A stretch of DNA of 61,186 nt from an uncultured Enterobacteriaceae bacterium (lineage in GTDB: Bacteria > Pseudomonadota > Gammaproteobacteria > Burkholderiales > SG8-39), in the NCBI GenBank assembly GCA_964400745.1, contig CAYNVY010000004.1, forward strand, positions 1-61,186, in the 5' to 3' direction. The notes beneath the pieces were generated by a model. That model made no database searches. It was not told the origin of the DNA and worked only from the letters and a program-made list of their open reading frames with translations. A program made the position numbers and the translations under genes. This document shows positions 1-61,186 of this stretch, one piece after another (the first letter of the stretch is position 1; every line of letters begins with the position of its first letter).

Positions 1-245
1 TGATCGAGCAGGAATACGGCGAGCGCATCGTCGAAGTGCAGCAGGACGTCAGCGCTGTTGCAATGACTGTAGCCGAAGCCAAGTTGCTGGGCACTCGTGC
101 GCGCACACCGGCACTGCGCATCGTTCGCTATTACCTTGCCAGCAATGACCGCCTGCTGTCGGCGTCGATCAATACCTACCCTGCCGACCGCTTCCACTTC
201 TCTACGCACTGGCGCCTGGAATGGGGCAAGGCACCGGCGGAGTAA
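1..245 (+). CDS. GntR-family regulator, C-terminal UTRA domain (5' truncated by window)
   Basis: EVQQDVSAV...PALRIVRYY...SINTYPADRFHF resembles the UTRA C-terminus. Confidence 0.7.
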   Translation, partial: IEQEYGERIVEVQQDVSAVAMTVAEAKLLGTRARTPALRIVRYYLASNDRLLSASINTYPADRFHFSTHWRLEWGKAPAE

Positions 246-331
246 GCTTGTCGCAGGGCCGTTTCGGAAATTCCGTCACGGTCGCTGATCCAGCGGAACA
301 TCAGGGCTAGTCCCCGGAGGGGCTTTCCCCC

Positions 332-655
332 TCAAGGGCGGATCGCGACCTCCATGAACGAGACCACGGGTATGTCCAGCATTTCGCGCAGCTCGACCAG
401 GCCGGGGTCGAAGGAATTGGCCAGCACGAAGGCGTCGTAGCCGCCTTCGCGGCGAATCCGCAGTCCGTGGTCGATGACTTCGCGCACGTCGTAGTTCATG
501 AACAGCCGGAATTGGTCGGCCAGGGCGCCGCTGCTGGTGCCGTGCACCTCGACCGTGGTGCCGGGCGCCTTGGCGCGATCAGCCAGCCCCTGGCATGCAG
601 CCAGGAAGTGATTCATGCCGGTCTCCGAGGAGACGAGCTGGTACCAAAGCCGCAT
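332..655 (-). pseudogene. Truncated Asp/Glu/hydantoin racemase-family gene
   Basis: MRLWYQ...GYDAFVLANSFDPGLVELREMLDIPVV matches the family N-half; stops after ~107 aa (family ~250 aa). Confidence 0.65.
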
Positions 656-687
656 GGTCCGGTTCCTTTTAAGGGGCGCAGCGCATG

Positions 688-2169
688 TCAGACATCTTTC
701 GCCAAGCCTGCGGCCACGCAGGCATCGCGTCCGGCAATGCGCCCGAATACCGCGCCGCGCAGGACTGAAGTCGCCCCGGTATAGACCTGGTAGTACAGGC
801 CGGCGGCCTCGCCTGCCGCATACAAACCCGGGATCGGGCGCCCGTCGTTGTCGATCACTTGCGCGCGCTTGTTGGTTTTCACCCCGCCGTAGGTGAAGCA
901 GTTTCCGGCGATGATCGGATATGCGTAGAAAGGCGGCGCGTCGATAGGACGCGACCAGTTCGATTTTTTCGGCTCCAGGCCAGAAGTGGAAAGCCCGTCC
1001 GGCGCGAGGGGGGAAAAGGGTCCCTTCCCGCACGCGCTGTTGTACGCCGTAATCGTCCTTTCCAGCCCCTCGGCGGAGATGCCGCAGGCAGCCGCAATCC
1101 CCGCGACGCTGCCGGCCTGCATGGCGGGGTGGTCGGTGCGTATGCTCTTCTTCCAGTTCGGGACGTCGTCGATGCGGCTGTCGAAGATGACATACGCGAT
1201 GCCCTCGGGCTGGTCCTTGATCGCGCGCGTAATGTGATCGTAGTTGACGTCGACAGGACCGGGCGCCTCGTCCACGAAGCGCATGCCGTGAATGTTGACC
1301 AGCACGCCATAGGGAAAATTCATGACCAGCGCCTCGGCCAGAGTCGACCTCGGGTCAAGCGGTTCGGCATGGAAGGAGCTGAAGTCGCCCGCGGGCGCCG
1401 CGCCCGCGCCCAAGGCCATGCGAATGCCGTCACCTTTGTTGTAATAGCCGCCGCGCGCGACCGGCCGGATGAATTTGGCGGAGCCGCCCATGTACTGGGT
1501 GAGCATTTCCGGGTTGCCCTCGTACCCGCCCGAGGCGAGCATGACCGACCTGGCTTTCAGCGTGAGATATTGGCCTGCGTTTCCCGTCGCCTTGATCCGC
1601 AGACTTGCGTCCGTGTCGTCGCGCGACAGCCGGGTCGCCGTCGTCTCGTACAGGATGCGCACGCCGCCCTTGAGCGCGTGCGCGCGCAGCGCTTCGATCA
1701 GCGCGAGGCCGCCGCCAACCGGCATCAGTCGCGGCGCAGCCGCGGTGACGAAGTACGTCGGCAGCGCTTCGAAACGTATCCCGAACGTCTTCAGCCACTG
1801 TATCGTCGGTCCGGCCTGGCTCGCGAGCGTCGAAACCAGTTCCGGGTCCGGCATGCCGTGCGCCTTGACATAAGGCGGCCAGTTCTCATAGGGCGACGCA
1901 GCATGCCGAATCACGTTGGGATCGATGTTGTGGCCCGCATTCGTAACCAGCAATTCCTCGAAATCGTCGCTGACCTCGTGCTCGCTCTTCATGCGCAGGT
2001 AGGCCTCGGTCCAGCGCGTGTTCCCGCCGAAATCGTCCTCTGCGGCCCGTTCGAGCACGGCCACTTTCGCGCCGCCCTGCATCGCCGAAACCGCGGTGGA
2101 AAGTCCGGCGATGCCGCAGCCCACGACGATCAGGTCAAACGACAGCTCGGTTCCGCATTCAGGCGTCAT
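688..2169 (-). CDS. FAD-dependent oxidoreductase (TcuA/flavocytochrome c flavin-subunit-like)
   Basis: DLIVVGCGIAG FAD motif, LASGGY, TYGGVKTN, IPGLYAAGE. Confidence 0.85.
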   Translation of the reverse strand: MTPECGTELSFDLIVVGCGIAGLSTAVSAMQGGAKVAVLERAAEDDFGGNTRWTEAYLRMKSEHEVSDDFEELLVTNAGHNIDPNVIRHAASPYENWPPYVKAHGMPDPELVSTLASQAGPTIQWLKTFGIRFEALPTYFVTAAAPRLMPVGGGLALIEALRAHALKGGVRILYETTATRLSRDDTDASLRIKATGNAGQYLTLKARSVMLASGGYEGNPEMLTQYMGGSAKFIRPVARGGYYNKGDGIRMALGAGAAPAGDFSSFHAEPLDPRSTLAEALVMNFPYGVLVNIHGMRFVDEAPGPVDVNYDHITRAIKDQPEGIAYVIFDSRIDDVPNWKKSIRTDHPAMQAGSVAGIAAACGISAEGLERTITAYNSACGKGPFSPLAPDGLSTSGLEPKKSNWSRPIDAPPFYAYPIIAGNCFTYGGVKTNKRAQVIDNDGRPIPGLYAAGEAAGLYYQVYTGATSVLRGAVFGRIAGRDACVAAGLAKDV

Positions 2170-2181
2170 GGTCGCTCCCGC

Positions 2182-3693
2182 TCAGTACTTGCGAATGAAG
2201 GGGTCTGGCATGTCGAGGTCGCTGCTGATCCACACGCTTTTGACCTCCAGAAACTCTTTCACCGCGTCCATGCCGCCTTCGCGGCCGATGCCGCTGTTCT
2301 TGTATCCGCCGAAGGGCGTGGTAAAGCTGGTGGAACGATAGTTGTTGATCCACACGGTGCCGGCTTTTAATTTCTCCGACATCAGCATCGCCCGGTGCAG
2401 GCTCTTGGTCCAGACGCCGGCCGCGAGTCCGAAGCGGATGTCGTTGCCGATGCGGATCGCGTCGTTCTCGTCCTTGAACTTCAGCACCGACAGCACCGGG
2501 CCGAACACTTCTTCCTGAGCGATGCGCATGTCGTTCGTGACGTTCGTGAAAATCGTCGGTTCGACAAACTGGCCCGCGCCGTACTCCGGGCCCTTGGGCG
2601 TATTGCCGCCGAAGACGCATTTCGCTCCTTCCGCCTTGGCGATGCCGATGTAGCTTACCACCTTGTCGAATTGCGGCCTTGTCGCGACCGGTCCGACCTG
2701 GACATCGGGCCTTGCCGGATCGCCGAGCTTGGCATTGCGCGTGATCGCTATCAGGCGTTCGACAAATTCGTCATGGATGCTCTCCTGCAGCAGCAGCCGC
2801 GAGCCGGCCATGCAGGTCTGCCCTCCGGCGGAAAAAATGCCGGTAATCACGCCGTTGGCGGCGCGCACTAGATCCGCATCGTCGAAAACGATGTTGGGCG
2901 ATTTGCCGCCGAGCTCGAGGGTCACCCGCTTGAAATGCTCTGCCGCGAGCACGTTGACTTTGCGTCCGCCCTCGTCGCCGCCGGTAAACGCGATCATCGC
3001 GACCTTGGGATGAACGACCAGCGGTTCCCCCACGTCCTTGCCGAACCCGGTGACGACGTTGAATACGCCGGGCGGGAATCCGGCCTCGACGAACAGCTTG
3101 GCAAGCTCCAGCAGCGACACCGAGGTGTGCTCGGAGGGTTTCGCCACGATGGTGTTTCCCGCGGCAAGCGCGGGCGCCGCCTTCCACGCAGTCAAGAGGA
3201 GCGAGGAATTCCACGGCGTGATCGTGCCGACGACGCCGATGGGCTCCAGCCGCGTGTAGTTGAACACTTTCGGCTTGTCCATCGGGATTACGGCGCCCTG
3301 GATCTTGTCCGCGAGCCCGGCGTAGTAGTAGAAGTACTTGGCCACGTAACCGACCTGGCCGCGAACCTCGCTGCGCAGCTTGCCGTTGTCGCGCGCCTCG
3401 GCTTCGGTCAGGGAATCGAGGTTCTTCTCGATCAGCGCGGCGAGCTTGAGCAGCAGCATGCCGCGATTCGTCGCCGACAGCTGCGACCAGGGGCCTTCGA
3501 GCGCCTGCGCCGCTGCCTGCACCGCGCGGTCCACATCCTTCGCGTTGCCGCGCGGAATCAGCGCCCAGGGCAAGCCGGAATACGGGTCTAGCGATTCGAA
3601 GCATTCGCCCGAGCTAGAGTCGACCCACTCATTGCCGATAAATAATTTGTAGCGGTTGATCGCCTGGTCGGCAGCCTTGCTTTGCGCGCTCAT
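2182..3693 (-). CDS. NAD(P)-dependent aldehyde dehydrogenase
   Basis: ITPWN, LELGGKSP, GQTCMAG, EEVFGPV, PFGGYKNSGIGRE. Confidence 0.95.
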   Translation of the reverse strand: MSAQSKAADQAINRYKLFIGNEWVDSSSGECFESLDPYSGLPWALIPRGNAKDVDRAVQAAAQALEGPWSQLSATNRGMLLLKLAALIEKNLDSLTEAEARDNGKLRSEVRGQVGYVAKYFYYYAGLADKIQGAVIPMDKPKVFNYTRLEPIGVVGTITPWNSSLLLTAWKAAPALAAGNTIVAKPSEHTSVSLLELAKLFVEAGFPPGVFNVVTGFGKDVGEPLVVHPKVAMIAFTGGDEGGRKVNVLAAEHFKRVTLELGGKSPNIVFDDADLVRAANGVITGIFSAGGQTCMAGSRLLLQESIHDEFVERLIAITRNAKLGDPARPDVQVGPVATRPQFDKVVSYIGIAKAEGAKCVFGGNTPKGPEYGAGQFVEPTIFTNVTNDMRIAQEEVFGPVLSVLKFKDENDAIRIGNDIRFGLAAGVWTKSLHRAMLMSEKLKAGTVWINNYRSTSFTTPFGGYKNSGIGREGGMDAVKEFLEVKSVWISSDLDMPDPFIRKY

Positions 3694-3802
3694 ATTGGCC
3701 TCGGGTGACTTGGGAACTGGGTATAGGCGAAGCAGCGAACCCGCCGCCTCGCACCAGGTTCACATTGTCATCGCAGCCGCCGATTTCTTCAAACGACAAT
3801 TT

Positions 3803-4783
3803 CTAAAGGCTTTGTGAGCGTTTGGCACCGTCTCTCCTTCGGGGGATATCTTTGCCGCCGCGGCGCGCGCCGGCGCCCTGCCCCCCGCGTTCCTGCAGGT
3901 AGCGTGCGGCCTCGGACTCCAGCCAGGAGACAAAGACATTCAGCGGCCATTGATCATGCTTTTGCTCGGGGTAGACGACGCAATAGGTCTTGTCGGCGGA
4001 CACGTGGCCGGCATAGGGCATGACCAGCGTGCCGTCGCGCAACTCGTCGACCACGTACAGCTTTGGCACCAGCGCCATGCCCAGGCCCGCGCGCGCCGCC
4101 TCTATCACCATCGAAAACAGGTCATACCTTGGGCCGGCCATCGGATTGACGCCGTCCTCGCCTACGCAGTCCCACCATTTCTTCCATTCGTCCGAGCGCC
4201 CGCGCTTGTGCAGGAGCGTGAGGTTCCTGAGGTCGGACGCCTTGGCCGCGCCGCCGGGAGGGAGCAACCCGGGAACGCACACGGTCACCAGCTCTTCCGC
4301 GAACAGAATCTTCTTCATCATGCCGGCCCACGCCGGATGGTCGTAATGAATCGCCGCGTCGAATGCGCTGTCGGCGAACAGGAATGGCTCCGGTCGCTCG
4401 CTCAGGTTGACGGTAATGCCGGGATTGCTCGCGTGGAATTTGGGCAGGCGCGGAATGATCCACCTGTTCGTGAATGTGGGGATCACTGCCAGTTCCAGCA
4501 CGCCGCTTTCCGGGCGCCCGATGAGGCTCAAGGTATCCTTCTCGATGCGCGCCAGGCTCGCCGCGACCTGCTCCGAGTACAGACGCGCCGCGTCCGTAAG
4601 GTGCACGCGATTCTTGACGCGCGCAAACAGCACCACCCCGAGGTACTCCTCGAGCCGCGCAATCTTCCGGCTGACCGCGCCTTCGGTCATGTGCAGTTCT
4701 TCCGCCGCCCTGGAAAAGCTTCCGTGCCGCGCCGCAGCCTCGAATGCGAGTAGCGAACCGGTGCTAGGCATCTTGCGTTTCAA
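3803..4783 (-). CDS. LysR-family regulator (GcvA-like)
   Basis: LLAFEAAARHGSFSRAAEELHMTEGAVSRKIARLE HTH plus LysR substrate domain. Confidence 0.92.
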   Translation of the reverse strand: MKRKMPSTGSLLAFEAAARHGSFSRAAEELHMTEGAVSRKIARLEEYLGVVLFARVKNRVHLTDAARLYSEQVAASLARIEKDTLSLIGRPESGVLELAVIPTFTNRWIIPRLPKFHASNPGITVNLSERPEPFLFADSAFDAAIHYDHPAWAGMMKKILFAEELVTVCVPGLLPPGGAAKASDLRNLTLLHKRGRSDEWKKWWDCVGEDGVNPMAGPRYDLFSMVIEAARAGLGMALVPKLYVVDELRDGTLVMPYAGHVSADKTYCVVYPEQKHDQWPLNVFVSWLESEAARYLQERGGQGAGARRGGKDIPRRRDGAKRSQSL

Positions 4784-4914
4784 GTCCGTATCTCCTTTCG
4801 TTGAGAAGGCGATATCAGCGACGCGGCGCTTTCCAATATTGCGCCGTAAAATCGACCATATCCTCTATCATTATGCGGTGAAACTGAAATTCAATCGCCT
4901 TTCAGAAACGGGAG

Positions 4915-5473
4915 CAACAATACAATCCATCCTCCCAGGGCTGGCGGTCGCGCTGTTGGCGTTCGCGCCCCAGTTTGCGGCGGCCGACTATCCGGAAAAG
5001 CCGATACGCTTCATCGTGCCCTACGCCGCCGGCGGCACCACCGATCTCCTGTCGCGCGCGATCGCGCAAGAGCTGTCTGAGGCCTGGGCCAGGGCGTGAT
5101 GCCGGACAATCGTCCGGGCGCGGGTGGCAACATCGGCGCCGAAATCGCAGCCAAGTCGCCGCCGGACGGCTACACGCTGCTGATGGCGCCGGCGATGCCC
5201 GATGTGCCGACCATGTCCGAATCCGGCCTGCCCGGGTTCGACGCCACGGCCTGGTACTCCATCGTCGTGCCCGCCGGGACACCCGCACCCATCATCGCCC
5301 GCCTGAATACGGAACTGGTGAAAATCCTCAAGTCACCGGACATACGCGATCGGCTGATCAGCGAAGGCGCCGATGTCGAGACCAGCACTCCGGAGGAACT
5401 CACCGCCTTCGTCCGCACCGAGATTCCGAAGTGGGCCAAAGCGGTGAAGGAATCCGGCACCAAGCTGGATTGA
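4915..5473 (+). pseudogene. Degraded Bug/TctC substrate-binding protein gene
   Basis: YPEKPIRFIVPYAAGGTTD, frameshift near 5095, then DNRPGAGGNIG...PPDGYTLLM joined directly to PDVPTMSESG (large internal deletion). Confidence 0.8.
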
Positions 5474-5556
5474 GTCGGTCGACTGGGTCGGTCGACTGAC
5501 TCTTTCGACCGAGTCGTTCGATTGGGTCGGTCGACTGACTTCGTCGTCCGAGTCGG
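5472..5556. repeat. Degenerate tandem repeat, 2 x 39 bp built from 13-bp subunits
   Basis: Units 5472-5510 and 5511-5549 (gagtcggtcgact/gggtcggtcgact subunits) plus a partial third copy. Confidence 0.75.
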
Positions 5557-5613
5557 CCGGGCTGCTTCCCCGCTCGCGGCCCGATCTGCCGCGGCGGAGC
5601 CGCCCGTTGCCGC

Positions 5614-6609
5614 TCAATATTCGAACTTGACGTTTTTCTTCTTGAGGGTCGCGATCGTTTCGATGTTCCAGGTCATGCCCGCTTTCAGCACCTCGGCATA
5701 CTCGCTGGAGTTCGCAGGATAGGGGTCCAGCCCCATGTTGATCAGTGCATCGCGGAATTCGGGCTGCGCGACATAGCGCGAAATTTCGGCCGAGAGCTTG
5801 TCGATAATCGGCTTCGGTGTCCCCGCAGGCGCGATGATGCCGTAGGGCGCGCGCTTCTGGCCGTAGAATCCGGGCAGCCCGGCCTCGTCGAAAGTAGGCA
5901 AGTCGGGCAGCAAGGGCGAGCGCTTCTTGCCCGTGGTCGCCAGGGCTTTGACCCGGCCCGATTTGATATAGGGCGCGCCGGTCGCGGTGGTCGCGAAATA
6001 CATGTCCACCTCCCCGCCCAGAAGCCCGGTAAGCGCCGGCCCGGCGCCTTTGTAGGGAATGTGCTGCGTGTTGATCCCGGCCGAGAGGTTCAGCACTTCG
6101 CTCGCCAGATGCTGCGAGCCGCCGATGGCCGGCGTGGCGTAGTTCAGCTTGCCGGGCCGGGCTTTGGCATAGGCGATGAATTCTTCCAGACTGTTCACCG
6201 GCACCGAGGGATGCAGCAGCAGGATGAGTTCGGTCGCCGCGATGGTGGCGACCGGCGTGAAGTCCTTGATCGGATCGTAGGGCGCCTTGAGCAGCAGCGG
6301 CGCGAGCACGTGGACGCTATCGACCACCATGAGGCTGTAGCCGTCGGGCGCGGACTTGGCCAGGGCCTCGGTGCCGATGATGGTTCCCCCGCCCGGGCGA
6401 TTGTCCACGATCACCTGCTGGCCCCAGCTCTCGGTCAACTTCTGTCCGATCAGGCGCGCGACCAGACTCGTCGTGCCGCCCGCGGCGTAGCCGGTGATGA
6501 GACGTATCGGCTTGTTCGGGTAGTCCGTCTGCGCGTTCGCCGACGCGGCCAATACCGCGAGCGCAGTCAAAGCCAGTACGCGCAACGCCGCGCTGAAATA
6601 GTGGGTCAT
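5614..6609 (-). CDS. Bug/TctC tripartite tricarboxylate transporter substrate-binding protein
   Basis: Signal peptide, YPNKPIRLI, DNRPGGG, APDGYSL, HIPYKGAGPA. Confidence 0.92.
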   Translation of the reverse strand: MTHYFSAALRVLALTALAVLAASANAQTDYPNKPIRLITGYAAGGTTSLVARLIGQKLTESWGQQVIVDNRPGGGTIIGTEALAKSAPDGYSLMVVDSVHVLAPLLLKAPYDPIKDFTPVATIAATELILLLHPSVPVNSLEEFIAYAKARPGKLNYATPAIGGSQHLASEVLNLSAGINTQHIPYKGAGPALTGLLGGEVDMYFATTATGAPYIKSGRVKALATTGKKRSPLLPDLPTFDEAGLPGFYGQKRAPYGIIAPAGTPKPIIDKLSAEISRYVAQPEFRDALINMGLDPYPANSSEYAEVLKAGMTWNIETIATLKKKNVKFEY

Positions 6610-6683
6610 GAAATCGTCTCCGCTCAAGTTGGGTGTATTCGATGACAGGCGCCGGCGTCCTGTGCGCTTATCGGCCAGGAAAA

Positions 6684-9173
6684 CTATAGCACCCGCGAAT
6701 CCATGCAGGGCGCGCGGTCGTGCAGCGAACTCTTTTCGCCTTGCGCGTTGGCGAAGCGCGCCACCGCCTCGCACAGGTCTTCGACCGTGTTGGGCTTGTA
6801 TATCAGCTCGCGTATGCCGGCGGCGGGCGCCTTGGCGCGCAGTTCCTCGGTGATGTAACCGGAGGCCATCACCACCGGCAGATCCGGCCGTATCTCCTTC
6901 AGCGCTTGCGCCACCTCCAGCCCGGACATGCCCGGCATGTAGTAGTCGGTCACTGCGAGATCGAACTGAGCGGGGTCGGCCCGCACCGCCGCTAGCGCCT
7001 TGCGCGGCTCGGTGTAGCCGCTCACGCGATAGCCCTGGCGCTCCAGCAGGCGCTTCATCAGGAAGATGATGGCCTCCTCGTCGTCCAGATAGAGCACGTG
7101 CTTACCTTGACCGCCGACCGAAGACCGACCAGGGTCGGGCTCCGCGACCTCCGCCACCGGCGCCTCGACCGCCGGAAAATAAATGCAGAAGGTGCTGCCT
7201 TTGCCGGGTACGCTCTCGACCTCTATAACCGCCTCGTGCGACCGCACGATGCCATATACCACCGACAGACCCAGCCCCGTCCCCGCCCCTCTCGGCCTGG
7301 TGGTAAAGAACGGCTCGAAGATGCGCGAGCGCGTCGCCGCGTCCATGCCCGGTCCGTTATCGCTGACGCAAAGCCGCGCGTAGCGGCCGGGACGAAGATC
7401 GCCGTTCGCCTCCGCCTGCTCCCACGCGTCCAGGCGGATATCGATCACGCCCGGCCGTTCCTGATCCCGCACCGCCTGCAGGGCGTTGCTGCACAGATTG
7501 AGCAATATCTGCTTTAGCTGGGTCGCATCGGCCAGCACCGGGGGAGTGTCTGCCTCGCAACTCACGTTCAGGCTGATCATCGCGGGCAGCGTGGCGCGCA
7601 CCAGCCGTGCCGACTCCACCACCACCAGCGCCGTCGACATCACCTTGCGTTCCAGCTTCTGCCTCCGGCCGAACGCGAGTATCTGCTGCACCAGATCCTT
7701 TGCCCGGCGGCCCGCCTTGGCAATTTCCTCCAGACTGACCAGCGCGTCGTGCCCCGGCCCCAGGTCCTGGCGCGCCAATTCCACATTCCCCATGATCGCC
7801 GCCAGCGCATTGTTGAAGTCGTGCGCCACGCCTCCGGCCAGCGTACCCAGCGCCTCCATCTTCTGCGACTCGCGCAACTGCGCTTCCAGCGCTTCGCGGG
7901 CATCTTCGAACTGCTTGCGCTCGGTGATGTCCTGCAAGGTACCGAACAACCTGACGGCTTTGCCGTTTTGGGTCACGGCATCGCACTGGATGCGCACCCA
8001 GACGCGCCGCCCCGTCCCGGTGGTCAATGGCAGTTCCAGATCCCAGGGGCTTGCGTTTGCAATCCCGGCTTGCACCGCAGCCTGCACGGCACGCCGGTCC
8101 TGCGGGTCGAACAGGTCTATCCAGGTATCGAAGCCAGGCGCGACGGACGCATCGAGATCCAGAATGCGGCAGGCCTCCGGCGATAGAACGTGTTGCATGC
8201 CCTCCAGATCCAAGGTCCATCCGCCGACTTTGGCCAGCCTGCCCGTGCGTCCCAATTGCTCGGCCTGATCGCGCAGCTGCGCTTCGTTGGCACGTGTTTG
8301 GACCCACATCTTGGCGCCAAACGCCATGAGCAGGGAAATCAGCAGACCGAAGACGCAGTTGATTGAAAGGAGCAGCGGGTCGCCCCATCCCCGCTCCGGC
8401 GCAACGCTCAGCGTCCAGCTCGCATTGGGCACGCTCAGCGTCTCGGCCACGGGATTGATCAACGGCGCCGGCGAAGATGCGGCAATGGTCTGCTTCTGTC
8501 CCGTGTCCGGATGCGTGCGCCACAATTCGTAGCTCAGTCCTTGTCTTGGCAACTCGGCGAGCCCTGCCGATGCCAGCACATCCGGAAAACGCATCAATAC
8601 GGCCGTGAAACCCCAGAACGACGATCTATCCTTGGTCTCGCCAAAAAATACCGGCAAGCGTCCGGCGGCTCCCAGTCCGCCTTGAACCAGACTGAAGGGT
8701 CCGGCGAGCGTCAGCTTGCCGGTGTCGCGGGCGAGGAAAGCCTCTTTCGTGCGTGCCGGGTCTTGCAGAAGATCGTGCCCGATGGCCTTTTCATTCCCGG
8801 TCAGCGGGGTTGCCTGCCGGACCACGCCGCCTGGGGCCAGAAACAAGCCTGACACGCCCGGGTAAAACGGCAGCATCTCCCCCGCGACGGCTTCGAAGTC
8901 GGCGATCTTGCCTCCACCCTGACGCACCATGGCCGCCAGTGCGTAGCTCGCAGACAAGGCGCGCTCGACATTGGACTGGACGGCGTTAGCGTACTGTGCG
9001 GTTTGAGTGGAAACACGGGCACGCTCGAGCTGTAGCCGGCGCATCTCCAATTGCCAGATCGCGCCTGCCGCAACAACGACGCTGCACAGAAACACGCCGG
9101 CGGCGACCAGCAGTGGTCGGCGCAAGTAAGGGTGGCCGGAATGATGTTTGAAAAGCAATTCACTTGCCTTCAA
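6684..9173 (-). CDS. Hybrid sensor histidine kinase (CHASE-PAS-HisKA-HATPase-REC)
   Basis: Two TM segments around a CHASE-like region; GGVAHDFNN; FEPFFTT, GTGLGL; C-terminal receiver. Confidence 0.92.
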   Translation of the reverse strand: MKASELLFKHHSGHPYLRRPLLVAAGVFLCSVVVAAGAIWQLEMRRLQLERARVSTQTAQYANAVQSNVERALSASYALAAMVRQGGGKIADFEAVAGEMLPFYPGVSGLFLAPGGVVRQATPLTGNEKAIGHDLLQDPARTKEAFLARDTGKLTLAGPFSLVQGGLGAAGRLPVFFGETKDRSSFWGFTAVLMRFPDVLASAGLAELPRQGLSYELWRTHPDTGQKQTIAASSPAPLINPVAETLSVPNASWTLSVAPERGWGDPLLLSINCVFGLLISLLMAFGAKMWVQTRANEAQLRDQAEQLGRTGRLAKVGGWTLDLEGMQHVLSPEACRILDLDASVAPGFDTWIDLFDPQDRRAVQAAVQAGIANASPWDLELPLTTGTGRRVWVRIQCDAVTQNGKAVRLFGTLQDITERKQFEDAREALEAQLRESQKMEALGTLAGGVAHDFNNALAAIMGNVELARQDLGPGHDALVSLEEIAKAGRRAKDLVQQILAFGRRQKLERKVMSTALVVVESARLVRATLPAMISLNVSCEADTPPVLADATQLKQILLNLCSNALQAVRDQERPGVIDIRLDAWEQAEANGDLRPGRYARLCVSDNGPGMDAATRSRIFEPFFTTRPRGAGTGLGLSVVYGIVRSHEAVIEVESVPGKGSTFCIYFPAVEAPVAEVAEPDPGRSSVGGQGKHVLYLDDEEAIIFLMKRLLERQGYRVSGYTEPRKALAAVRADPAQFDLAVTDYYMPGMSGLEVAQALKEIRPDLPVVMASGYITEELRAKAPAAGIRELIYKPNTVEDLCEAVARFANAQGEKSSLHDRAPCMDSRVL

Positions 9174-9255
9174 AATTTAAGAAACCGCCTATGCTCCAAA
9201 CTGCCGGGCACCAGCGTATTTTACCTCGTCTCGCACCCGCCGGGCGCGACCGTCT

Positions 9256-9513
9256 TCAGTCCTTCAACGAGTCGATCAAATCCACATACTGCTGCATCGC
9301 CTGCTCCTTCGTGGTGCCGGCGATGCCGGCCCAGGCATCGTATTTGGCGCGCCCGATGAAGTCGCCCATGCCGGGGCGCTCGCCTCCCGCATCTCCGCTC
9401 GTGCCCTGCTTGTATAGCGCGTAGAGTTGCAACAGGGTATTGTTGTCCGGGCGCTCGGTGAGTTGCTTGGACGACACGACCGCGGCGTCGAATTGTTTCT
9501 GCAGATCTGACAT
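9256..9513 (-). CDS. Acyl-CoA-binding protein
   Basis: LLQLYALYKQGTSGD...AKYDAW...AMQQYV. Confidence 0.92.
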   Translation of the reverse strand: MSDLQKQFDAAVVSSKQLTERPDNNTLLQLYALYKQGTSGDAGGERPGMGDFIGRAKYDAWAGIAGTTKEQAMQQYVDLIDSLKD

Positions 9514-9607
9514 GATTTCTCCTGTTTGGGGCCGGTAGCAGGCTGCCCCGCATTTTTGGAACGAATCCTCGTCACTCGATTATAGACGTCTGTTATAGGA
9601 GTCTGGC

Positions 9608-10297
9608 ATGCCAGAAGAACGCGAATTGCGCACCGAACTGCTGGCAGCCTGCCTGAGCATGAGCCAACTGGGCCTCAGCAAGGGAACCTCCGGCAACATC
9701 AGCGTGCGCTGCGGCGACGGCTTTCTCATTACGCCCACAGGCATCGCCTATGACAAGATGACGCCGGAACATGTGGTGATGATGAACTGGGACGCGACCT
9801 ACTCGGGCGACGTCCTGCCCTCGAGCGAGTGGCGCTTTCATCGCGACGTCCTGTTCGCGCGCCCGGAACTGAACGCCGTCGTTCACACGCATTCGACCCA
9901 TGCCACCGCCGTGAGCATGCTGCACCGGGACATCCCGGCGATTCACTACATGATCGCCAGCGCCGGCGGAGCGAACATCCGCTGCGCGCCCTACCAGCTA
10001 TTCGGCAGCCAGGAACTCGCTGCTGCCGTGGTGACAGCCCTGCAGGGGCGCCGCGCCTGCCTCATGGCCCATCACGGCGTGGTGAGCGCGCATGTTTCGA
10101 TCGCGCAGGCGCTCGCACTGGCCGTCACGGTGGAAGAACTCGCCTGCCAGTACCTGCTCTGCCTGCAGTTCGGCGAGCCACCGCGACTGTCCGACGCGCA
10201 GATGGCCGAGGTGCTCGAGAAATTCAAGACCTACGGGCAACAGAGTCCGGGACAGCAGAGTCCGCCGGTGCTGGAGGGCTTGCGCCAGGCGCAATAG
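9608..10297 (+). CDS. Class II aldolase/adducin family (FucA-like)
   Basis: GTSGNISVR, PSSEWRFH, VVHTHS, MAHHG. Confidence 0.9.
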   Translation: MPEERELRTELLAACLSMSQLGLSKGTSGNISVRCGDGFLITPTGIAYDKMTPEHVVMMNWDATYSGDVLPSSEWRFHRDVLFARPELNAVVHTHSTHATAVSMLHRDIPAIHYMIASAGGANIRCAPYQLFGSQELAAAVVTALQGRRACLMAHHGVVSAHVSIAQALALAVTVEELACQYLLCLQFGEPPRLSDAQMAEVLEKFKTYGQQSPGQQSPPVLEGLRQAQ

Positions 10298-10498
10298 CGT
10301 CCGGAATCTTCCGACTGCCGTTTTTTTTCCATTCCCGCAAACCCGCTTCTTCCCACCCCGGGAACTCCGGCTTTTTACCACCATGGGAACCCTTTTCCGG
10401 CACAATAGTCCAACGCCTGCAAATGCCGCACAAAATGCCGCACATGCAGCCGCAAAAAACTTCTGCGCATTTCCGCACTTAACTGAAAAGGTTGAAAT

Positions 10499-11368
10499 AT
10501 GAAACGTATCATCCTGTTCCTGGTGACCAATATCGCGGTGATGCTGGTGCTGTCGATTGTCCTATCGGTGCTGGGCCTGGACCGCTTCCTGACGGCAAAC
10601 GGCATCAACTACCAGGCGCTGCTCGGTTTCTCGCTGGTCGTGGGCTTCGGCGGCTCCATTTTCTCGCTGCTGATTTCCAAGCCGATGGCGAAATGGTCCA
10701 CCGGCGCGCGCGTCATCGACGGCTCGGAGAGTTCCACAGATTTCTGGTTGGTGCAGACGGTGCACACGCTTGCGGACAAGGCGGGCATCGGCCGTCCCGA
10801 CGTGGCGGTCTACGAAGGCGAGCCCAACGCCTTCGCCACCGGAGCTTTCAAGAACAGCGCGCTGGTCGCGGTTTCGACCGGATTGCTGCAATCGATGAGC
10901 CGGGAGGAAGTCGAGGCGGTGCTCGGGCATGAAATCGGCCACGTGGCCAACGGCGACATGATCACCCTCACCCTGATCCAGGGCGTGGTGAACACCTTCG
11001 TCATATTCCTGTCTCGCGTCATCGGCTACTTCGTCGACAAGGTCGTGTTCAAGACCGAGCGCGGCGTGGGCATGGGCTACTACATCACCTCCTTCGTCTG
11101 CCAGATCCTGCTGGGCGTTCTCGCCTCCCTGATCGTGGCCTGGTTCTCGCGCCGCCGCGAATTTCGCGCGGATGCCGCTTCGGCACAACTGCTGGGTTCG
11201 CCCAAGCCGATGGTCAACGCGCTGGCGCGTCTGGGCGGGCTGACGCCCGGGACGCTGCCGCAGTCGATGGCGGCCAGCGGCATCACCGACAAAGGCGGAA
11301 TCATGGCCCTGTTCTCTACGCACCCGCCGATCGAAGAGCGCATCGCCGCGCTGAGCCGCGCGCACTGA
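10499..11368 (+). CDS. htpX: Membrane zinc protease HtpX
   Basis: [38 protein letters not shown]. Confidence 0.95.
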
Positions 11369-11443
11369 GGCGGCGTTTCGGCGCGCGCTGAAGCGGCGTT
11401 CCCACGCGCACCAGCGGGGCCTTGCGCTTGCGCGCCGTGCAAG

Positions 11444-11638
11444 CTAGTCCAGGTCTATGCCCACGATATCGTCGGCTTCGAATTCGTCGGGCACCGTGCC
11501 ATCGCCTATACCGCTGACCATGGCCGCCAGGCTTTCGCTGCGTTTCACGAAATATTCCATGCTGATCGGATCGTAGAACCGCTGGCCTAGTGCAACATCG
11601 CAAAACTTGATACGACGACGGGGGGGAGGAGTAGCCAT
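11444..11638 (-). CDS. Small hypothetical protein
   Basis: 64-aa ORF with protein-like composition in an intergenic gap. Confidence 0.55.
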   Translation of the reverse strand: MATPPPRRRIKFCDVALGQRFYDPISMEYFVKRSESLAAMVSGIGDGTVPDEFEADDIVGIDLD

Positions 11639-11884
11639 GTAGTCTCGCCTTTGACCGGTATCATCAGAGAATAGGGCCTGGAATTCAGCCAGACCTTTTT
11701 CTGACGTCCGGATTGAATCAATCGAATGCGAACCGATATCGCGAACCTATTTCCACCATTTCGCAACAGCCAATTTTAGTTGTTATTCGTCCGGGCGTCT
11801 GCGCTTCGATTGGCGGAATCGCCCGATCCGGAAGAATACGTAGGGCACGCACTTCTACATCCATTGGAGAACCCCGCAGTGATC

Positions 11885-12202
11885 ATGACACATCTCAAGC
11901 GCGGCATTTCCGCCGTTTTTCTCGCCATCGCAGTCACAGCCTTCCCGGGATGCTCGGCCAACCTGCCCAAGGAGAGCGCCGGGGAGTACCTCGACGACGC
12001 CGTCATCACGACCAAGGTCAAGGCTTCCATCGTCGACCAGCCCACCCTGAAAGCAATGGAAATTCACGTCGAGACGCTCAAAGGCGCGGTTCGCCTCAGC
12101 GGATACGTCGCGTCCCAAGCGCAAATCGACAAGGCGGGCGCGGTCGCGCGGGGCGTTTCCGGGGTGCGCTCGGTCAAGAACGCGCTGCAACTGAAGCGAT
12201 AA
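11885..12202 (+). CDS. BON-domain lipoprotein (OsmY-like)
   Basis: Lipoprotein-type signal ending FPGC; DDAVITTKVKA...GAVRLSG...GVRSVKNAL. Confidence 0.88.
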   Translation: MTHLKRGISAVFLAIAVTAFPGCSANLPKESAGEYLDDAVITTKVKASIVDQPTLKAMEIHVETLKGAVRLSGYVASQAQIDKAGAVARGVSGVRSVKNALQLKR

Positions 12203-12308
12203 GCAGCCCCGGCCTGCAACGCCCGGACGGGCGGGGCCAGAATTCGAATACCGCGGCAAATGTCGCGCTGTTTGCCCGATTGCCTGCGCCGCGCTTTGGG
12301 CAGAATCC

Positions 12309-13097
12309 ATGGTGCGCCCGTGTTCGCGCAAGTTCGCTTCGTTCCATTCAAACGAAGTCCTGACACAACTGACGCGAGAGAATGAGTCTGATGTCGTGAG
12401 CCTGAAGTCGGTACAAGAACCTCAGGGTCTGCACCCGCCGCCAACTGCCGCAAAAACAAGCGCCGGCAATGGCATGCCGCCGGCGTCGGGCAATGTCCCC
12501 GATTCCGTGCGCCTGTCCAGCCAGGGCAAGATGTTGTCCAGGATGTCGGAGCTTACGCCGCCGTCGGCCGGGGATGTGCGCAAATTGTCCGAGACCCTGG
12601 CGCGCGAACTGACAAGCCTGTTTCGCGCAAACGGCATAGACGCGAAGAGCAAAGTCGTGTTCGAGGTGGATCCGAGTTCGGGAAAAGTGGGAGTCAAGGA
12701 CAACCGGCAGGACGCCGCAAACATTTCCGAGCTGGTCGCCGCACGTCCGGACATCGGGCGCCAGATCCGGGCGATCGCCGCGCTGAGCACGCATCTGTTC
12801 GTGTCCGAGCAGGGAGCCGATTCCCGCCTTGCCAACCGCATGGCGCAAAGCGCGGCGCAGGTGAACGCCTTCCTCACCGCCTACTCCCCGCCCTCCAGCC
12901 AGGAGAACGGCGCCCAGACGTTCTCGACACTCCCCGACAAGCGCAGCGGGAGCACGGCCGGCATCAGCCATGCGATCGCCCAGTACACCGCAACGGCGGG
13001 CACATCCGCCGCGACCGTGAACATCTCGGTAATCTATTCCGGCGCGCAGATTCAGGTGCATGCGAACGGAACGCCCTGGATCTACTCCAGGGCATGA
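12309..13097 (+). CDS. Hypothetical protein (start uncertain)
   Basis: Long ORF with host-like codon usage; DSVRLSSQGK motif. Confidence 0.55.
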   Translation: MVRPCSRKFASFHSNEVLTQLTRENESDVVSLKSVQEPQGLHPPPTAAKTSAGNGMPPASGNVPDSVRLSSQGKMLSRMSELTPPSAGDVRKLSETLARELTSLFRANGIDAKSKVVFEVDPSSGKVGVKDNRQDAANISELVAARPDIGRQIRAIAALSTHLFVSEQGADSRLANRMAQSAAQVNAFLTAYSPPSSQENGAQTFSTLPDKRSGSTAGISHAIAQYTATAGTSAATVNISVIYSGAQIQVHANGTPWIYSRA

Positions 13098-13122
13098 CGC
13101 CGTGTGATCGAAAGCGCGCGAA

Positions 13123-14037
13123 TTGGAACTGATGACTCCCGAGAAGGATCACTATTCCGTTCTCGGCGTATCGCCGGGCGCCGAAGACGTCGTCGTCAAG
13201 GCGGCATACCGCGCGCTCGCGCAGCGCTACCACCCTGATCGATTCCACGGAATGAAACAACTCGCGCACGCGCGCATGTCCGAACTCAACGAGGCGTATG
13301 CCGTCCTGTCCGACCGGCAGGCACGCAAAGCCTATGACCGCAAGCGCAGGGCCAGAACGGACTCCGGCGCGAGCGAATTCGGCGAGACCGAAGCGACGGC
13401 TCCGCCGGGCGACGATCCGCTAGAGAAGGACTGGCGCATCGCGCTCAACTACTACCCTGACCTGGCCGCGCTCGAAAAGCGCCTGTCCCGGTTCTCCTGG
13501 AAGCTGGCCAATACCTATCGCGCCTACCTGCTGGAGACGAAGCAATTCGACACGCGCGAGGCGCTGGCCGGCCTGATGGAGGACCACTTTCTGCGGACTT
13601 ACTTCGGCGACGACGAACGATGCCTTGGTTTCGCCAGACGGTTGATCCTCGCCAGTCAGCGCAAGGCCGCGCTTGCGCTCAACGAGACCAGGCGGGTCTT
13701 GGGCGACAGCGCCGACATGGGTGCGATCATTGCAAAGATCGGGCGCGATTTCGACCTGCGGCACCTGACCGTGGAGCGCAAGCAGGTTTCCGCCCTCCTC
13801 GCCGAAGCGAAGGCCCCCGCCGCGCCTCTGACGTCCTGGGTGCGATTGCTCAGCGAACTCGGGGGCAGGTTCGACTTCGCTCGCAACACCGTTCAGCCCG
13901 CAAGCGCGTCCGTGGACAGAGCCTGCAAGGCCGAGTTCGACGGCAAGTCCTTCGACTTTCCTTCGGAATACGAGTTCAAATCGTGGTTCAGGAAGGAAGT
14001 GCTGCCGATCGCGGAGCGCCTGGCCGGGACCGGCTAG
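13123..14037 (+). CDS. J-domain (DnaJ-like) protein
   Basis: DHYSVLGV...AYRALAQRYHPD...LNEAYAVLSD. Confidence 0.88.
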   Translation: MELMTPEKDHYSVLGVSPGAEDVVVKAAYRALAQRYHPDRFHGMKQLAHARMSELNEAYAVLSDRQARKAYDRKRRARTDSGASEFGETEATAPPGDDPLEKDWRIALNYYPDLAALEKRLSRFSWKLANTYRAYLLETKQFDTREALAGLMEDHFLRTYFGDDERCLGFARRLILASQRKAALALNETRRVLGDSADMGAIIAKIGRDFDLRHLTVERKQVSALLAEAKAPAAPLTSWVRLLSELGGRFDFARNTVQPASASVDRACKAEFDGKSFDFPSEYEFKSWFRKEVLPIAERLAGTG

Positions 14038-14070
14038 CCCGAACAGGGCGGCCTGCGATGGCGCGCAGAC

Positions 14071-14793
14071 TCACCCTTTGTACATCTTGACCAAAGTCCA
14101 CCCGAAAGCGAACGTAGCGGCCAGCCCGTACCATACGTCCCCGCGGAAAATCATATTCACTCCGCCCAGGATCAAGAGCCCGAAGAAGATGACGAGCAGC
14201 GCAACCGAGCCGGCGACGCTTTTCGCCGGCATGACCGCGTCCCTGTAATAGGCGAAGGCAAACGGCATCAGGACGATAAATGCCAGCAGGAACGAAACCG
14301 CCATCCGCCTATCCGCGAAATTCCCGCTCGCGGCATTTCTCAGCGCCAGCACGACGCAGAGCAAGCCGTTAGACAGGCACAAATGGCCCTTGGCCCGCGG
14401 AGAGAGACACGATTTCTTGGCCTGCTGCCGCCCGGTCCGCGGCTCCCCTGGAGCGTCGCTGGCGTCACCGCGGTGATGCGCCGTCGGCCCGGCGTCCGCT
14501 TGGACGCCCTCCCCGCCGGTACCCGCCGCGTCTTCGGGCTTTACGGCGCGCTGGCGAGCGCTTTCTGCGGCCATCTCCCGGTCGATCCATTCGTTGTGCA
14601 TCTTTCGACGAACCGGGTCGGAAAGCACGGCGTAAGCCTCGTTCAGAATCTTCATGATGCGTTCAGCCTCGTCCCGCCCGCCGTCGAACTTGTCCGGGTG
14701 GTTCTTCTGGGCGAGACTCTTGTAGGCGGCACGGATTACCACCTCGCTGGCATTGCGGGTAACCTGCAGGTTGTCGTAGTGCGTACGTATCAT
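14071..14793 (-). CDS. J-domain membrane protein
   Basis: THYDNLQV...AYKSLAQKNHPD...LNEAYAVLSD; about four C-terminal hydrophobic segments. Confidence 0.85.
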   Translation of the reverse strand: MIRTHYDNLQVTRNASEVVIRAAYKSLAQKNHPDKFDGGRDEAERIMKILNEAYAVLSDPVRRKMHNEWIDREMAAESARQRAVKPEDAAGTGGEGVQADAGPTAHHRGDASDAPGEPRTGRQQAKKSCLSPRAKGHLCLSNGLLCVVLALRNAASGNFADRRMAVSFLLAFIVLMPFAFAYYRDAVMPAKSVAGSVALLVIFFGLLILGGVNMIFRGDVWYGLAATFAFGWTLVKMYKG

Positions 14794-14960
14794 GGCGGCA
14801 GAAATAGTCAGAAGTCGAAAGCATGACCTCTATCGCGAGCTTACTAGCCCCTGCGACCGGTCTTTCTTGCGAATAGCGCTGGAATACGGGCGCTAAGCGC
14901 GGGAATCGGCTGAGCCGCAGGCGGCTATGGCGCAAAATGCGGGCATATTCACCCGTGCCG

Positions 14961-15689
14961 TCAACGGCTTGCGGAATTTCGGGCGCGCTCGATCACAGGC
15001 CTCAAGGCGTCGCTCCAGATTCGATTTCCGGTGCTGTTGAGATGAATGCCGTCGCCGACTTGAACCAGCGCCGAGAGCTGTCCGCCGGCGTCCATCAGAT
15101 CCTTGCCGGCATCGACGAAGACGCACCGGGCATCCCCGGCGCAAAGCGCGCCCAGCGCGAGATTCAGGTCTCTGATTCTGGCGTTGGTAACCGGCCTGGG
15201 CGACATCATCGCTTCGTGCACCGGCAATACCGCGCTGCACACGATCGCGACATGCGGCGGAAGGGCGGCCAGAATACGCCCGTAGTTGCGGACGATTTCC
15301 CGGTTGTCGCGAAATCGCATGTCGACCGCGCCGATCGCCAATACCACTGCCGACGCGCGATACACGGACCGATAAGTGCCTAACCTCCCGAGCACGCCGA
15401 CGGTCGTATCGCTTCCGATTCCGTAGTTGACCGATGGGCGGGCCACGGCGTCGACGTAAAGCCCCTGGGTCAGGCTGTCGCCGATAAAGATCACGGCGTT
15501 GTCCGGCACGTTTGCGTCCATGCGGCCGTGATACTGCACCATGCCTCTGTAGTGGTCGGTGATCTCCTCGGCTCGCTCCACCCACCCGAGTTTTCGCTCC
15601 AAGCGCGGCAGAAAATCGGACTTCCACAAAACGATGGCGAAAAGTGCGTGAAGGAGAACTACGTAGGCAATGAGGGTGGTGCGTCGCAT
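14961..15689 (-). CDS. SGNH/GDSL hydrolase with N-terminal anchor
   Basis: FIGDSLT, NYGIGSDT, DGIHLN. Confidence 0.88.
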   Translation of the reverse strand: MRRTTLIAYVVLLHALFAIVLWKSDFLPRLERKLGWVERAEEITDHYRGMVQYHGRMDANVPDNAVIFIGDSLTQGLYVDAVARPSVNYGIGSDTTVGVLGRLGTYRSVYRASAVVLAIGAVDMRFRDNREIVRNYGRILAALPPHVAIVCSAVLPVHEAMMSPRPVTNARIRDLNLALGALCAGDARCVFVDAGKDLMDAGGQLSALVQVGDGIHLNSTGNRIWSDALRPVIERARNSASR

Positions 15690-15928
15690 ATCACCTCGAC
15701 CCAGCGATTGGAATGTGGAAAGACCGTTATGCGGCGCTCCGATTGGAAAAATGTAATTCAGTCGCGGCCAAAAGGCGCCACTCGAGCAATGAAAATGGAC
15801 TTCACATTTGTCAATTCCGCGTCATTTTCAATTGAGAGTCCGAATCTTCCGGTGGACGGGAGAGCATCCCGGGTTGTCGCCTTTTTACGGGATATTCCGT
15901 CTATCCGGACGTATAGCTTCGCCGCGCT

Positions 15929-17509
15929 TCAACCTAAGGGAGACATATCACGCATTGTCAATTTGAATTGCGCTCTCGAATGCTCCAATGCGTTCGTCGC
16001 TTTGATTGCTTCGATTAGGGCGTCGACGTCTGAAAAGTCAAAGGCGATTGTCCAGCGCTGCATCAGAGCGAGGGCGCGAATGAAACCGGCAGGATCGTTC
16101 TGATGCGTCAGCTGACGCTGACAATCTACATATTCTTCATGAAATAGCGTTGGGATGATGATCCGTGCATCGCCGGTGCGCGATAGTTCGGCATTCATCA
16201 CGATTCTTGAAATGCGGCCGTTTCCATCGCTGAAGGGATGGACTTCGGATATGAGAAACGCGTAATAGATCGCGCGCGGCAGGCCCTCTGGTACGCTCCT
16301 AGCCAAGCTCGATCCCTCGATCAGCGTGCCGCGAACGAACTGCGGATCCACAAACCACGTGCCGCCTGCACGATTGGGCTCGATCTTGAAGTGTCCAGGA
16401 GTACATTCGGGCCGCTTCTCCATCATCACGGCATGACGCTTGGCTAATTCAACGGGAAAGTCCGCCCCAAACGGTGGAACGGTGTCGCGCCAGGGCGATT
16501 TAACCGCGAGCGTGAAGACGCCCAGTATGTCGTGCGAGTCCTTCGGACGTTGCTCGACAATGCGTCCACTGAGTGCAATGTCCCTCGCCTCTTCGATGGC
16601 GAATTCGGTGCCTTCGACAAAATTGGAAAAGTACGATTCCAGGAATGCAAAATTCGATCGTGCCGGATCGCGTACTGCGATTGCAGTACGATGCGGGAGC
16701 GGCTCAACCCGAAGCTTTGCGGCAAGAATTTCGAACCGTGCCATGCGCTCCGTATCCACAGGAGTGCCTTTAGCTGTGAGTTTTCCCTCTCTGGTCGTCA
16801 GCACCCCTGCCGTATGCGTTGTGAGGAGCGCGCCTATCAGCTTGTCGAGCTTCTTGAATTCATTCTGAAGCGCCATGGATTTGGCCAGCTCGCGTGCGGT
16901 ATCGCGAAGCTGGTTCAATTCGTCTTCGCCGCCGGCGTTGAGCATCGACACCAACCGTTCCTCGACTGCTTTCGCACCGGCGGATTTTCCATGGGCGCCG
17001 CGCTCGGGCGAGAGATTTTCGAGAAGCTGCCGCGGGCGCGATGCGAAGTAAAGGTGCTCGTTGCCGAATGGGGAATCGCCTGGCAACGGGCCCGATCCCT
17101 TTACCAGAATTGCCCGGACGCCGGGAAGTTCGATCTTGCGGTTGTAGTTGCTTGGGTGACTCAGACAAATGCTGCCGTCCGCTGACAGGCCGCCGTGGTA
17201 GGCGCTGCGATGCGATATGACCGCGCCGGGTACGAGCGCGGCTAGAATGCGGCTCCAGTTGCGGCGAACGATTGCCGCTTGGGCTTCCGGATCGTGCTCG
17301 GCCAAGTAGACGCCCTCTGCGATTCTGGCAAGCTCGCCCGCCTTGGCGCGACGCTGGATCGTCCGGGCCTCATTGCCTGGGGCGCCACGGGTGATGAGGA
17401 CTTCGTCGTGTCGGCTAGCCGCTGGTCTTTCCACGAATCGGCCTTGGAATGTCGTTATAACGCTATAGTATATATCATTTTGACGGTTAAATTCTAATAT
17501 AATTCGCAC
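15929..17509 (-). CDS. Fic-domain protein with AbiEi-like N-terminal region (true start possibly GTG 17434)
   Basis: Intact Fic motif HPFSDGNGRISR; N-terminal GELARIAEGVY...AVISHRSA; visibly lower GC. Confidence 0.85.
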   Translation of the reverse strand: MRIILEFNRQNDIYYSVITTFQGRFVERPAASRHDEVLITRGAPGNEARTIQRRAKAGELARIAEGVYLAEHDPEAQAAIVRRNWSRILAALVPGAVISHRSAYHGGLSADGSICLSHPSNYNRKIELPGVRAILVKGSGPLPGDSPFGNEHLYFASRPRQLLENLSPERGAHGKSAGAKAVEERLVSMLNAGGEDELNQLRDTARELAKSMALQNEFKKLDKLIGALLTTHTAGVLTTREGKLTAKGTPVDTERMARFEILAAKLRVEPLPHRTAIAVRDPARSNFAFLESYFSNFVEGTEFAIEEARDIALSGRIVEQRPKDSHDILGVFTLAVKSPWRDTVPPFGADFPVELAKRHAVMMEKRPECTPGHFKIEPNRAGGTWFVDPQFVRGTLIEGSSLARSVPEGLPRAIYYAFLISEVHPFSDGNGRISRIVMNAELSRTGDARIIIPTLFHEEYVDCQRQLTHQNDPAGFIRALALMQRWTIAFDFSDVDALIEAIKATNALEHSRAQFKLTMRDMSPLG

Positions 17510-17741
17510 TAGTCTGTCGTCATTCTGCTAACAATAGCGACATACCTAGCCAAAAAGTCTTTGGTCCGCTACTTATATTGACCTATTGTCGCTGTATTGA
17601 GCAAAGAATGGGCGGAACGCCCTCCCACCTGTCTGGCGGGCAACAAGGCGGGAAGCGGACGCGCTTCAGTGATGACGTCGCGACACAGCCGCGACACAGC
17701 GATACTTCTGCCGCGCTATTGTGCAATAACGCCTTGATTTA

Positions 17742-17757
17742 ACTGGCGTCCCCAGGG
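17742..17757. repeat. Left att core (copy of tRNA-Glu 3' end)
   Basis: actggcgtccccaggg, identical to 60972-60987. Confidence 0.92.
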
Positions 17758-17872
17758 CAAGGCCAGTCTATTCCGTTGATCTTCAAATCGAGCGCCAAAG
17801 TCGCCTAGCGCGCTATACGAAACATTCCGGCCCTGAACGTCCGTTAAACGAAATCGGGGTCGCACATTTCGC

Positions 17873-18667
17873 TTAAAACAGCCCACCGCCGCCCTGGCGA
17901 ACATCCCAGCTGAATACTACCAGCTCGCGCCGATGGGCGCCGCCGCCGGCCTTCTGGTTGACCGTATAGGTGATATCGACCTCCTCGACCGAGAACTCGG
18001 CGAAGATCCGGCGCATATCCGGGTGGTCGCCGAGGCTGACGATAGCGCGCCCCTGCAGTTGCTTCAGCACCACGGCCAGACGCGTGTACTCCTCGATCGG
18101 GAAGCCGACGCCATAGCCCTCGGTCTGCCAGTACGGCGGATCCATGTAGAAGAACGTGTGCGGCCGATCGTAGCGCGCCACGCAGTCCGACCAGGTCAGG
18201 CGCTCGACGAAGGTGCTGGCCAGGCGCAGGTGCGCGGCGGACAAGCTCTCCTCGAGGCGCAGCAGGTTGAGGCCTGGTGGCGACGTGGTCGCGATGCCAA
18301 AGCTCTGGCCGACGACCTTGCCACTGAAACAGTTGGTCTGGAGATAGTAGAAGCGCGCGGCGCGCTGGATGTCGGTTAGCGTCTCGGGCTGGGTGATCTG
18401 GAGCCAGCGGAACACTTCGCGGCTGGTGAGCGCCCATTTGAACTGGCGCACGAACTCCTCCAGGTGGTGCTGCACCACGCGGTACAGGTTGACCAGGTCC
18501 CCGTTGATGTCATTGAGGACCTCGACTTCGGCCGGCGGCTTGGCGAAAAACACGGCCGCGGCGCCGGCGAACACTTCGACGTAACAGGTATGGGAGGGAA
18601 ACAGACGGATCAGGCGATCGGCAAGACGGCGCTTGCCTCCGATCCAGGGGATGAGAGGGTCAGACAC
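17873..18667 (-). CDS. D12-class N6-adenine DNA methyltransferase (Dam-like)
   Basis: PWIGGKRRLA, YVEVFAGAAAV, EVLNDIN, FYMDPPY; GTG start with GGAG RBS. Confidence 0.92.
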   Translation of the reverse strand: MSDPLIPWIGGKRRLADRLIRLFPSHTCYVEVFAGAAAVFFAKPPAEVEVLNDINGDLVNLYRVVQHHLEEFVRQFKWALTSREVFRWLQITQPETLTDIQRAARFYYLQTNCFSGKVVGQSFGIATTSPPGLNLLRLEESLSAAHLRLASTFVERLTWSDCVARYDRPHTFFYMDPPYWQTEGYGVGFPIEEYTRLAVVLKQLQGRAIVSLGDHPDMRRIFAEFSVEEVDITYTVNQKAGGGAHRRELVVFSWDVRQGGGGLF

Positions 18668-18692
18668 AGCGGATCTCCGTTTAAGGTAGGCT

Positions 18693-18802
18693 CCGCTTGC
18701 TGCGTACGCGGCAGGGAGGCCTTGGCGAAGGTCCGCCATGTAAGTGGCGGGCTGGAGTGGTCGTCCGGGGCTGGAACCCCGGGCGGCCGCCTCCTTCTTT
18801 CT
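18693..18802 (+). ncRNA. Candidate structured RNA in the methyltransferase leader
   Basis: Three consecutive hairpins ending in a U-rich tail (ttctttct). Confidence 0.4.
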
Positions 18803-18823
18803 CGATTACATCATTCGACCAGC

Positions 18824-19066
18824 TTATGCACCGCTTTTGCTACTATCCGGCACTTCGGCGGGGAGCGCCTTCAGCACGTCGTCGATGTGAAGGCATTCTT
18901 TCAAATTCGGGCACGGGTCGCTTGGGCTGGTCGGCGCGATTCTGCCGTTGCAGTAATCATTGTTCGCGACAGCGTCGTAGAGGATGCCGACGACGGGTGC
19001 GCCGTAGGTCGGAATCAAAATGACTTTGTCGCCGTTCTTTGCTTCGCGTCCATTCTTGTAATGCAT
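18824..19066 (-). CDS. Phage hypothetical protein
   Basis: MHYKNGREAKNGD...; strong AAAGGAG RBS. Confidence 0.7.
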   Translation of the reverse strand: MHYKNGREAKNGDKVILIPTYGAPVVGILYDAVANNDYCNGRIAPTSPSDPCPNLKECLHIDDVLKALPAEVPDSSKSGA

Positions 19067-19079
19067 GGTGTTTCTCCTT

Positions 19080-19373
19080 TCACTTGGTTTTGACACACCT
19101 GGTCACGGTGTCCTTGACCCACGCGGCCAAGCCGCTATGGTTTGTTCGGCACTCGTCGTAGACCTCCCGCGCCGCCTGATGGCTGAGCAAGAGGGTTCCG
19201 GCTTTTCCATCCGGCACTGGCGGCGCCATTTCCTTCGGGCACTCGGCCGTCAGGCTTGGCGCCGGCGCTGCTATCTGGCAGGAGGGGGCGGCCCGCTGAA
19301 ATATCGTTCCACCGCAGCCGGCCAGCGTCAGGCAGGCAATCGTTGACATAACGCACATCGGTCCTGATTTCAC
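19080..19373 (-). CDS. o-spanin (Rz1-like lipoprotein)
   Basis: Lipobox LAGC, Pro/Cys-rich, overlaps the Rz-like gene in another frame. Confidence 0.75.
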   Translation of the reverse strand: MKSGPMCVMSTIACLTLAGCGGTIFQRAAPSCQIAAPAPSLTAECPKEMAPPVPDGKAGTLLLSHQAAREVYDECRTNHSGLAAWVKDTVTRCVKTK

Positions 19374-19638
19374 GTTCGATCACTCCTCTGTCGATTACAC
19401 TCCTGGCCTTGCCCTTGCCGATCTTCTCGGCGGTATCGAGCGCAATCTGGTTGGACATGCCGACCGCCTGCGTCAGTGAGTCCAGATCCGCTTTCGTGGC
19501 CGCGGCCTGCTTCACTTCCCACCGTGCGCGCTCTTCCATCACGCCTTCATGCTTGGCGTAGAAATAGGCCCCGGTGATGCCAAGGCCGATGACGAGGAAC
19601 ACCACCAGATAGATTTCCGCGCGGGTGATCGGGTTCAT
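19135..19638 (-). CDS. i-spanin (Rz-like)
   Basis: N-terminal TM helix, coiled region and Cys; lysis-module position. Confidence 0.7.
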   Translation of the reverse strand: MNPITRAEIYLVVFLVIGLGITGAYFYAKHEGVMEERARWEVKQAAATKADLDSLTQAVGMSNQIALDTAEKIGKGKARSVIDRGVIEREIRTDVRYVNDCLPDAGRLRWNDISAGRPLLPDSSAGAKPDGRVPEGNGAASAGWKSRNPLAQPSGGAGGLRRVPNKP

Positions 19639-20045
19639 GTGCCCTCCTGGGGCTTGCCGGTTTCGGTTGAGCTGGTGACGGTCGTTTGCGTCTGGACGTG
19701 GGGCGGTGTCGTGCCTTGCTCGAGGCGCTTCTTGAGCGCGTAAGCCGCAGCAGCCACCCAGGCGGCCATGTACCCGACGAAGTACCACTCCGTCATTCCG
19801 CGGCCCCACAACAGCCACAGGAATCCATACGTGCTGACGAAGTAGGCGCCCCACTCGCGGATTTTTGCGTTATCCGGATAGCCCTGGCGGTTGCTTACGC
19901 AATAGATCAGCTTGAAATTGTCGTACGCCGGATCGCGCGACCAGCGATGCAGGGTATAGCACCAGAACAGGATCAGAATCACGCCCACCACCTGCATCGG
20001 CGAAAGCCCCCTGCAGAGCGCGAGCAGCTCGTCAAACATCGTCAT
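19635..20045 (-). CDS. Holin-like membrane protein
   Basis: About three hydrophobic helices, between the lysin candidate and the spanins. Confidence 0.55.
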   Translation of the reverse strand: MTMFDELLALCRGLSPMQVVGVILILFWCYTLHRWSRDPAYDNFKLIYCVSNRQGYPDNAKIREWGAYFVSTYGFLWLLWGRGMTEWYFVGYMAAWVAAAAYALKKRLEQGTTPPHVQTQTTVTSSTETGKPQEGT

Positions 20046-20499
20046 CCGGCCAGGCCTCCGCTTCCCAGGCGACGGTGAGCTCGAGGTCCTCGCCATTCAA
20101 TTGCATCAGCAGCGCGTCCAGGGTGGCGCGGCTGTTCTGGATGCCCCACTGGCTGCGGCCGGTGCCGTTCGGCATGATGATGCTGGTATAGGCTGTGCCT
20201 GGCAGGATGCACCCATGCACCTGGGTGAAGTGCCCGAGCGCCGCGTCGCCGGCGAAGTTGCCGTTGTGGCACTCGACGTCGCCGCGGCCGGATTGGTCAT
20301 CGAAGCGGATCACGTTGTGCGCCAGGTGCGGGCTGAAGTACAGCCTGCCCACATAGCCGCCGGCCTTGATGCAGGAAATCCCCTTGGAATTTCCATGCCA
20401 TGGCAACTCAAGCGTGCTGCACTTCCACCCATTATCCAGCATCAGCTCGCCTGGGGTACCGAATTCCGTGCTCGCACGGCGCAACAATGTGCCTCTCAT
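20032..20499 (-). CDS. DUF5675-like protein, candidate endolysin
   Basis: TPGEL...TLELPW...SCIKAGGY...CHNGN...GCILPG pattern; lysin position. Confidence 0.7.
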   Translation of the reverse strand: MRGTLLRRASTEFGTPGELMLDNGWKCSTLELPWHGNSKGISCIKAGGYVGRLYFSPHLAHNVIRFDDQSGRGDVECHNGNFAGDAALGHFTQVHGCILPGTAYTSIIMPNGTGRSQWGIQNSRATLDALLMQLNGEDLELTVAWEAEAWPDDDV

Positions 20500-20762
20500 T
20501 TCGCCAACTCCCGCAGGATCATCTTGAGTAGCGGCACCCACAGCGGCGCGGACACGCCGGCGCCGATCATCACCCCGCCTATCCACTTCCACATATCGAG
20601 CCAGGCGTTCAGCCGCATCATGGTCGGCATCAGCGCGCACTTGACTGTCTCCGGTCTCAAAGGGTCTCCTTTCAAAAGCAACATGATTTCGCGGATATCG
20701 GCGGACTGCCGCTTATCCTCTTCGGCGTGCGCATGCCACTGATCGATGTCGATTCCTTCCAT
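20496..20762 (-). CDS. Single-TM lysis protein (holin/antiholin-like)
   Basis: C-terminal TM; ATGA-coupled to the next gene. Confidence 0.55.
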   Translation of the reverse strand: MEGIDIDQWHAHAEEDKRQSADIREIMLLLKGDPLRPETVKCALMPTMMRLNAWLDMWKWIGGVMIGAGVSAPLWVPLLKMILRELAK

Positions 20763-20773
20763 TCGCGTCGCTC

Positions 20774-21130
20774 CTATTTGCTTTTCGACTTACGCACTTC
20801 GCCGACTTGCAGCGACATCCAGTAGCCATACCAGGCCACCAGGCCCGCGAGCAGATACCAGTACGGGTAGCAGAGCCAGGCGGCTACGGCCACGATCGCG
20901 AAGTCGAGCGTCATGCCAAGCGGCACGCCGAATAGCGCAATCAACCGGAAGGTAAACGTCCACGGCTGCTCTTTGCCTCCGTGCTTCAGAATGTAGGTCG
21001 TGCTCCACCAATCGAAGAGCTTGAAGACGATCAGCGTCGACGCGAGATAGACATTCGGGAACAACCATCCGGCGCTGAGCGGCCCCCCCAGCACAGCGAG
21101 TATTCCGATAAAGTTCGCCAAATCGTTCAT
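20774..21130 (-). CDS. Phage membrane protein
   Basis: 118 aa, multiple TM segments. Confidence 0.6.
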   Translation of the reverse strand: MNDLANFIGILAVLGGPLSAGWLFPNVYLASTLIVFKLFDWWSTTYILKHGGKEQPWTFTFRLIALFGVPLGMTLDFAIVAVAAWLCYPYWYLLAGLVAWYGYWMSLQVGEVRKSKSK

Positions 21131-21146
21131 GTGAAGACTCCCAAAT

Positions 21147-21180
21147 GAAAACGCCCGCGAGGCTGCACCTGGCGGGCGTC
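21147..21180 (-). terminator. Intrinsic terminator-like hairpin between tail and lysis modules
   Basis: acgcccgc...gcgggcgt stem followed by tttc on the minus strand. Confidence 0.5.
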
Positions 21181-21200
21181 GGTGTAAGGGTTGTTTCAGA

Positions 21201-21608
21201 TCAGGTCGCGGCTTCGGTTTCCAGCAGTTCGGCCGCAACGACGGGCACCAAGATGCCTATGTAACGCTTCTTCAGCAGCGGCTTGATTCGGTCGCGGTCC
21301 TTCGGCTCGATGTCCTGCACGCCACCCTTGTGGATCCGCCGGGCGAGTTCCATGCGAGCCATGCGTTCATCGTCCGATAGATTGCGTTCGTCCTCGTATG
21401 CGCCCATCAGCGCGCCCAGGCATGCGGTTCTCAGCGTGAGCGCCGGTCCTGCGTGCGCATCGAGCGCCTTACCCAATGCCGTCTGTATATCGGGCGCCAA
21501 CTGCGGCCATACATCGTTGATCGCGGCCAGTAGCGTCTGAGGCGACGCCTCGCAGCGCACGGGGATCCCGTCCAGGTCAAGGATGACCTCGTCAAAATTC
21601 CGTTTCAA
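21201..21608 (-). CDS. Phage hypothetical protein (tail-fibre associated position)
   Basis: 135-aa ORF in the late operon. Confidence 0.6.
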   Translation of the reverse strand: MKRNFDEVILDLDGIPVRCEASPQTLLAAINDVWPQLAPDIQTALGKALDAHAGPALTLRTACLGALMGAYEDERNLSDDERMARMELARRIHKGGVQDIEPKDRDRIKPLLKKRYIGILVPVVAAELLETEAAT

Positions 21609-21890
21609 TCAAATCACCTTATCCAGTCGTACCAATTCTGAGCAGGCAGCGGCCAGGTTCACCTTCAGATTCACCAATACGTTATAGAAGATCTGCCCCT
21701 GGCCGGCGTCTAAGCCAAACTCGGTTTCCAGGGCTACATAGTCAGGCGGGTTGCTGCCCACCATTGCATCAAGATTACCTTTGATGCGATCCGCAAGTTG
21801 ACTCTGGGAGATGACGGTATTCACTAATCCAGCGATCGCTGTGCCACCAACCGTACTGTGACTGTCGTATTTAATCCTTGTCGATGCCAT
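21609..21890 (-). CDS. Phage hypothetical protein
   Basis: 93 aa, AAGGAG RBS, lower GC. Confidence 0.65.
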   Translation of the reverse strand: MASTRIKYDSHSTVGGTAIAGLVNTVISQSQLADRIKGNLDAMVGSNPPDYVALETEFGLDAGQGQIFYNVLVNLKVNLAAACSELVRLDKVI

Positions 21891-21905
21891 GACTCTTCTC
21901 CTTCA

Positions 21906-22943
21906 TTAGGTGTTATTTGCCCCGAACAGCGACGTGATGAAACTCAGCGTCGACCCGGTCTTATTTTGGATCTTGGCGTCACCCACTCCGCCGCCGGTTG
22001 CCCCCTGATATACATTAACGCTTGCTGCTTGGTTATAGGTTGTCGACCAGGTAATCCCCGCGCCGCCAGATGAAATTTTTACCATCGCGGCCAAATCTGC
22101 CGAAAAACCGAACAGTGCCCAGGCACCCGTAACTGTGGTCTCTCGCACGAGCATCAGATGCACCGAGGCTCCTGTGGGGATAGCCACCGTCGCGACCGCG
22201 CTGTCAACTACAGAGCCGGTGGCCACCGAACTGGAATATGCGGTCCCGGACGTGGACAAATTCACGCCTCCGATGGTCGCCCGCCCCGTCACGCCCAAGG
22301 CAGCAGGGAGAGCAACGGACCCGGCACCATTAAAGGTCGCGAGCAACGTTCCAAAATTGGCGGAATACAGCTTTATGTCACCCGTTCCTTTTGAGGAAAT
22401 TGCAAGTGTCACGTTGGAATCCGATCCTCCCTTGGCAGATAGAGCCGGCGTAACTCCATTCGCAGCCCCCTCAAATTGCAGGTAATTCGCCGCGGTACTG
22501 CCTACCGTCGCGTTGCCTGTCACCCCCAGAGCGCCGACTGCATAGAGATCACCAAAAACGTTTCTCTGACGTTTGTCGGTCACGCCGGTCACGTCGGTGC
22601 CATTCGTAACCGCGGCGAACATCGGAATCTTGCCGGCGGTGAATCCAGATGTGTTCTTGCTTATCACTCCCGCCTGAGTGCGCTCAACGTAGTTGGTCTG
22701 GCTGGCCGTAAGCGCGATCGTGCCGTCAGCGATCGTCGTAAGCGATCCACCCGAGGAGATCACGCCGCCGTAGTACCCGGCGTTGAGGCCCGAGGTCGCG
22801 TTGCGCTTGTAGCCGAATGCGTAGCCGGTCGCCGCGTAATCGATCTTGTCGCTGTCAAGCGTCAGCTGTGCGCGCAGGTTCGCGTCCTTCACCGGGTAAT
22901 CGGTGCCGGGATTGGTCTGGGCGAAAACGCTGTAGTCGGACAT
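21906..22943 (-). CDS. Tail fibre / receptor-binding protein
   Basis: Gly/Ser/Thr/Ala-rich, repeated ALGVTG motif, last large tail gene. Confidence 0.65.
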   Translation of the reverse strand: MSDYSVFAQTNPGTDYPVKDANLRAQLTLDSDKIDYAATGYAFGYKRNATSGLNAGYYGGVISSGGSLTTIADGTIALTASQTNYVERTQAGVISKNTSGFTAGKIPMFAAVTNGTDVTGVTDKRQRNVFGDLYAVGALGVTGNATVGSTAANYLQFEGAANGVTPALSAKGGSDSNVTLAISSKGTGDIKLYSANFGTLLATFNGAGSVALPAALGVTGRATIGGVNLSTSGTAYSSSVATGSVVDSAVATVAIPTGASVHLMLVRETTVTGAWALFGFSADLAAMVKISSGGAGITWSTTYNQAASVNVYQGATGGGVGDAKIQNKTGSTLSFITSLFGANNT

Positions 22944-22946
22944 GGA

Positions 22947-23786
22947 TCAGGCCTCCGCGAGCACGAGCTCGCTCTGGTAGTTGAGCGGATGGTCGTTGGT
23001 GAGATCGGGCATCTGGATGATCTTGACCACGGCTGAGTAGTCGCGGTCCTTGGTATCACCCTGCCCCGGATACATGGACAGGAACAGGTCCCGGCTCTTT
23101 CCGGATACGCGCAGGATCTCCGCCAGGCCGGCGCGATCGGCTTCAGCGAGCCAGTTCATGTCGAAGCGGAACACGCGATACGGTTCACGGCTGTCGGTGC
23201 GCAGGCTGCCGCCGTCGGTCCGCTCCTGGGTCGAGTCGTCTTCCCAGCGCATTTTCCCGCCGTAGGAGAAATTGTCCGGTGGAGAAAAATATTGCCCCAG
23301 GAACACGCGCGAGGCCTGCACGTAGCCGGCGGTGTTCGCCGGGTCCGCGATCTGCAGCTCGAACGACAGCGCCGATACCGGCGAGAACCAGAGGATCGCG
23401 CACGCCACCGGCCAGTTCTGAAATAGCCAGGCGCCGTAGGTATCGACGCCGTAGACGTACTGGCCATAGGGAACGATGCTGCCGATCGCCACGGAGCCGG
23501 AATCATAGAGCAGCGTCCCGGTGCGCCCGGATCCGGCCCACAGTTTCAGGCGCAGCGTCGCCGCGCCCGTCAGGTTGTGGCGCCAGAGTACGAAGCCGCT
23601 GCATGCCTGCGACGCGGTCCAATCGCCGCGTATGTACTGCGGCGCCGGCAGTCCGACGCTGCGCGCGACGCGCGCGCGCGCCATGTCCTGCAGGTTGTTG
23701 ACCGGCAGCGTGGCCACCATCGACGGCGAGTCGGTGAGCGTGGCCAGGTCAAACAGGTTCGGCGCGATCAGACGGACATTGGCCAT
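22947..23786 (-). CDS. Minor tail protein
   Basis: 279 aa, beta-rich, downstream of the tape measure gene. Confidence 0.65.
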   Translation of the reverse strand: MANVRLIAPNLFDLATLTDSPSMVATLPVNNLQDMARARVARSVGLPAPQYIRGDWTASQACSGFVLWRHNLTGAATLRLKLWAGSGRTGTLLYDSGSVAIGSIVPYGQYVYGVDTYGAWLFQNWPVACAILWFSPVSALSFELQIADPANTAGYVQASRVFLGQYFSPPDNFSYGGKMRWEDDSTQERTDGGSLRTDSREPYRVFRFDMNWLAEADRAGLAEILRVSGKSRDLFLSMYPGQGDTKDRDYSAVVKIIQMPDLTNDHPLNYQSELVLAEA

Positions 23787-23787
23787 G

Positions 23788-25260
23788 CTATATCCACAGT
23801 TCGAGCGCCACGCGGTTGCGCGTGACTTCCTCGGTGAAGCCGACGACGATGGCGTCGGCGCCGGCCGCGAAACCAAAGCGCGGGTGCGTGAGGCTCACTT
23901 CGCTCCCCAGGCTCGTCGTGTAGGGCGCAACGTAGCCAGCGGCCGCATAGGTGGTGCGCACCTGGTCGTACAGGCTCTGCAGTCGCGTCGCCTCGGTCGA
24001 GGCCTCGGCGGACAGCGCGATCAGCGTTTCCATCACGGCCGGCTGCTGCGCCGTCTTGAACGTCGTGAATAGTCCCGCATCGGTCGCCTTGGCCACCAGG
24101 CAAGGTGCAGCGTAAAGCGCACGGTTCGCCTCGGTCACCGCGCCGGCGAGTCCATCCGTCTGCACCGTCCAGTTCTTCTGATAACCGAGGCGCAGCGTCG
24201 CGATCGGGATCTCGCGCCGCTCGATCGACAGCATCTTGGCGCGAATGTCGTCCGCCGTGAGCGTGAGCACCGCAGTCCCCGTGGGCGCGGACAATCGCCC
24301 GAGCTGCAGCAGTCCCGCCCGGGAAAACGTCCAGAAGCCGCCCACCGACGTCACCAGCTGGTCGATCACGTCGATCAGGTTCTGCCGGTCCTTCACGTAC
24401 AGGCCGAGCGTCTGCGGGCAGGTCGTGTTGAACGCGGTGAAGTTCGCCGTGTCGATATCGGAGCTGGTGAGCTGCGAATGCCCGGTGACCAGCGCCTGGA
24501 CGATGTCGGCGCACTTGGTCAGGTAGGTCCCGCCCGGCTTCGCGCCCTTCACGTCCGCGGTGACACGGCCAGCCGGCGTCGCGTTGAGCGTGAAGCGGCC
24601 GTTCGCCAGGTCCTTCGTATAGGCCACGCTCACGCCGTTGTCGCGCACATCGGTGACGTCGTTGATCGCGCCGTCGTGCACCCGGTAGGCGTGGGTGGCG
24701 GCGGTCTCCAGCACCGGCTCGACGTTGAAGCACTGCCCGTAGCACAAGGGCTGCGGCTGGTCGAGGTTCGCCGTGGATCCGGTCATCAGCGTCGTCTGCG
24801 CCGGCACGTTCAGCATCCAGCTCTTGTCGCTGATCTTGAGGCTGATGCGGTCGCGCTGCGGCGAGGAGATATCCGCCGTGATACCGTCCAGGATCAGGCG
24901 GAAATCCGATTTCGCCCAGTCCGGATCGCCCAGGTACATCTTGACGCTGCGCCCGTCCCAGCCGTCGGCCATCCACGCATCGCGATCGCCGTTTTCGTTC
25001 GTGACAATCAGATCGCCCCAGTCCGGAATCGAGCGGCCGGTGAACAGTTCCGACAGCTTGGAACTGAACGTCGGTACCGAGATCAGGATGTCGTCGTACG
25101 CCTGGTTCGCCGGCGTGTCGGTCGGCTCGGACACGAAGGCGCGGTTTGAAAAATACCGCGTTACCTCCGATGCGCCGGAATAAGCCTTCGCTTCGACCAG
25201 GACACAGCGTTGCCGGTCGCGGAACAACCACTCCTGGAACTGGGCGTTGCTGATTGTCAT
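23788..25260 (-). CDS. Tail tip/hub protein
   Basis: 490 aa directly after the tape measure gene; QPLCYGQCFNVEPV motif. Confidence 0.7.
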   Translation of the reverse strand: MTISNAQFQEWLFRDRQRCVLVEAKAYSGASEVTRYFSNRAFVSEPTDTPANQAYDDILISVPTFSSKLSELFTGRSIPDWGDLIVTNENGDRDAWMADGWDGRSVKMYLGDPDWAKSDFRLILDGITADISSPQRDRISLKISDKSWMLNVPAQTTLMTGSTANLDQPQPLCYGQCFNVEPVLETAATHAYRVHDGAINDVTDVRDNGVSVAYTKDLANGRFTLNATPAGRVTADVKGAKPGGTYLTKCADIVQALVTGHSQLTSSDIDTANFTAFNTTCPQTLGLYVKDRQNLIDVIDQLVTSVGGFWTFSRAGLLQLGRLSAPTGTAVLTLTADDIRAKMLSIERREIPIATLRLGYQKNWTVQTDGLAGAVTEANRALYAAPCLVAKATDAGLFTTFKTAQQPAVMETLIALSAEASTEATRLQSLYDQVRTTYAAAGYVAPYTTSLGSEVSLTHPRFGFAAGADAIVVGFTEEVTRNRVALELWI

Positions 25261-25273
25261 CAGGCCCCCGTCG

Positions 25274-28200
25274 TTACGCCCTGGTGGCGGCTTCCTGGGC
25301 GCGCGCGACGGTGCGCCCCATGCTGACGGCGCTATCCTCGACCGCCGCGGCCAGACGGGCGGTTTGTTCCTTCACGTCGCGGCTGGAAATCGCGGCCACG
25401 TTCTGCACCGCCGTGCGGATCTCGCGCAGGTCCGACCGCAGCGAGGCGAGGTCGGCGGTCGATATCGCCGCGCCGCCATTGCGCCAGCTAGCGGCCTGTG
25501 CAGACGTAAGGACGGCCTCGTCTGCGTGCAGCTCGGCCCGGTAGCCGTCGTAGGGCACACGATCGAGCCCCATGGCGTGCTTGGGGAGGGCCTGGTAGGC
25601 GCTGACGGCCGCGCTCCACTCCTGCCAGTATTGCCCCATCAACCGGTCCATATCCGCCGCGTATTTGGCCGGGTAGTTGAAGATGGCGGCGGTGCCGGTG
25701 GCGACGTTCGGCGTATTGGTGATCCCGGCGCCGCCGTTGCTGGCGGCCCAGTTGGAAATCAGGCCGGTCGTGGTTTGCAGCGTCGCCAGGGCGTTGGTGT
25801 AATCGGACTGCAGCTTCGCCGCCTGGGCGGCTGCCAGCGCGGCAGCATTGGCAGCGGCGTCCGCTGCCGCTTTCGCCGCCGCCCGGGCCGCGTCGGCTTT
25901 CGCCTGATCCGCGGCTGCCTGTGCCGCCGCCTGCGCCGCTGCAGCACCGGCCTGCCCCTGCAGCGTAATCCACTGCTGCAGCAGGACCACCACCTTGTCG
26001 ACGCCGGTGTTGATCCCGACCAGGCTGGAACTCTGCGTGACGTTCGACGAAACGAGGGTTTGCAGCTGCCCATCCGAGTAGCCGGAGATATCCCCCAGCA
26101 GCTTCGCCTGCGTGGCCAGGATGGCCGAATCCGGGCTCGGCTTGGCGAGTTCGGTCTTGATGCTGCCGAGCACGACGAGCTGCGCATCGAGCACCAGGGC
26201 CGTATGGTCCGCCGCCGTCGCCTGCGCCGTGCTCGATATCCCCGCCCGGGCGAGCATGTCCATCACCTTGTTGAAGTCGGAGGTATAGGCCGCCGAGGAC
26301 GCGTTGTAGTTGCGGCTGGCAGTGAGGAAATCGGTGGCGAGCTGCGGCAGTGCCGAGAGCGAGGCCGAATCGCCCAACATCGCCTTGGCGAATGTGGCGT
26401 CGAGATTGCCGGTCGCTTCGGAAAGCTTCTGCCCCGGCAGGAGCGGCGAGAGGTCGCCCCCGCGCAATTGGCGCACCGCCTCGAGCATCGAGGCGGCGAT
26501 CTGGCGGAACGCGTCCGCCGACTGGCGCGCGGCCTGCGAGGCTGCCTGCGATGCGCTGATCTGCGCATCCACCGCTTCCTGCGCCGCGTTCTGCATGTCG
26601 CCCACCTGCTGCACGAGGATATCGACTGCGGTGGTCGCGCTTGTCGCCGCATCGGCTAGGCGCGCGAACGCCGGCGCGATCGCGAGCAGCACCGCGAAGG
26701 TATCGCGGCCGGCGGCCGAGGTCAGGTCCAGGCCTTCGACGATCGAGCGGAACGCCGACCTGGTGCTCGGCGCGGCGAGTCCCATGGCGGAGAACACGTC
26801 GGAGATCTTGGCCGCGTCCTGGGCGTCTTTTTCCGCCTGGGTGTACATGGCGTTGTAATACGCGGTGAACGCGGAGGACAGGTTGGACGCGCTGCCGAAC
26901 GTGGCGATCAGCTGCTCGGAAATGGACACGATCCCCTCGTTCACCGAGGGGAAGGTCTTGCCGAGCGCATCGAACACCGCCTTGACGGTTTTCGCGTCGC
27001 TCACCAGCCGATCATAGGTTTGCGCCAGGCTTTCGTTGCCCGCCTGGTAATCCTTGAGATTCGGGATCAGCTGCTGCGCGATCTGCTCGACCATCGAGCC
27101 GAGCGCAGTCTGCATGTCGGCCTGCACGCCCTGGCCGGTCGCGCCCATGTGCACGATGAGCGATTCGATGCCGGTCACGGTCAATCCGACCGACTTTGCC
27201 GACGCCGTCATATCCGAGAACACTTTTCCGATCGCCTGATTGAACGCAGAGAGCATGTCGGCCGAGAGCGCGCCATGCACCGAGCCGCCCCAGATATCGG
27301 TCGGGCTGGAGCCGTAGGCCGTGTACTGCGTCCCGGAGAACCCGCCAGCCTGAGTAATCGTGGACTGCGCGCCCAGGCCGCCGAATTGCGCCGTGGCCGA
27401 GCGGCTCTTACCGCCGAAGACGCCGAGCGAATTCAGGAGCCCGTAAGCTGCAAGCGCCAGACCGACTGCCGGGATCGCGGCGCCGGCGGCGAGTCCGAAC
27501 TCACCGGCTCCCAGGAATGTCCCCGCGCTGCCCAGGCCGCCCAGAACGCCATTCGCACCCACGTATTGCAGCCCCGCGCCGAACCCGGTACCCGAGAGCA
27601 TGGATGACGTGCCAAGCGCGGAAAACAGGCTGCCGCCGCCGCCCATGAGCGAATTGGCGATGGACAGTCCGTTGCTCGCCACGCCGAGCCCCGACGACGA
27701 TGTCGCGGCGCCGGCGAGGCCTGCCGAAGTCATCGCCGCGTTGGCCACGCTGGTCAGTCCGAGCGAACCGGCCGTGCCGGCGATGATCTGCAGCACGATC
27801 GGCCGCGCAAAGAACATGTAGATCTGGTCGGCGACCAGCTTCTTGAACGATGAGGCCATCGCCTTCAGGAATCCGTCCCAGCCGCCCCCCAGCTTGTCGA
27901 ACATGCGCACGAACCCGTGCTGCACATCGTGGTCGATGGTATCGACGGTCTTTTTCGCCTCTGCCTGGATCTGGCGCTGCAGCTCATCTGCCGCCTTGCG
28001 CGTATCGAGCAGCGACTGCTGGCCCGCGATCTGGCGGCGCAGATCCACCTCACGCTTCATCCGTTCGAGGTAATCGTCCATGACGCCGTTCGCGGTCGCG
28101 ATGGCGAGCGTTTCCTCGGCCCGCGCCTGGCGCGCGGCGGCGATCTGCCCCGTCGTCATGCCGTAGAAGTCGATCTGCTCCTGCAGCGTGCGCGATTCGT

Positions 28201-29947
28201 TTTCGAGGCCCTGCAGGTAATTGTTCCAGTTCTGCTCGTAGGCTTCGAGCGCCTTGCGCTGCTCTTCGCGCGCCGTCGCCAGATCCTTCTGCGCCTGGAT
28301 CGCCTTGTCGCTCGCGATCAGCTCCTCCAGACTCTTGGCGAGAAAGATTTTCTGGGCGTCGGTCAGCTTCAGCACGCCGTCGCGCAGGTCCACCATCACC
28401 TTCGCCGCCAGCTTCTGACCTTCGGTCAGGGCGGTATCGCTCTGCAGTTCGAGCGTGTTGACGGCGATGCGCTCCTGGATCTGTTTGATCAGGGCTTCGT
28501 AGGCCTTCGTCGAATCGTCGGCTGCTTTCGTCTGGATCGCCACAGCGTTGGTGTTCTTTTTTACCGCTTGCTCCACCTTGATTTGAGAGATTTCGTAATC
28601 TTCCATTTCCGTGGTGATGGCGGTCACCCCCGAAAGATTCTTATCCAGTTCCGCCTTTAACGATGCCTGCGCGCGCGCGAATTCTCCGGTGCGATCGGCG
28701 GCCGAGCGCAGCGAAGCGGAGACTTCATTGATGAAGGCCGCCGGGCCGCTCATGCCTGGCAGCATGGAAAGTCCCTTCGCGAATAGCTCCAAAAAGCCTG
28801 CAAGCTTATTCTGCATCGAGCCGATGATCGTCCAGAATCCTTCCTTGATACCGAGCCATGCGACTTGCGCACCATATTTAAGGTATTCCCAGCCTTTCAT
28901 CATCGCGCCAATGAAGTCGATGCCGAAAAGGCGCGCTTCGAGAAAATTCCGCTGCGCCCAGGAGCCGAGTTCCCAACCAGCCCACGCTGCGATCAACAGG
29001 CCGGATGCGACTGTCAATGCTCCAACAGCGCCGGATGCCGCCAATGCGAAGGCCGATGTGCCCCCGAGCATCATGTTCATGGCGGCGAAGCCCTGAGCGA
29101 CCTTCCCCGCTGCGAACGCTTCTGCAGCGATAGTGACGGCTGCTGCTACCGTCTGAAATGCTGCGATCGCCGGGCCGATAATTGCCGGGACGACGACAAA
29201 TGCAGCGAATGCCGTCCCCAACACGATCGCCATAGGCTTGACCAAATCAAGCAACTTCGTGAGCGTCGGCAACAATTCCGACGCCAAGTGCATGAACCAG
29301 GCCTTGCTCGCGGACTGCATCTTGGTGATCGCGACCTCGAATTTATGCGCCTCGGCCGCCTGCTGTTTGGTCACCTTGGCGTTGTCCAGCCCCCGCTCCG
29401 CAAGCGACATCAGGAACGGCAGGATGGTGGCGCCCGCCTTGCCGAAGAGCTGCTGCGCATAGGCCACCCGCTGGGTCTCGTTCGTCATGCCGGCGAGGCT
29501 CTTGGCCACTTCCAGCATCATCTGGTCGGAACTCTTCAGCTGGCCGTTGGAGTCCTTTACCGACAGGCCCAGTTCCTCGAAGGTCGCCTGCGCCTTGCCG
29601 CCGCCGCGCGCGATCTCCAGCATGTTCTTGGATAGGATGGTGGAGGCCTTGGCCACGCCTTCGAACTCGACGCCGGATTCCTTCGCCGCCGAGCGCATGG
29701 CCGAGAGCGACTCGACCGACTGGCCGGTGATCATGGAGAGCTTGTGCAGCTCGTCCATGGCTTTGATCGAATTGTCGATGAGCTTGGAGAAAATGCCGAC
29801 GGAGAACCCGCCGGCCATCAGCTGGAACGCGCCGCCCAGGGAGCCGACGCTGCCGATCATGTCCTGGACGCGCCGCTTCATCGATTCGAAGGCGGCCGCG
29901 CTCTTGTCCTCGGCGGTGAGCTCGAAGCGTTGGATCTGCACGCCCAT
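25274..29947 (-). CDS. Tail tape measure protein
   Basis: 1557 aa, Ala-rich helical, follows the tail chaperones. Confidence 0.92.
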   Translation of the reverse strand: MGVQIQRFELTAEDKSAAAFESMKRRVQDMIGSVGSLGGAFQLMAGGFSVGIFSKLIDNSIKAMDELHKLSMITGQSVESLSAMRSAAKESGVEFEGVAKASTILSKNMLEIARGGGKAQATFEELGLSVKDSNGQLKSSDQMMLEVAKSLAGMTNETQRVAYAQQLFGKAGATILPFLMSLAERGLDNAKVTKQQAAEAHKFEVAITKMQSASKAWFMHLASELLPTLTKLLDLVKPMAIVLGTAFAAFVVVPAIIGPAIAAFQTVAAAVTIAAEAFAAGKVAQGFAAMNMMLGGTSAFALAASGAVGALTVASGLLIAAWAGWELGSWAQRNFLEARLFGIDFIGAMMKGWEYLKYGAQVAWLGIKEGFWTIIGSMQNKLAGFLELFAKGLSMLPGMSGPAAFINEVSASLRSAADRTGEFARAQASLKAELDKNLSGVTAITTEMEDYEISQIKVEQAVKKNTNAVAIQTKAADDSTKAYEALIKQIQERIAVNTLELQSDTALTEGQKLAAKVMVDLRDGVLKLTDAQKIFLAKSLEELIASDKAIQAQKDLATAREEQRKALEAYEQNWNNYLQGLENESRTLQEQIDFYGMTTGQIAAARQARAEETLAIATANGVMDDYLERMKREVDLRRQIAGQQSLLDTRKAADELQRQIQAEAKKTVDTIDHDVQHGFVRMFDKLGGGWDGFLKAMASSFKKLVADQIYMFFARPIVLQIIAGTAGSLGLTSVANAAMTSAGLAGAATSSSGLGVASNGLSIANSLMGGGGSLFSALGTSSMLSGTGFGAGLQYVGANGVLGGLGSAGTFLGAGEFGLAAGAAIPAVGLALAAYGLLNSLGVFGGKSRSATAQFGGLGAQSTITQAGGFSGTQYTAYGSSPTDIWGGSVHGALSADMLSAFNQAIGKVFSDMTASAKSVGLTVTGIESLIVHMGATGQGVQADMQTALGSMVEQIAQQLIPNLKDYQAGNESLAQTYDRLVSDAKTVKAVFDALGKTFPSVNEGIVSISEQLIATFGSASNLSSAFTAYYNAMYTQAEKDAQDAAKISDVFSAMGLAAPSTRSAFRSIVEGLDLTSAAGRDTFAVLLAIAPAFARLADAATSATTAVDILVQQVGDMQNAAQEAVDAQISASQAASQAARQSADAFRQIAASMLEAVRQLRGGDLSPLLPGQKLSEATGNLDATFAKAMLGDSASLSALPQLATDFLTASRNYNASSAAYTSDFNKVMDMLARAGISSTAQATAADHTALVLDAQLVVLGSIKTELAKPSPDSAILATQAKLLGDISGYSDGQLQTLVSSNVTQSSSLVGINTGVDKVVVLLQQWITLQGQAGAAAAQAAAQAAADQAKADAARAAAKAAADAAANAAALAAAQAAKLQSDYTNALATLQTTTGLISNWAASNGGAGITNTPNVATGTAAIFNYPAKYAADMDRLMGQYWQEWSAAVSAYQALPKHAMGLDRVPYDGYRAELHADEAVLTSAQAASWRNGGAAISTADLASLRSDLREIRTAVQNVAAISSRDVKEQTARLAAAVEDSAVSMGRTVARAQEAATRA

Positions 29948-30312
29948 CTATTTCTCCTTGCCCTTTTTCGCCATGCACTCCACGTAAGCGGAGTCCAGCG
30001 CGCGGATCAGGCAAAAAAACGTTTCGACTTCTTCTATCCCGAAGAGATCGCAATAGGCGCGGATCTCGGTGACCGGGATCGCGCCGACGGCAAAACCGAT
30101 CTGCCGCGACGGCGAGAGCCGGTGAAAGGCGATCAGATACTCGACGTTGTCGTCATCGAGGTCCGGCGGCGCCAGCTGGTTCGCCCCCTGGTCGATGTAG
30201 GCATCGATCGCCTCGGCGCCGACGCCCCAGCTCACGAGGTCGCGCCGCAAATCATCGTTCGCGGCGCTGTCGCGCTCGCCCTGCGCCAGCTGCCAGCGCA
30301 GGGCCTCGACTA
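29948..30312 (-). CDS. Tail assembly chaperone, gpT-like frameshift extension
   Basis: Frame is open from the slippery site (LVEALRWQ...) to 29948; IRALDSAY motif. Confidence 0.75.
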
Positions 30313-30708
30313 GTTTTTTGCGGTGGCCTCTTCAGCGCCTTCCTGATAGACCTTCATGTCCGCACTGATCCCCGCCACGAAATCGCGGAAATCCTTGTGC
30401 TTCGTCAACTGCGCCTCGGCCGCCTCTTGCGAGTAGGCGATCGGCTTGCCGTCGTCGTCGTCGATCCCCTTCCAGTCGAGCAGGATGGTGCGCGCCATCA
30501 CTTTGATGGTGATCTTCTCCAGCACATCGTCGGGGAGGTTGTCCGCGCGCAGCGCAGCCTTGTGGGGCGCGATGAGGCGCTTGAGTTCGCGCCGGTTCTC
30601 GCGGTTGCCCGCGCGGGCGACCTTGATGCTGCCGCCTTCGCCCAGATCGACCCACACGCCTTCGATTTCCAGCTTTTCGCTGGTGCCAAATGCTGCCGAT
30701 AATTTCAT
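30310..30708 (-). CDS. Tail assembly chaperone (gpG-like)
   Basis: EGVWVD...IKVARAGN...LLDWKGI; between tail tube and tape measure genes. Confidence 0.82.
   Translation of the reverse strand: MKLSAAFGTSEKLEIEGVWVDLGEGGSIKVARAGNRENRRELKRLIAPHKAALRADNLPDDVLEKITIKVMARTILLDWKGIDDDDGKPIAYSQEAAEAQLTKHKDFRDFVAGISADMKVYQEGAEEATAKN
30313..30319 (-). other. Programmed -1 frameshift site A AAA AAC
   Basis: gca aaa aac tag at the end of gpG; the -1 frame joins the downstream ORF. Confidence 0.8.
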
Positions 30709-30843
30709 GATGTCTCCTGATCGCCTGAACCTGAAAGAGGAAGCAGCTGGGAAACGCGCTCAGGCAAACGCGCTTGTCGGCCGGCCGGCCTATCCCCGCT
30801 GCAGGGGGTTCTAAAGGGGGAGTTCCCCCTTTTCGAAACTGCG

Positions 30844-31776
30844 TTACAGCACCGTGATCTGCACCTCGTCATTGCCGGTGCTGCTGGGATCGACCGACAG
30901 GCCAAGCTGCAGCATCTGCACGCCGTCCTGCTCGGAATAGGCCGGCTTCTCCAGCTGGACGCTCGCCAGGTCGACCTTGAATTTGTTGCCGGCCGCCGTG
31001 CCGTGCGTGAGCGACAGCGTGGAGAGCGTCGCGTTCTTGATCGAGGTCCACCAGTCTTTCGTCGCCACGGTCGTGGCTTCGAAGGTCGCGCTGCCCGAGG
31101 GCTGGCGGTCGGTGATGAGCACCGCCTCCGTCCCGACCAGGTTGCGGTACACCACGTTGTTGGCAAGATCCACGGAGAGCGATGCGAGCACCGCGGCGAT
31201 GCCGTGGATCGTGAACGCCGAGGTGTAGGCGTTGACCACCGGCAGTGGCGTCTGGAACCCGGTCAGCGTCGGCGTCGGCAGCGCCGTATCGGTCGGCACG
31301 GTATAGAGGCCGGTGAATTTGAACGCCATCACCGGGATGCCCTTGGCGTCGAACTTCATCGAAAACGTGCCGCGCGCGCCGAGCAGCGCGTGCTTGATGC
31401 CATCCACGTTGAAATACAACGTGAGCGATTCGAAGCCGGTGGAGATCGGCTTGTAGAGCGCGCTGGTACCGGTGGAGATCGTCTCGCCCATGCCGCAGCC
31501 GCGCAGCAGCGGCCCGAACTTGGGCGCGTTGCCTGCGGTCCCGGCGCCCGCGATCTCGACCTCGAAGTCGAGCACCACGGTCTGTCCGGCCACGAGGGCC
31601 TGGTGATTGCCGAGATAGCCCTGCACGCCCTGGCGCTCGACGGTGATCGCCTCCAGCGGGGCGATCTTGACGTTCTGCGCCAGAATGGCGTCGGTGGCGC
31701 CGGCGGGGGTCGGGTCGGTGCCATATCCGGTTTCGATTTTGGCAAGCAGCACCATCTTGCGTGCGAGTAGCGGCAT
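30844..31776 (-). CDS. Major tail tube protein
   Basis: LLAKIETGYGTDPTP...LLRGCG; 310 aa; position. Confidence 0.85.
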   Translation of the reverse strand: MPLLARKMVLLAKIETGYGTDPTPAGATDAILAQNVKIAPLEAITVERQGVQGYLGNHQALVAGQTVVLDFEVEIAGAGTAGNAPKFGPLLRGCGMGETISTGTSALYKPISTGFESLTLYFNVDGIKHALLGARGTFSMKFDAKGIPVMAFKFTGLYTVPTDTALPTPTLTGFQTPLPVVNAYTSAFTIHGIAAVLASLSVDLANNVVYRNLVGTEAVLITDRQPSGSATFEATTVATKDWWTSIKNATLSTLSLTHGTAAGNKFKVDLASVQLEKPAYSEQDGVQMLQLGLSVDPSSTGNDEVQITVL

Positions 31777-31792
31777 AGTGTTCTCCTCTCAG

Positions 31793-31818
31793 AAAGAAAA
31801 AAGCCGCCAAGGGCGGCC
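31793..31818 (-). terminator. Intrinsic terminator within the late operon
   Basis: gccgcc cttg gcggc-type stem followed by ttttttcttt on the minus strand. Confidence 0.55.
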
Positions 31819-31843
31819 TGTCGGACTTCGGTTAGGGGTGGAA

Positions 31844-32062
31844 TTACAGGGTGCTATCCGGATCCGGCGCTGCGCTGCCGCGTCCAAATGTCTGCACAGG
31901 GGCGGCCGGCGCAATCGCCGTCTGGGGCTGATCCGGCGGCGCAACCACCTGGACGCGGCGTCCCGTGCGCGGGTCGAGCGTGTAGCTGCCGCCGACGCCT
32001 TCGTAGGGATCGGGCTCGGCCGGGGCCGGCGCGGGGGCTGCGGGTGCGATGATCGGGGGCAT
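31844..32062 (-). CDS. Small Pro-rich phage protein
   Basis: AAGGAG RBS; GGSYTLDPRTG core. Confidence 0.55.
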   Translation of the reverse strand: MPPIIAPAAPAPAPAEPDPYEGVGGSYTLDPRTGRRVQVVAPPDQPQTAIAPAAPVQTFGRGSAAPDPDSTL

Positions 32063-32072
32063 GGCGGTCTCC

Positions 32073-32510
32073 TTACTGGGTCAAATCAGCCGCGCTGGTG
32101 CGATAGCGCACGTTGTAGCGCAGGGTCACTTCCACGGCGTCCTGCTCGGCCTGGTCGAAGCGCCACGGCCCCGTGGGGCCTTCGGACGTATCGATCGCGA
32201 GGCTGCCCAGGGTACGATCGGCCATGATCTTCGCGTGGGCGCCGACTACAGTGGGATCGGCGAGCGAATCGGGCACATCGCCTTCCATCAGCACGAGGAC
32301 TTCGACCTCGAACTCGCGGTTCACTTTGCCGTTGGTGTCTTCATTCGGCACATCGCTCTGGCCCGGGCGCACGATGATCGCCGGCAACTGCCCGCTCGTG
32401 AGCGCCTCCAGGCGCGAGCGGTAGACATTGGCGCCGGCGGCCGTCTGCGGCGCGGCGAGCAGCAACGTCTGAAACTTGGCCAGGATGGCTTCGCGTACGC
32501 TCGTGGTCAT
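32073..32510 (-). CDS. Tail terminator (lambda gpU-like)
   Basis: MTTSVREAIL...VYRSR...LPAI; 145 aa. Confidence 0.7.
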   Translation of the reverse strand: MTTSVREAILAKFQTLLLAAPQTAAGANVYRSRLEALTSGQLPAIIVRPGQSDVPNEDTNGKVNREFEVEVLVLMEGDVPDSLADPTVVGAHAKIMADRTLGSLAIDTSEGPTGPWRFDQAEQDAVEVTLRYNVRYRTSAADLTQ

Positions 32511-32797
32511 CGCTTCAGCCGCAATACGGTGATGCCGGAGACGCCATCGGGTTCGATGCCGCCCACCGTGTAGGTGATGCCGCCGCGCACGACGGGATCG
32601 CCATGCTTCATGGTAGACAGATCGCCGGTCATGCCGGCGATGCCCGGATCGCTCGATTCGATCAGGCCGCCGTCCAGGCTGTGAAACGGTTTCAGAAAAA
32701 TGCCCCGCACAGTGGCCGCCGTGCCGCCCGTGGGCGTGCAGGTGACATCCTCGCCCAGCCGGGTGAGGATGCGCTGCATGTGCGAGGCCCAGTCCAC
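32507..32797 (-). CDS. Head-tail joining protein (gpFII-like)
   Basis: GEDVT...VRGIF...IEPDG...VLRL; position. Confidence 0.7.
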   Translation of the reverse strand: MDWASHMQRILTRLGEDVTCTPTGGTAATVRGIFLKPFHSLDGGLIESSDPGIAGMTGDLSTMKHGDPVVRGGITYTVGGIEPDGVSGITVLRLKR

Positions 32798-32809
32798 GCT
32801 GATGCCGGC

Positions 32810-33148
32810 TTATCGCGCCGGTTCGTTGAGGCGCGCGCGCACCGTGGTGGCCGCGGTACCGGCGGTCGAGAGGCAGATGCCCACTTCGAGCGCCGAACCC
32901 GTGCCGCTGGTGGTGCACACCTTGTTCGTGTCGTCCCAGTAGACCGGGGCGCCGGCCGCGAAGGAAATCGCGGTCGCCTTGGCGATGTCGAACACGCCTT
33001 CGGTGGCGATGACGCCGGCAGCGCCGGAGCCGTAGGTCTCTGTCGCGATCCCGAAGAGGCGCGTGCCGACCAGGCAGCCGCCGCCGGAGCTCACTGCGTA
33101 GGGCGTGGTGATCTCGACGCGATCGCCGCTATACACGTAATTGTTCAT
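32810..33148 (-). CDS. DUF2190-like capsid decoration/cement protein
   Basis: MNNYVYSGD...EGVFDIAK...GAPVYWD...VRARLN. Confidence 0.8.
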   Translation of the reverse strand: MNNYVYSGDRVEITTPYAVSSGGGCLVGTRLFGIATETYGSGAAGVIATEGVFDIAKATAISFAAGAPVYWDDTNKVCTTSGTGSALEVGICLSTAGTAATTVRARLNEPAR

Positions 33149-33235
33149 GTTGCGTTCCTTTCAAAATGAGTTCAGAGAAGGCCGGGCGGCCGGTGCAGCG
33201 CCGCCCGTAACCATGGCAAGCGTTGAGGGATCCGG

Positions 33236-35251
33236 TTATGCGCCGGCGTTCTTGTAGAGGCCGCGGAAGTCGAGCGCTTTGGCCGCGAAGTCCTCACGTA
33301 CCTTGAGCTCCAGCCCGTCGACTTCGAAGCCCATGCGCGACTCCAGATACACGCCGCGCTGCCCTTCCAGGTAGGCATACTCGATCGTGTCCACCTGGGC
33401 CGGATCCGCCGCCAGATACCAGGCGGTGGCGCTGTTGGCATCGAGGCGGGCCTCGGCAATCGGCTGCAGCTGCGAGCGGCCGCCAGCGGCAAACGGGTTG
33501 ATGTTGGACGATTGCGTCGCCTGGTAGGCGTTGCTGGTGAACTGCTCGGCAATCGACTCCAGTGCAGCCGGCACGATCAGGTAGGACGGCCGCAGATTGA
33601 GCGGACGCCCTTCCAAGCCGTTCTGCTTGCGCATCGCAGCGCGGCCGACGCCAAGCGAGGTAACCGAAATCACCGTGCCCGGGCCTGTGGTCAAGTTCGC
33701 ATGCGTCGCGACGCTGAACAGGGCCACGCTGTCCACGCCCAGGGCAGCGTTGGCGGTCACGATGCCGTACACGGTATCGGACTCCAGATCCGCCGCGGCG
33801 CGCGCGCACAGTTCCGGCAGTCGGGTGAAAGCGCCCATGTCGTCGTTGATGATGGTCTGGCGGTTGATGCCGATGATGCGGGCATAGCTCGCGAGGTTGT
33901 AGACCTCTTTGCCATCGGTCACGACGCCGCGCTTGATCTCGCCGCCCGACTTAACTTCGAGCAGCGCCGGCGCACCCGACATCTGGATGCGGTTGATGTT
34001 CTTGAAGTCCGGCGCCGTGGACTCGCGCGCCCAGGCGACGAAAGTGCGCGGGCTCGAATCGTAGGCGCGCCTCAGCGACTTGTTCGCCGCGTCGAGCACG
34101 ATGGCAGGCAGGTCGGAGCCGGCCATGTAGGTCCGCTCCCACATCTGCACCGGCGACATGCCCATGGTGCGTATACCCTTCTGCTCCAGGCAGAAACGCA
34201 TCATTTCGCGCAGCGTCATGCCGACGTACTGGCGTGCCGCCGCGTTTTCCTTGGCGTCGAGGTTGTAGGTGCGCGGATCGGAGCGCGCGAGCAGCGCCGT
34301 GGCCATCGCCTCGCGCCGGATGACGGTCTCGTCGCCAGTGACAAAGATCATGCCGCCATCGCCCGAACGCACCGGGGTCTTGGTCGTCTTTTCCGCGAGC
34401 TTTTCGAGCACGCGGGCGCGTGCCACGTCGAGCGTGACGTTGTCGTTGATCAGCGTGTCCTCGAAGGCGCGCTCGAGCGTGTGCGCGGCGCACAGGTCGC
34501 GAATGCCCTTGACCCGCGTGCGCTCAGCCGCGGTGGCCGCGTCAGCGGCTGCTGCGGCGCGGGCGCGCTCGTCGGTTTCACGTTGCTCGGCGGCTTGGGT
34601 AGCGGCCGCCTGAGCTGCTCTTTCTTTCTCGTCCATGTTGGACTCCTTTCGTTGAGTGGCGGGGACCGCCGAGGGTTGAGGTGAAACTGCGTCGATGAAT
34701 TCGCAGGGATGGGTACGTTGATCTTCGGTGCGGACCCCTGCGCCAGCGTCCGCCCCGACCGGAACCAGGGAGATTTCCATCGGCTCCCAATCCACCGCGC
34801 GGTAGATCGGGAGACCATCGCTCGTGTCGTCCGCGGGCAGCATTTCCACGCGGTAGGTGTTGTAGCCCGCCGACACGTTGCGAATGATCTTGTCCTGCAC
34901 GTCCTGGAAGATCGGCTCGACATCGGCGCGCGAGGAAAAGCGCACCGTCGCGATGCCTTCGCCCGCGCGCAGCGATGCGCCGTCGACGACGCCGATCTGG
35001 TCCTCGACGCTCCAGCGGTTGTGCGCATTGAGGAGCGGTGCGCCGTTCTGCAGCCGCCCCATGCGCACGTGCGCGGGATCCAGCGACAGTTCCTCCCAGT
35101 AGGCGCGATCGCGCATCCAGTCGTAGCGCTTCACGCGCGCGCCGGTGCTCCAGACCAGGTCGGCGGTGCGCGCCGCCTTGTCCACGGTGCTGATTGGCGC
35201 GAGACGCGTCTGCATCGGGATTTCGGCGCGGCGGGTCTTGTCGTTCATCAT
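33236..35251 (-). CDS. Prohead protease-major capsid fusion
   Basis: PLLNAH, NVSAGY, WEPMEISLVPVGAD protease motifs fused to a capsid domain ending DFRGLYKNAG. Confidence 0.9.
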   Translation of the reverse strand: MMNDKTRRAEIPMQTRLAPISTVDKAARTADLVWSTGARVKRYDWMRDRAYWEELSLDPAHVRMGRLQNGAPLLNAHNRWSVEDQIGVVDGASLRAGEGIATVRFSSRADVEPIFQDVQDKIIRNVSAGYNTYRVEMLPADDTSDGLPIYRAVDWEPMEISLVPVGADAGAGVRTEDQRTHPCEFIDAVSPQPSAVPATQRKESNMDEKERAAQAAATQAAEQRETDERARAAAAADAATAAERTRVKGIRDLCAAHTLERAFEDTLINDNVTLDVARARVLEKLAEKTTKTPVRSGDGGMIFVTGDETVIRREAMATALLARSDPRTYNLDAKENAAARQYVGMTLREMMRFCLEQKGIRTMGMSPVQMWERTYMAGSDLPAIVLDAANKSLRRAYDSSPRTFVAWARESTAPDFKNINRIQMSGAPALLEVKSGGEIKRGVVTDGKEVYNLASYARIIGINRQTIINDDMGAFTRLPELCARAAADLESDTVYGIVTANAALGVDSVALFSVATHANLTTGPGTVISVTSLGVGRAAMRKQNGLEGRPLNLRPSYLIVPAALESIAEQFTSNAYQATQSSNINPFAAGGRSQLQPIAEARLDANSATAWYLAADPAQVDTIEYAYLEGQRGVYLESRMGFEVDGLELKVREDFAAKALDFRGLYKNAGA

Positions 35252-35259
35252 GGACCTCC

Positions 35260-35288
35260 AAAAGAAAAAGCCCGGGATGTCCGGGCCT
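35260..35288 (-). terminator. Terminator-like hairpin between portal and capsid genes
   Basis: gcccgg acatc ccgggc followed by tttttcttt on the minus strand. Confidence 0.55.
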
Positions 35289-35306
35289 TGGGTTATTGCG
35301 AATGCG

Positions 35307-36809
35307 CTACGGTTTGGACTTTGCGTCCGCCGACACGCCAGTCGGCTCGTCTTCGGCCGCCGCCGTATCGGCCGGATTCGCCGGCCGGCCGCCGATCGCG
35401 ACAGCCGCATTGGAATCGACCACGACGTTCAACGCCTTGAGCGTCTTCAGTTCCTCCGCTTTCTCGGCGAACACCTCTTGCGGGTCGTCGCCGTTTTGGC
35501 GGATCTTCTCCGACAGCGACGACAGCCCGCCGCGGATCTCTTCCTTCGCTGCCTGGATATCCTTCAGCGGATCCACATACGGCCACTTCGGCGCGGTCCA
35601 GATCGCGTTGTAGTTGCGCGTGCGGATGCTGCCCGCGGTCCAGGCGGCGTCCATGAACCAGGCCTCGAGGCGGTTGCACACCACCGGAATGAAGTCGATC
35701 CAGCGCCACTGGTCGACCAGGTCGCGGATGTCCTGCTGTCCCGCGCGAATCGACGAGAAACTGACCTTCGTCATGTCGCCCGTGAGCATTTCATACGACA
35801 CGCCGGCGCCGGCGGCGATCGCCCGCAGTTGCGTCGTCGTATAGTCGCCATAGCCCGACGAGACCGACGGCGTGCCGAAGGTCACCTGTTCGTTCGCCCC
35901 AAGATACTCGATGATTCCAGGAGCGATCGTTTCGTTGCGCTTCGCCGGCGTCGTCGACGAGTCCGTCGTGACTTCGCCGAGCGGCGTGTTCGGGTTCCCG
36001 CCATGCACGAAGGCGACGAAGCAGGCCTCGATCTTCTTCCGCACGAGCTCAGCCTCTTCGTACTCGTCCAGGTCGCGCATCTTGATGATCGACGCCGCCA
36101 GGCGCGGCATGCCGCGCAGCTGACCCGGCCGGCGCTTTTCGTAGAAGTGAATCACTTCCGCTGCGTCAACGCGGTGGCTGTACAGACTCCTGGGCAGCAG
36201 CACGTTCTCGCCCGGGTGCTGATCGTACAGCCAGTACGCCACCACCTGGCCCAGCTTGTTGATCTCAACGCCGGCGATGGCGTAATTTCCGTTCGCCTGC
36301 GGGCCGTAGCGCATCGGGTCGAGGTAATCGGGTTCGAGCACCTGCAGCTTCAGCGGCACGTCGCCGGTCGTGGTGCGGATACGGCGAATCAGGACCTCGC
36401 CCGATTCGAACGCGGCGCGCGCGGCCAGCATCTGGATCCCGTACAAGTCGAAATGCCCGTCGAAATCGCAGTTCTTGACCCAGTTTTCCCAGGACTTCTT
36501 CGCGCCCTTATCCAGGCGGGCGCGGATCCCGGTACCGATGCTCTTGGACGCGAGCGAATTCATCGCCTTCGCGGCATAGGGATTGTTGCGCACCAGGTCG
36601 CGCGAACGGTCGCGCGTGATCCGGAAGGCGGCGCCGATCTCCGCGTTCGCCGACGTGCCCGTGGTGTTCCAGCCAGACGTGCGCCGGTCCACCCGCGCCG
36701 CCTCGTAGGCGCGCGCTTTCGAAATCACGTTGAGCGCCGCGCGCGCGCGCACCCGGCGCAGGCCCTTCTCTGGCGCCAGATAGCCTATGGTGCGATCGAT
36801 CCAGTTCAT
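35307..36809 (-). CDS. Lambda-family portal protein
   Basis: RSRDLVRNNPYA, RPGQLRGMP, YEMLTGD, FSSIRAG, VDPLKD. Confidence 0.93.
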   Translation of the reverse strand: MNWIDRTIGYLAPEKGLRRVRARAALNVISKARAYEAARVDRRTSGWNTTGTSANAEIGAAFRITRDRSRDLVRNNPYAAKAMNSLASKSIGTGIRARLDKGAKKSWENWVKNCDFDGHFDLYGIQMLAARAAFESGEVLIRRIRTTTGDVPLKLQVLEPDYLDPMRYGPQANGNYAIAGVEINKLGQVVAYWLYDQHPGENVLLPRSLYSHRVDAAEVIHFYEKRRPGQLRGMPRLAASIIKMRDLDEYEEAELVRKKIEACFVAFVHGGNPNTPLGEVTTDSSTTPAKRNETIAPGIIEYLGANEQVTFGTPSVSSGYGDYTTTQLRAIAAGAGVSYEMLTGDMTKVSFSSIRAGQQDIRDLVDQWRWIDFIPVVCNRLEAWFMDAAWTAGSIRTRNYNAIWTAPKWPYVDPLKDIQAAKEEIRGGLSSLSEKIRQNGDDPQEVFAEKAEELKTLKALNVVVDSNAAVAIGGRPANPADTAAAEDEPTGVSADAKSKP

Positions 36810-37348
36810 TGCGTCAGCTCCGGCGCCGTCCAGTAACATTGATAAGGCGCCGAGTCGATGACCGGCAGCCCGGCGTTCACGATCGCTTTTTCCACGCCTG
36901 GGCAGAGCGACCAGCGCCAGTCGTCGAACACGATCATCCCGCCCGGCACCATGCGCGGGACCAGCCAGGCGATTGCGGCCGCGGTGCTCTGCTCATAGTC
37001 GAAATCGACGTGGGCAAAGCAAAAACAACCCTCCAGCCCCTCAGCCGATGCTGGGAACAGGCCCCGCTTGAGCACCACGTTCGGCGGCATTTCGCGCGCC
37101 AGGCGCTCGAAGTCCACATCGCCGAAGGTCCCCGGCGAGACCAGCTCGCCGCCGTTCCAGGATTCCTTGGGCAAGCCGGCGAAGGTGTCGAACCCGTAGC
37201 AAGTCTTCTGCGGGCAGAACACGGCCATCGACTGCAGCGCGCCGCCCTGGTAGACGCCCAACTCCGCGATACTGCCCTCCAGGTGCCGCGCGCGCGCGAG
37301 TAGTTCCAGCAGCGTCACGAGCTTCGGCCCGAGCAGTGTCTGCATCAC
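36806..37348 (-). CDS. TylF/MycF-family O-methyltransferase
   Basis: IAELGVYQG, GFDTFAGLP, GLFPAS, FAHVDFD, GGMIVFDDW. Confidence 0.85.
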   Translation of the reverse strand: MMQTLLGPKLVTLLELLARARHLEGSIAELGVYQGGALQSMAVFCPQKTCYGFDTFAGLPKESWNGGELVSPGTFGDVDFERLAREMPPNVVLKRGLFPASAEGLEGCFCFAHVDFDYEQSTAAAIAWLVPRMVPGGMIVFDDWRWSLCPGVEKAIVNAGLPVIDSAPYQCYWTAPELTQ

Positions 37349-37352
37349 GTCC

Positions 37353-37562
37353 TCAGCCTTTCGTGAAAGACGTATAGACGCGCCGCGGCGTCGTGTCCGT
37401 CAGCAGGCCCGAGGCGATCAGCTCAGCGCGGATCATGTCCCGGGCCGAACGCAGGTCCGCCATGCTGCGATAGGTGACCTTCTTCCCTTCGTACTCGACC
37501 GTGAGTTCCCCTGTGCCGATCGCCGTTTCGATCGCCGTCAGTTGTGCGACGCTGAACGCCAT
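37353..37562 (-). CDS. Head-tail joining protein (gpW-like)
   Basis: QLTAIETAIGTGELTVEYEGKKVTYRSMADL. Confidence 0.85.
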   Translation of the reverse strand: MAFSVAQLTAIETAIGTGELTVEYEGKKVTYRSMADLRSARDMIRAELIASGLLTDTTPRRVYTSFTKG

Positions 37563-37573
37563 GAGCGTGCCCT

Positions 37574-39382
37574 CTAAGCTGCGTGCTGCAGCGCCATCGG
37601 CGCCAGCGTTTTCAGATAGGCGCGCACACGCTGCGCCACGTCGTCCGGGCGGATCGTCGTCTGGCACAGCGCTCGCCCCGACCCCACTTCCGGCGTGCAG
37701 TAGCGCATGTGGTGATGGATCCGGTGGCACGGCCAGCACGGCGCCGCTTCCGGCAGGATCTCCACCGCGTTGACCCAGTGCAGCGTCAGATCACCAGGCC
37801 CCGAGTGCGTCAACAGCACCATCTTCAGCATCGGTTCCATCGCTACGGCGTTGAGGATCCCCGTTTCCTGCCCGACCACCGCGTCGCAGACCTGCGCGAA
37901 CGCGAGAACGTTGCGCAGCGGCCAGGTCGTGCCGATCGGGCGCACGCCCGGCGGCAGCTGCACGCCCTTCAGGTCTCCCAGGTCGCCGGCGAGGAATACC
38001 GTGATTCCCTCGACCGCGAGCTGCTCTGCGAATGCGTGCACATGCGGCCAGTATTTCGTCGGCGATGAGCCCGAGGCCGCAACCAATACCGCCTGGCCGG
38101 GGATCTCCGCGCGTTCCTTGTCTGCCCAGGCCTTCTCCTCGGCGCTCGGATAGAAACGTTGGTGGAAATCGCCGTGAGCCAGGCCCGGCACTTCGGCGAG
38201 CGCGTGCAGCCGTTCCAGATAATTGCCGCCGAACACCTGGCGGCGCAGCGCCTGCGGCCAGTAATAACGCAGGTCTGATTCGATCGCGATCATGTTCTTC
38301 TCGATCGATTCGTTCAGGTTGATGATGCGATCGAACTGCTTGGCCTGCTGATCGAAGAACGCCGCCGCCACGTTTCCCGGCATTTCGTGATACATGACGA
38401 TGGCGTCAACGTGCGGGTCGTGCCGCAGCATTTCCTCGCCGCGCTGTTCCGTATAGACGGTGATGTGATAGCCCGCAGCCTTCAGGTGCGGCAGCACGCT
38501 GGAGGCCATCAGTACGTCGCCGTAGGCGCCCGGCCGGATCACCGCCACGGTCTTCTGCCCCGGCGCCGGATCGCGGTCGTTGCGCCCCACCGGAGACAAC
38601 CCGCGGCGCCAGTCGTCGTCCGGTCCGGACACTTCACACAGTGCAATGCGGCCCTGCTTTTCGCGCGGCAGGCACAGCATGTTGATCGACACGATGCCCG
38701 GGAAGATGTTGTCCCGGTTGCCGCGCACGTTCCCCGCGTTGAAGAGCGGCGGCAGGTGCCACCACATCTGGTAATCGAGCGCCGCGATCGCGCTGATCAG
38801 GGCCGCGGACTTCTCCGGCCGGTCGTTCTCGACGTACAGCGTGGGGCGCAGGCGGTGGATCGTATCCAGGGCGCCGGCGATCACGTCACCTTCCATGCCC
38901 TCGACGTCGATCTTCAGCAAGCTCAGGCTGTCGAGCTTGAGGCTGTCGATCGTGACGAGCGGCACCGATTCGCCGGCGCCGGCGCCGAGCTCGACGCCGC
39001 CGAAGTTGCCGATCGCGCCGTAGTCGACTTCGGGCACGGCGATCATGCCGGGCGCGGATCCGACCGCCGCATGCACCGCCACCGCGTTGGCGCAGCCGTT
39101 CTCGCGCAGGTTCGACGCCAGGATCTCGTGGATCGCGCGCTGCGGCTCGAACGCGATCAGCCGCCCGTCGGCGCCCAGGCAGCGCGCCAGGTGCACGCTG
39201 TGCGCGCCGATGTTCGCCCCGACTTCGACCACTACCTGGCCAGGCCGGATCAGCTGCTCCAGCAGGCCTGCCTCGGCATCCGAAAACTCCCCGTACAGTT
39301 CGAGCGACATGCCGATGAACTTGTCGTTCGGCGGATAACGCAGCACGCCGTGCTTGCAGCGTGCGATGGCGGTTTCGATCAT
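37574..39382 (-). CDS. FkbM-family methyltransferase fused to a GT9-like glycosyltransferase
   Basis: VEVGANIG, AFEPQ, LKIDVEG; then IRPGAYGDVL, KYWP, VGQETG, PCWPCH. Confidence 0.85.
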   Translation of the reverse strand: MIETAIARCKHGVLRYPPNDKFIGMSLELYGEFSDAEAGLLEQLIRPGQVVVEVGANIGAHSVHLARCLGADGRLIAFEPQRAIHEILASNLRENGCANAVAVHAAVGSAPGMIAVPEVDYGAIGNFGGVELGAGAGESVPLVTIDSLKLDSLSLLKIDVEGMEGDVIAGALDTIHRLRPTLYVENDRPEKSAALISAIAALDYQMWWHLPPLFNAGNVRGNRDNIFPGIVSINMLCLPREKQGRIALCEVSGPDDDWRRGLSPVGRNDRDPAPGQKTVAVIRPGAYGDVLMASSVLPHLKAAGYHITVYTEQRGEEMLRHDPHVDAIVMYHEMPGNVAAAFFDQQAKQFDRIINLNESIEKNMIAIESDLRYYWPQALRRQVFGGNYLERLHALAEVPGLAHGDFHQRFYPSAEEKAWADKERAEIPGQAVLVAASGSSPTKYWPHVHAFAEQLAVEGITVFLAGDLGDLKGVQLPPGVRPIGTTWPLRNVLAFAQVCDAVVGQETGILNAVAMEPMLKMVLLTHSGPGDLTLHWVNAVEILPEAAPCWPCHRIHHHMRYCTPEVGSGRALCQTTIRPDDVAQRVRAYLKTLAPMALQHAA

Positions 39383-39397
39383 TGCCTGATCTCCTGA

Positions 39398-41671
39398 TTA
39401 GCGCCGCAGCCAGTCGTTTCTGCGCTGCAGCCACTGCCCGCGCACCGCCGGCGGCGGTGTCTTCGGTGCAGATTCTTGCGGGGACTCGGCCGGCGCCGCT
39501 GGCTGGGCGGATTCGGCCGGTCGCGGTTCGTTGGCCGCCGGCATGGCGGCGGCCTTGACCGCCCCTTCGATGAACAGGTCCTGCTGCGTCGGGTTGATCG
39601 CCCGATCGAGCTGGTCCCAGTTGATGCGCTGCACGCCCGCGTAGATCGCGGCCGCGTAGCACAGGATCTTCACGTCCAGCGCCTCGTTGCGCTCCCGCGT
39701 CTTCACCCATTCGTGCTTTTCCAGGCCGCGGACATGGCGCCGGACCAGCTTTTCGGAGGTCAGCTGCTCGAAGTACTCATCCGGCAGCCCCCGCGGGAAA
39801 TGCTGATAACCCGGCCCAGGTTCGTCCAGGTCCAGACGTTTGTACAGCCGCTCCTTCGCCGTGTCGGTGCCGACGTGCCACAGCTGCACGCCGCCCTTGA
39901 TCTTCTGCCCGTGGTGATTGATATCGGCCCACGTCGGCCGCGACAGCACCGGCTTGCCCGTCTCGCTCGCGCCCTTGGTCGCGAACACATGCTTGTGCGT
40001 CCACTTGCGGCAGTGGTCGTAGACTTCCTGCGTGTGATAGCCCGAATCGATCGCCATGGCCGCGATGCGCAGCGTCTGCCCGCCGGCGTGCGCATAGCTC
40101 TTGTCCCGCAATGCCGCGAGCGCGTCCCATACCGACCCGGGGCCGCGCTTCAGCGGATCGCCGTGGATCACCTGGAAATCGATGAGCCAGCATTCCTCGC
40201 CGCGCCCGTATCCGTCCACCTCCACTTCCAGCCGGTCGCCCTGGACGTCGACGCCGGCGGTCAGCAGCAAGGCGCCTGCCGGCACGCGCCCGAGCTCCAT
40301 CGCCTCGACGCGCTGCTTGAGGACGTTGATCTTCGGCTGCTCCCCCTTGACCTCGTAGGGCTCGCCGAGCACGGTGTTCCAGAACACCTGCTCCAGCGAC
40401 TCGCCGGAATCCTCGTCGTAGCCGCCCTTGCTCGCCTTGAGGTATTCGCTCACGCAATCGAACCATGACTTCCACCCCAGCGGCGAGAGCAGCGCCGGCG
40501 TATGCCAGGAAAGCGCCCGCACATAGCGCGGTAGGAAGCGCACCATCTTGCCGCGCACCATCGCCCAGATCGCGTGCGGCTCCGGATCGTCATCGGGCAG
40601 GACCTTGCCTGCGCCGGGTTCGGCGTGAATGAACCGCGCCTGCCCCTTGGGCCACTCTTCCAGCATCGCGCTCTTGTGGTGCTCGCCGATCTCCTGGCCG
40701 CAGCGTTCGCATTCGTACCAGACGCGATCGACCTCCTCGGTGTCGATCCTGCGCGTGTTGTGCTCGGTCAGTTCCGGCTGCGCGCCGCAGTGTTCGCAGC
40801 TCTGTTCCCCTTCGTGAATCGCGCTGATGCCGCCGCACTCTACGCAGACCAGTTCGCGCCGCTGCATCAGCGTCCAACGCATTTGCGGCCAGCGCAGGTA
40901 CTGCAGATGTGCGCAGTGCGGGCACGGCACGTAATACCGGCCTTGCGTGCCTTCCTCGTAGCGCTTCCAGATGCGCGACTTGCCTTTGATCTTCGGCGTC
41001 GAACACTTGAAGCGCTTGCAGCGCGCGGAGAACTGGTCGGCGCGCTTGTCGGCCACCTGGCATGGGTCGCCTTCGCCGTCGACGTCGTCCGGATACGCGT
41101 CGATCTCGTCCTGCAGCACGATGCGCATCGGCATATTGCGCAAGCCTGGGCCGGAGTTCGCTCCCACGAAGGCCCACAGCCCCCCGGGGTAATTCTTCAG
41201 CGACATCGTGTTCGAGGAACTGCGCGACTTCGCCTCTTCGAACTTGTTTCGCAGCACCGGCGTCTCGTCGATCATTGGATCGATGCGCTGCACCGCGATC
41301 TTCTTGACCCCGTCCGAGGTTGGCATCACCAGCATCGCCGGACACGGCACCTGGTCGGCGCTGTAGCCGAGCACGTTGTACAGGCCCTCGGAACCGCCCA
41401 GTTGCGTCCCCTTCACGTGCACGCCGTCGCGGCACGGATGCGACAGCGTCATCGCGTCCATGATTTCCCGCAGGTAGGGCGTCTTCGAAGTCTTCCACTG
41501 CCCCGGCTCGGCCGAGGCCTTCGATGAGAGCCGCCGGTTGCGGTCGGCCCAGTCGGAGACGGTGAGCTCGGGCTCGGGCGCGAGCGCGCGCCCGGCTGCG
41601 TTACGGCATAGCTGGCGAGGGTTCCTCAACCCCTCCGGAAGTGTCAGCAGCAAACCTGTGGGAGAGTTCAT
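39398..41671 (-). CDS. Terminase large subunit (lambda gpA family)
   Basis: TVSDWAD, TPYLREIMD, QDEIDAYP, STPKIKG, YYVPCPHC, LTAGVDVQ, IDSGY. Confidence 0.93.
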   Translation of the reverse strand: MNSPTGLLLTLPEGLRNPRQLCRNAAGRALAPEPELTVSDWADRNRRLSSKASAEPGQWKTSKTPYLREIMDAMTLSHPCRDGVHVKGTQLGGSEGLYNVLGYSADQVPCPAMLVMPTSDGVKKIAVQRIDPMIDETPVLRNKFEEAKSRSSSNTMSLKNYPGGLWAFVGANSGPGLRNMPMRIVLQDEIDAYPDDVDGEGDPCQVADKRADQFSARCKRFKCSTPKIKGKSRIWKRYEEGTQGRYYVPCPHCAHLQYLRWPQMRWTLMQRRELVCVECGGISAIHEGEQSCEHCGAQPELTEHNTRRIDTEEVDRVWYECERCGQEIGEHHKSAMLEEWPKGQARFIHAEPGAGKVLPDDDPEPHAIWAMVRGKMVRFLPRYVRALSWHTPALLSPLGWKSWFDCVSEYLKASKGGYDEDSGESLEQVFWNTVLGEPYEVKGEQPKINVLKQRVEAMELGRVPAGALLLTAGVDVQGDRLEVEVDGYGRGEECWLIDFQVIHGDPLKRGPGSVWDALAALRDKSYAHAGGQTLRIAAMAIDSGYHTQEVYDHCRKWTHKHVFATKGASETGKPVLSRPTWADINHHGQKIKGGVQLWHVGTDTAKERLYKRLDLDEPGPGYQHFPRGLPDEYFEQLTSEKLVRRHVRGLEKHEWVKTRERNEALDVKILCYAAAIYAGVQRINWDQLDRAINPTQQDLFIEGAVKAAAMPAANEPRPAESAQPAAPAESPQESAPKTPPPAVRGQWLQRRNDWLRR

Positions 41672-42305
41672 CGAACACCGTTCTGAATTCGTTGCTGAGC
41701 AGTCGGTGCACACGCAGCGGATCCGTCTCCGCCGCAAGGCTCTGCGACAGCTTGTCCGCGATTCGAAACGTGTTGCTTCTGACCTCGCTGAAGATCTCCC
41801 CGATTTCCTGCTCGACTGCGACCGATGACACGAGCAGCCCGAGCCGCTCCAGGTGATCAAGCTTCGCCGTCTCGGCCTGGAACTGCTCCCGGCGCGAGCG
41901 CGCGGCGAGATACTCCGCCTGATCCGAGGAGGCCGGCGCCGAGGCGGCTGCAGCGCTTTCGGCTGCCGGTTGCTCCACGTGGTGAGGCGCGCCACTGCCT
42001 TGCAGTTCATCGGACGCTGAGCCGTCCGGAACCGCGGCGCTTCTTCGCGGGGGGGTATCCAGTTCCTGCTGGGTGACCTGCCGGGTGGCCTGCGCCGGCA
42101 GCTTGCCGTTGCGCGCCGCCTCCACCAGGTCCGTGTTCATGGCCCACTGCTCCGAGGCCTGCGCCTCGTCGATCCCAATCGTGCGGCCGTACTGGTCGCG
42201 CTCGATCGCGGTGACGCGTCCGCTCTTGATCGCCTTCTGCACCGCCCCGAGCGACACGCCGCGCCGCCTGGCGAACTCCCGCAGGCTGATCATCGTTTGC
42301 GCCAT
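41601..42305 (-). CDS. Terminase small subunit (Nu1-like)
   Basis: SLREFARRRGVSLGAVQKAIKSGR HTH; overlaps the TerL start. Confidence 0.8.
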   Translation of the reverse strand: MAQTMISLREFARRRGVSLGAVQKAIKSGRVTAIERDQYGRTIGIDEAQASEQWAMNTDLVEAARNGKLPAQATRQVTQQELDTPPRRSAAVPDGSASDELQGSGAPHHVEQPAAESAAAASAPASSDQAEYLAARSRREQFQAETAKLDHLERLGLLVSSVAVEQEIGEIFSEVRSNTFRIADKLSQSLAAETDPLRVHRLLSNEFRTVFDELSHRFAADTSGGVEEPSPAMP

Positions 42306-42309
42306 CGAC

Positions 42310-42432
42310 CACCCCGGAATCATGACTGCGACTACTCGACCACCCCGGGCGACTACCCCAGGGTTTTCCTCTGACTAGCGCGTGAACGCGGCTCGAATTG
42401 CCCCGAGTCGGAAGTGCGCAGGAGGACCCGCT
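42310..42432. other. Putative cos packaging region
   Basis: Non-coding gap upstream of TerS with short gactac/gaccac repeats; position expected for gpA-type phages. Confidence 0.4.
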
Positions 42433-43210
42433 AGCCTGCCGAACCCACTGCCTCGCGCAGCGCGCGCGACAGCTGGCCGGGGAACTGCTCGGCTGCAGTG
42501 CGCTCCGCTACCTCGAAGAACGGGAAGCGCTTGCGGTACTGCGGCGCCTTGTTGACGAAGATCAGCAGCGGCTTCACTGCCGATCCGCGTGCGAACTCAT
42601 AGCGTGCATAGACGCCTGGGAGCAGCTTGCCATGCGCCTTCGTGATCACGAAGATGCGATAACCTTGGCGCTTGACCGCACGCGCCAGCTTCTTGGCATC
42701 CTTGGTTGCGCCCCCTGCTCTCGATTCGTATCCGCCGCCGCGCTGCACCCGCAGCTGCGACAGGATCTGCACAATCTGGCCTGAACTCATATTCCCGTAG
42801 GCATCGAGCCGAGCAGCCGCTCCAGGTACAGCGAACATGCCCTTCGGCATGGCGCCGGCGTAGATCAGCGCCAGTTCGAAGCGCTTGGGTACGCGTGCGC
42901 CGCCGTAGACCTCGGGTGCGAGAAAGCGATCAGCAGGCGTGCCTTTGGCCGCCTCATCCTTGAGCCACACGAAGGCGGACAACGCCGACCTGGTGGCGCC
43001 CTTGGTGAAGAGGCTGTTCAATGTCCAAGGCGTAGGACGATCGAACACACGCGCGATCTGCTCACGCTCTGCCGCCTTCACATCCTGCGCCGTACGGTTG
43101 AGCGCCACCATGGTGGCGAATGGTAGTTCACGCTTCTGGATCGCATCGAGTCGATCGATCATGCGATCCAGATCATGCTTGATGCCGAAGGTGACAGGGG
43201 GCAGCGCCAT
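42431..43210 (-). CDS. Phage tail completion-type (gpZ-like) protein
   Basis: LPFATMVALNRTA...FDRPTPWT...YRKRFPF; basic protein. Confidence 0.6.
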   Translation of the reverse strand: MALPPVTFGIKHDLDRMIDRLDAIQKRELPFATMVALNRTAQDVKAAEREQIARVFDRPTPWTLNSLFTKGATRSALSAFVWLKDEAAKGTPADRFLAPEVYGGARVPKRFELALIYAGAMPKGMFAVPGAAARLDAYGNMSSGQIVQILSQLRVQRGGGYESRAGGATKDAKKLARAVKRQGYRIFVITKAHGKLLPGVYARYEFARGSAVKPLLIFVNKAPQYRKRFPFFEVAERTAAEQFPGQLSRALREAVGSAG

Positions 43211-43222
43211 ATCGGTCACCTC

Positions 43223-43258
43223 AAAGCAAAAGCCCGCAGGGCTGACCATGCGGGCTTC
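43223..43258 (-). terminator. tR'-like terminator at the start of the late operon
   Basis: aagcccgca...tgcgggctt stem followed by ttgcttt on the minus strand, just downstream of the Q-like gene. Confidence 0.55.
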
Positions 43259-43369
43259 AGGAAATTCAGAGCGAGCGAATCCGTCGACCATCGTCTGGAG
43301 ATTGGGATTTCCCGCCTGTTATTTTTCTTATGTATCCCCAGCCGGCACTTCTCTTGCAACTGCAACCGC

Positions 43370-44023
43370 TCATCTGCCGCGCACTGTACTCCGCCTGATT
43401 TGCGTTTGCAAGTTAGCTAAGTTGCTGCGCTCAATCCCCTCCAGCCATGAGCGTGCGGCCTTGAATCGTACTTCCCAATGACGCTGATAGATTTCCATCG
43501 GCACGCCGACGCTGGCTGCGCGTGCTGCATGGCTGACCGGCTCAGCGCCGTTTCCCTTGCAGTGGCGGCAAGTTTTCGTGCTTGCATTACGCCCAGCGTC
43601 CGAGGTGAGAATTTGCCCGCCGCCGCCACACACCTGGCAGCGATCGCGCAACCACTCGCCCAGGACTGCGCCGGCAAATCGCACCAGGAGAGAATCCTCG
43701 TTCCTGATCTTCCAATGCAGGTAGTCGTTCCGCTTCTTGATGAAAGCGACGAACAGGTAGATCGCCGGCTTAATCACGGAATGGTCATGCCCGAACTTCG
43801 CCCGCTGAAGCAGCGAGGCCAGGCGCCGGCGTGCATCGATCACAGGCGAGCCGACTGCATTGACCGCGATGCACGGTCCCGCCGGGCCGACACGTATTCC
43901 GTCGCGCACCATGGCTGCTGCGCCCAGCGCCGCCACAATCGTGGAGCCACCATGGGTTGGTGCAAGGTCGGATGAATTCACCGCAATGCCAACGCGTTCA
44001 CGAATACTCACCTGCTCAGCCAT
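43370..44023 (-). CDS. Antiterminator Q-like protein
   Basis: CQVCGGGG...CRHCKGNG zinc motif; immediately precedes the late genes. Confidence 0.65.
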   Translation of the reverse strand: MAEQVSIRERVGIAVNSSDLAPTHGGSTIVAALGAAAMVRDGIRVGPAGPCIAVNAVGSPVIDARRRLASLLQRAKFGHDHSVIKPAIYLFVAFIKKRNDYLHWKIRNEDSLLVRFAGAVLGEWLRDRCQVCGGGGQILTSDAGRNASTKTCRHCKGNGAEPVSHAARAASVGVPMEIYQRHWEVRFKAARSWLEGIERSNLANLQTQIRRSTVRGR

Positions 44024-44044
44024 GTCATCGTCCTTTCATCGATC

Positions 44045-44185
44045 CGGGGTTAGCGGGGATTGAGGGGGTACTTTCCCCTCGTTTACTCTTTTTTGTCATT
44101 ACGCCTCTATCAACTCTTCTTTCTCTTTTTTTTGCCACTTTCTCGCATGTAAAAGGAAGTAACCCCTCAAAGCCCGGTGACCCCG
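44045..44185. other. Candidate phage replication origin
   Basis: 29-bp inverted repeats (24/29 identical) around a T/C-rich core, downstream of the primase gene. Confidence 0.5.
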
Positions 44186-44261
44186 AAGAAATCCTTGCCG
44201 CTGAGAATTGAAAAAAACGCGGCCGACAGAAGCTAACCGTGATTGTTCAGGCTGTTACGCG

Positions 44262-46895
44262 CTACTTCACCTTCTCCACCTTAAAAAGCGCGACGTGATC
44301 GCACTCGCCGGCAGCAAGAAGCTGCCAGCCGCCGACGCGCCTGCCCTTGTGGCGTCCTAGCCACTTGGCCAGCCGCTTGATGTTGAACTGGCCGCCGCGA
44401 TCGACCGCGATTTCGCGCAGGATGTCCCACATGGCGCGGCGGCCATCCGAGGCGACTTCCACGTCGCTCGCCTCCTCTACAGCCTCCCGCGCCGTGTGGG
44501 CCTTATCGTCAAAGCAGGCGTGCCAGGCGTGGATCAGCCGCAGGTATTCATTGCGCTCGGGATCCTCGTCCTCGAGCGACTTGAGCGATTCGCAGGGATC
44601 AGGCAGGCCCAGCCATACCAGCGGCGCGCGTACCATCGCCGACCAGTGCTCGAAGCGGCCCCAGGGCTTCACAACATCCTCGACCCGCACCCCGGATGTG
44701 ATGAACGCGCGCATAACCGTGAGGCCCGCAGCCACCAGCTCGGGCCTGTGCGCGGTCATCCATTGCCGCAGATCGGTATGGAATTCACGCTGCTCGGGCC
44801 TCTCGACCCTTGGGTCCAGCCGGCATAACAGGGCGCGGGTGCGAAGGTCGCCGGAAATCACCAGCTGGTTGCCGGTGGCCATAAATAGCGTAGTGGTGGG
44901 CACATCCATCATTTGCGTGCGTCCGAGGACGCGCCCGCGGTAGGTCTCGGAAGTGAGCATCGAGCAGAGTGCATCGCCCTGGAGCGGCCGTTCGATGTTA
45001 TCGATCAGCACGCATGGATCGCCTTCAGCCAGAACCGCCAGGAGCGTCTTTACGGCCTCTTCGTCAGAGTCTGGGTACTTCATCGCCGGTGCCGGCGTAC
45101 CCGTTGCCATGATGGCAACGCAATCGGCCAGAAGCGTTTTTCCGCTCGCCATCACCGGCGCCGTGATCGCGCCCAATGGCGCGGCCGTCAAACTGCGGCG
45201 CACCAGCGCGGTCAGCACCAGCGAAATCGCCACCGACTCATCGAACGGCGTATCCCACGGAAAGGTGCCGAATGCGTCGCCCAGCAGCTCGAGCGCAATA
45301 CGTGCCTCGTCCATCGTCGGTTTATCCGGGACGGTCGGAAACTGAATGCCGCAGGGGTCGTACCAGGACTGCGATTCGACGTCGTATCCGGGTTGCTGCA
45401 GCAACGATCCATCAGGTCGCAGGGTCGGTGCAGAAAGCGTGGCGCGCAGGCGCGGCAGCTTCCAATGGCCGCTGCGCGCCAGATAGGTCGTCGCCACCTG
45501 CTCGGGCGCGTTGATGCGCCGGAATTTCGCCGCGCGATTGTCGTATCTGCGCCAGTAGGCCACGCGCGTGAATGTCTCAACCAGGTGCGGCGCATCGACC
45601 ATCACAATGCCCAGGGCGCCCGGTTCACGCTTGTAATTGCGCACCGATGGCGTGTCGCGCTTCACGACGCGCACCACCATGCCCGTGCGCTGATACAGGC
45701 CCACGTCGGCCCCGAGGAGCGCCGCTTCGGCCGCGTCCACGCATTCCGGCAATTCTCCCGCGAGCCAGTTGATGATCGGCAGCCCGCGGCCTTCGTCCTG
45801 GGGGCCGCCGTCGTCTCCGCCAGGACCGCCATCATCGGGCGGTCCATCGTCAGATCCATGGCCTAGCTCCTCGGGCGGCGGTGCTTGATCCGCTCCACCT
45901 GCTGCAGGTTTTTTTTTTCGCCCGGGTGTGGGCTTCTGCAGCGTAATTCCAAGCTGGCCGGCGAGCCAGTGCAGCGCATCCTTCGGCGTCTTGTTGGTGC
46001 TCCACTCGATCACCAGGTCAATCGGCGTGCGCCGGCCCTCGTGCGGATCGCCCAGGTCATGGACGCCCCAGTCGACGATGCCGTCGTTGCGTATGGACAG
46101 GTCCTCTTCCAGGTCTCGGCCGAGCGCCGAGCTCGTGACGCGAAAGCCGCCGGCTGCGCGCTGCGCGCCCGGGAACAGCGTCGGAACCCAGGCTTCGAGG
46201 TTGCCGATCGCGGCCTCGTTCACCAGGGCGAAGTCGTTACTACCACTGCTCGGCGTCGGCGCAGGCTTCGGAGCCGCAGCCGTGGGCCTGGTGCGCGCGC
46301 GCCGCGCTTCCTTGGCCTCTTCGATCATCGCCAGGATGCCGGCGAGGACCTCGGGCCGGATCGGCGCGACCTCTTCCGGCGTGCCCGGGTAGTGTTTGCC
46401 CGTAAACGTGAAGAACCGGCCGCCGCAATACAGCTCGACGCCGATGTCGTCCGACTTGGTGCTCTTGGCTTTCCCGTGCACGTAGATGTGCAGCCCCGTT
46501 CCCGACGGCGAATACTGCGTGAAGCTCGCGCAGTCGCGCACGATGCCGGCCGCGCGCTCGGAAAGATTGCCTGTTCTGGGCTCGATGACGTGCTCGATGA
46601 TCTCGCCCGTCTCCGGGACGATCACTGGATCGAGGTCGATGCCGATCAGGTTGTCGTCACCGAGAAAGGCGAATCCCACGCCGTCGTACTTCCCGATCGA
46701 GGCCGAGCGTTGCGCGTGATCGAAGATTGTCAGTTGGCTGCGATCGGCCACACCGCCCAGCTCACCCTGGCGAATCGTCCCGTTCGCATAATAGGGCACC
46801 TTGCGCGGCTTCTTGGTAGGCGCATCGCCCGGGCGCCGCTCGTAACGCCACACCAGCCACTGGGTTCGATCGGCAAGCGACTGCGGAACCATCAA
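44262..46895 (-). CDS. Primase-polymerase / P-loop helicase replication protein
   Basis: QWLVW, IGIDLD, SPSGTGLHIY, ELY; C-terminal ASGKT and LIDNI. Confidence 0.8.
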   Translation of the reverse strand: MMVPQSLADRTQWLVWRYERRPGDAPTKKPRKVPYYANGTIRQGELGGVADRSQLTIFDHAQRSASIGKYDGVGFAFLGDDNLIGIDLDPVIVPETGEIIEHVIEPRTGNLSERAAGIVRDCASFTQYSPSGTGLHIYVHGKAKSTKSDDIGVELYCGGRFFTFTGKHYPGTPEEVAPIRPEVLAGILAMIEEAKEARRARTRPTAAAPKPAPTPSSGSNDFALVNEAAIGNLEAWVPTLFPGAQRAAGGFRVTSSALGRDLEEDLSIRNDGIVDWGVHDLGDPHEGRRTPIDLVIEWSTNKTPKDALHWLAGQLGITLQKPTPGRKKKPAAGGADQAPPPEELGHGSDDGPPDDGGPGGDDGGPQDEGRGLPIINWLAGELPECVDAAEAALLGADVGLYQRTGMVVRVVKRDTPSVRNYKREPGALGIVMVDAPHLVETFTRVAYWRRYDNRAAKFRRINAPEQVATTYLARSGHWKLPRLRATLSAPTLRPDGSLLQQPGYDVESQSWYDPCGIQFPTVPDKPTMDEARIALELLGDAFGTFPWDTPFDESVAISLVLTALVRRSLTAAPLGAITAPVMASGKTLLADCVAIMATGTPAPAMKYPDSDEEAVKTLLAVLAEGDPCVLIDNIERPLQGDALCSMLTSETYRGRVLGRTQMMDVPTTTLFMATGNQLVISGDLRTRALLCRLDPRVERPEQREFHTDLRQWMTAHRPELVAAGLTVMRAFITSGVRVEDVVKPWGRFEHWSAMVRAPLVWLGLPDPCESLKSLEDEDPERNEYLRLIHAWHACFDDKAHTAREAVEEASDVEVASDGRRAMWDILREIAVDRGGQFNIKRLAKWLGRHKGRRVGGWQLLAAGECDHVALFKVEKVK

Positions 46896-47113
46896 TCAGC
46901 AACCTTCACGTGGATCGTCTCGCCATGGCGCCAGAATGGCGGGATACCGCCTGGTCCCAGAGTGGGAGCGATCTTGGCTTTTGGAATTTTGAGGAGGCAA
47001 CTGAAGCCGCCGGGAAATTCCGCGCTCGGCACATCGAAGCGCAGAGCCACGATCTCATGGTCCGGATAGCGCGCGGCGGCGGCGTCGAAATCGACTACTT
47101 GATCCGTTTCCAT
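46892..47113 (-). CDS. Phage hypothetical protein
   Basis: Short ORF overlapping the primase start. Confidence 0.5.
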   Translation of the reverse strand: METDQVVDFDAAAARYPDHEIVALRFDVPSAEFPGGFSCLLKIPKAKIAPTLGPGGIPPFWRHGETIHVKVAD

Positions 47114-47210
47114 AGCGCCTTCCCGCCGAACCACAACACCCCGCTAACGAAACCGACAGCCTGCGCGCCTGCGGCCAGGGCGATCGGCGCAATGCGAAAG
47201 AGTCGAATGA

Positions 47211-47534
47211 TCAGCATTCGCGCAGGCCTGCCGCCGTCAGGCGATAGCGATAAGGCCGCCCCCCCCCGACGCGAAGCGCGAATCCCTTTACCACCAGGTG
47301 ATGCAGCAGCGTGTTCACATCGTTCGCCGACTTGCCGATGCGCTCGCGCAGCTCTGCGGCAGTCGACGCCGGAAAATCGCGGATTGTTTGCAGGGAGGCC
47401 TTGCGCCAGGTGGAGCGCAAACCCTGCGCGGGAGCGGCGCGACGCGCCTTGACTACGGGCTTGATCGCCGGAACGCGCGTACGCTCGCGCTCTGTTTCAA
47501 GCCGCTCGAAATCGATTAGCTGGGCGAGGTTCAT
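47211..47534 (-). CDS. Winged-helix protein
   Basis: STAAELRERIGKSANDVNTLLHHLVVKG...RPYRYRLT. Confidence 0.65.
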   Translation of the reverse strand: MNLAQLIDFERLETERERTRVPAIKPVVKARRAAPAQGLRSTWRKASLQTIRDFPASTAAELRERIGKSANDVNTLLHHLVVKGFALRVGGGRPYRYRLTAAGLREC

Positions 47535-47646
47535 GCTCTCTCTCCAGCCGCTTCCCTGGTCTTTTCCACTTCCCCTACCCCCTGCTTTATTTTTTTAAGA
47601 TTTCCAGCGTCGACGCGTTAAGGCGTTGCGCTGGATACCTGCACCG

Positions 47647-48018
47647 CTACTTCTTCTTCGGCTTGGTCTGTCCTACCAAGGCGGCCACTTCGGCGAGCAA
47701 CCCTTCCACGCGCTGCATCGTCGCCGCCTCGACATCCGACAGGTCACCCATGTAGCGTGCGATGAGGTAGTGGATCGGCGTCAGGTCGGCTTGCGTCTGG
47801 ATGTAGCGCTCCATCACATCGACCGAGATATGCCGGTTGCCTTCGTCGTTGAGCGCGCAGGACAGGTTCCCCGGCGCCATGTCTAGGTCGCCGGCCACCC
47901 GTTTCAGGCCCCGCTGGTAGACGCCGGCAGCGATCGCGTCGCGCACATTGCGAAAGCGCGTCGTGAGGTCAGGCTCTAGCTGTAAAGTCAACTGCTTAGG
48001 GTGGGCATTGATAATCAT
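47647..48018 (-). CDS. CII-like regulator
   Basis: LKRVAGDLDMAPGNLSCALN HTH; downstream of cro. Confidence 0.65.
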   Translation of the reverse strand: MIINAHPKQLTLQLEPDLTTRFRNVRDAIAAGVYQRGLKRVAGDLDMAPGNLSCALNDEGNRHISVDVMERYIQTQADLTPIHYLIARYMGDLSDVEAATMQRVEGLLAEVAALVGQTKPKKK

Positions 48019-48069
48019 AGAGAGGGATTCCTATCGTCCAATATCACTGGTTATCAACCGAAAAATGGT

Positions 48070-48107
48070 AAAAAAAAAGCCTGGTGCCCCGCTTTGGGAC
48101 ACCAGGC
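48070..48107 (-). terminator. tR1-like intrinsic terminator after cro
   Basis: gcctggtgtccc aaagc ggggcaccaggc followed by a T9 run on the minus strand. Confidence 0.7.
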
Positions 48108-48170
48108 CGAGGTCCACGCCCAAGCGCTGGCAGAGGGCGGGAAGGGAGGACGGAAATGCAACCGATTCGA

Positions 48171-48404
48171 TCATGCGGCCGCCGCTTGCTGTACCGGCTC
48201 CGACTGAACGTCGTAAATCTCGTTGAAGGAGACGATATGCCCCATCTTCGATGCCGCCACAATGAGTTTTCGCGCCGCGGCCGGCGGTATTTCAGGCCGG
48301 CCGGCCTCGTAGTGCGACACCATCGCTTTGCTGGTGCCGATGATTGCCGCGACCTTCTCTTGCGTGAGGTTCAGGCGGGTTCGGACGACTTTGAGGTTGC
48401 TCAT
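48171..48404 (-). CDS. Cro-like XRE regulator
   Basis: LTQEKVAAIIGTSKAMVSHYEAG; divergent from the repressor. Confidence 0.8.
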   Translation of the reverse strand: MSNLKVVRTRLNLTQEKVAAIIGTSKAMVSHYEAGRPEIPPAAARKLIVAASKMGHIVSFNEIYDVQSEPVQQAAAA

Positions 48405-48412
48405 GGCCGCAG

Positions 48413-48477
48413 AGTTTAGTACCACTGAACCGCATAAGTCAAGCGTGTCTAAACAAGCGCCTTTAGCGTGGCTGTAC
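48413..48477. promoter_or_regulatory. OR-like region: three 17-bp operators and the cro promoter
   Basis: Operators at 48414, 48438 and 48461; minus-strand TTGACT-N18-TAAACT. Confidence 0.75.
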
Positions 48478-48486
48478 TCTCGCGTT

Positions 48487-48861
48487 ATGACTATCGGCGC
48501 ACGCTTTCGACAGCTTCGACTCGCGCACACAAAGACCCAGGAAGAAATGGGCGCGCTTTGTGGCGTGACGAAGGGCATGGTTTCCCAGTGGGAATCTGAT
48601 CAAGGGATTCCGGGCACCGACCGGCTGCTGGCGCTACGCGAGACGATCGAATTTTCCATTGATTGGCTGCTTACCAATTCGGGTACGATGGATCCGAAGG
48701 GCGACGCGATCAAGGGAATGGATCCGCTGAAACGGGAGTTGATGCAGGTCGCGGAGAAGCTGCCCGATTATGCCATCGTGAAACTCACTCGGGAGGGGGA
48801 TTCTTATGCTCAACTCATCGACGAAGCCCAGAGCAGAAAAACGGGCAACGGCGAGCGCTAA
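48487..48861 (+). CDS. CI-like XRE repressor (no S24 peptidase domain)
   Basis: TIGARFRQLR...TQEEMGALCGVTKGMVSQWE...SIDWLL; 124 aa. Confidence 0.82.
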   Translation: MTIGARFRQLRLAHTKTQEEMGALCGVTKGMVSQWESDQGIPGTDRLLALRETIEFSIDWLLTNSGTMDPKGDAIKGMDPLKRELMQVAEKLPDYAIVKLTREGDSYAQLIDEAQSRKTGNGER

Positions 48862-48906
48862 GATATACGTTCTCCCTATACAGCTGCGCCTCGATCTGGA
48901 GTAGCG

Positions 48907-49242
48907 ATGCCACTTACCCCCTGCAAGGAATGCGGCCGCGAGATCTCCAACTCCGCTGCTACCTGCCCCCATTGCGGAGTAGCTCTTCCGGCGCTGACCG
49001 ATACCGAGAAAGCGCAGCTCGTCAAACTGTCCATGATGGCGCGCAGTCGCCACCTCGGCGGCGCAATGTTCCTCTTCGGATTTCTTGGCCTTGGAGCCAT
49101 CGCGCTCACTACTGGATCGCGTGAGTTATTCGTGACATTCTGGGATTTTGCGAAGTGGCTCATGGGCGTAGGCGCCGCGATCTACATCCTAGCTGAGATT
49201 CAGCGCAACATAGAAGTTCGCAAAGCCAAGCGCAGCCAGTAA
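48907..49242 (+). CDS. Zinc-ribbon membrane protein
   Basis: CKECG...CPHCG followed by two TM helices. Confidence 0.75.
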   Translation: MPLTPCKECGREISNSAATCPHCGVALPALTDTEKAQLVKLSMMARSRHLGGAMFLFGFLGLGAIALTTGSRELFVTFWDFAKWLMGVGAAIYILAEIQRNIEVRKAKRSQ

Positions 49243-49260
49243 CAGCAGCGTTTTCCTGCC

Positions 49261-49288
49261 GGCCCGCTCTCCGCGGGCCTTTGTTTTA
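49261..49288 (+). terminator. Terminator of the repressor operon
   Basis: ggcccgc tctcc gcgggcc tttgtttt. Confidence 0.65.
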
Positions 49289-49295
49289 CCCGAGA

Positions 49296-49337
49296 GTTTA
49301 GCCCCACTTGACTAAAGCGGATTAGTGCGGCTAAACT
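49296..49337 (+). promoter_or_regulatory. OL-like region: two operators and the early promoter
   Basis: Operators at 49296 and 49320; TTGACT(49308)-N18-TAAACT(49332). Confidence 0.75.
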
Positions 49338-49405
49338 GCCTCCGAATTGATAACGGAGGCAGCATGGCACGAGGTGAATCAGAAGCGCGGCGCGGTGGGC
49401 AGGGA

Positions 49406-49711
49406 CTACTCCCACCGATCCTTCGCGCGCGCCTCCTCGACCGTCTGCCACTGCATGTTCTCCGGAGCATCTGCTCCGCCGCGCTTGAGCGCGACCACAT
49501 GGTCAATCACATAGCCCGGGCACGGGCCGGTCGCTTTTTGAGTGACTGGACACGGGTGCAGACGTTTGAATGCGGCCTTGGCCGCGTAGCGGCGCTCAAT
49601 GCGGCCGCGCAGGTCGCGCTGGATGTTGGTCTGCTGTGGGTCGGGCGCATCGGCCCACACCGCATGGCTGACGAGCAGCGCCACGACTGCCAAAAGTTTG
49701 GTCATCACCAA
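49406..49711 (-). CDS. Small HNH-motif protein with signal peptide
   Basis: MTKLLAVVALLVSHAVWA; CP...CPGYVIDHVVALKRGGADAPENMQW. Confidence 0.75.
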   Translation of the reverse strand: MVMTKLLAVVALLVSHAVWADAPDPQQTNIQRDLRGRIERRYAAKAAFKRLHPCPVTQKATGPCPGYVIDHVVALKRGGADAPENMQWQTVEEARAKDRWE

Positions 49712-49731
49712 TTCTACCCCGGGCGCCAGCC

Positions 49732-49998
49732 GTGAATTCAGCGTGCCCCGATCGCCTGGCGTCTATCACCGCCTGGATCTGCGCCGCCGGCATTCTCATC
49801 GTGACGCTTCTTGGTTATCACCTCCAGAGCCGCCCGACCCCGGCGCCGGCCGTCGCGGCCGAACTACCCCGCGCCTGCGTCGCGCCCAAAGCCCCTGGCG
49901 AAACGCTGCGCATCACCGTCACCTATCGCGACGGACTGCTCGACGTTATCTGCCGCCCCGTGCATGCGGTCCTACCCCTGAAGAGGAGCCCACGATGA
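49732..49998 (+). CDS. Phage hypothetical membrane protein
   Basis: TM segment; ATGA-coupled to the next gene. Confidence 0.5.
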   Translation: MNSACPDRLASITAWICAAGILIVTLLGYHLQSRPTPAPAVAAELPRACVAPKAPGETLRITVTYRDGLLDVICRPVHAVLPLKRSPR

Positions 49999-50285
49999 TC
50001 ACATCCGACCCCCGCAGCTGGCGGCAGCGCCACCCCTCCGGCCGCGCCAGCGACGAGATCGCCAGCGCGCCGAGCGAGACCGGTCCGGACCGGAGGCAGA
50101 CGGTCAATCTCCCCGATACGCTCACCGTCCGCCTGGCCGCCACGCTCGCCGCGGCCGCGCACCTGAAGCTCGTCATCGATTACAACGATGGCGGCCAGGT
50201 CAAGCTCACCCCGGTCGTATTCCCTGGCATGCAGATCATCGCCTCGGATAGCGACCCGGACTTAAAGGTCAGGGAGGCAGCATGA
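49995..50285 (+). CDS. Early hypothetical protein
   Basis: GAGGAG RBS; coupled on both sides. Confidence 0.55.
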   Translation: MITSDPRSWRQRHPSGRASDEIASAPSETGPDRRQTVNLPDTLTVRLAATLAAAAHLKLVIDYNDGGQVKLTPVVFPGMQIIASDSDPDLKVREAA

Positions 50286-50515
50286 ACAAGTTCCAGCGCA
50301 ATCGCATCACGGCGATCTGCAACCAGCTCGCCACACTGCGCGAGCAGATCGACGAGCTGCACGACGAGGAGCAGGAAAAGTACGACAACATGCCCGAAGG
50401 CCTCCAGGCCGGCGACAAGGGCGACAAGATGCAGGAGGGTATCGATGCCCTCGAACAAGCGCTCAGCGCCATGGACGAACTCAGCGGCGCGCTCGACGAA
50501 GCGGTGATGGCATGA
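50282..50515 (+). CDS. Acidic coiled-coil phage protein
   Basis: DEEQEKYDNMPEGLQ motif; GGAGG RBS. Confidence 0.7.
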   Translation: MNKFQRNRITAICNQLATLREQIDELHDEEQEKYDNMPEGLQAGDKGDKMQEGIDALEQALSAMDELSGALDEAVMA

Positions 50516-50754
50516 GCATCGTGATCGTGGTCGGGCCAATGGCCTGCGGTAAAACGCGCAACGCCGAGGCGCTGCGAAAACACTTCGGCTGCAAACGGAT
50601 CGTCGAAGACTATGTGCGCGGCTTCAGCCCACCGCTCAAGGACGGCGATCTAGCACTGACGAATGAAGCCCCTCGCCGCCGGAAAGTCCCAGGCGTACGC
50701 GTCGTGGAGTTCGCCGATGCAATGAAGGAAATCAAGAAAGGAGGCCGCGTATGA
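50512..50754 (+). CDS. Small P-loop-containing phage protein
   Basis: GPMACGKT. Confidence 0.6.
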   Translation: MSIVIVVGPMACGKTRNAEALRKHFGCKRIVEDYVRGFSPPLKDGDLALTNEAPRRRKVPGVRVVEFADAMKEIKKGGRV

Positions 50755-50951
50755 GCACCCGCTACGGCGTGAAATGGCCGGATGGCTTGGTCACCGGCGG
50801 CATCACTGACAGCTACCGACTCGCCGCCTCGTATGCCAAGGATCACGACGGCACGGTCTACGAGATCCCGGCGCGGACCCGCCCGGGCGACGACGGCGAC
50901 CAGGAGTGCGGCCTGCCCGCCTGGTCATCGAGCGCATACGGTGGCCTATGA
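50751..50951 (+). CDS. Early hypothetical protein
   Basis: ATGA-coupled; AGGAGG RBS. Confidence 0.5.
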   Translation: MSTRYGVKWPDGLVTGGITDSYRLAASYAKDHDGTVYEIPARTRPGDDGDQECGLPAWSSSAYGGL

Positions 50952-51184
50952 ACCGCGCCATCAGCAGCCTACGCCGTCGCCTAGAGCGATGGGAACTCGG
51001 ACACCTGCGAGCCCATGCCGCCGATCTGGCGGAAAGGCTGGAAAAACTGGAGCACGAGCTGAACTTCGTGACCGATCGAGCCGAGTGGCTTGAGCGGTCG
51101 CTGCACGATCTCAACATGGATCTTGCCGAGCGCGACCTGAAGGTCGGCCTCACCAAAGACGGCCAAATCGGGTTGCTGGCATGA
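50948..51184 (+). CDS. Early coiled-coil hypothetical protein
   Basis: ATGA-coupled. Confidence 0.55.
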   Translation: MNRAISSLRRRLERWELGHLRAHAADLAERLEKLEHELNFVTDRAEWLERSLHDLNMDLAERDLKVGLTKDGQIGLLA

Positions 51185-51438
51185 GCGACAACGAGCACCG
51201 GATCAACCGATTCCCGACCGTCGCAGCCAACTGGGAACACTTCAACAGGGTGGACATTGCACCTAGTGCACCGCAAATCCAGCGAGATGAGATGCAGCGC
51301 GCGTTCATGGCCGGCGTATCGAGTGGCCTGGTACTCGCTCTTGCTGCTGAGCAAAGCGATGATTTCGCTGCAGGCCTCGCTAGGATCAACGCCGAGTTGG
51401 TGGCGTGGGCGGCAATGCGTAAAGCGAAACGCTCATGA
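51181..51438 (+). CDS. Early hypothetical protein
   Basis: ATGA-coupled; QRDEMQRAFMAG. Confidence 0.55.
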   Translation: MSDNEHRINRFPTVAANWEHFNRVDIAPSAPQIQRDEMQRAFMAGVSSGLVLALAAEQSDDFAAGLARINAELVAWAAMRKAKRS

Positions 51439-51698
51439 GCGCCCGCCCCGTCCTTCTCACCGACGACGAGCACCAGGAGCTCGATCGCCGTCTGACCGAA
51501 TGCGCGAGCGAGACCGCCCTGCGCCAGTATCTCGCCCAGAGCATCGTCCTGGAGCAGCTTCTGGCGGCTGTGAAGGCGCGCAGCATGAAGCGCACCGAGG
51601 CAACCTTACGCCGGCTCATTCGGCCTTCGCTCACCGTAGAGCGCGCGGCCTCGGCCGCGCACGAGCCACCCCCTATTGGCGAGGATCGCCTGCTATGA
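51435..51698 (+). CDS. Early hypothetical protein
   Basis: ATGA-coupled. Confidence 0.55.
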   Translation: MSARPVLLTDDEHQELDRRLTECASETALRQYLAQSIVLEQLLAAVKARSMKRTEATLRRLIRPSLTVERAASAAHEPPPIGEDRLL

Positions 51699-51774
51699 CG
51701 CGCCTCATCCTCGCCTGGCGGCTGTACACGCGTCTGCACTACACCTGGCGACTTGCCTGGGCGAAGGCGGCGCG

Positions 51775-52053
51775 ATGAACGAAGCGCTCCTGTTCGGCAG
51801 CACCTTCGTCGCCGTATTCGCACTCGGCCTGCAGTCGCTCAACGTCAACGGCGGCCACGCCTTCGCGGCGTTCCTCACCAGCTTTGTGATCGGCGGCTCG
51901 CACTTATTCCTCTATCGCCTCATGCCGCAGGCATCTGTGCCCGAACTCGCCGCTTACCTCTGCGGCGGGCCGTTCGGCATCGTCGCATCGATGTGGTTTC
52001 ACCGCCGCACCATCGGTCGGTGCAAATTGCCCCAACAGGAAAACAATCCATGA
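51775..52053 (+). CDS. Small multi-TM phage protein
   Basis: Three hydrophobic segments; coupled to the clamp gene. Confidence 0.6.
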   Translation: MNEALLFGSTFVAVFALGLQSLNVNGGHAFAAFLTSFVIGGSHLFLYRLMPQASVPELAAYLCGGPFGIVASMWFHRRTIGRCKLPQQENNP

Positions 52054-53132
52054 AGATCCGCCAGGCCGCAGCCCTCGCCGCGCACGTCGCCAGCCGCAGC
52101 TCCGCCATTCAGATACTGCAGCACGTGCGCATCGATGGCCGGCACATCACCGCCTGCGATATCTCGCAGCAGATCGAGATCCCGATCGATGCCATTGAAG
52201 GCTTGAACGGCGCCGTGTTCTGCGTGCACGCCGCGCGGCTTACGCGCATCCTCAAGGCGCTGCCCGAGGAGGCTGAGCTCAAGCTCAGGGTCAAGGATGC
52301 GCGCGTGTTCCTTAGCGCCGGCGCCACGCGCTACGAATTGAATGCCATGGCGCCGGAAGACTTCCCGCGCCTGGACATGCCCGAGGCCGGCGCGGACGGC
52401 GTTACTGTCCCGACCAAGCCGCTGGTCGACGCGCTGCGCTTTTGCACCCCGGCAATGGCGACCGCGGATATCCGCTACTACCTGAACGGCATGCACCTGG
52501 GCATCTTCCCCGGCCGTATGGAGATCACCGCCACCGACGGCCACCGCCTGCACCGCGCGCGCGTCCCGCTCGACGGCGGCGGTCGCCAATGCGCAGCGAT
52601 TCTGCCGTGGTCCAGCGTCGCCCGCATCATTGAAATTTCCGGCGAGCACAAGGACATCGAGCTCAGCCTGACCGACACCCTGGCGCTCATCGACACCGGA
52701 CGCGAAACGCTGTCGGCCAAGCTCATCGACGGCAAGTTTCCCGAAGCCGAGCGCGTCATCCCCGCCGGCCGGCCGGCGAGCGGCACCGTCCCGCGCCTGG
52801 CCTTCGTCGATGCGGCCAGGCGTGTCGCGCAAATTTTCGACGGCGAAAAGTTCCAGGGCATACAAGTCGACTTCACCCCCGGCGCGATCGAGCTCAGCGC
52901 CAAGAATGCAGGCCAGGAAACGGCCGCCGAGCGCTTCGAGTGGTCGGCCGTCGATACCCGCCTGAAGCCGCTATCGATCGGCTTCCAGTGGCAGTTCCTC
53001 GCCGAAGCGATCGAGGCCTTCCCCGGCGAGCGCGTCAACCTGCACCTGCCCGACAACGACCAGGGCTCGCTCTACGTCACCGACACCGACGACGGCAAGT
53101 ATCAGGTAGTCCTGATGCCGGCGCGGATCTGA
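52050..53132 (+). CDS. dnaN: Phage-encoded DNA polymerase III beta sliding clamp homologue
   Basis: EDFP, DIRYYLNG, ATDGHRL, KLIDGKFP...RVIP, VLMPARI; 360 aa. Confidence 0.88.
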   Translation: MKIRQAAALAAHVASRSSAIQILQHVRIDGRHITACDISQQIEIPIDAIEGLNGAVFCVHAARLTRILKALPEEAELKLRVKDARVFLSAGATRYELNAMAPEDFPRLDMPEAGADGVTVPTKPLVDALRFCTPAMATADIRYYLNGMHLGIFPGRMEITATDGHRLHRARVPLDGGGRQCAAILPWSSVARIIEISGEHKDIELSLTDTLALIDTGRETLSAKLIDGKFPEAERVIPAGRPASGTVPRLAFVDAARRVAQIFDGEKFQGIQVDFTPGAIELSAKNAGQETAAERFEWSAVDTRLKPLSIGFQWQFLAEAIEAFPGERVNLHLPDNDQGSLYVTDTDDGKYQVVLMPARI

Positions 53133-53155
53133 AACCCAAGCCACAGGAGACCAGC

Positions 53156-55087
53156 ATGAACGCACCCGCCACCACCGCCAGTTTGCAGGCCGCTGCACCC
53201 GCCACTTTTCAACTCGTCGCCATCGGCAAGATCGAGCCGTCAAAAAGCGAGATCCAGCGCATGCGCCGCGAGCATTTCACCAAGGAAGGTCTCGACCAGC
53301 TCGCGGCCAGCGTGCGCCAGGTCGGCGTCGCCGAGCCGCTACTGCTGCGGCCACTGGGCAAGGACGGCTTCGAGCTCATCGCCGGCGAACGCCGCTGGCT
53401 GGCCGCGCGCGCCGCAGGCCTCGCTGAAGTGCCCGCGATGGTGCGGCCGTGCACCGACGAGCAGGCGCTCGAACTCCAGCTGATCGAGAACCTGCAGCGC
53501 GTGGACCTGCACGAAATGGAGGAGGCCGAAGGCTACGACGCGCTGCGCAAGTTGAAGAAGCTCACCGCCGACCAGGTCGCCGAACAGGTCGGCAAAAGTC
53601 GCAGCCAGGTCTTCGCGCGCTTGAAGCTGCTCGAACTCTGCCCCGAGGCGCGCAAAGCCTTCTACGCCGGCGAAATGGAAGCCTCGGTCGCGCTGCTCGT
53701 CGCGCGTGTTCCGGGCGCCGAAGCGCAGCGCGCCCTGCTCAAAGATATCAGCGGCAAAGGCGAGTTCTACTGGGACCACGAAGGGCCGCCGACCTTCCGC
53801 CAGGTGCAGGAGCACGTGCAGGAGGCCTACATGGCCGACCTCAAGGGCGCATCGTTCAAGCTCGACGACGCCACGCTCCGCAAAGGCTGTACCACCTTCC
53901 TCGCCTGCACCGCCTGCCCCAAGCGCACCGGCAATCAGAAGGATCTGTTCACCGAAATCAAGAATCCAAACATCTGCACCGATCCGTTCTGCCTCAAGGC
54001 AAAGGAAAACGCGCACAAGGCGCGCGTGCGCGACGAGCTCGAAGCCAAGGGTGAGACCATCATCAGCGGCGACAAGGCGAAGAAGATCAAGCCGCACGCT
54101 TACAGCCGCGAGCTGAAGGACGGATACGTCGAACTCGATCAGGAGGATTACATCGGCGGCGGCTTCAAGACCTGGCGCAAAGCAGTCGGCAAGCAGCCCT
54201 TGGCGACCACACTGCTCGAATGTCCGCACACTGGCAAGCTGCTGCAGGTCGCCAAGCGCGAGGACGTGAATGCCGCGCTCAAGGCCAACGGCATCGATCC
54301 GAACAAGCGCATGGGCAGCGGATCGAGCAGTGATCAGAAGGCGAAGGAACGCAAGGCGCGGCTTGAAACTGCGATCCGGCTGCGCATCCTGGCCGATATC
54401 CGCACCGCCAGCCGCGCCCGTCAGTTCGATCGCGACGACACCATCCTGGTGGCCGGCGCTTTCTTCGATCGCCTCGGCTTCGACGGCTGCAAGCACCTGG
54501 TCGACGCCTGGAACGCGGCCGCCGGCATCGAAAAGCCGAAAGGACACGAGTACGTGCGCGACTTCGCAAAGAAGCTCCCCCAGCTCAGCGACGCCGAGCT
54601 GGGGGCACTATTCCTCGATATGGCGCTGATCAACGATTGCCACGTCGCCAGCTACAGCACTCCCGATGTGAAGGGACTCCTGGCCACCGCCAAACGCCTG
54701 GGCATCGATGTCGAGAAGATCCGGACAGAACTGACGGAGGCGGCGAAGGATAAGCAGGCCGCGAAGAAGAAAGCGGTGAAGGCCAAGCCGGCGGCCAAAG
54801 CAACGTCCGAAAAGGTGAAGGCGAAGGTCAAGCATGCGCCGGCCTTCATGGCACCGCTGCAGCCATCTGCCGTGCTTGCGGCGATCGTCGGCGACAAACC
54901 GCTCGTTCGCACCGAGATCACTAAGAAAATATGGCTGCACATCAAGACCAACGGCCTGCAGGACGCAACCAACCGCCGAATGATCAACGCGGACGAAAAA
55001 TTACAGGCCGTGTTCGGCGGAAAGAAACAGGTATCGATGTTCGATATGACGATGCTCGTCGCCAAGCAGCTGCAGGCTGCGAAATAA
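53156..55087 (+). CDS. ParB-like protein with Cys cluster and C-terminal SWIB/MDM2 domain
   Basis: FELIAGERRWLA, IENLQRVDL, HTH; CTACPKR...CTDPFC; FMAPLQPSAVLAAIVG...RTEITKKIW...LQDATNRRMINADEKL. Confidence 0.85.
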   Translation: MNAPATTASLQAAAPATFQLVAIGKIEPSKSEIQRMRREHFTKEGLDQLAASVRQVGVAEPLLLRPLGKDGFELIAGERRWLAARAAGLAEVPAMVRPCTDEQALELQLIENLQRVDLHEMEEAEGYDALRKLKKLTADQVAEQVGKSRSQVFARLKLLELCPEARKAFYAGEMEASVALLVARVPGAEAQRALLKDISGKGEFYWDHEGPPTFRQVQEHVQEAYMADLKGASFKLDDATLRKGCTTFLACTACPKRTGNQKDLFTEIKNPNICTDPFCLKAKENAHKARVRDELEAKGETIISGDKAKKIKPHAYSRELKDGYVELDQEDYIGGGFKTWRKAVGKQPLATTLLECPHTGKLLQVAKREDVNAALKANGIDPNKRMGSGSSSDQKAKERKARLETAIRLRILADIRTASRARQFDRDDTILVAGAFFDRLGFDGCKHLVDAWNAAAGIEKPKGHEYVRDFAKKLPQLSDAELGALFLDMALINDCHVASYSTPDVKGLLATAKRLGIDVEKIRTELTEAAKDKQAAKKKAVKAKPAAKATSEKVKAKVKHAPAFMAPLQPSAVLAAIVGDKPLVRTEITKKIWLHIKTNGLQDATNRRMINADEKLQAVFGGKKQVSMFDMTMLVAKQLQAAK

Positions 55088-55114
55088 GCCCACCCCACCA
55101 CACCAGGAGCCCAC

Positions 55115-55516
55115 ATGAACGCCCCCGAAACCGTAGCAGTCAAATTCACTCTCACCGCACCGATCACCATCACCCCGCCGCCGCTCAACGATGGCGAGCT
55201 ATGGGCCGGCATCGTCACCACCGAGAAAGGCCTGCACCACATCATCCTGATGCCCGGCGACCAAGCCGGTGCATCGTGGAAGAAGCAGATGGCCTGGGCG
55301 AAGAAAGCCGGCGGCGACCTGCCCGACCGCGTCGAACTCGCCACGCTGCGCCGCACCCTGCCCGAGGAATTCAAGCCCGAACGGTACTGGTCCAATGAGC
55401 AGCACGCAGCCGATTCTGACTATGCCTGGTGTCAGTACTTCTACTACGGCTACCAGAACAACACCACCATCAACGACAAGCTCCGCGCTCGGTCCGTCCG
55501 CAGAGTAGCCATTTAG
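55115..55516 (+). CDS. DGR target protein 1 (DUF1566/CLec-like)
   Basis: GGDLPDRVEL...YWS...AW...RSVRR; VR1 at the 3' end. Confidence 0.88.
   Translation: MNAPETVAVKFTLTAPITITPPPLNDGELWAGIVTTEKGLHHIILMPGDQAGASWKKQMAWAKKAGGDLPDRVELATLRRTLPEEFKPERYWSNEQHAADSDYAWCQYFYYGYQNNTTINDKLRARSVRRVAI
55399..55504 (+). repeat. DGR variable repeat VR1
   Basis: 106 bp; 9 differences from TR, all at TR adenines. Confidence 0.95.
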
Positions 55517-55550
55517 TCCTTCATCCATTCAACCATTCAGGGAGCCTGCA

Positions 55551-56012
55551 ATGATCACCCTTGACGCCATCAAGACCGAGCAAAGCAAGATTGAATCGAT
55601 GATCGCCACATTCGAAAAGCAATTGCTGACGCAGGAACCGCGCACGGTGTATTTCCCATCCATCAGCGTCAACCTTGCGCCCGGTGAGCACTACGCCGGC
55701 ATCATCCTCGGAAAAGACGGCGCTGCGCCGCATCACCTGATTCTCCTGCCCGGCGAGGCCGAGAGCATCACCTGGAAGGACGCCAAGGCGTGGGCCGCCA
55801 AAGCCGGCGGCGAACTCCCCACGCGCCGCGAGCAGGCCCTGCTCTATGCCAACCTCAAGGATCAGTTCCAGGAGCTTTCCTACTGGTCCTGCGAGCAGCA
55901 CGCAGCCCTTTCTGACTATGCCTGGTTTCAGAGCTTCGACACCGGCACCCAGCACTACTACGGCATCATCCTCAAGCTCCGCGCTCGGTCCGTCCGCAGA
56001 TTAGAAATTTAG
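55551..56012 (+). CDS. DGR target protein 2 (DUF1566/CLec-like)
   Basis: GGELPTRREQ...YWS...AW...RSVRR; VR2 at the 3' end. Confidence 0.88.
   Translation: MITLDAIKTEQSKIESMIATFEKQLLTQEPRTVYFPSISVNLAPGEHYAGIILGKDGAAPHHLILLPGEAESITWKDAKAWAAKAGGELPTRREQALLYANLKDQFQELSYWSCEQHAALSDYAWFQSFDTGTQHYYGIILKLRARSVRRLEI
55895..56000 (+). repeat. DGR variable repeat VR2
   Basis: 106 bp; 15 differences from TR, all at TR adenines. Confidence 0.95.
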
Positions 56013-56033
56013 TCCTTTAGCCCTTTTCTCAGC

Positions 56034-56387
56034 ATGGCACTGCACACCAACCTGCCGATTCACAAGGTCGCCTACGATCTCCTCGACACCATCACGGATC
56101 TCGCCAAGAACATGCCCCGCGATTTCAAGGCATCGATCGGCGGCAAGCTCCGCGATGAATGCGTCGCGATCGTCGTGCTGATCTTCCGTGCCAATGTCGC
56201 CACGGAGAAAGCGCCGCACTTGGGCACGCTGATCGAGCGCCTCCAGGTTGCGGAGCTGCTGCTCCGGCTCTCGCGCGACAAGCGGCTGATCTCGACCGGC
56301 CAGTACGCCAAGGCGATCGAGCTCACCAACAGCGTCGGCAAGCAGGCGGGTGGATGGCGCCGCTCCGCACTCTCGCCCGTTGCATGA
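56034..56387 (+). CDS. avd: DGR accessory variability determinant (four-helix bundle)
   Basis: LPIHKVAYDL...MPRDFKASIG...VGKQAGGW; 117 aa, between VR2 and TR. Confidence 0.88.
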   Translation: MALHTNLPIHKVAYDLLDTITDLAKNMPRDFKASIGGKLRDECVAIVVLIFRANVATEKAPHLGTLIERLQVAELLLRLSRDKRLISTGQYAKAIELTNSVGKQAGGWRRSALSPVA

Positions 56388-57781
56388 TGGTCAAGGCCAC
56401 CATGCCTGCGCGAATGTTTAATCTGGTTGTGCCGCTGGCTCACGAGGCCACCGCCATGCGCACCACGGAGACCGCTGGCAGCCGCCAGAACGCGTCCGGC
56501 GCAGTTTCCCCGCTGATCGGTGCCAACCTTCGGCAGGGCGACGTGGATAGCACGACAGGACGCAGCACGCAGCCAATTCTGACTATGCCTGGTATCAGAA
56601 CTTCAACAACGGCAACCAGAACAACAACAACATCAACAACAAGCTCCGCGCTCGGTCCGTCCGCAGATGAACCCGGCCGCCACCATGCTGATTTTTCTTT
56701 CACCGACCTGGTGCAGGCGTATTTCGACTGCCGCCGCACCAAGCGCAACAGCGCCAGCGCCCTGGCGTTCGAGCAGGATCTGGAGCGCAACCTCTTTCGC
56801 CTATACGAGGAACTGACCGCCGGCGCCTACCGGCCCGGGCGCTCGATCTGCTTCGTTATCACCCGGCCAAAAGCCCGCGAGGTGTGGGCGGCCGACTTCC
56901 GCGACCGCATCGTGCACCACCTGTTCTACAACCAGGTCGCACCGCGCTTCTATGCCGCATTCATCGCCGACAGCTGCGCTTGCATCCCCGGCCGCGGCAC
57001 GCTCTACGCCGCCGAGCGCCTGGAGGCCAAGATCCGCAGCGCCACGCAGAACTGGTCCAGACGCGTGCACTACCTCAAGCTCGACCTGGCCAACTTCTTT
57101 GTCAGCATCGACAAGCGCGTCCTGCAGCTGCTGCTCGCCGTGCGTATCACCGAGCCCTGGTGGTTGCAGCTCGCCGAGACCATCCTCTTCCACGACCCGC
57201 GCCAGGATTTCGAACTGCGCGGATCGCCGGCGCTGCTCGACCTCGTGCCGCCGCACAAGCGCCTGGCCAGCCAGCCGGCGCACCGGGGCCTGCCGATCGG
57301 CAACCTGTCCAGCCAGTTCTTCGCCAACGTCTACCTGGACGTGCTCGACCAGTTCGTCAAACACCGGCTGCGCTGCCGGCATTACGTGCGCTATGTCGAC
57401 GACTTTATCCTGCTGCACGAATCGCCGCCGTGGCTGAACCGCGCCAAGGCGGAGATCGAGCACCTGCTCGCCGATCGCCTGGCGGCGCGCATCAACCCGG
57501 CCAAGACCATTCTCCAGCCCGTCGATCGCGGCGTCGACTTCGTCGGCCAGGTGATCAAGCCCTGGCGCCGCACCGTGCGCCGGCGGACCTATCACGAGGC
57601 GATCAGCCGCACCGCGACCAGCGAGGCCCCGGATCTGTTCATCACCGCCAACAGCTATTTCGGCATGCTGCGCCAGGCCAGCCACAGCCACACCGATCGT
57701 GCGCGGCTGGCGAACGTGCTACGCGGGCGGGGGCATTCGGTCAATAAGCAACTCACCCAAACCTACAGGAGAAGCATGTGA
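56384..57781 (+). CDS. DGR reverse transcriptase (start uncertain; catalytic region begins ~56690)
   Basis: FRDRIVHH, LKLDLANFF, GLPIGNLSSQFFAN, YVRYVDDF, GVDFVG. Confidence 0.93.
   Translation: MMVKATMPARMFNLVVPLAHEATAMRTTETAGSRQNASGAVSPLIGANLRQGDVDSTTGRSTQPILTMPGIRTSTTATRTTTTSTTSSALGPSADEPGRHHADFSFTDLVQAYFDCRRTKRNSASALAFEQDLERNLFRLYEELTAGAYRPGRSICFVITRPKAREVWAADFRDRIVHHLFYNQVAPRFYAAFIADSCACIPGRGTLYAAERLEAKIRSATQNWSRRVHYLKLDLANFFVSIDKRVLQLLLAVRITEPWWLQLAETILFHDPRQDFELRGSPALLDLVPPHKRLASQPAHRGLPIGNLSSQFFANVYLDVLDQFVKHRLRCRHYVRYVDDFILLHESPPWLNRAKAEIEHLLADRLAARINPAKTILQPVDRGVDFVGQVIKPWRRTVRRRTYHEAISRTATSEAPDLFITANSYFGMLRQASHSHTDRARLANVLRGRGHSVNKQLTQTYRRSM
56562..56667 (+). ncRNA. DGR template repeat (TR)
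   Basis: AAC-rich invariant copy of both VRs (35 adenines; 11 AAY codons in the target frame). Confidence 0.95.
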
Positions 57782-58164
57782 GCAATACCCCAAAGATCGT
57801 AGTGTTCTGCGGCTCCTCGCGTTACGTCGACGTCATGGCGGTCTGCGCCTGGTTGATTGAACGCGACGAGAAAGCGATCGCTATGGCGCTGCACTTGCTG
57901 CCCGTCTGGTACAGCCCGAATCTGCCGGATGATCATCTAGCCGAACACGAAGGTGTAGCCGCCGAAATGGACGAGCTACACCTGCGCAAGATCGACCTGG
58001 CGGCGGAGATCTTCGTCGTCAATCGCTGCGACTACATCGGCGATAGCACCAGGCGCGAGATCGCGCACGCGGAAGCGCTTGGCAAACCGATCCGCTGGTA
58101 CACCCATGATCCGGTCGGCATCGAGGTCGAGGCGCGGATCAAGGCATTCCTGAAGGAGGACTAG
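57778..58164 (+). CDS. Nucleoside deoxyribosyltransferase-like small Rossmannoid protein
   Basis: VFCGSSRY...HLRKIDLAAEIFVVN...YIGDSTRREIAHAEALGKPI. Confidence 0.6.
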   Translation: MSNTPKIVVFCGSSRYVDVMAVCAWLIERDEKAIAMALHLLPVWYSPNLPDDHLAEHEGVAAEMDELHLRKIDLAAEIFVVNRCDYIGDSTRREIAHAEALGKPIRWYTHDPVGIEVEARIKAFLKED

Positions 58165-58165
58165 C

Positions 58166-58633
58166 GTGAGCGAGAAGGACATCAATCGCTGGCAGGACAC
58201 GGTGACACCGCGGACGCCAGGCGAGTGGAAGATGGGTTCGGGCGGGAGCTGGGACATGACCGACGTTCAGCCGGTTCCGGATGAAATGCTGGCCGAGCTC
58301 GCACGGCACTACTACTCGGCAGGATGCCCATGGAACTGCCGTTCGATGCCGCTATCCGATGGGGACCGCGAATACATGTTCCTGCTCTATTTCTGCATGC
58401 AGGGCTTGATCGCTCGGATGCGTAAAGCCGAACAGGCGGCGGCAGCATCGCAGCTGGTGACCGTCGATGAAATGTTCCTGCGCGCCGAGTTCGAGCGCAT
58501 GCACCACGGCCGCGATCTGTCTCGGCACTACTTGCGCGGGACGTATTACTCCCCGCACATCGCCGCGCTGTGGAACCAGCACGTCAAGACCGCGACGATG
58601 CTCGCGAACGTTCTTCCGCAGGAGAAAGCATGA
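58166..58633 (+). CDS. Phage hypothetical protein
   Basis: AGGAGG RBS; coupled to the next gene. Confidence 0.55.
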   Translation: MSEKDINRWQDTVTPRTPGEWKMGSGGSWDMTDVQPVPDEMLAELARHYYSAGCPWNCRSMPLSDGDREYMFLLYFCMQGLIARMRKAEQAAAASQLVTVDEMFLRAEFERMHHGRDLSRHYLRGTYYSPHIAALWNQHVKTATMLANVLPQEKA

Positions 58634-59340
58634 GCGCCAGCAGCAAAATCGAATGGACTGAGGCAACTTGGAACCCCGTCACCGGCTGCACCAAGGTCAG
58701 CCAGGGCTGCAAACACTGCTATGCGGAGCGGGACTGGGCGCGGCTATCAGCCCCGCGCGATAAACCGAATGTGTACACCGGTCGAGAGTTCACCGATGTG
58801 CAATGCCACTCCGAGCGCCTCGACTGGCCGCTCCGGAAAAACAAGCCGCTACGGATCTTCGTCAACAGCATGTCGGACCTGTTTCATGAGTCGGTGCCCA
58901 ATCAGTTCATCGCCGACGTATTCGCCGTGATGGCGTGCACGACCAGGCACACATATCAGATATTGACCAAGCGGCCTCGGCGCATGCTTGAATGGTTCCG
59001 CTGGCTCGACGCGGAGAATCACCCGTTTGGGTTTCCGACCGCCGTCGATCCTACGAAGGTCTGGCCGCAATGGACGCCGGTGCGCGACAATCGCGCTGGT
59101 TACGACAATTGCGGACCCCTATGGCCACTCGAAAATGTCTGGCTCGGCGTCAGCGTCGAAGACCAGGCTGCGGCGGATGAGCGCATCCCGCTGCTGCTGC
59201 AGACACCGGCGGCGGTGCGGTGGATCTCCGCGGAGCCGCTGCTCGGACCGATCGATATCACTGCCATCAGACGCACTAGCGCGGACGGGTATATGCGTCC
59301 CCTAGACGGGCGCATTCACGACGAATATCCAGAGCAGTGA
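58630..59340 (+). CDS. Phage Gp37/Gp68 (DUF5131) protein, probably internally deleted
   Basis: IEWTEATWNPVTGCTKVSQGCKHCYA, FVNSMSDLFH, QILTKRP, NVWLGVSVE, SAEPLLG. Confidence 0.85.
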   Translation: MSASSKIEWTEATWNPVTGCTKVSQGCKHCYAERDWARLSAPRDKPNVYTGREFTDVQCHSERLDWPLRKNKPLRIFVNSMSDLFHESVPNQFIADVFAVMACTTRHTYQILTKRPRRMLEWFRWLDAENHPFGFPTAVDPTKVWPQWTPVRDNRAGYDNCGPLWPLENVWLGVSVEDQAAADERIPLLLQTPAAVRWISAEPLLGPIDITAIRRTSADGYMRPLDGRIHDEYPEQ

Positions 59341-59552
59341 AATCACCCGTCATCACGGTGCTGCCCTCGGTCGGCACGCCCGACCTCGAAACTGCGATAG
59401 ACTATTTCGTCCCGCTCGTGCTCTCACGTCTCAAGCCCAATGACAAAAACGCCCCCGACGATCAAGGCAGCCTGCTACCTGCGCAGCAGCAAGGACAGGT
59501 CCGATGTCTCGATCGACGCCCAGCGCCGCGCACTCGGCAAGCTCGCCGCTGA
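59337..59552 (+). CDS. Small ORF overlapping the integrase start (possible RDF)
   Basis: GTGA-coupled to the upstream gene; function inferred from position only. Confidence 0.35.
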   Translation: MKSPVITVLPSVGTPDLETAIDYFVPLVLSRLKPNDKNAPDDQGSLLPAQQQGQVRCLDRRPAPRTRQARR

Positions 59553-61014
59553 GCGCGGCCTGGTCATCGTCCGCGAGTTCGCGGATACGGTGCTATCCGG
59601 CAAGGACGACAACCGCCCCGCCTTCCTGGAGCTGCTGCGCGAGCTGCGCAAACGGAGCCGCCCCTGGTCGGTGATCCTGCTCCTCGACCCCGAGCGTCTG
59701 GCGCGCAATCGATACGTAGCCACCGCCTTCGAACAGGACTGCGAGGCCGCCAACGTGCAGGTGATTTTCGCCAGCCTGCCCGAGTCCAACCCCGTGGTCG
59801 ACATGATCCTGAAGCCGGTCATGCACGGCATCGCGCACTATTTCAGCTGGCAGTCTAAGATGAAGGGGCTCGCGGGGCTCGCCGAAAATGTGCGCCAGGG
59901 ATGGCGCGCTGGCGGAAGGGCTCCGCTGGGGTATCAGTTGGAACATGTAGCCACCGGCGCGGTGCGCGAGGGGCAACCCGTGACTAAATCGCGTTTAATC
60001 CCCTCAGACGACGCGACGGCGGTCGGGGCATACCTCAAGGCCAGGGCGGCCGGGATCTCGCGCGCCGCGGCCCTGGTGAAGCTGCCGCGGCCGATTGCGG
60101 ACACTTCGCTGATCGGGATGGAGTGGAACGCGCTGACCTACGCCGGCCACACCGTCTGGAACGTGCACAACGAATACCACGGCCCGCGCTTGGGCGTCGC
60201 CGGCAGCCGCGGCGGCTACAAGGGCGGCGTCAAGCGCCGGCCGCGCGAGGAGTGGCAGATCCAGCGCAAGACCCATCCCGCGCTGATTACCGACGCCGAG
60301 GCCGAGACCATCATCGCGCGCCTCGAGGCCTCGCCCTACAAGCGCACCAGGCGCACCACGGCCGCCTACCTGCTCACCGGGCTCCTCAAGGCGCCGGACG
60401 GCACGCCCTGGTACGGCGACGCCAACAATAATCGGCGTTTCTACCGCATCGGGCGCAAAGGCGCCGGCGCCGGGCGCTCCGTCGCGATCGACGCCGTCGA
60501 CAAAACCGTCCTGGCCTGCGTCACATCGGATTTGCGCTCGCCCAAGTTCGTCGCTGGCGCCTACGCCAGCACGCTCAAGCACCTGACGCGCGACAGCTCG
60601 GCCGAGATTCAGGAACTCAGGCTCCAGGACGCAGCCCTGACCAAGCGCATCAGCCGCTTCATGGACATGGCCGGCGAGCTATCGAGCCCCGGGCCGGTGG
60701 TGCGGAAGATCGACGAGATCGAGAAGGAACGCGCGGCGATCGCGGCGCGGATAGAGGAATTGATCGAACTGGACCGCCAGGCGGCGGCCATGACCAAAAT
60801 CAGCGAGCACCACGTCGGCAAGCTCCTGGCCGACATGGCGGACGAGATCAAGACCTACGACCGCGAGCAGCTGAAAGACTGGCTGGCGGCCGTCCTGGAC
60901 CGGGTGGAACTCGACCCGCAGCGCATGAGCTGCGAGCTGCACTACCGGATCCCGTTGAGCCAACGGAATAGACTGGCGTCCCCAGGGGGATTCGAACCCC
61001 CGTACTCACCGTGA
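59440..61014 (+). CDS. Large serine recombinase (phage integrase)
   Basis: YLRSS catalytic motif, SIDAQ, SGKDDNRPAF, RLARN, APLGY, HPALIT, YLLTGLL, coiled coil. Confidence 0.93.
   Translation: MTKTPPTIKAACYLRSSKDRSDVSIDAQRRALGKLAAERGLVIVREFADTVLSGKDDNRPAFLELLRELRKRSRPWSVILLLDPERLARNRYVATAFEQDCEAANVQVIFASLPESNPVVDMILKPVMHGIAHYFSWQSKMKGLAGLAENVRQGWRAGGRAPLGYQLEHVATGAVREGQPVTKSRLIPSDDATAVGAYLKARAAGISRAAALVKLPRPIADTSLIGMEWNALTYAGHTVWNVHNEYHGPRLGVAGSRGGYKGGVKRRPREEWQIQRKTHPALITDAEAETIIARLEASPYKRTRRTTAAYLLTGLLKAPDGTPWYGDANNNRRFYRIGRKGAGAGRSVAIDAVDKTVLACVTSDLRSPKFVAGAYASTLKHLTRDSSAEIQELRLQDAALTKRISRFMDMAGELSSPGPVVRKIDEIEKERAAIAARIEELIELDRQAAAMTKISEHHVGKLLADMADEIKTYDREQLKDWLAAVLDRVELDPQRMSCELHYRIPLSQRNRLASPGGFEPPYSP
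60972..60987. repeat. Right att core
   Basis: actggcgtccccaggg; overlaps the tRNA-Glu 3' end and the integrase 3' end. Confidence 0.92.
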
Positions 61015-61049
61015 AAGGGTGATGTCCTAGGCCTCTAGACGATGGGGAC
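60974..61049 (-). tRNA. tRNA-Glu(UUC)
   Basis: GTCCCCATCGTCTAGAGGCCTAGGAC...TTC anticodon...GGTTCGAATCC...GGGGACGCCA; 76 nt. Confidence 0.97.
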
Positions 61050-61086
61050 TAAAGGGCTTGGTAAAAACCAGATGGTGCTGGTCGTT

Positions 61087-61162
<76 letters not shown>

Positions 61163-61186
61163 ACGAAAGGCGCGAATTATACCGTT

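What the first reader, a model, noticed from the sequence alone, without database searches (positions are those of the whole stretch)
55115..57781. Dual-target DGR in the prophage early operon, diversifying two small non-tail CLec-like proteins
Seen: TR (56562-56667) aligns without gaps to VR1 (55399-55504; 9 differences) and VR2 (55895-56000; 15 differences). All 24 differences are at TR adenines, and the two VRs changed differently, so each was mutagenised independently. avd and an RT with PIGNLSSQ and YVDD are intact. Known: the model phage DGR (Bordetella BPP-1) diversifies the tail tropism protein Mtd. Here the targets are stand-alone 133- and 153-aa DUF1566-like paralogues with no signal peptide or fibre scaffold. 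They sit in the repressor-controlled early arm between ParB/clamp and the integrase, over 30 kb from the tail genes and on the opposite strand. Inference: they are hypervariable intracellular binders, for example for counter-defence, host takeover or phage-phage competition, and possibly a heteromer with combinatorial diversity.
Basis: partly seen in the sequence, partly recalled or inferred. Interest (0 to 1): 0.9.

Follow-up and report, generated by a model that had tools for sequence, protein, structure and literature searches.

The report
Prophage retroelement diversifying two small lectin-fold proteins
A prophage carries a mutagenic retroelement that rewrites the binding surfaces of two small lectin-fold proteins with no export signal, encoded among its DNA-handling genes rather than its tail genes; the arrangement is real and common in related prophages, but what the proteins bind is unknown.

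Summary
TR 56562-56667 aligns without gaps to VR1 (9 differences) and VR2 (15). All 24 differences lie at TR adenines, in codon positions 1 or 2. avd and the RT are intact. No third VR exists in the assembled genome.

The targets are 133- and 153-aa stand-alone C-type-lectin-fold proteins of the Lcl_C/DUF1566 type. They sit in a tightly packed + strand block from ParB to the integrase.

The arrangement is not unique. Burkholderia phage Magia has the same two short lectin-fold targets in its non-structural arm, noted in its 2021 genome announcement.

In my survey, 201 of 223 target genes in 95 of 102 related loci match a local TR, with 2225 adenine-site against 24 other mismatches. Two VRs per locus is the commonest state. 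The neighbours are recombination, ParB, methylase and integrase genes, not tail genes.

The intracellular-binder reading is plausible but untested. Consensus contigs of four runs from one study showed no VR variation.

Verdict: a genuine DGR and a new member of a poorly studied known kind. Target function is open. Interest is moderate.

The parts
55115..55516 (+). Target 1 (T1), 133 aa, stand-alone C-type-lectin-fold protein of the Lcl_C/DUF1566 type
   Evidence: ORF. Pfam Lcl_C E 1.1e-5, below the gathering score. AF2 pLDDT 92.4. Best fold match is the Lcl C-terminal domain 8q4e, E 1.6e-4. 154 similar-length homologues.
55399..55504 (+). VR1
   Evidence: 9 differences from the TR, all at TR adenines, all in codon positions 1 or 2.
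55505..55525 (+). IMH-like stretch after VR1; similar to the one after VR2 and unlike the TR
   Evidence: The assignment as IMH is by analogy with the BPP-1 paradigm.
55551..56012 (+). Target 2 (T2), 153 aa: conserved N-terminal helix (residues 4-27) plus a C-type-lectin-fold domain
   Evidence: ORF. Pfam Lcl_C E 0.0025, below the gathering score. AF2 pLDDT 92.4. Fold match to 8q4e, E 1.7e-4. 1595 similar-length homologues.
55895..56000 (+). VR2
   Evidence: 15 differences from the TR, all at TR adenines, all in codon positions 1 or 2.
56001..56021 (+). IMH-like stretch after VR2
56034..56387 (+). avd, accessory variability determinant, 117 aa
   Evidence: Pfam bAvd 2.7e-13; phrog_3206 'Avd protein of DGR' 1.8e-34.
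56562..56667 (+). Template repeat (TR), 106 nt with 35 A
56585..57781 (+). DGR reverse transcriptase. The start is uncertain (ATG 56585 inside the TR, or GTG near 56711); the RT domain begins at about 56690.
   Evidence: RVT_1 4.1e-12; phrog_1423 4.4e-113; LPIGNLSSQ and YVDD in the translation.
52050..55087 (+). Upstream genes of the same block: sliding clamp (52050-53132) and a ParB-SWIB fusion (about 53153-55087)
   Evidence: The gap from the ParB stop to the T1 start is 27 nt.
57778..61014 (+). Downstream genes of the same block: two unknowns (128 and 155 aa), DUF5131 (58630-59340) and a serine-recombinase integrase (59440-61014)
   Evidence: The integrase 3' end overlaps tRNA-Glu at 60974-61049 on the - strand.

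Best explanation
This is a complete diversity-generating retroelement of the kind that looks active. Avd and the RT copy the TR transcript with random bases at adenines, and the cDNA replaces the last ~106 nt of two tandem paralogous genes. This rewrites up to about 20 surface codons of a C-type-lectin fold. That part is near certain (about 0.95). The two products are small stand-alone proteins with no export signal. They are encoded in the integrase-proximal arm, which reads away from the switch region, next to clamp, ParB and other DNA-handling genes. I infer that they are made in the cytoplasm together with those genes, on induction or early in infection. I infer further that they act purely as variable binders in an intracellular conflict. 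They could neutralise host defence proteins, or bind proteins of competing phages. The direction of the conflict is unknown. This functional part is inference, at about 0.45. The cassette is one member of a large family in betaproteobacterial prophages, in which two or more such targets per element is the rule.
For: DGR. TR/VR geometry with 24 of 24 differences at adenines, in codon positions 1 or 2, and no other mismatch in 106 nt. Intact avd and RT. IMH-like tails shared by the VRs only.

Family. 201 of 223 targets in 95 of 102 related loci match a TR lying between avd and RT. There are 2225 adenine-site against 24 other mismatches and no VR identical to its TR. VRs per locus: one in 14 loci, two in 58, three in 21, four in 2. 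11 of the 12 most variable domain columns in each family alignment sit at TR-adenine codons.

Non-structural setting. The nearest neighbours in 83 non-identical loci are recombination exonucleases, RdgC, dNMP phosphatases, ParB, CI-like repressors, methyltransferases, PAPS reductase, HNH and integrase. No head or tail family is among the 25 commonest on either side. An integrase lies downstream in 39 of 51 loci with at least 6 kb of flank. In the window the gaps ParB-T1, T1-T2 and T2-avd are 27, 34 and 21 nt.

Cytoplasmic, binder only. 10 of 195 targets in RT loci have a hydrophobic window above my crude threshold, and most of those are artefacts of taking the longest ORF. 118 of 195 have no cysteine in the scaffold. 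Only 8 longer relatives were found, and they read as tandem or read-through fusions. Only avd and RT recur with the targets.

Against a virion docking role. The same T2-type protein occurs in records with a tail sheath (9 of 42) and without one (33 of 42). T1-type targets occur in the myophage Magia and in this sheath-less-looking prophage.
Against: There is no expression, localisation or binding data of any kind; no RNA run holds the stretch. Genome position does not exclude a virion protein. In the circularised phage the targets are only about 10 kb from the distal tail genes. The nearest solved folds are extracellular adhesin domains: Legionella Lcl and the Bdellovibrio fibre protein Bd2740. 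Every DGR whose biology has been worked out in a phage acts on a receptor-binding protein (Roux 2021 section 9). VR1 and VR2 are identical in the consensus contigs of other runs of the one study: X3 spans VR1, X4 spans VR2 and X2 covers part of VR2, so no ongoing variation was seen. No effector or partner gene is conserved beside the targets, so how binding would be turned into an effect is open.
Confidence: 0.5

Rival explanations
1. The targets are virion-associated host-recognition accessories. They would be small adhesins that dock in trans onto tail fibres or the baseplate, T2 perhaps through its N-terminal helix, so the DGR would do here what it does in BPP-1: switch tropism.
For: This is the only experimentally established role of phage DGRs (Roux 2021 section 9). 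The closest solved folds are adhesin or fibre-tip domains, Lcl and Bd2740. PHROG 4245, which both targets match through their C-terminal parts, is a 583-position family, so the same domain also ends longer phage proteins. T2 has a conserved helix-plus-lectin layout that weakly resembles collectin neck-CRD units (low TM scores). After excision the genes lie only about 10 kb from the distal tail genes.
Against: The genes are on the strand opposite all structural genes and are packed among DNA-handling genes in the window and in relatives. The same conserved protein occurs in sheath-positive and sheath-negative phages, so a conserved docking partner is unlikely. Some T1-type members have no extra N-terminal segment at all.
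Confidence: 0.25
2. The targets are released at lysis, or otherwise act outside the cell, as soluble lectins. They might mask receptors on debris or on neighbouring cells, or bind matrix polysaccharide.
For: The lectin fold and its extracellular structural relatives. A binder-only protein needs no partner for masking.
Against: There is no export signal. The genes are not placed in a lysis or late module. Nothing links variant genotype to benefit once the protein is free in the medium.
Confidence: 0.1
3. The element is a recently frozen relic. The VRs were rewritten in the past but homing no longer happens in this lineage.
For: VR1 and VR2 are identical to the window in the consensus contigs of other runs of the same study. 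Wu et al. 2018 discarded over half of candidate DGRs as defective (passage).
Against: There is no non-adenine mismatch in 2 x 106 nt, and all ORFs are intact with the RT motifs present. Contigs drop rare variants and all four runs are from one study, with depths of about 2-13, so the test had little power.
Confidence: 0.1

Closest known systems
DGR of Burkholderia phage Magia (MT701587; Microbiol Resour Announc 2021, PMC7883833; passages read)
   Same: Temperate phage with avd-TR-RT and two short lectin-fold targets of 126 and 120 aa, 42% identical to T1. The targets lie in the non-structural arm, on the repressor's strand, beside RecT, a nuclease and an ATPase. Both VRs differ from the TR almost only at adenines: 15 adenine-site and 0 other mismatches, and 8 adenine-site and 1 other, in 90 nt.
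   Different: Magia is a myophage. Its two targets are 6 kb apart rather than in tandem, and neither has the T2-type N-terminal helix. The announcement suggests host-range change or adaptation, with no test.
Bordetella phage BPP-1 DGR (mtd-avd-TR-brt), recalled as the textbook model and referred to
   Same: The same machinery: Avd, RT, adenine-specific TR-to-VR transfer, VR at the C-terminal end of a C-type-lectin fold, and an IMH at the VR 3' end.
   Different: BPP-1 has a single target, and Mtd is a tail-fibre tip protein encoded with the tail genes. Here there are two 133- and 153-aa domain-only proteins among DNA-handling genes.
DUF1566-class (category d, CLec2) DGR targets such as Legionella LdtA (Wu et al. 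2018, PMC5758913; passages read)
   Same: The VR lies in a DUF1566-like lectin fold. According to the paper, about half of this class are short, domain-only proteins, and 13% of DGRs have two targets.
   Different: LdtA is a surface lipoprotein on a chromosomal island. The proteins here have no lipobox or signal peptide and are prophage-borne.
DGR targets thought to act inside cells: cyanobacterial regulatory proteins (PMC7517822) and putative antigen sensors of multicellular bacteria (bioRxiv 10.1101/2023.09.22.558884); abstracts in the search listing only
   Same: They are precedent that DGR-varied lectin folds can act in the cytoplasm as ligand sensors.
   Different: Those are large, multi-domain cellular proteins with signalling or NTPase modules. 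Here the lectin domain stands alone and the element belongs to a phage.

Membership tests
Diversity-generating retroelement (DGR) | TR/VR pair whose differences are confined to TR adenines | tested here: met
   24 of 24 differences are at adenines, with 0 other mismatches in 2 x 106 nt.
Diversity-generating retroelement (DGR) | Reverse transcriptase of the DGR type (IGxxxSQ-type motif, which I recall as diagnostic, plus YxDD) | tested here: met
   LPIGNLSSQ and YVDD in the translation; RVT_1 4.1e-12; phrog_1423 4.4e-113. No RT phylogeny was made.
Diversity-generating retroelement (DGR) | Accessory protein Avd (or HRDC) | tested here: met
   bAvd 2.7e-13, above its cut-off; phrog_3206 1.8e-34.
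Diversity-generating retroelement (DGR) | IMH at the 3' end of the VR, differing from the TR counterpart | tested here: met
   A shared 25-nt G+C-rich end is followed by tails that are alike in VR1 and VR2 and unlike the TR. Function was not tested.
Diversity-generating retroelement (DGR) | Observed mutagenic homing (VR variants arising over time) | tested here: inconclusive
   Only consensus contigs of 4 runs from one study were available, and the VRs were identical in them. Relatives show family-wide adenine-codon hypervariability.
Pfam PF07603 Lcl_C (formerly DUF1566) | Score at or above the curated gathering threshold (34.9 bits) | tested here: not met
   T1 scores 26.1 bits and T2 18.5 bits. 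Many homologues carry a precomputed PF07603 hit.
Pfam PF07603 Lcl_C (formerly DUF1566) | Same fold as the solved Lcl C-terminal domain | tested here: met
   Foldseek top hit is 8q4e_A, E 1.7e-4 and 1.6e-4, TM 0.52-0.63. The family profile against PDB sequences gives E 0.0016.
Mtd-like phage receptor-binding DGR target | Encoded with the tail genes and carrying an N-terminal part that joins it to the tail fibre | tested here: not met
   The genes are on the opposite strand among clamp, ParB and integrase genes. The proteins are 133 and 153 aa with only 27-43 residues before the lectin domain. No tail family is among the commonest neighbours in relatives.
Mtd-like phage receptor-binding DGR target | Presence in the virion | not testable with these tools
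   This needs virion proteomics.

The most novel reading that the evidence does not exclude
A large, overlooked class of temperate-phage DGRs in Betaproteobacteria does not diversify tail proteins. Instead it diversifies sets of two to four free cytoplasmic lectin-fold binders, made together with the recombination and partition genes. These would work like an intracellular antibody repertoire, against host defence proteins or against rival phages.
Probability: 0.35. Interest if true: 0.85.

Novelty: new member of a known kind. Interest (0 to 1): 0.45.

Why it matters
Phage DGRs are understood through one model, tropism switching by a tail protein. This cassette is one of at least about 80 non-identical relatives, several of them in cultured strains. 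They show a conserved alternative: several domain-only lectin-fold targets with no export signal, placed beside recombination, partition, methylase and integrase genes. They occur in phages with and without contractile tails. If these proteins act inside the cell, targeted hypermutation would be a tool of intracellular phage-host or phage-phage conflict. It would also give a natural, compact scaffold of about 130 aa for evolving binders. If they turn out to be virion adhesins encoded away from the tail module, that would change how DGR targets are classified as 'structural' or 'unknown' in surveys. Both outcomes can be tested in cultivable systems.

Tried and rejected
Read evidence for ongoing variation. 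Only Logan contigs of four runs from one study were on offer. Laid on 54900-57900, they show VR1 (X3, whole; X4, part) and VR2 (X4, whole; X2 and X3, parts) identical to the window. The contig of the likely source run breaks in the TR. Contigs drop minority variants and depth was low, so this neither shows nor excludes activity.

No RNA holder was listed for the stretch, so nothing can be said on expression.

The T2 homotrimer job (complex prediction, 3 copies, alignment A2) returned 'no answer' with scores 0.00 and 0.14 against a mark of 0.42. It is not evidence either way.

Fused or longer forms of T2. Only 8 proteins of 277-396 aa were found among 306 candidates. By eye they are two targets fused in tandem, or read-through past the usual stop. 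No informative domain fusion emerged.

ESM Atlas for T2 gave unnamed, mostly viral clusters of about 150 aa and no functional lead.

Promoter and terminator scan of 47000-61186. Counts did not exceed shuffles. I note only a promoter-like site at 49308-49337 (+) and no +-strand terminator-like site from there to the contig end. This is not evidence of an operon.

Megablast of 50000-61186 against the phage records matched only the tRNA end. No close relative of this prophage is in that collection.

In Shewanella phage vB_Sb_QDWS I found no TR within the 11-kb locus I fetched. The rest of the record was not searched.

Literature searches found no paper assigning a function to short non-structural phage DGR targets. 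These searches cover only the held library, supplements were closed, and the supplementary tables of Wu 2018 and Roux 2021 may list this family.

Caveats on my survey:
- Loci from genome contigs and IMG/VR partly duplicate each other: 93 loci with the RT cluster collapse to 84 with non-identical RTs.
- Gene calls were a crude GC3 filter using the longest ORFs.
- I passed 150 of 155 upstream and 150 of 155 downstream neighbours to the PHROG scans, and only the 25 commonest families of 118 and 186 were shown.
- 22 of 223 targets failed the TR match.
Full report
1. THE OBSERVATION

- TR 56562-56667 is 106 nt and holds 35 adenines.
- VR1 55399-55504 differs at 9 positions and VR2 55895-56000 at 15.
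- All 24 differences are at TR adenines, and all fall in codon position 1 or 2 of the target frames. This is the AAC-codon design typical of DGRs.
- Five adenines changed in both VRs, each time to a different base, so the two VRs were written separately.
- There is no non-adenine mismatch in either VR.

The shared 22-nt G+C-rich 3' end occurs three times in the window against 0.01 expected. Beyond it, VR1 and VR2 continue alike (TAGnnATTTAGTCCTT) while the TR does not. This fits an IMH / IMH* pair.

A TR pattern with N at each A finds only these three sites in the window's own assembly. The window is a whole contig of a 401-contig genome that is 88% complete. A remote third target is therefore not seen, but cannot be excluded in missing sequence.

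2. THE GENES

- T1 (55115-55516, 133 aa) and T2 (55551-56012, 153 aa) give weak Lcl_C (formerly DUF1566) matches, below Pfam's cut-off. They are 52% identical over 112 residues.
- AF2 models built on family alignments are confident, pLDDT 92.4 for each. T1 has a loosely predicted 27-residue N-terminus followed by the domain. T2 has a helix at residues 4-27, two short hairpins, then the domain.
- For both models Foldseek ranks the Legionella Lcl C-terminal domain first (8q4e, E about 1.6e-4, TM 0.5-0.6). The Bdellovibrio Bd2740 C-terminal domain comes next, then animal C-type lectin domains. The T2 family profile reaches 8q4e by sequence at E 0.0016.
- avd (56034-56387) and the RT are clear. 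The RT translation holds LPIGNLSSQ and YVDD.
- The RT start is uncertain. The in-frame choices are the ATG at 56585, inside the TR, or the GTG near 56711.

3. THE SETTING IN THE WINDOW

- Positions 1 to about 15.7 kb are host genes: an aldehyde dehydrogenase, a LysR regulator, TctC, a hybrid kinase and others.
- A Fic-domain gene and a DNA methylase (15.9-18.7 kb) begin the prophage.
- The - strand then carries tail, head, portal, terminase, primase and a CII-like gene, from about 19 to 48 kb.
- An HTH_3 protein sits at 48171-48578 on the - strand.
- From about 49.3 kb the + strand runs through small unknowns, a clamp, a ParB-SWIB fusion, T1, T2, avd, TR, RT, two unknowns and DUF5131. It ends in a serine-recombinase integrase whose end overlaps tRNA-Glu.
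- The gaps ParB-T1, T1-T2 and T2-avd are 27, 34 and 21 nt, and the RT stop overlaps the next start.

That this arm is 'early' and 'repressor-controlled' is inferred from synteny with lambdoid phages; it is not shown.

The '30 kb from the tail genes' applies to the integrated map only. Across the att junction of the excised circle the distance is about 10 kb.

4. IT IS NOT ALONE

A tblastn search of T1 against phage records finds 10 records. In Burkholderia phage Magia the record annotates two 'lectin fold domain proteins', genes 57 and 47, as possible DGR targets. They sit beside the immunity repressor, a nuclease, RecT, an ATPase, Avd and an RT. The 2021 announcement says so in two sentences.

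I located Magia's TR. Gene 57 differs from it at 15 adenine sites and 0 others, and gene 47 at 8 adenine sites and 1 other, in 90 nt.

Wu et al. 2018 already report that 13% of DGRs have two targets. They also report that about half of the DUF1566-class targets are short, domain-only proteins.

5. FAMILY SURVEY

- T1 has 154 and T2 has 1595 similar-length homologues.
- The scaffolds are conserved, including T2's N-terminal helix. 11 of the 12 most variable domain columns in each alignment are at TR-adenine codons.
- Scans returned 78 loci from species genomes, mostly Burkholderiales and Rhodocyclales, among them cultured Massilia, Paraburkholderia, Cupriavidus and Dechloromonas. IMG/VR gave 80 loci out of 231 hits.
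- Of the 158 loci, 118 have an RT and 111 an Avd within reach.
- In 102 loci with both, 201 of 223 target genes match a TR lying between avd and RT with at most 2 non-adenine mismatches in 80 nt. In total there are 2225 adenine-site against 24 other mismatches.
- No VR equals its TR. The median is 11 changes.
- VRs per locus: one in 14 loci, two in 58, three in 21, four in 2.

Two or more small targets is therefore the norm for this family. The two collections overlap: 84 of 93 RTs are non-identical.

6. WHERE THE CASSETTE SITS IN RELATIVES

- The recurrent neighbour families are tyrosine integrases, DUF5131, DNA methylases, HNH, RecE-like exonuclease, RdgC, CI-like repressor, CII and VapE-type primase.
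- In 83 non-identical loci, 125 of 155 nearest upstream and 129 of 155 nearest downstream genes are on the targets' strand.
- An integrase of four annotated clusters lies downstream in 39 of 51 loci with at least 6 kb of flank.
- PHROG scans of 150 upstream and 150 downstream neighbours list exonucleases, dNMP phosphatases and kinase, ParB, repressors, integrases, methylases, PAPS reductase and HNH. No head, tail or connector family is among the 25 commonest of either list; a holin family matched three members.
- Only avd and RT travel consistently with the targets.
- 31 loci, mostly Massilia, have a lone 123-aa homologue without an RT. Their setting is chromosomal: M28 peptidase, a phosphoesterase, a Ser/Thr kinase and FtsW.

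7. WHAT THE PROTEINS MIGHT DO

No member shows a convincing signal peptide by a crude hydropathy scan, and 118 of 195 have no scaffold cysteine. Longer forms are rare and look like tandem or read-through fusions. These are domain-only binders with no export signal.

The T2-type protein is found in 9 of 42 viral records with a tail sheath and in 33 of 42 without one; among records at least 90% complete the figure is 8 of 31. T1-type targets occur in the myophage Magia and in this prophage, which shows a tape measure but no sheath match among the proteins I scanned. A conserved small protein is unlikely to dock on such different tails. That weakens the virion-adaptor rival but does not remove it.

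I therefore favour, at about 0.45, cytoplasmic variable binders made with the DNA-handling genes and acting in an intracellular conflict. The rivals are:
- a virion or host-recognition accessory (0.25);
- an extracellular soluble lectin (0.1);
- a frozen relic (0.1).

The remainder is left unassigned.

8. WHAT I COULD NOT SHOW

- Expression: no RNA run holds the stretch.
- Ongoing variation: only consensus contigs from one study were available, and the VRs in them are identical.
- Oligomeric state: the trimer job gave no verdict.
- Any ligand.

9. VERDICT

The dual small-target, non-structural layout is real. It is already recorded for phage Magia, is foreseeable from published surveys, and is the rule in a large betaproteobacterial prophage family.

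I rate it a new member of a known kind. The interesting part is an open question about the family: what free lectin-fold binders with no export signal do for a temperate phage. This window raises that question but cannot answer it.

Noticed in passing
window 53153-55087 (+): The phage ParB carries a C-terminal SWIB/MDM2 domain (Pfam E 2.4e-23) after ParB_N and HTH_ParB. The same 715-aa type recurs in 15 related loci (cluster 18).
   Followed up: partly
window 52050-53132 (+): A prophage-encoded DNA polymerase III beta sliding clamp with all three domains, directly upstream of ParB.
   Followed up: no
window 5459-5562: Six head-to-tail copies of a 13-nt unit (GGGTCGGTCGACT-like) in an intergenic stretch of the host part of the contig.
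   Followed up: no
window 15929-17509 (-) and 17873-18739 (-): A 525-aa Fic/DOC-domain protein and a DNA methyltransferase sit at the left edge of the prophage, between the host genes and the tail end.
   Followed up: no
window 60974-61049 (-) against 59440-61014 (+): The 3' end of the serine-integrase ORF overlaps tRNA-Glu, with tRNA-Ala next to it. This is probably the attachment site. No long direct repeat marking the other prophage end was found.
   Followed up: partly
L047, L051, L061, L068-L072, L074-L083 and others (31 loci): Mostly Massilia genomes hold a lone 123-aa homologue of the targets with no avd or RT nearby. Its neighbours are chromosomal-looking: M28 peptidase, metallophosphoesterase, Ser/Thr kinase and FtsW/RodA. 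It could be an undiversified cellular cousin of the family.
   Followed up: partly
e.g. L116 9593-10201, L136 9569-10198, L087 2521-3129: In some cassettes the first target is a third, roughly 200-aa DUF1566-type protein (GGFYAGR... start). It shares only the last ~65 residues with T1 and T2.
   Followed up: no
window 56603-56625: The contigs of the probable source run end and restart inside the TR, a repeat-induced assembly break. DGR repeats can fragment metagenome assemblies at exactly the informative spot.
   Followed up: no
window 33236-35410 (-): The major head protein and the maturation protease are encoded as one 723-aa ORF (phrog_4523, E 1.1e-220).
   Followed up: no
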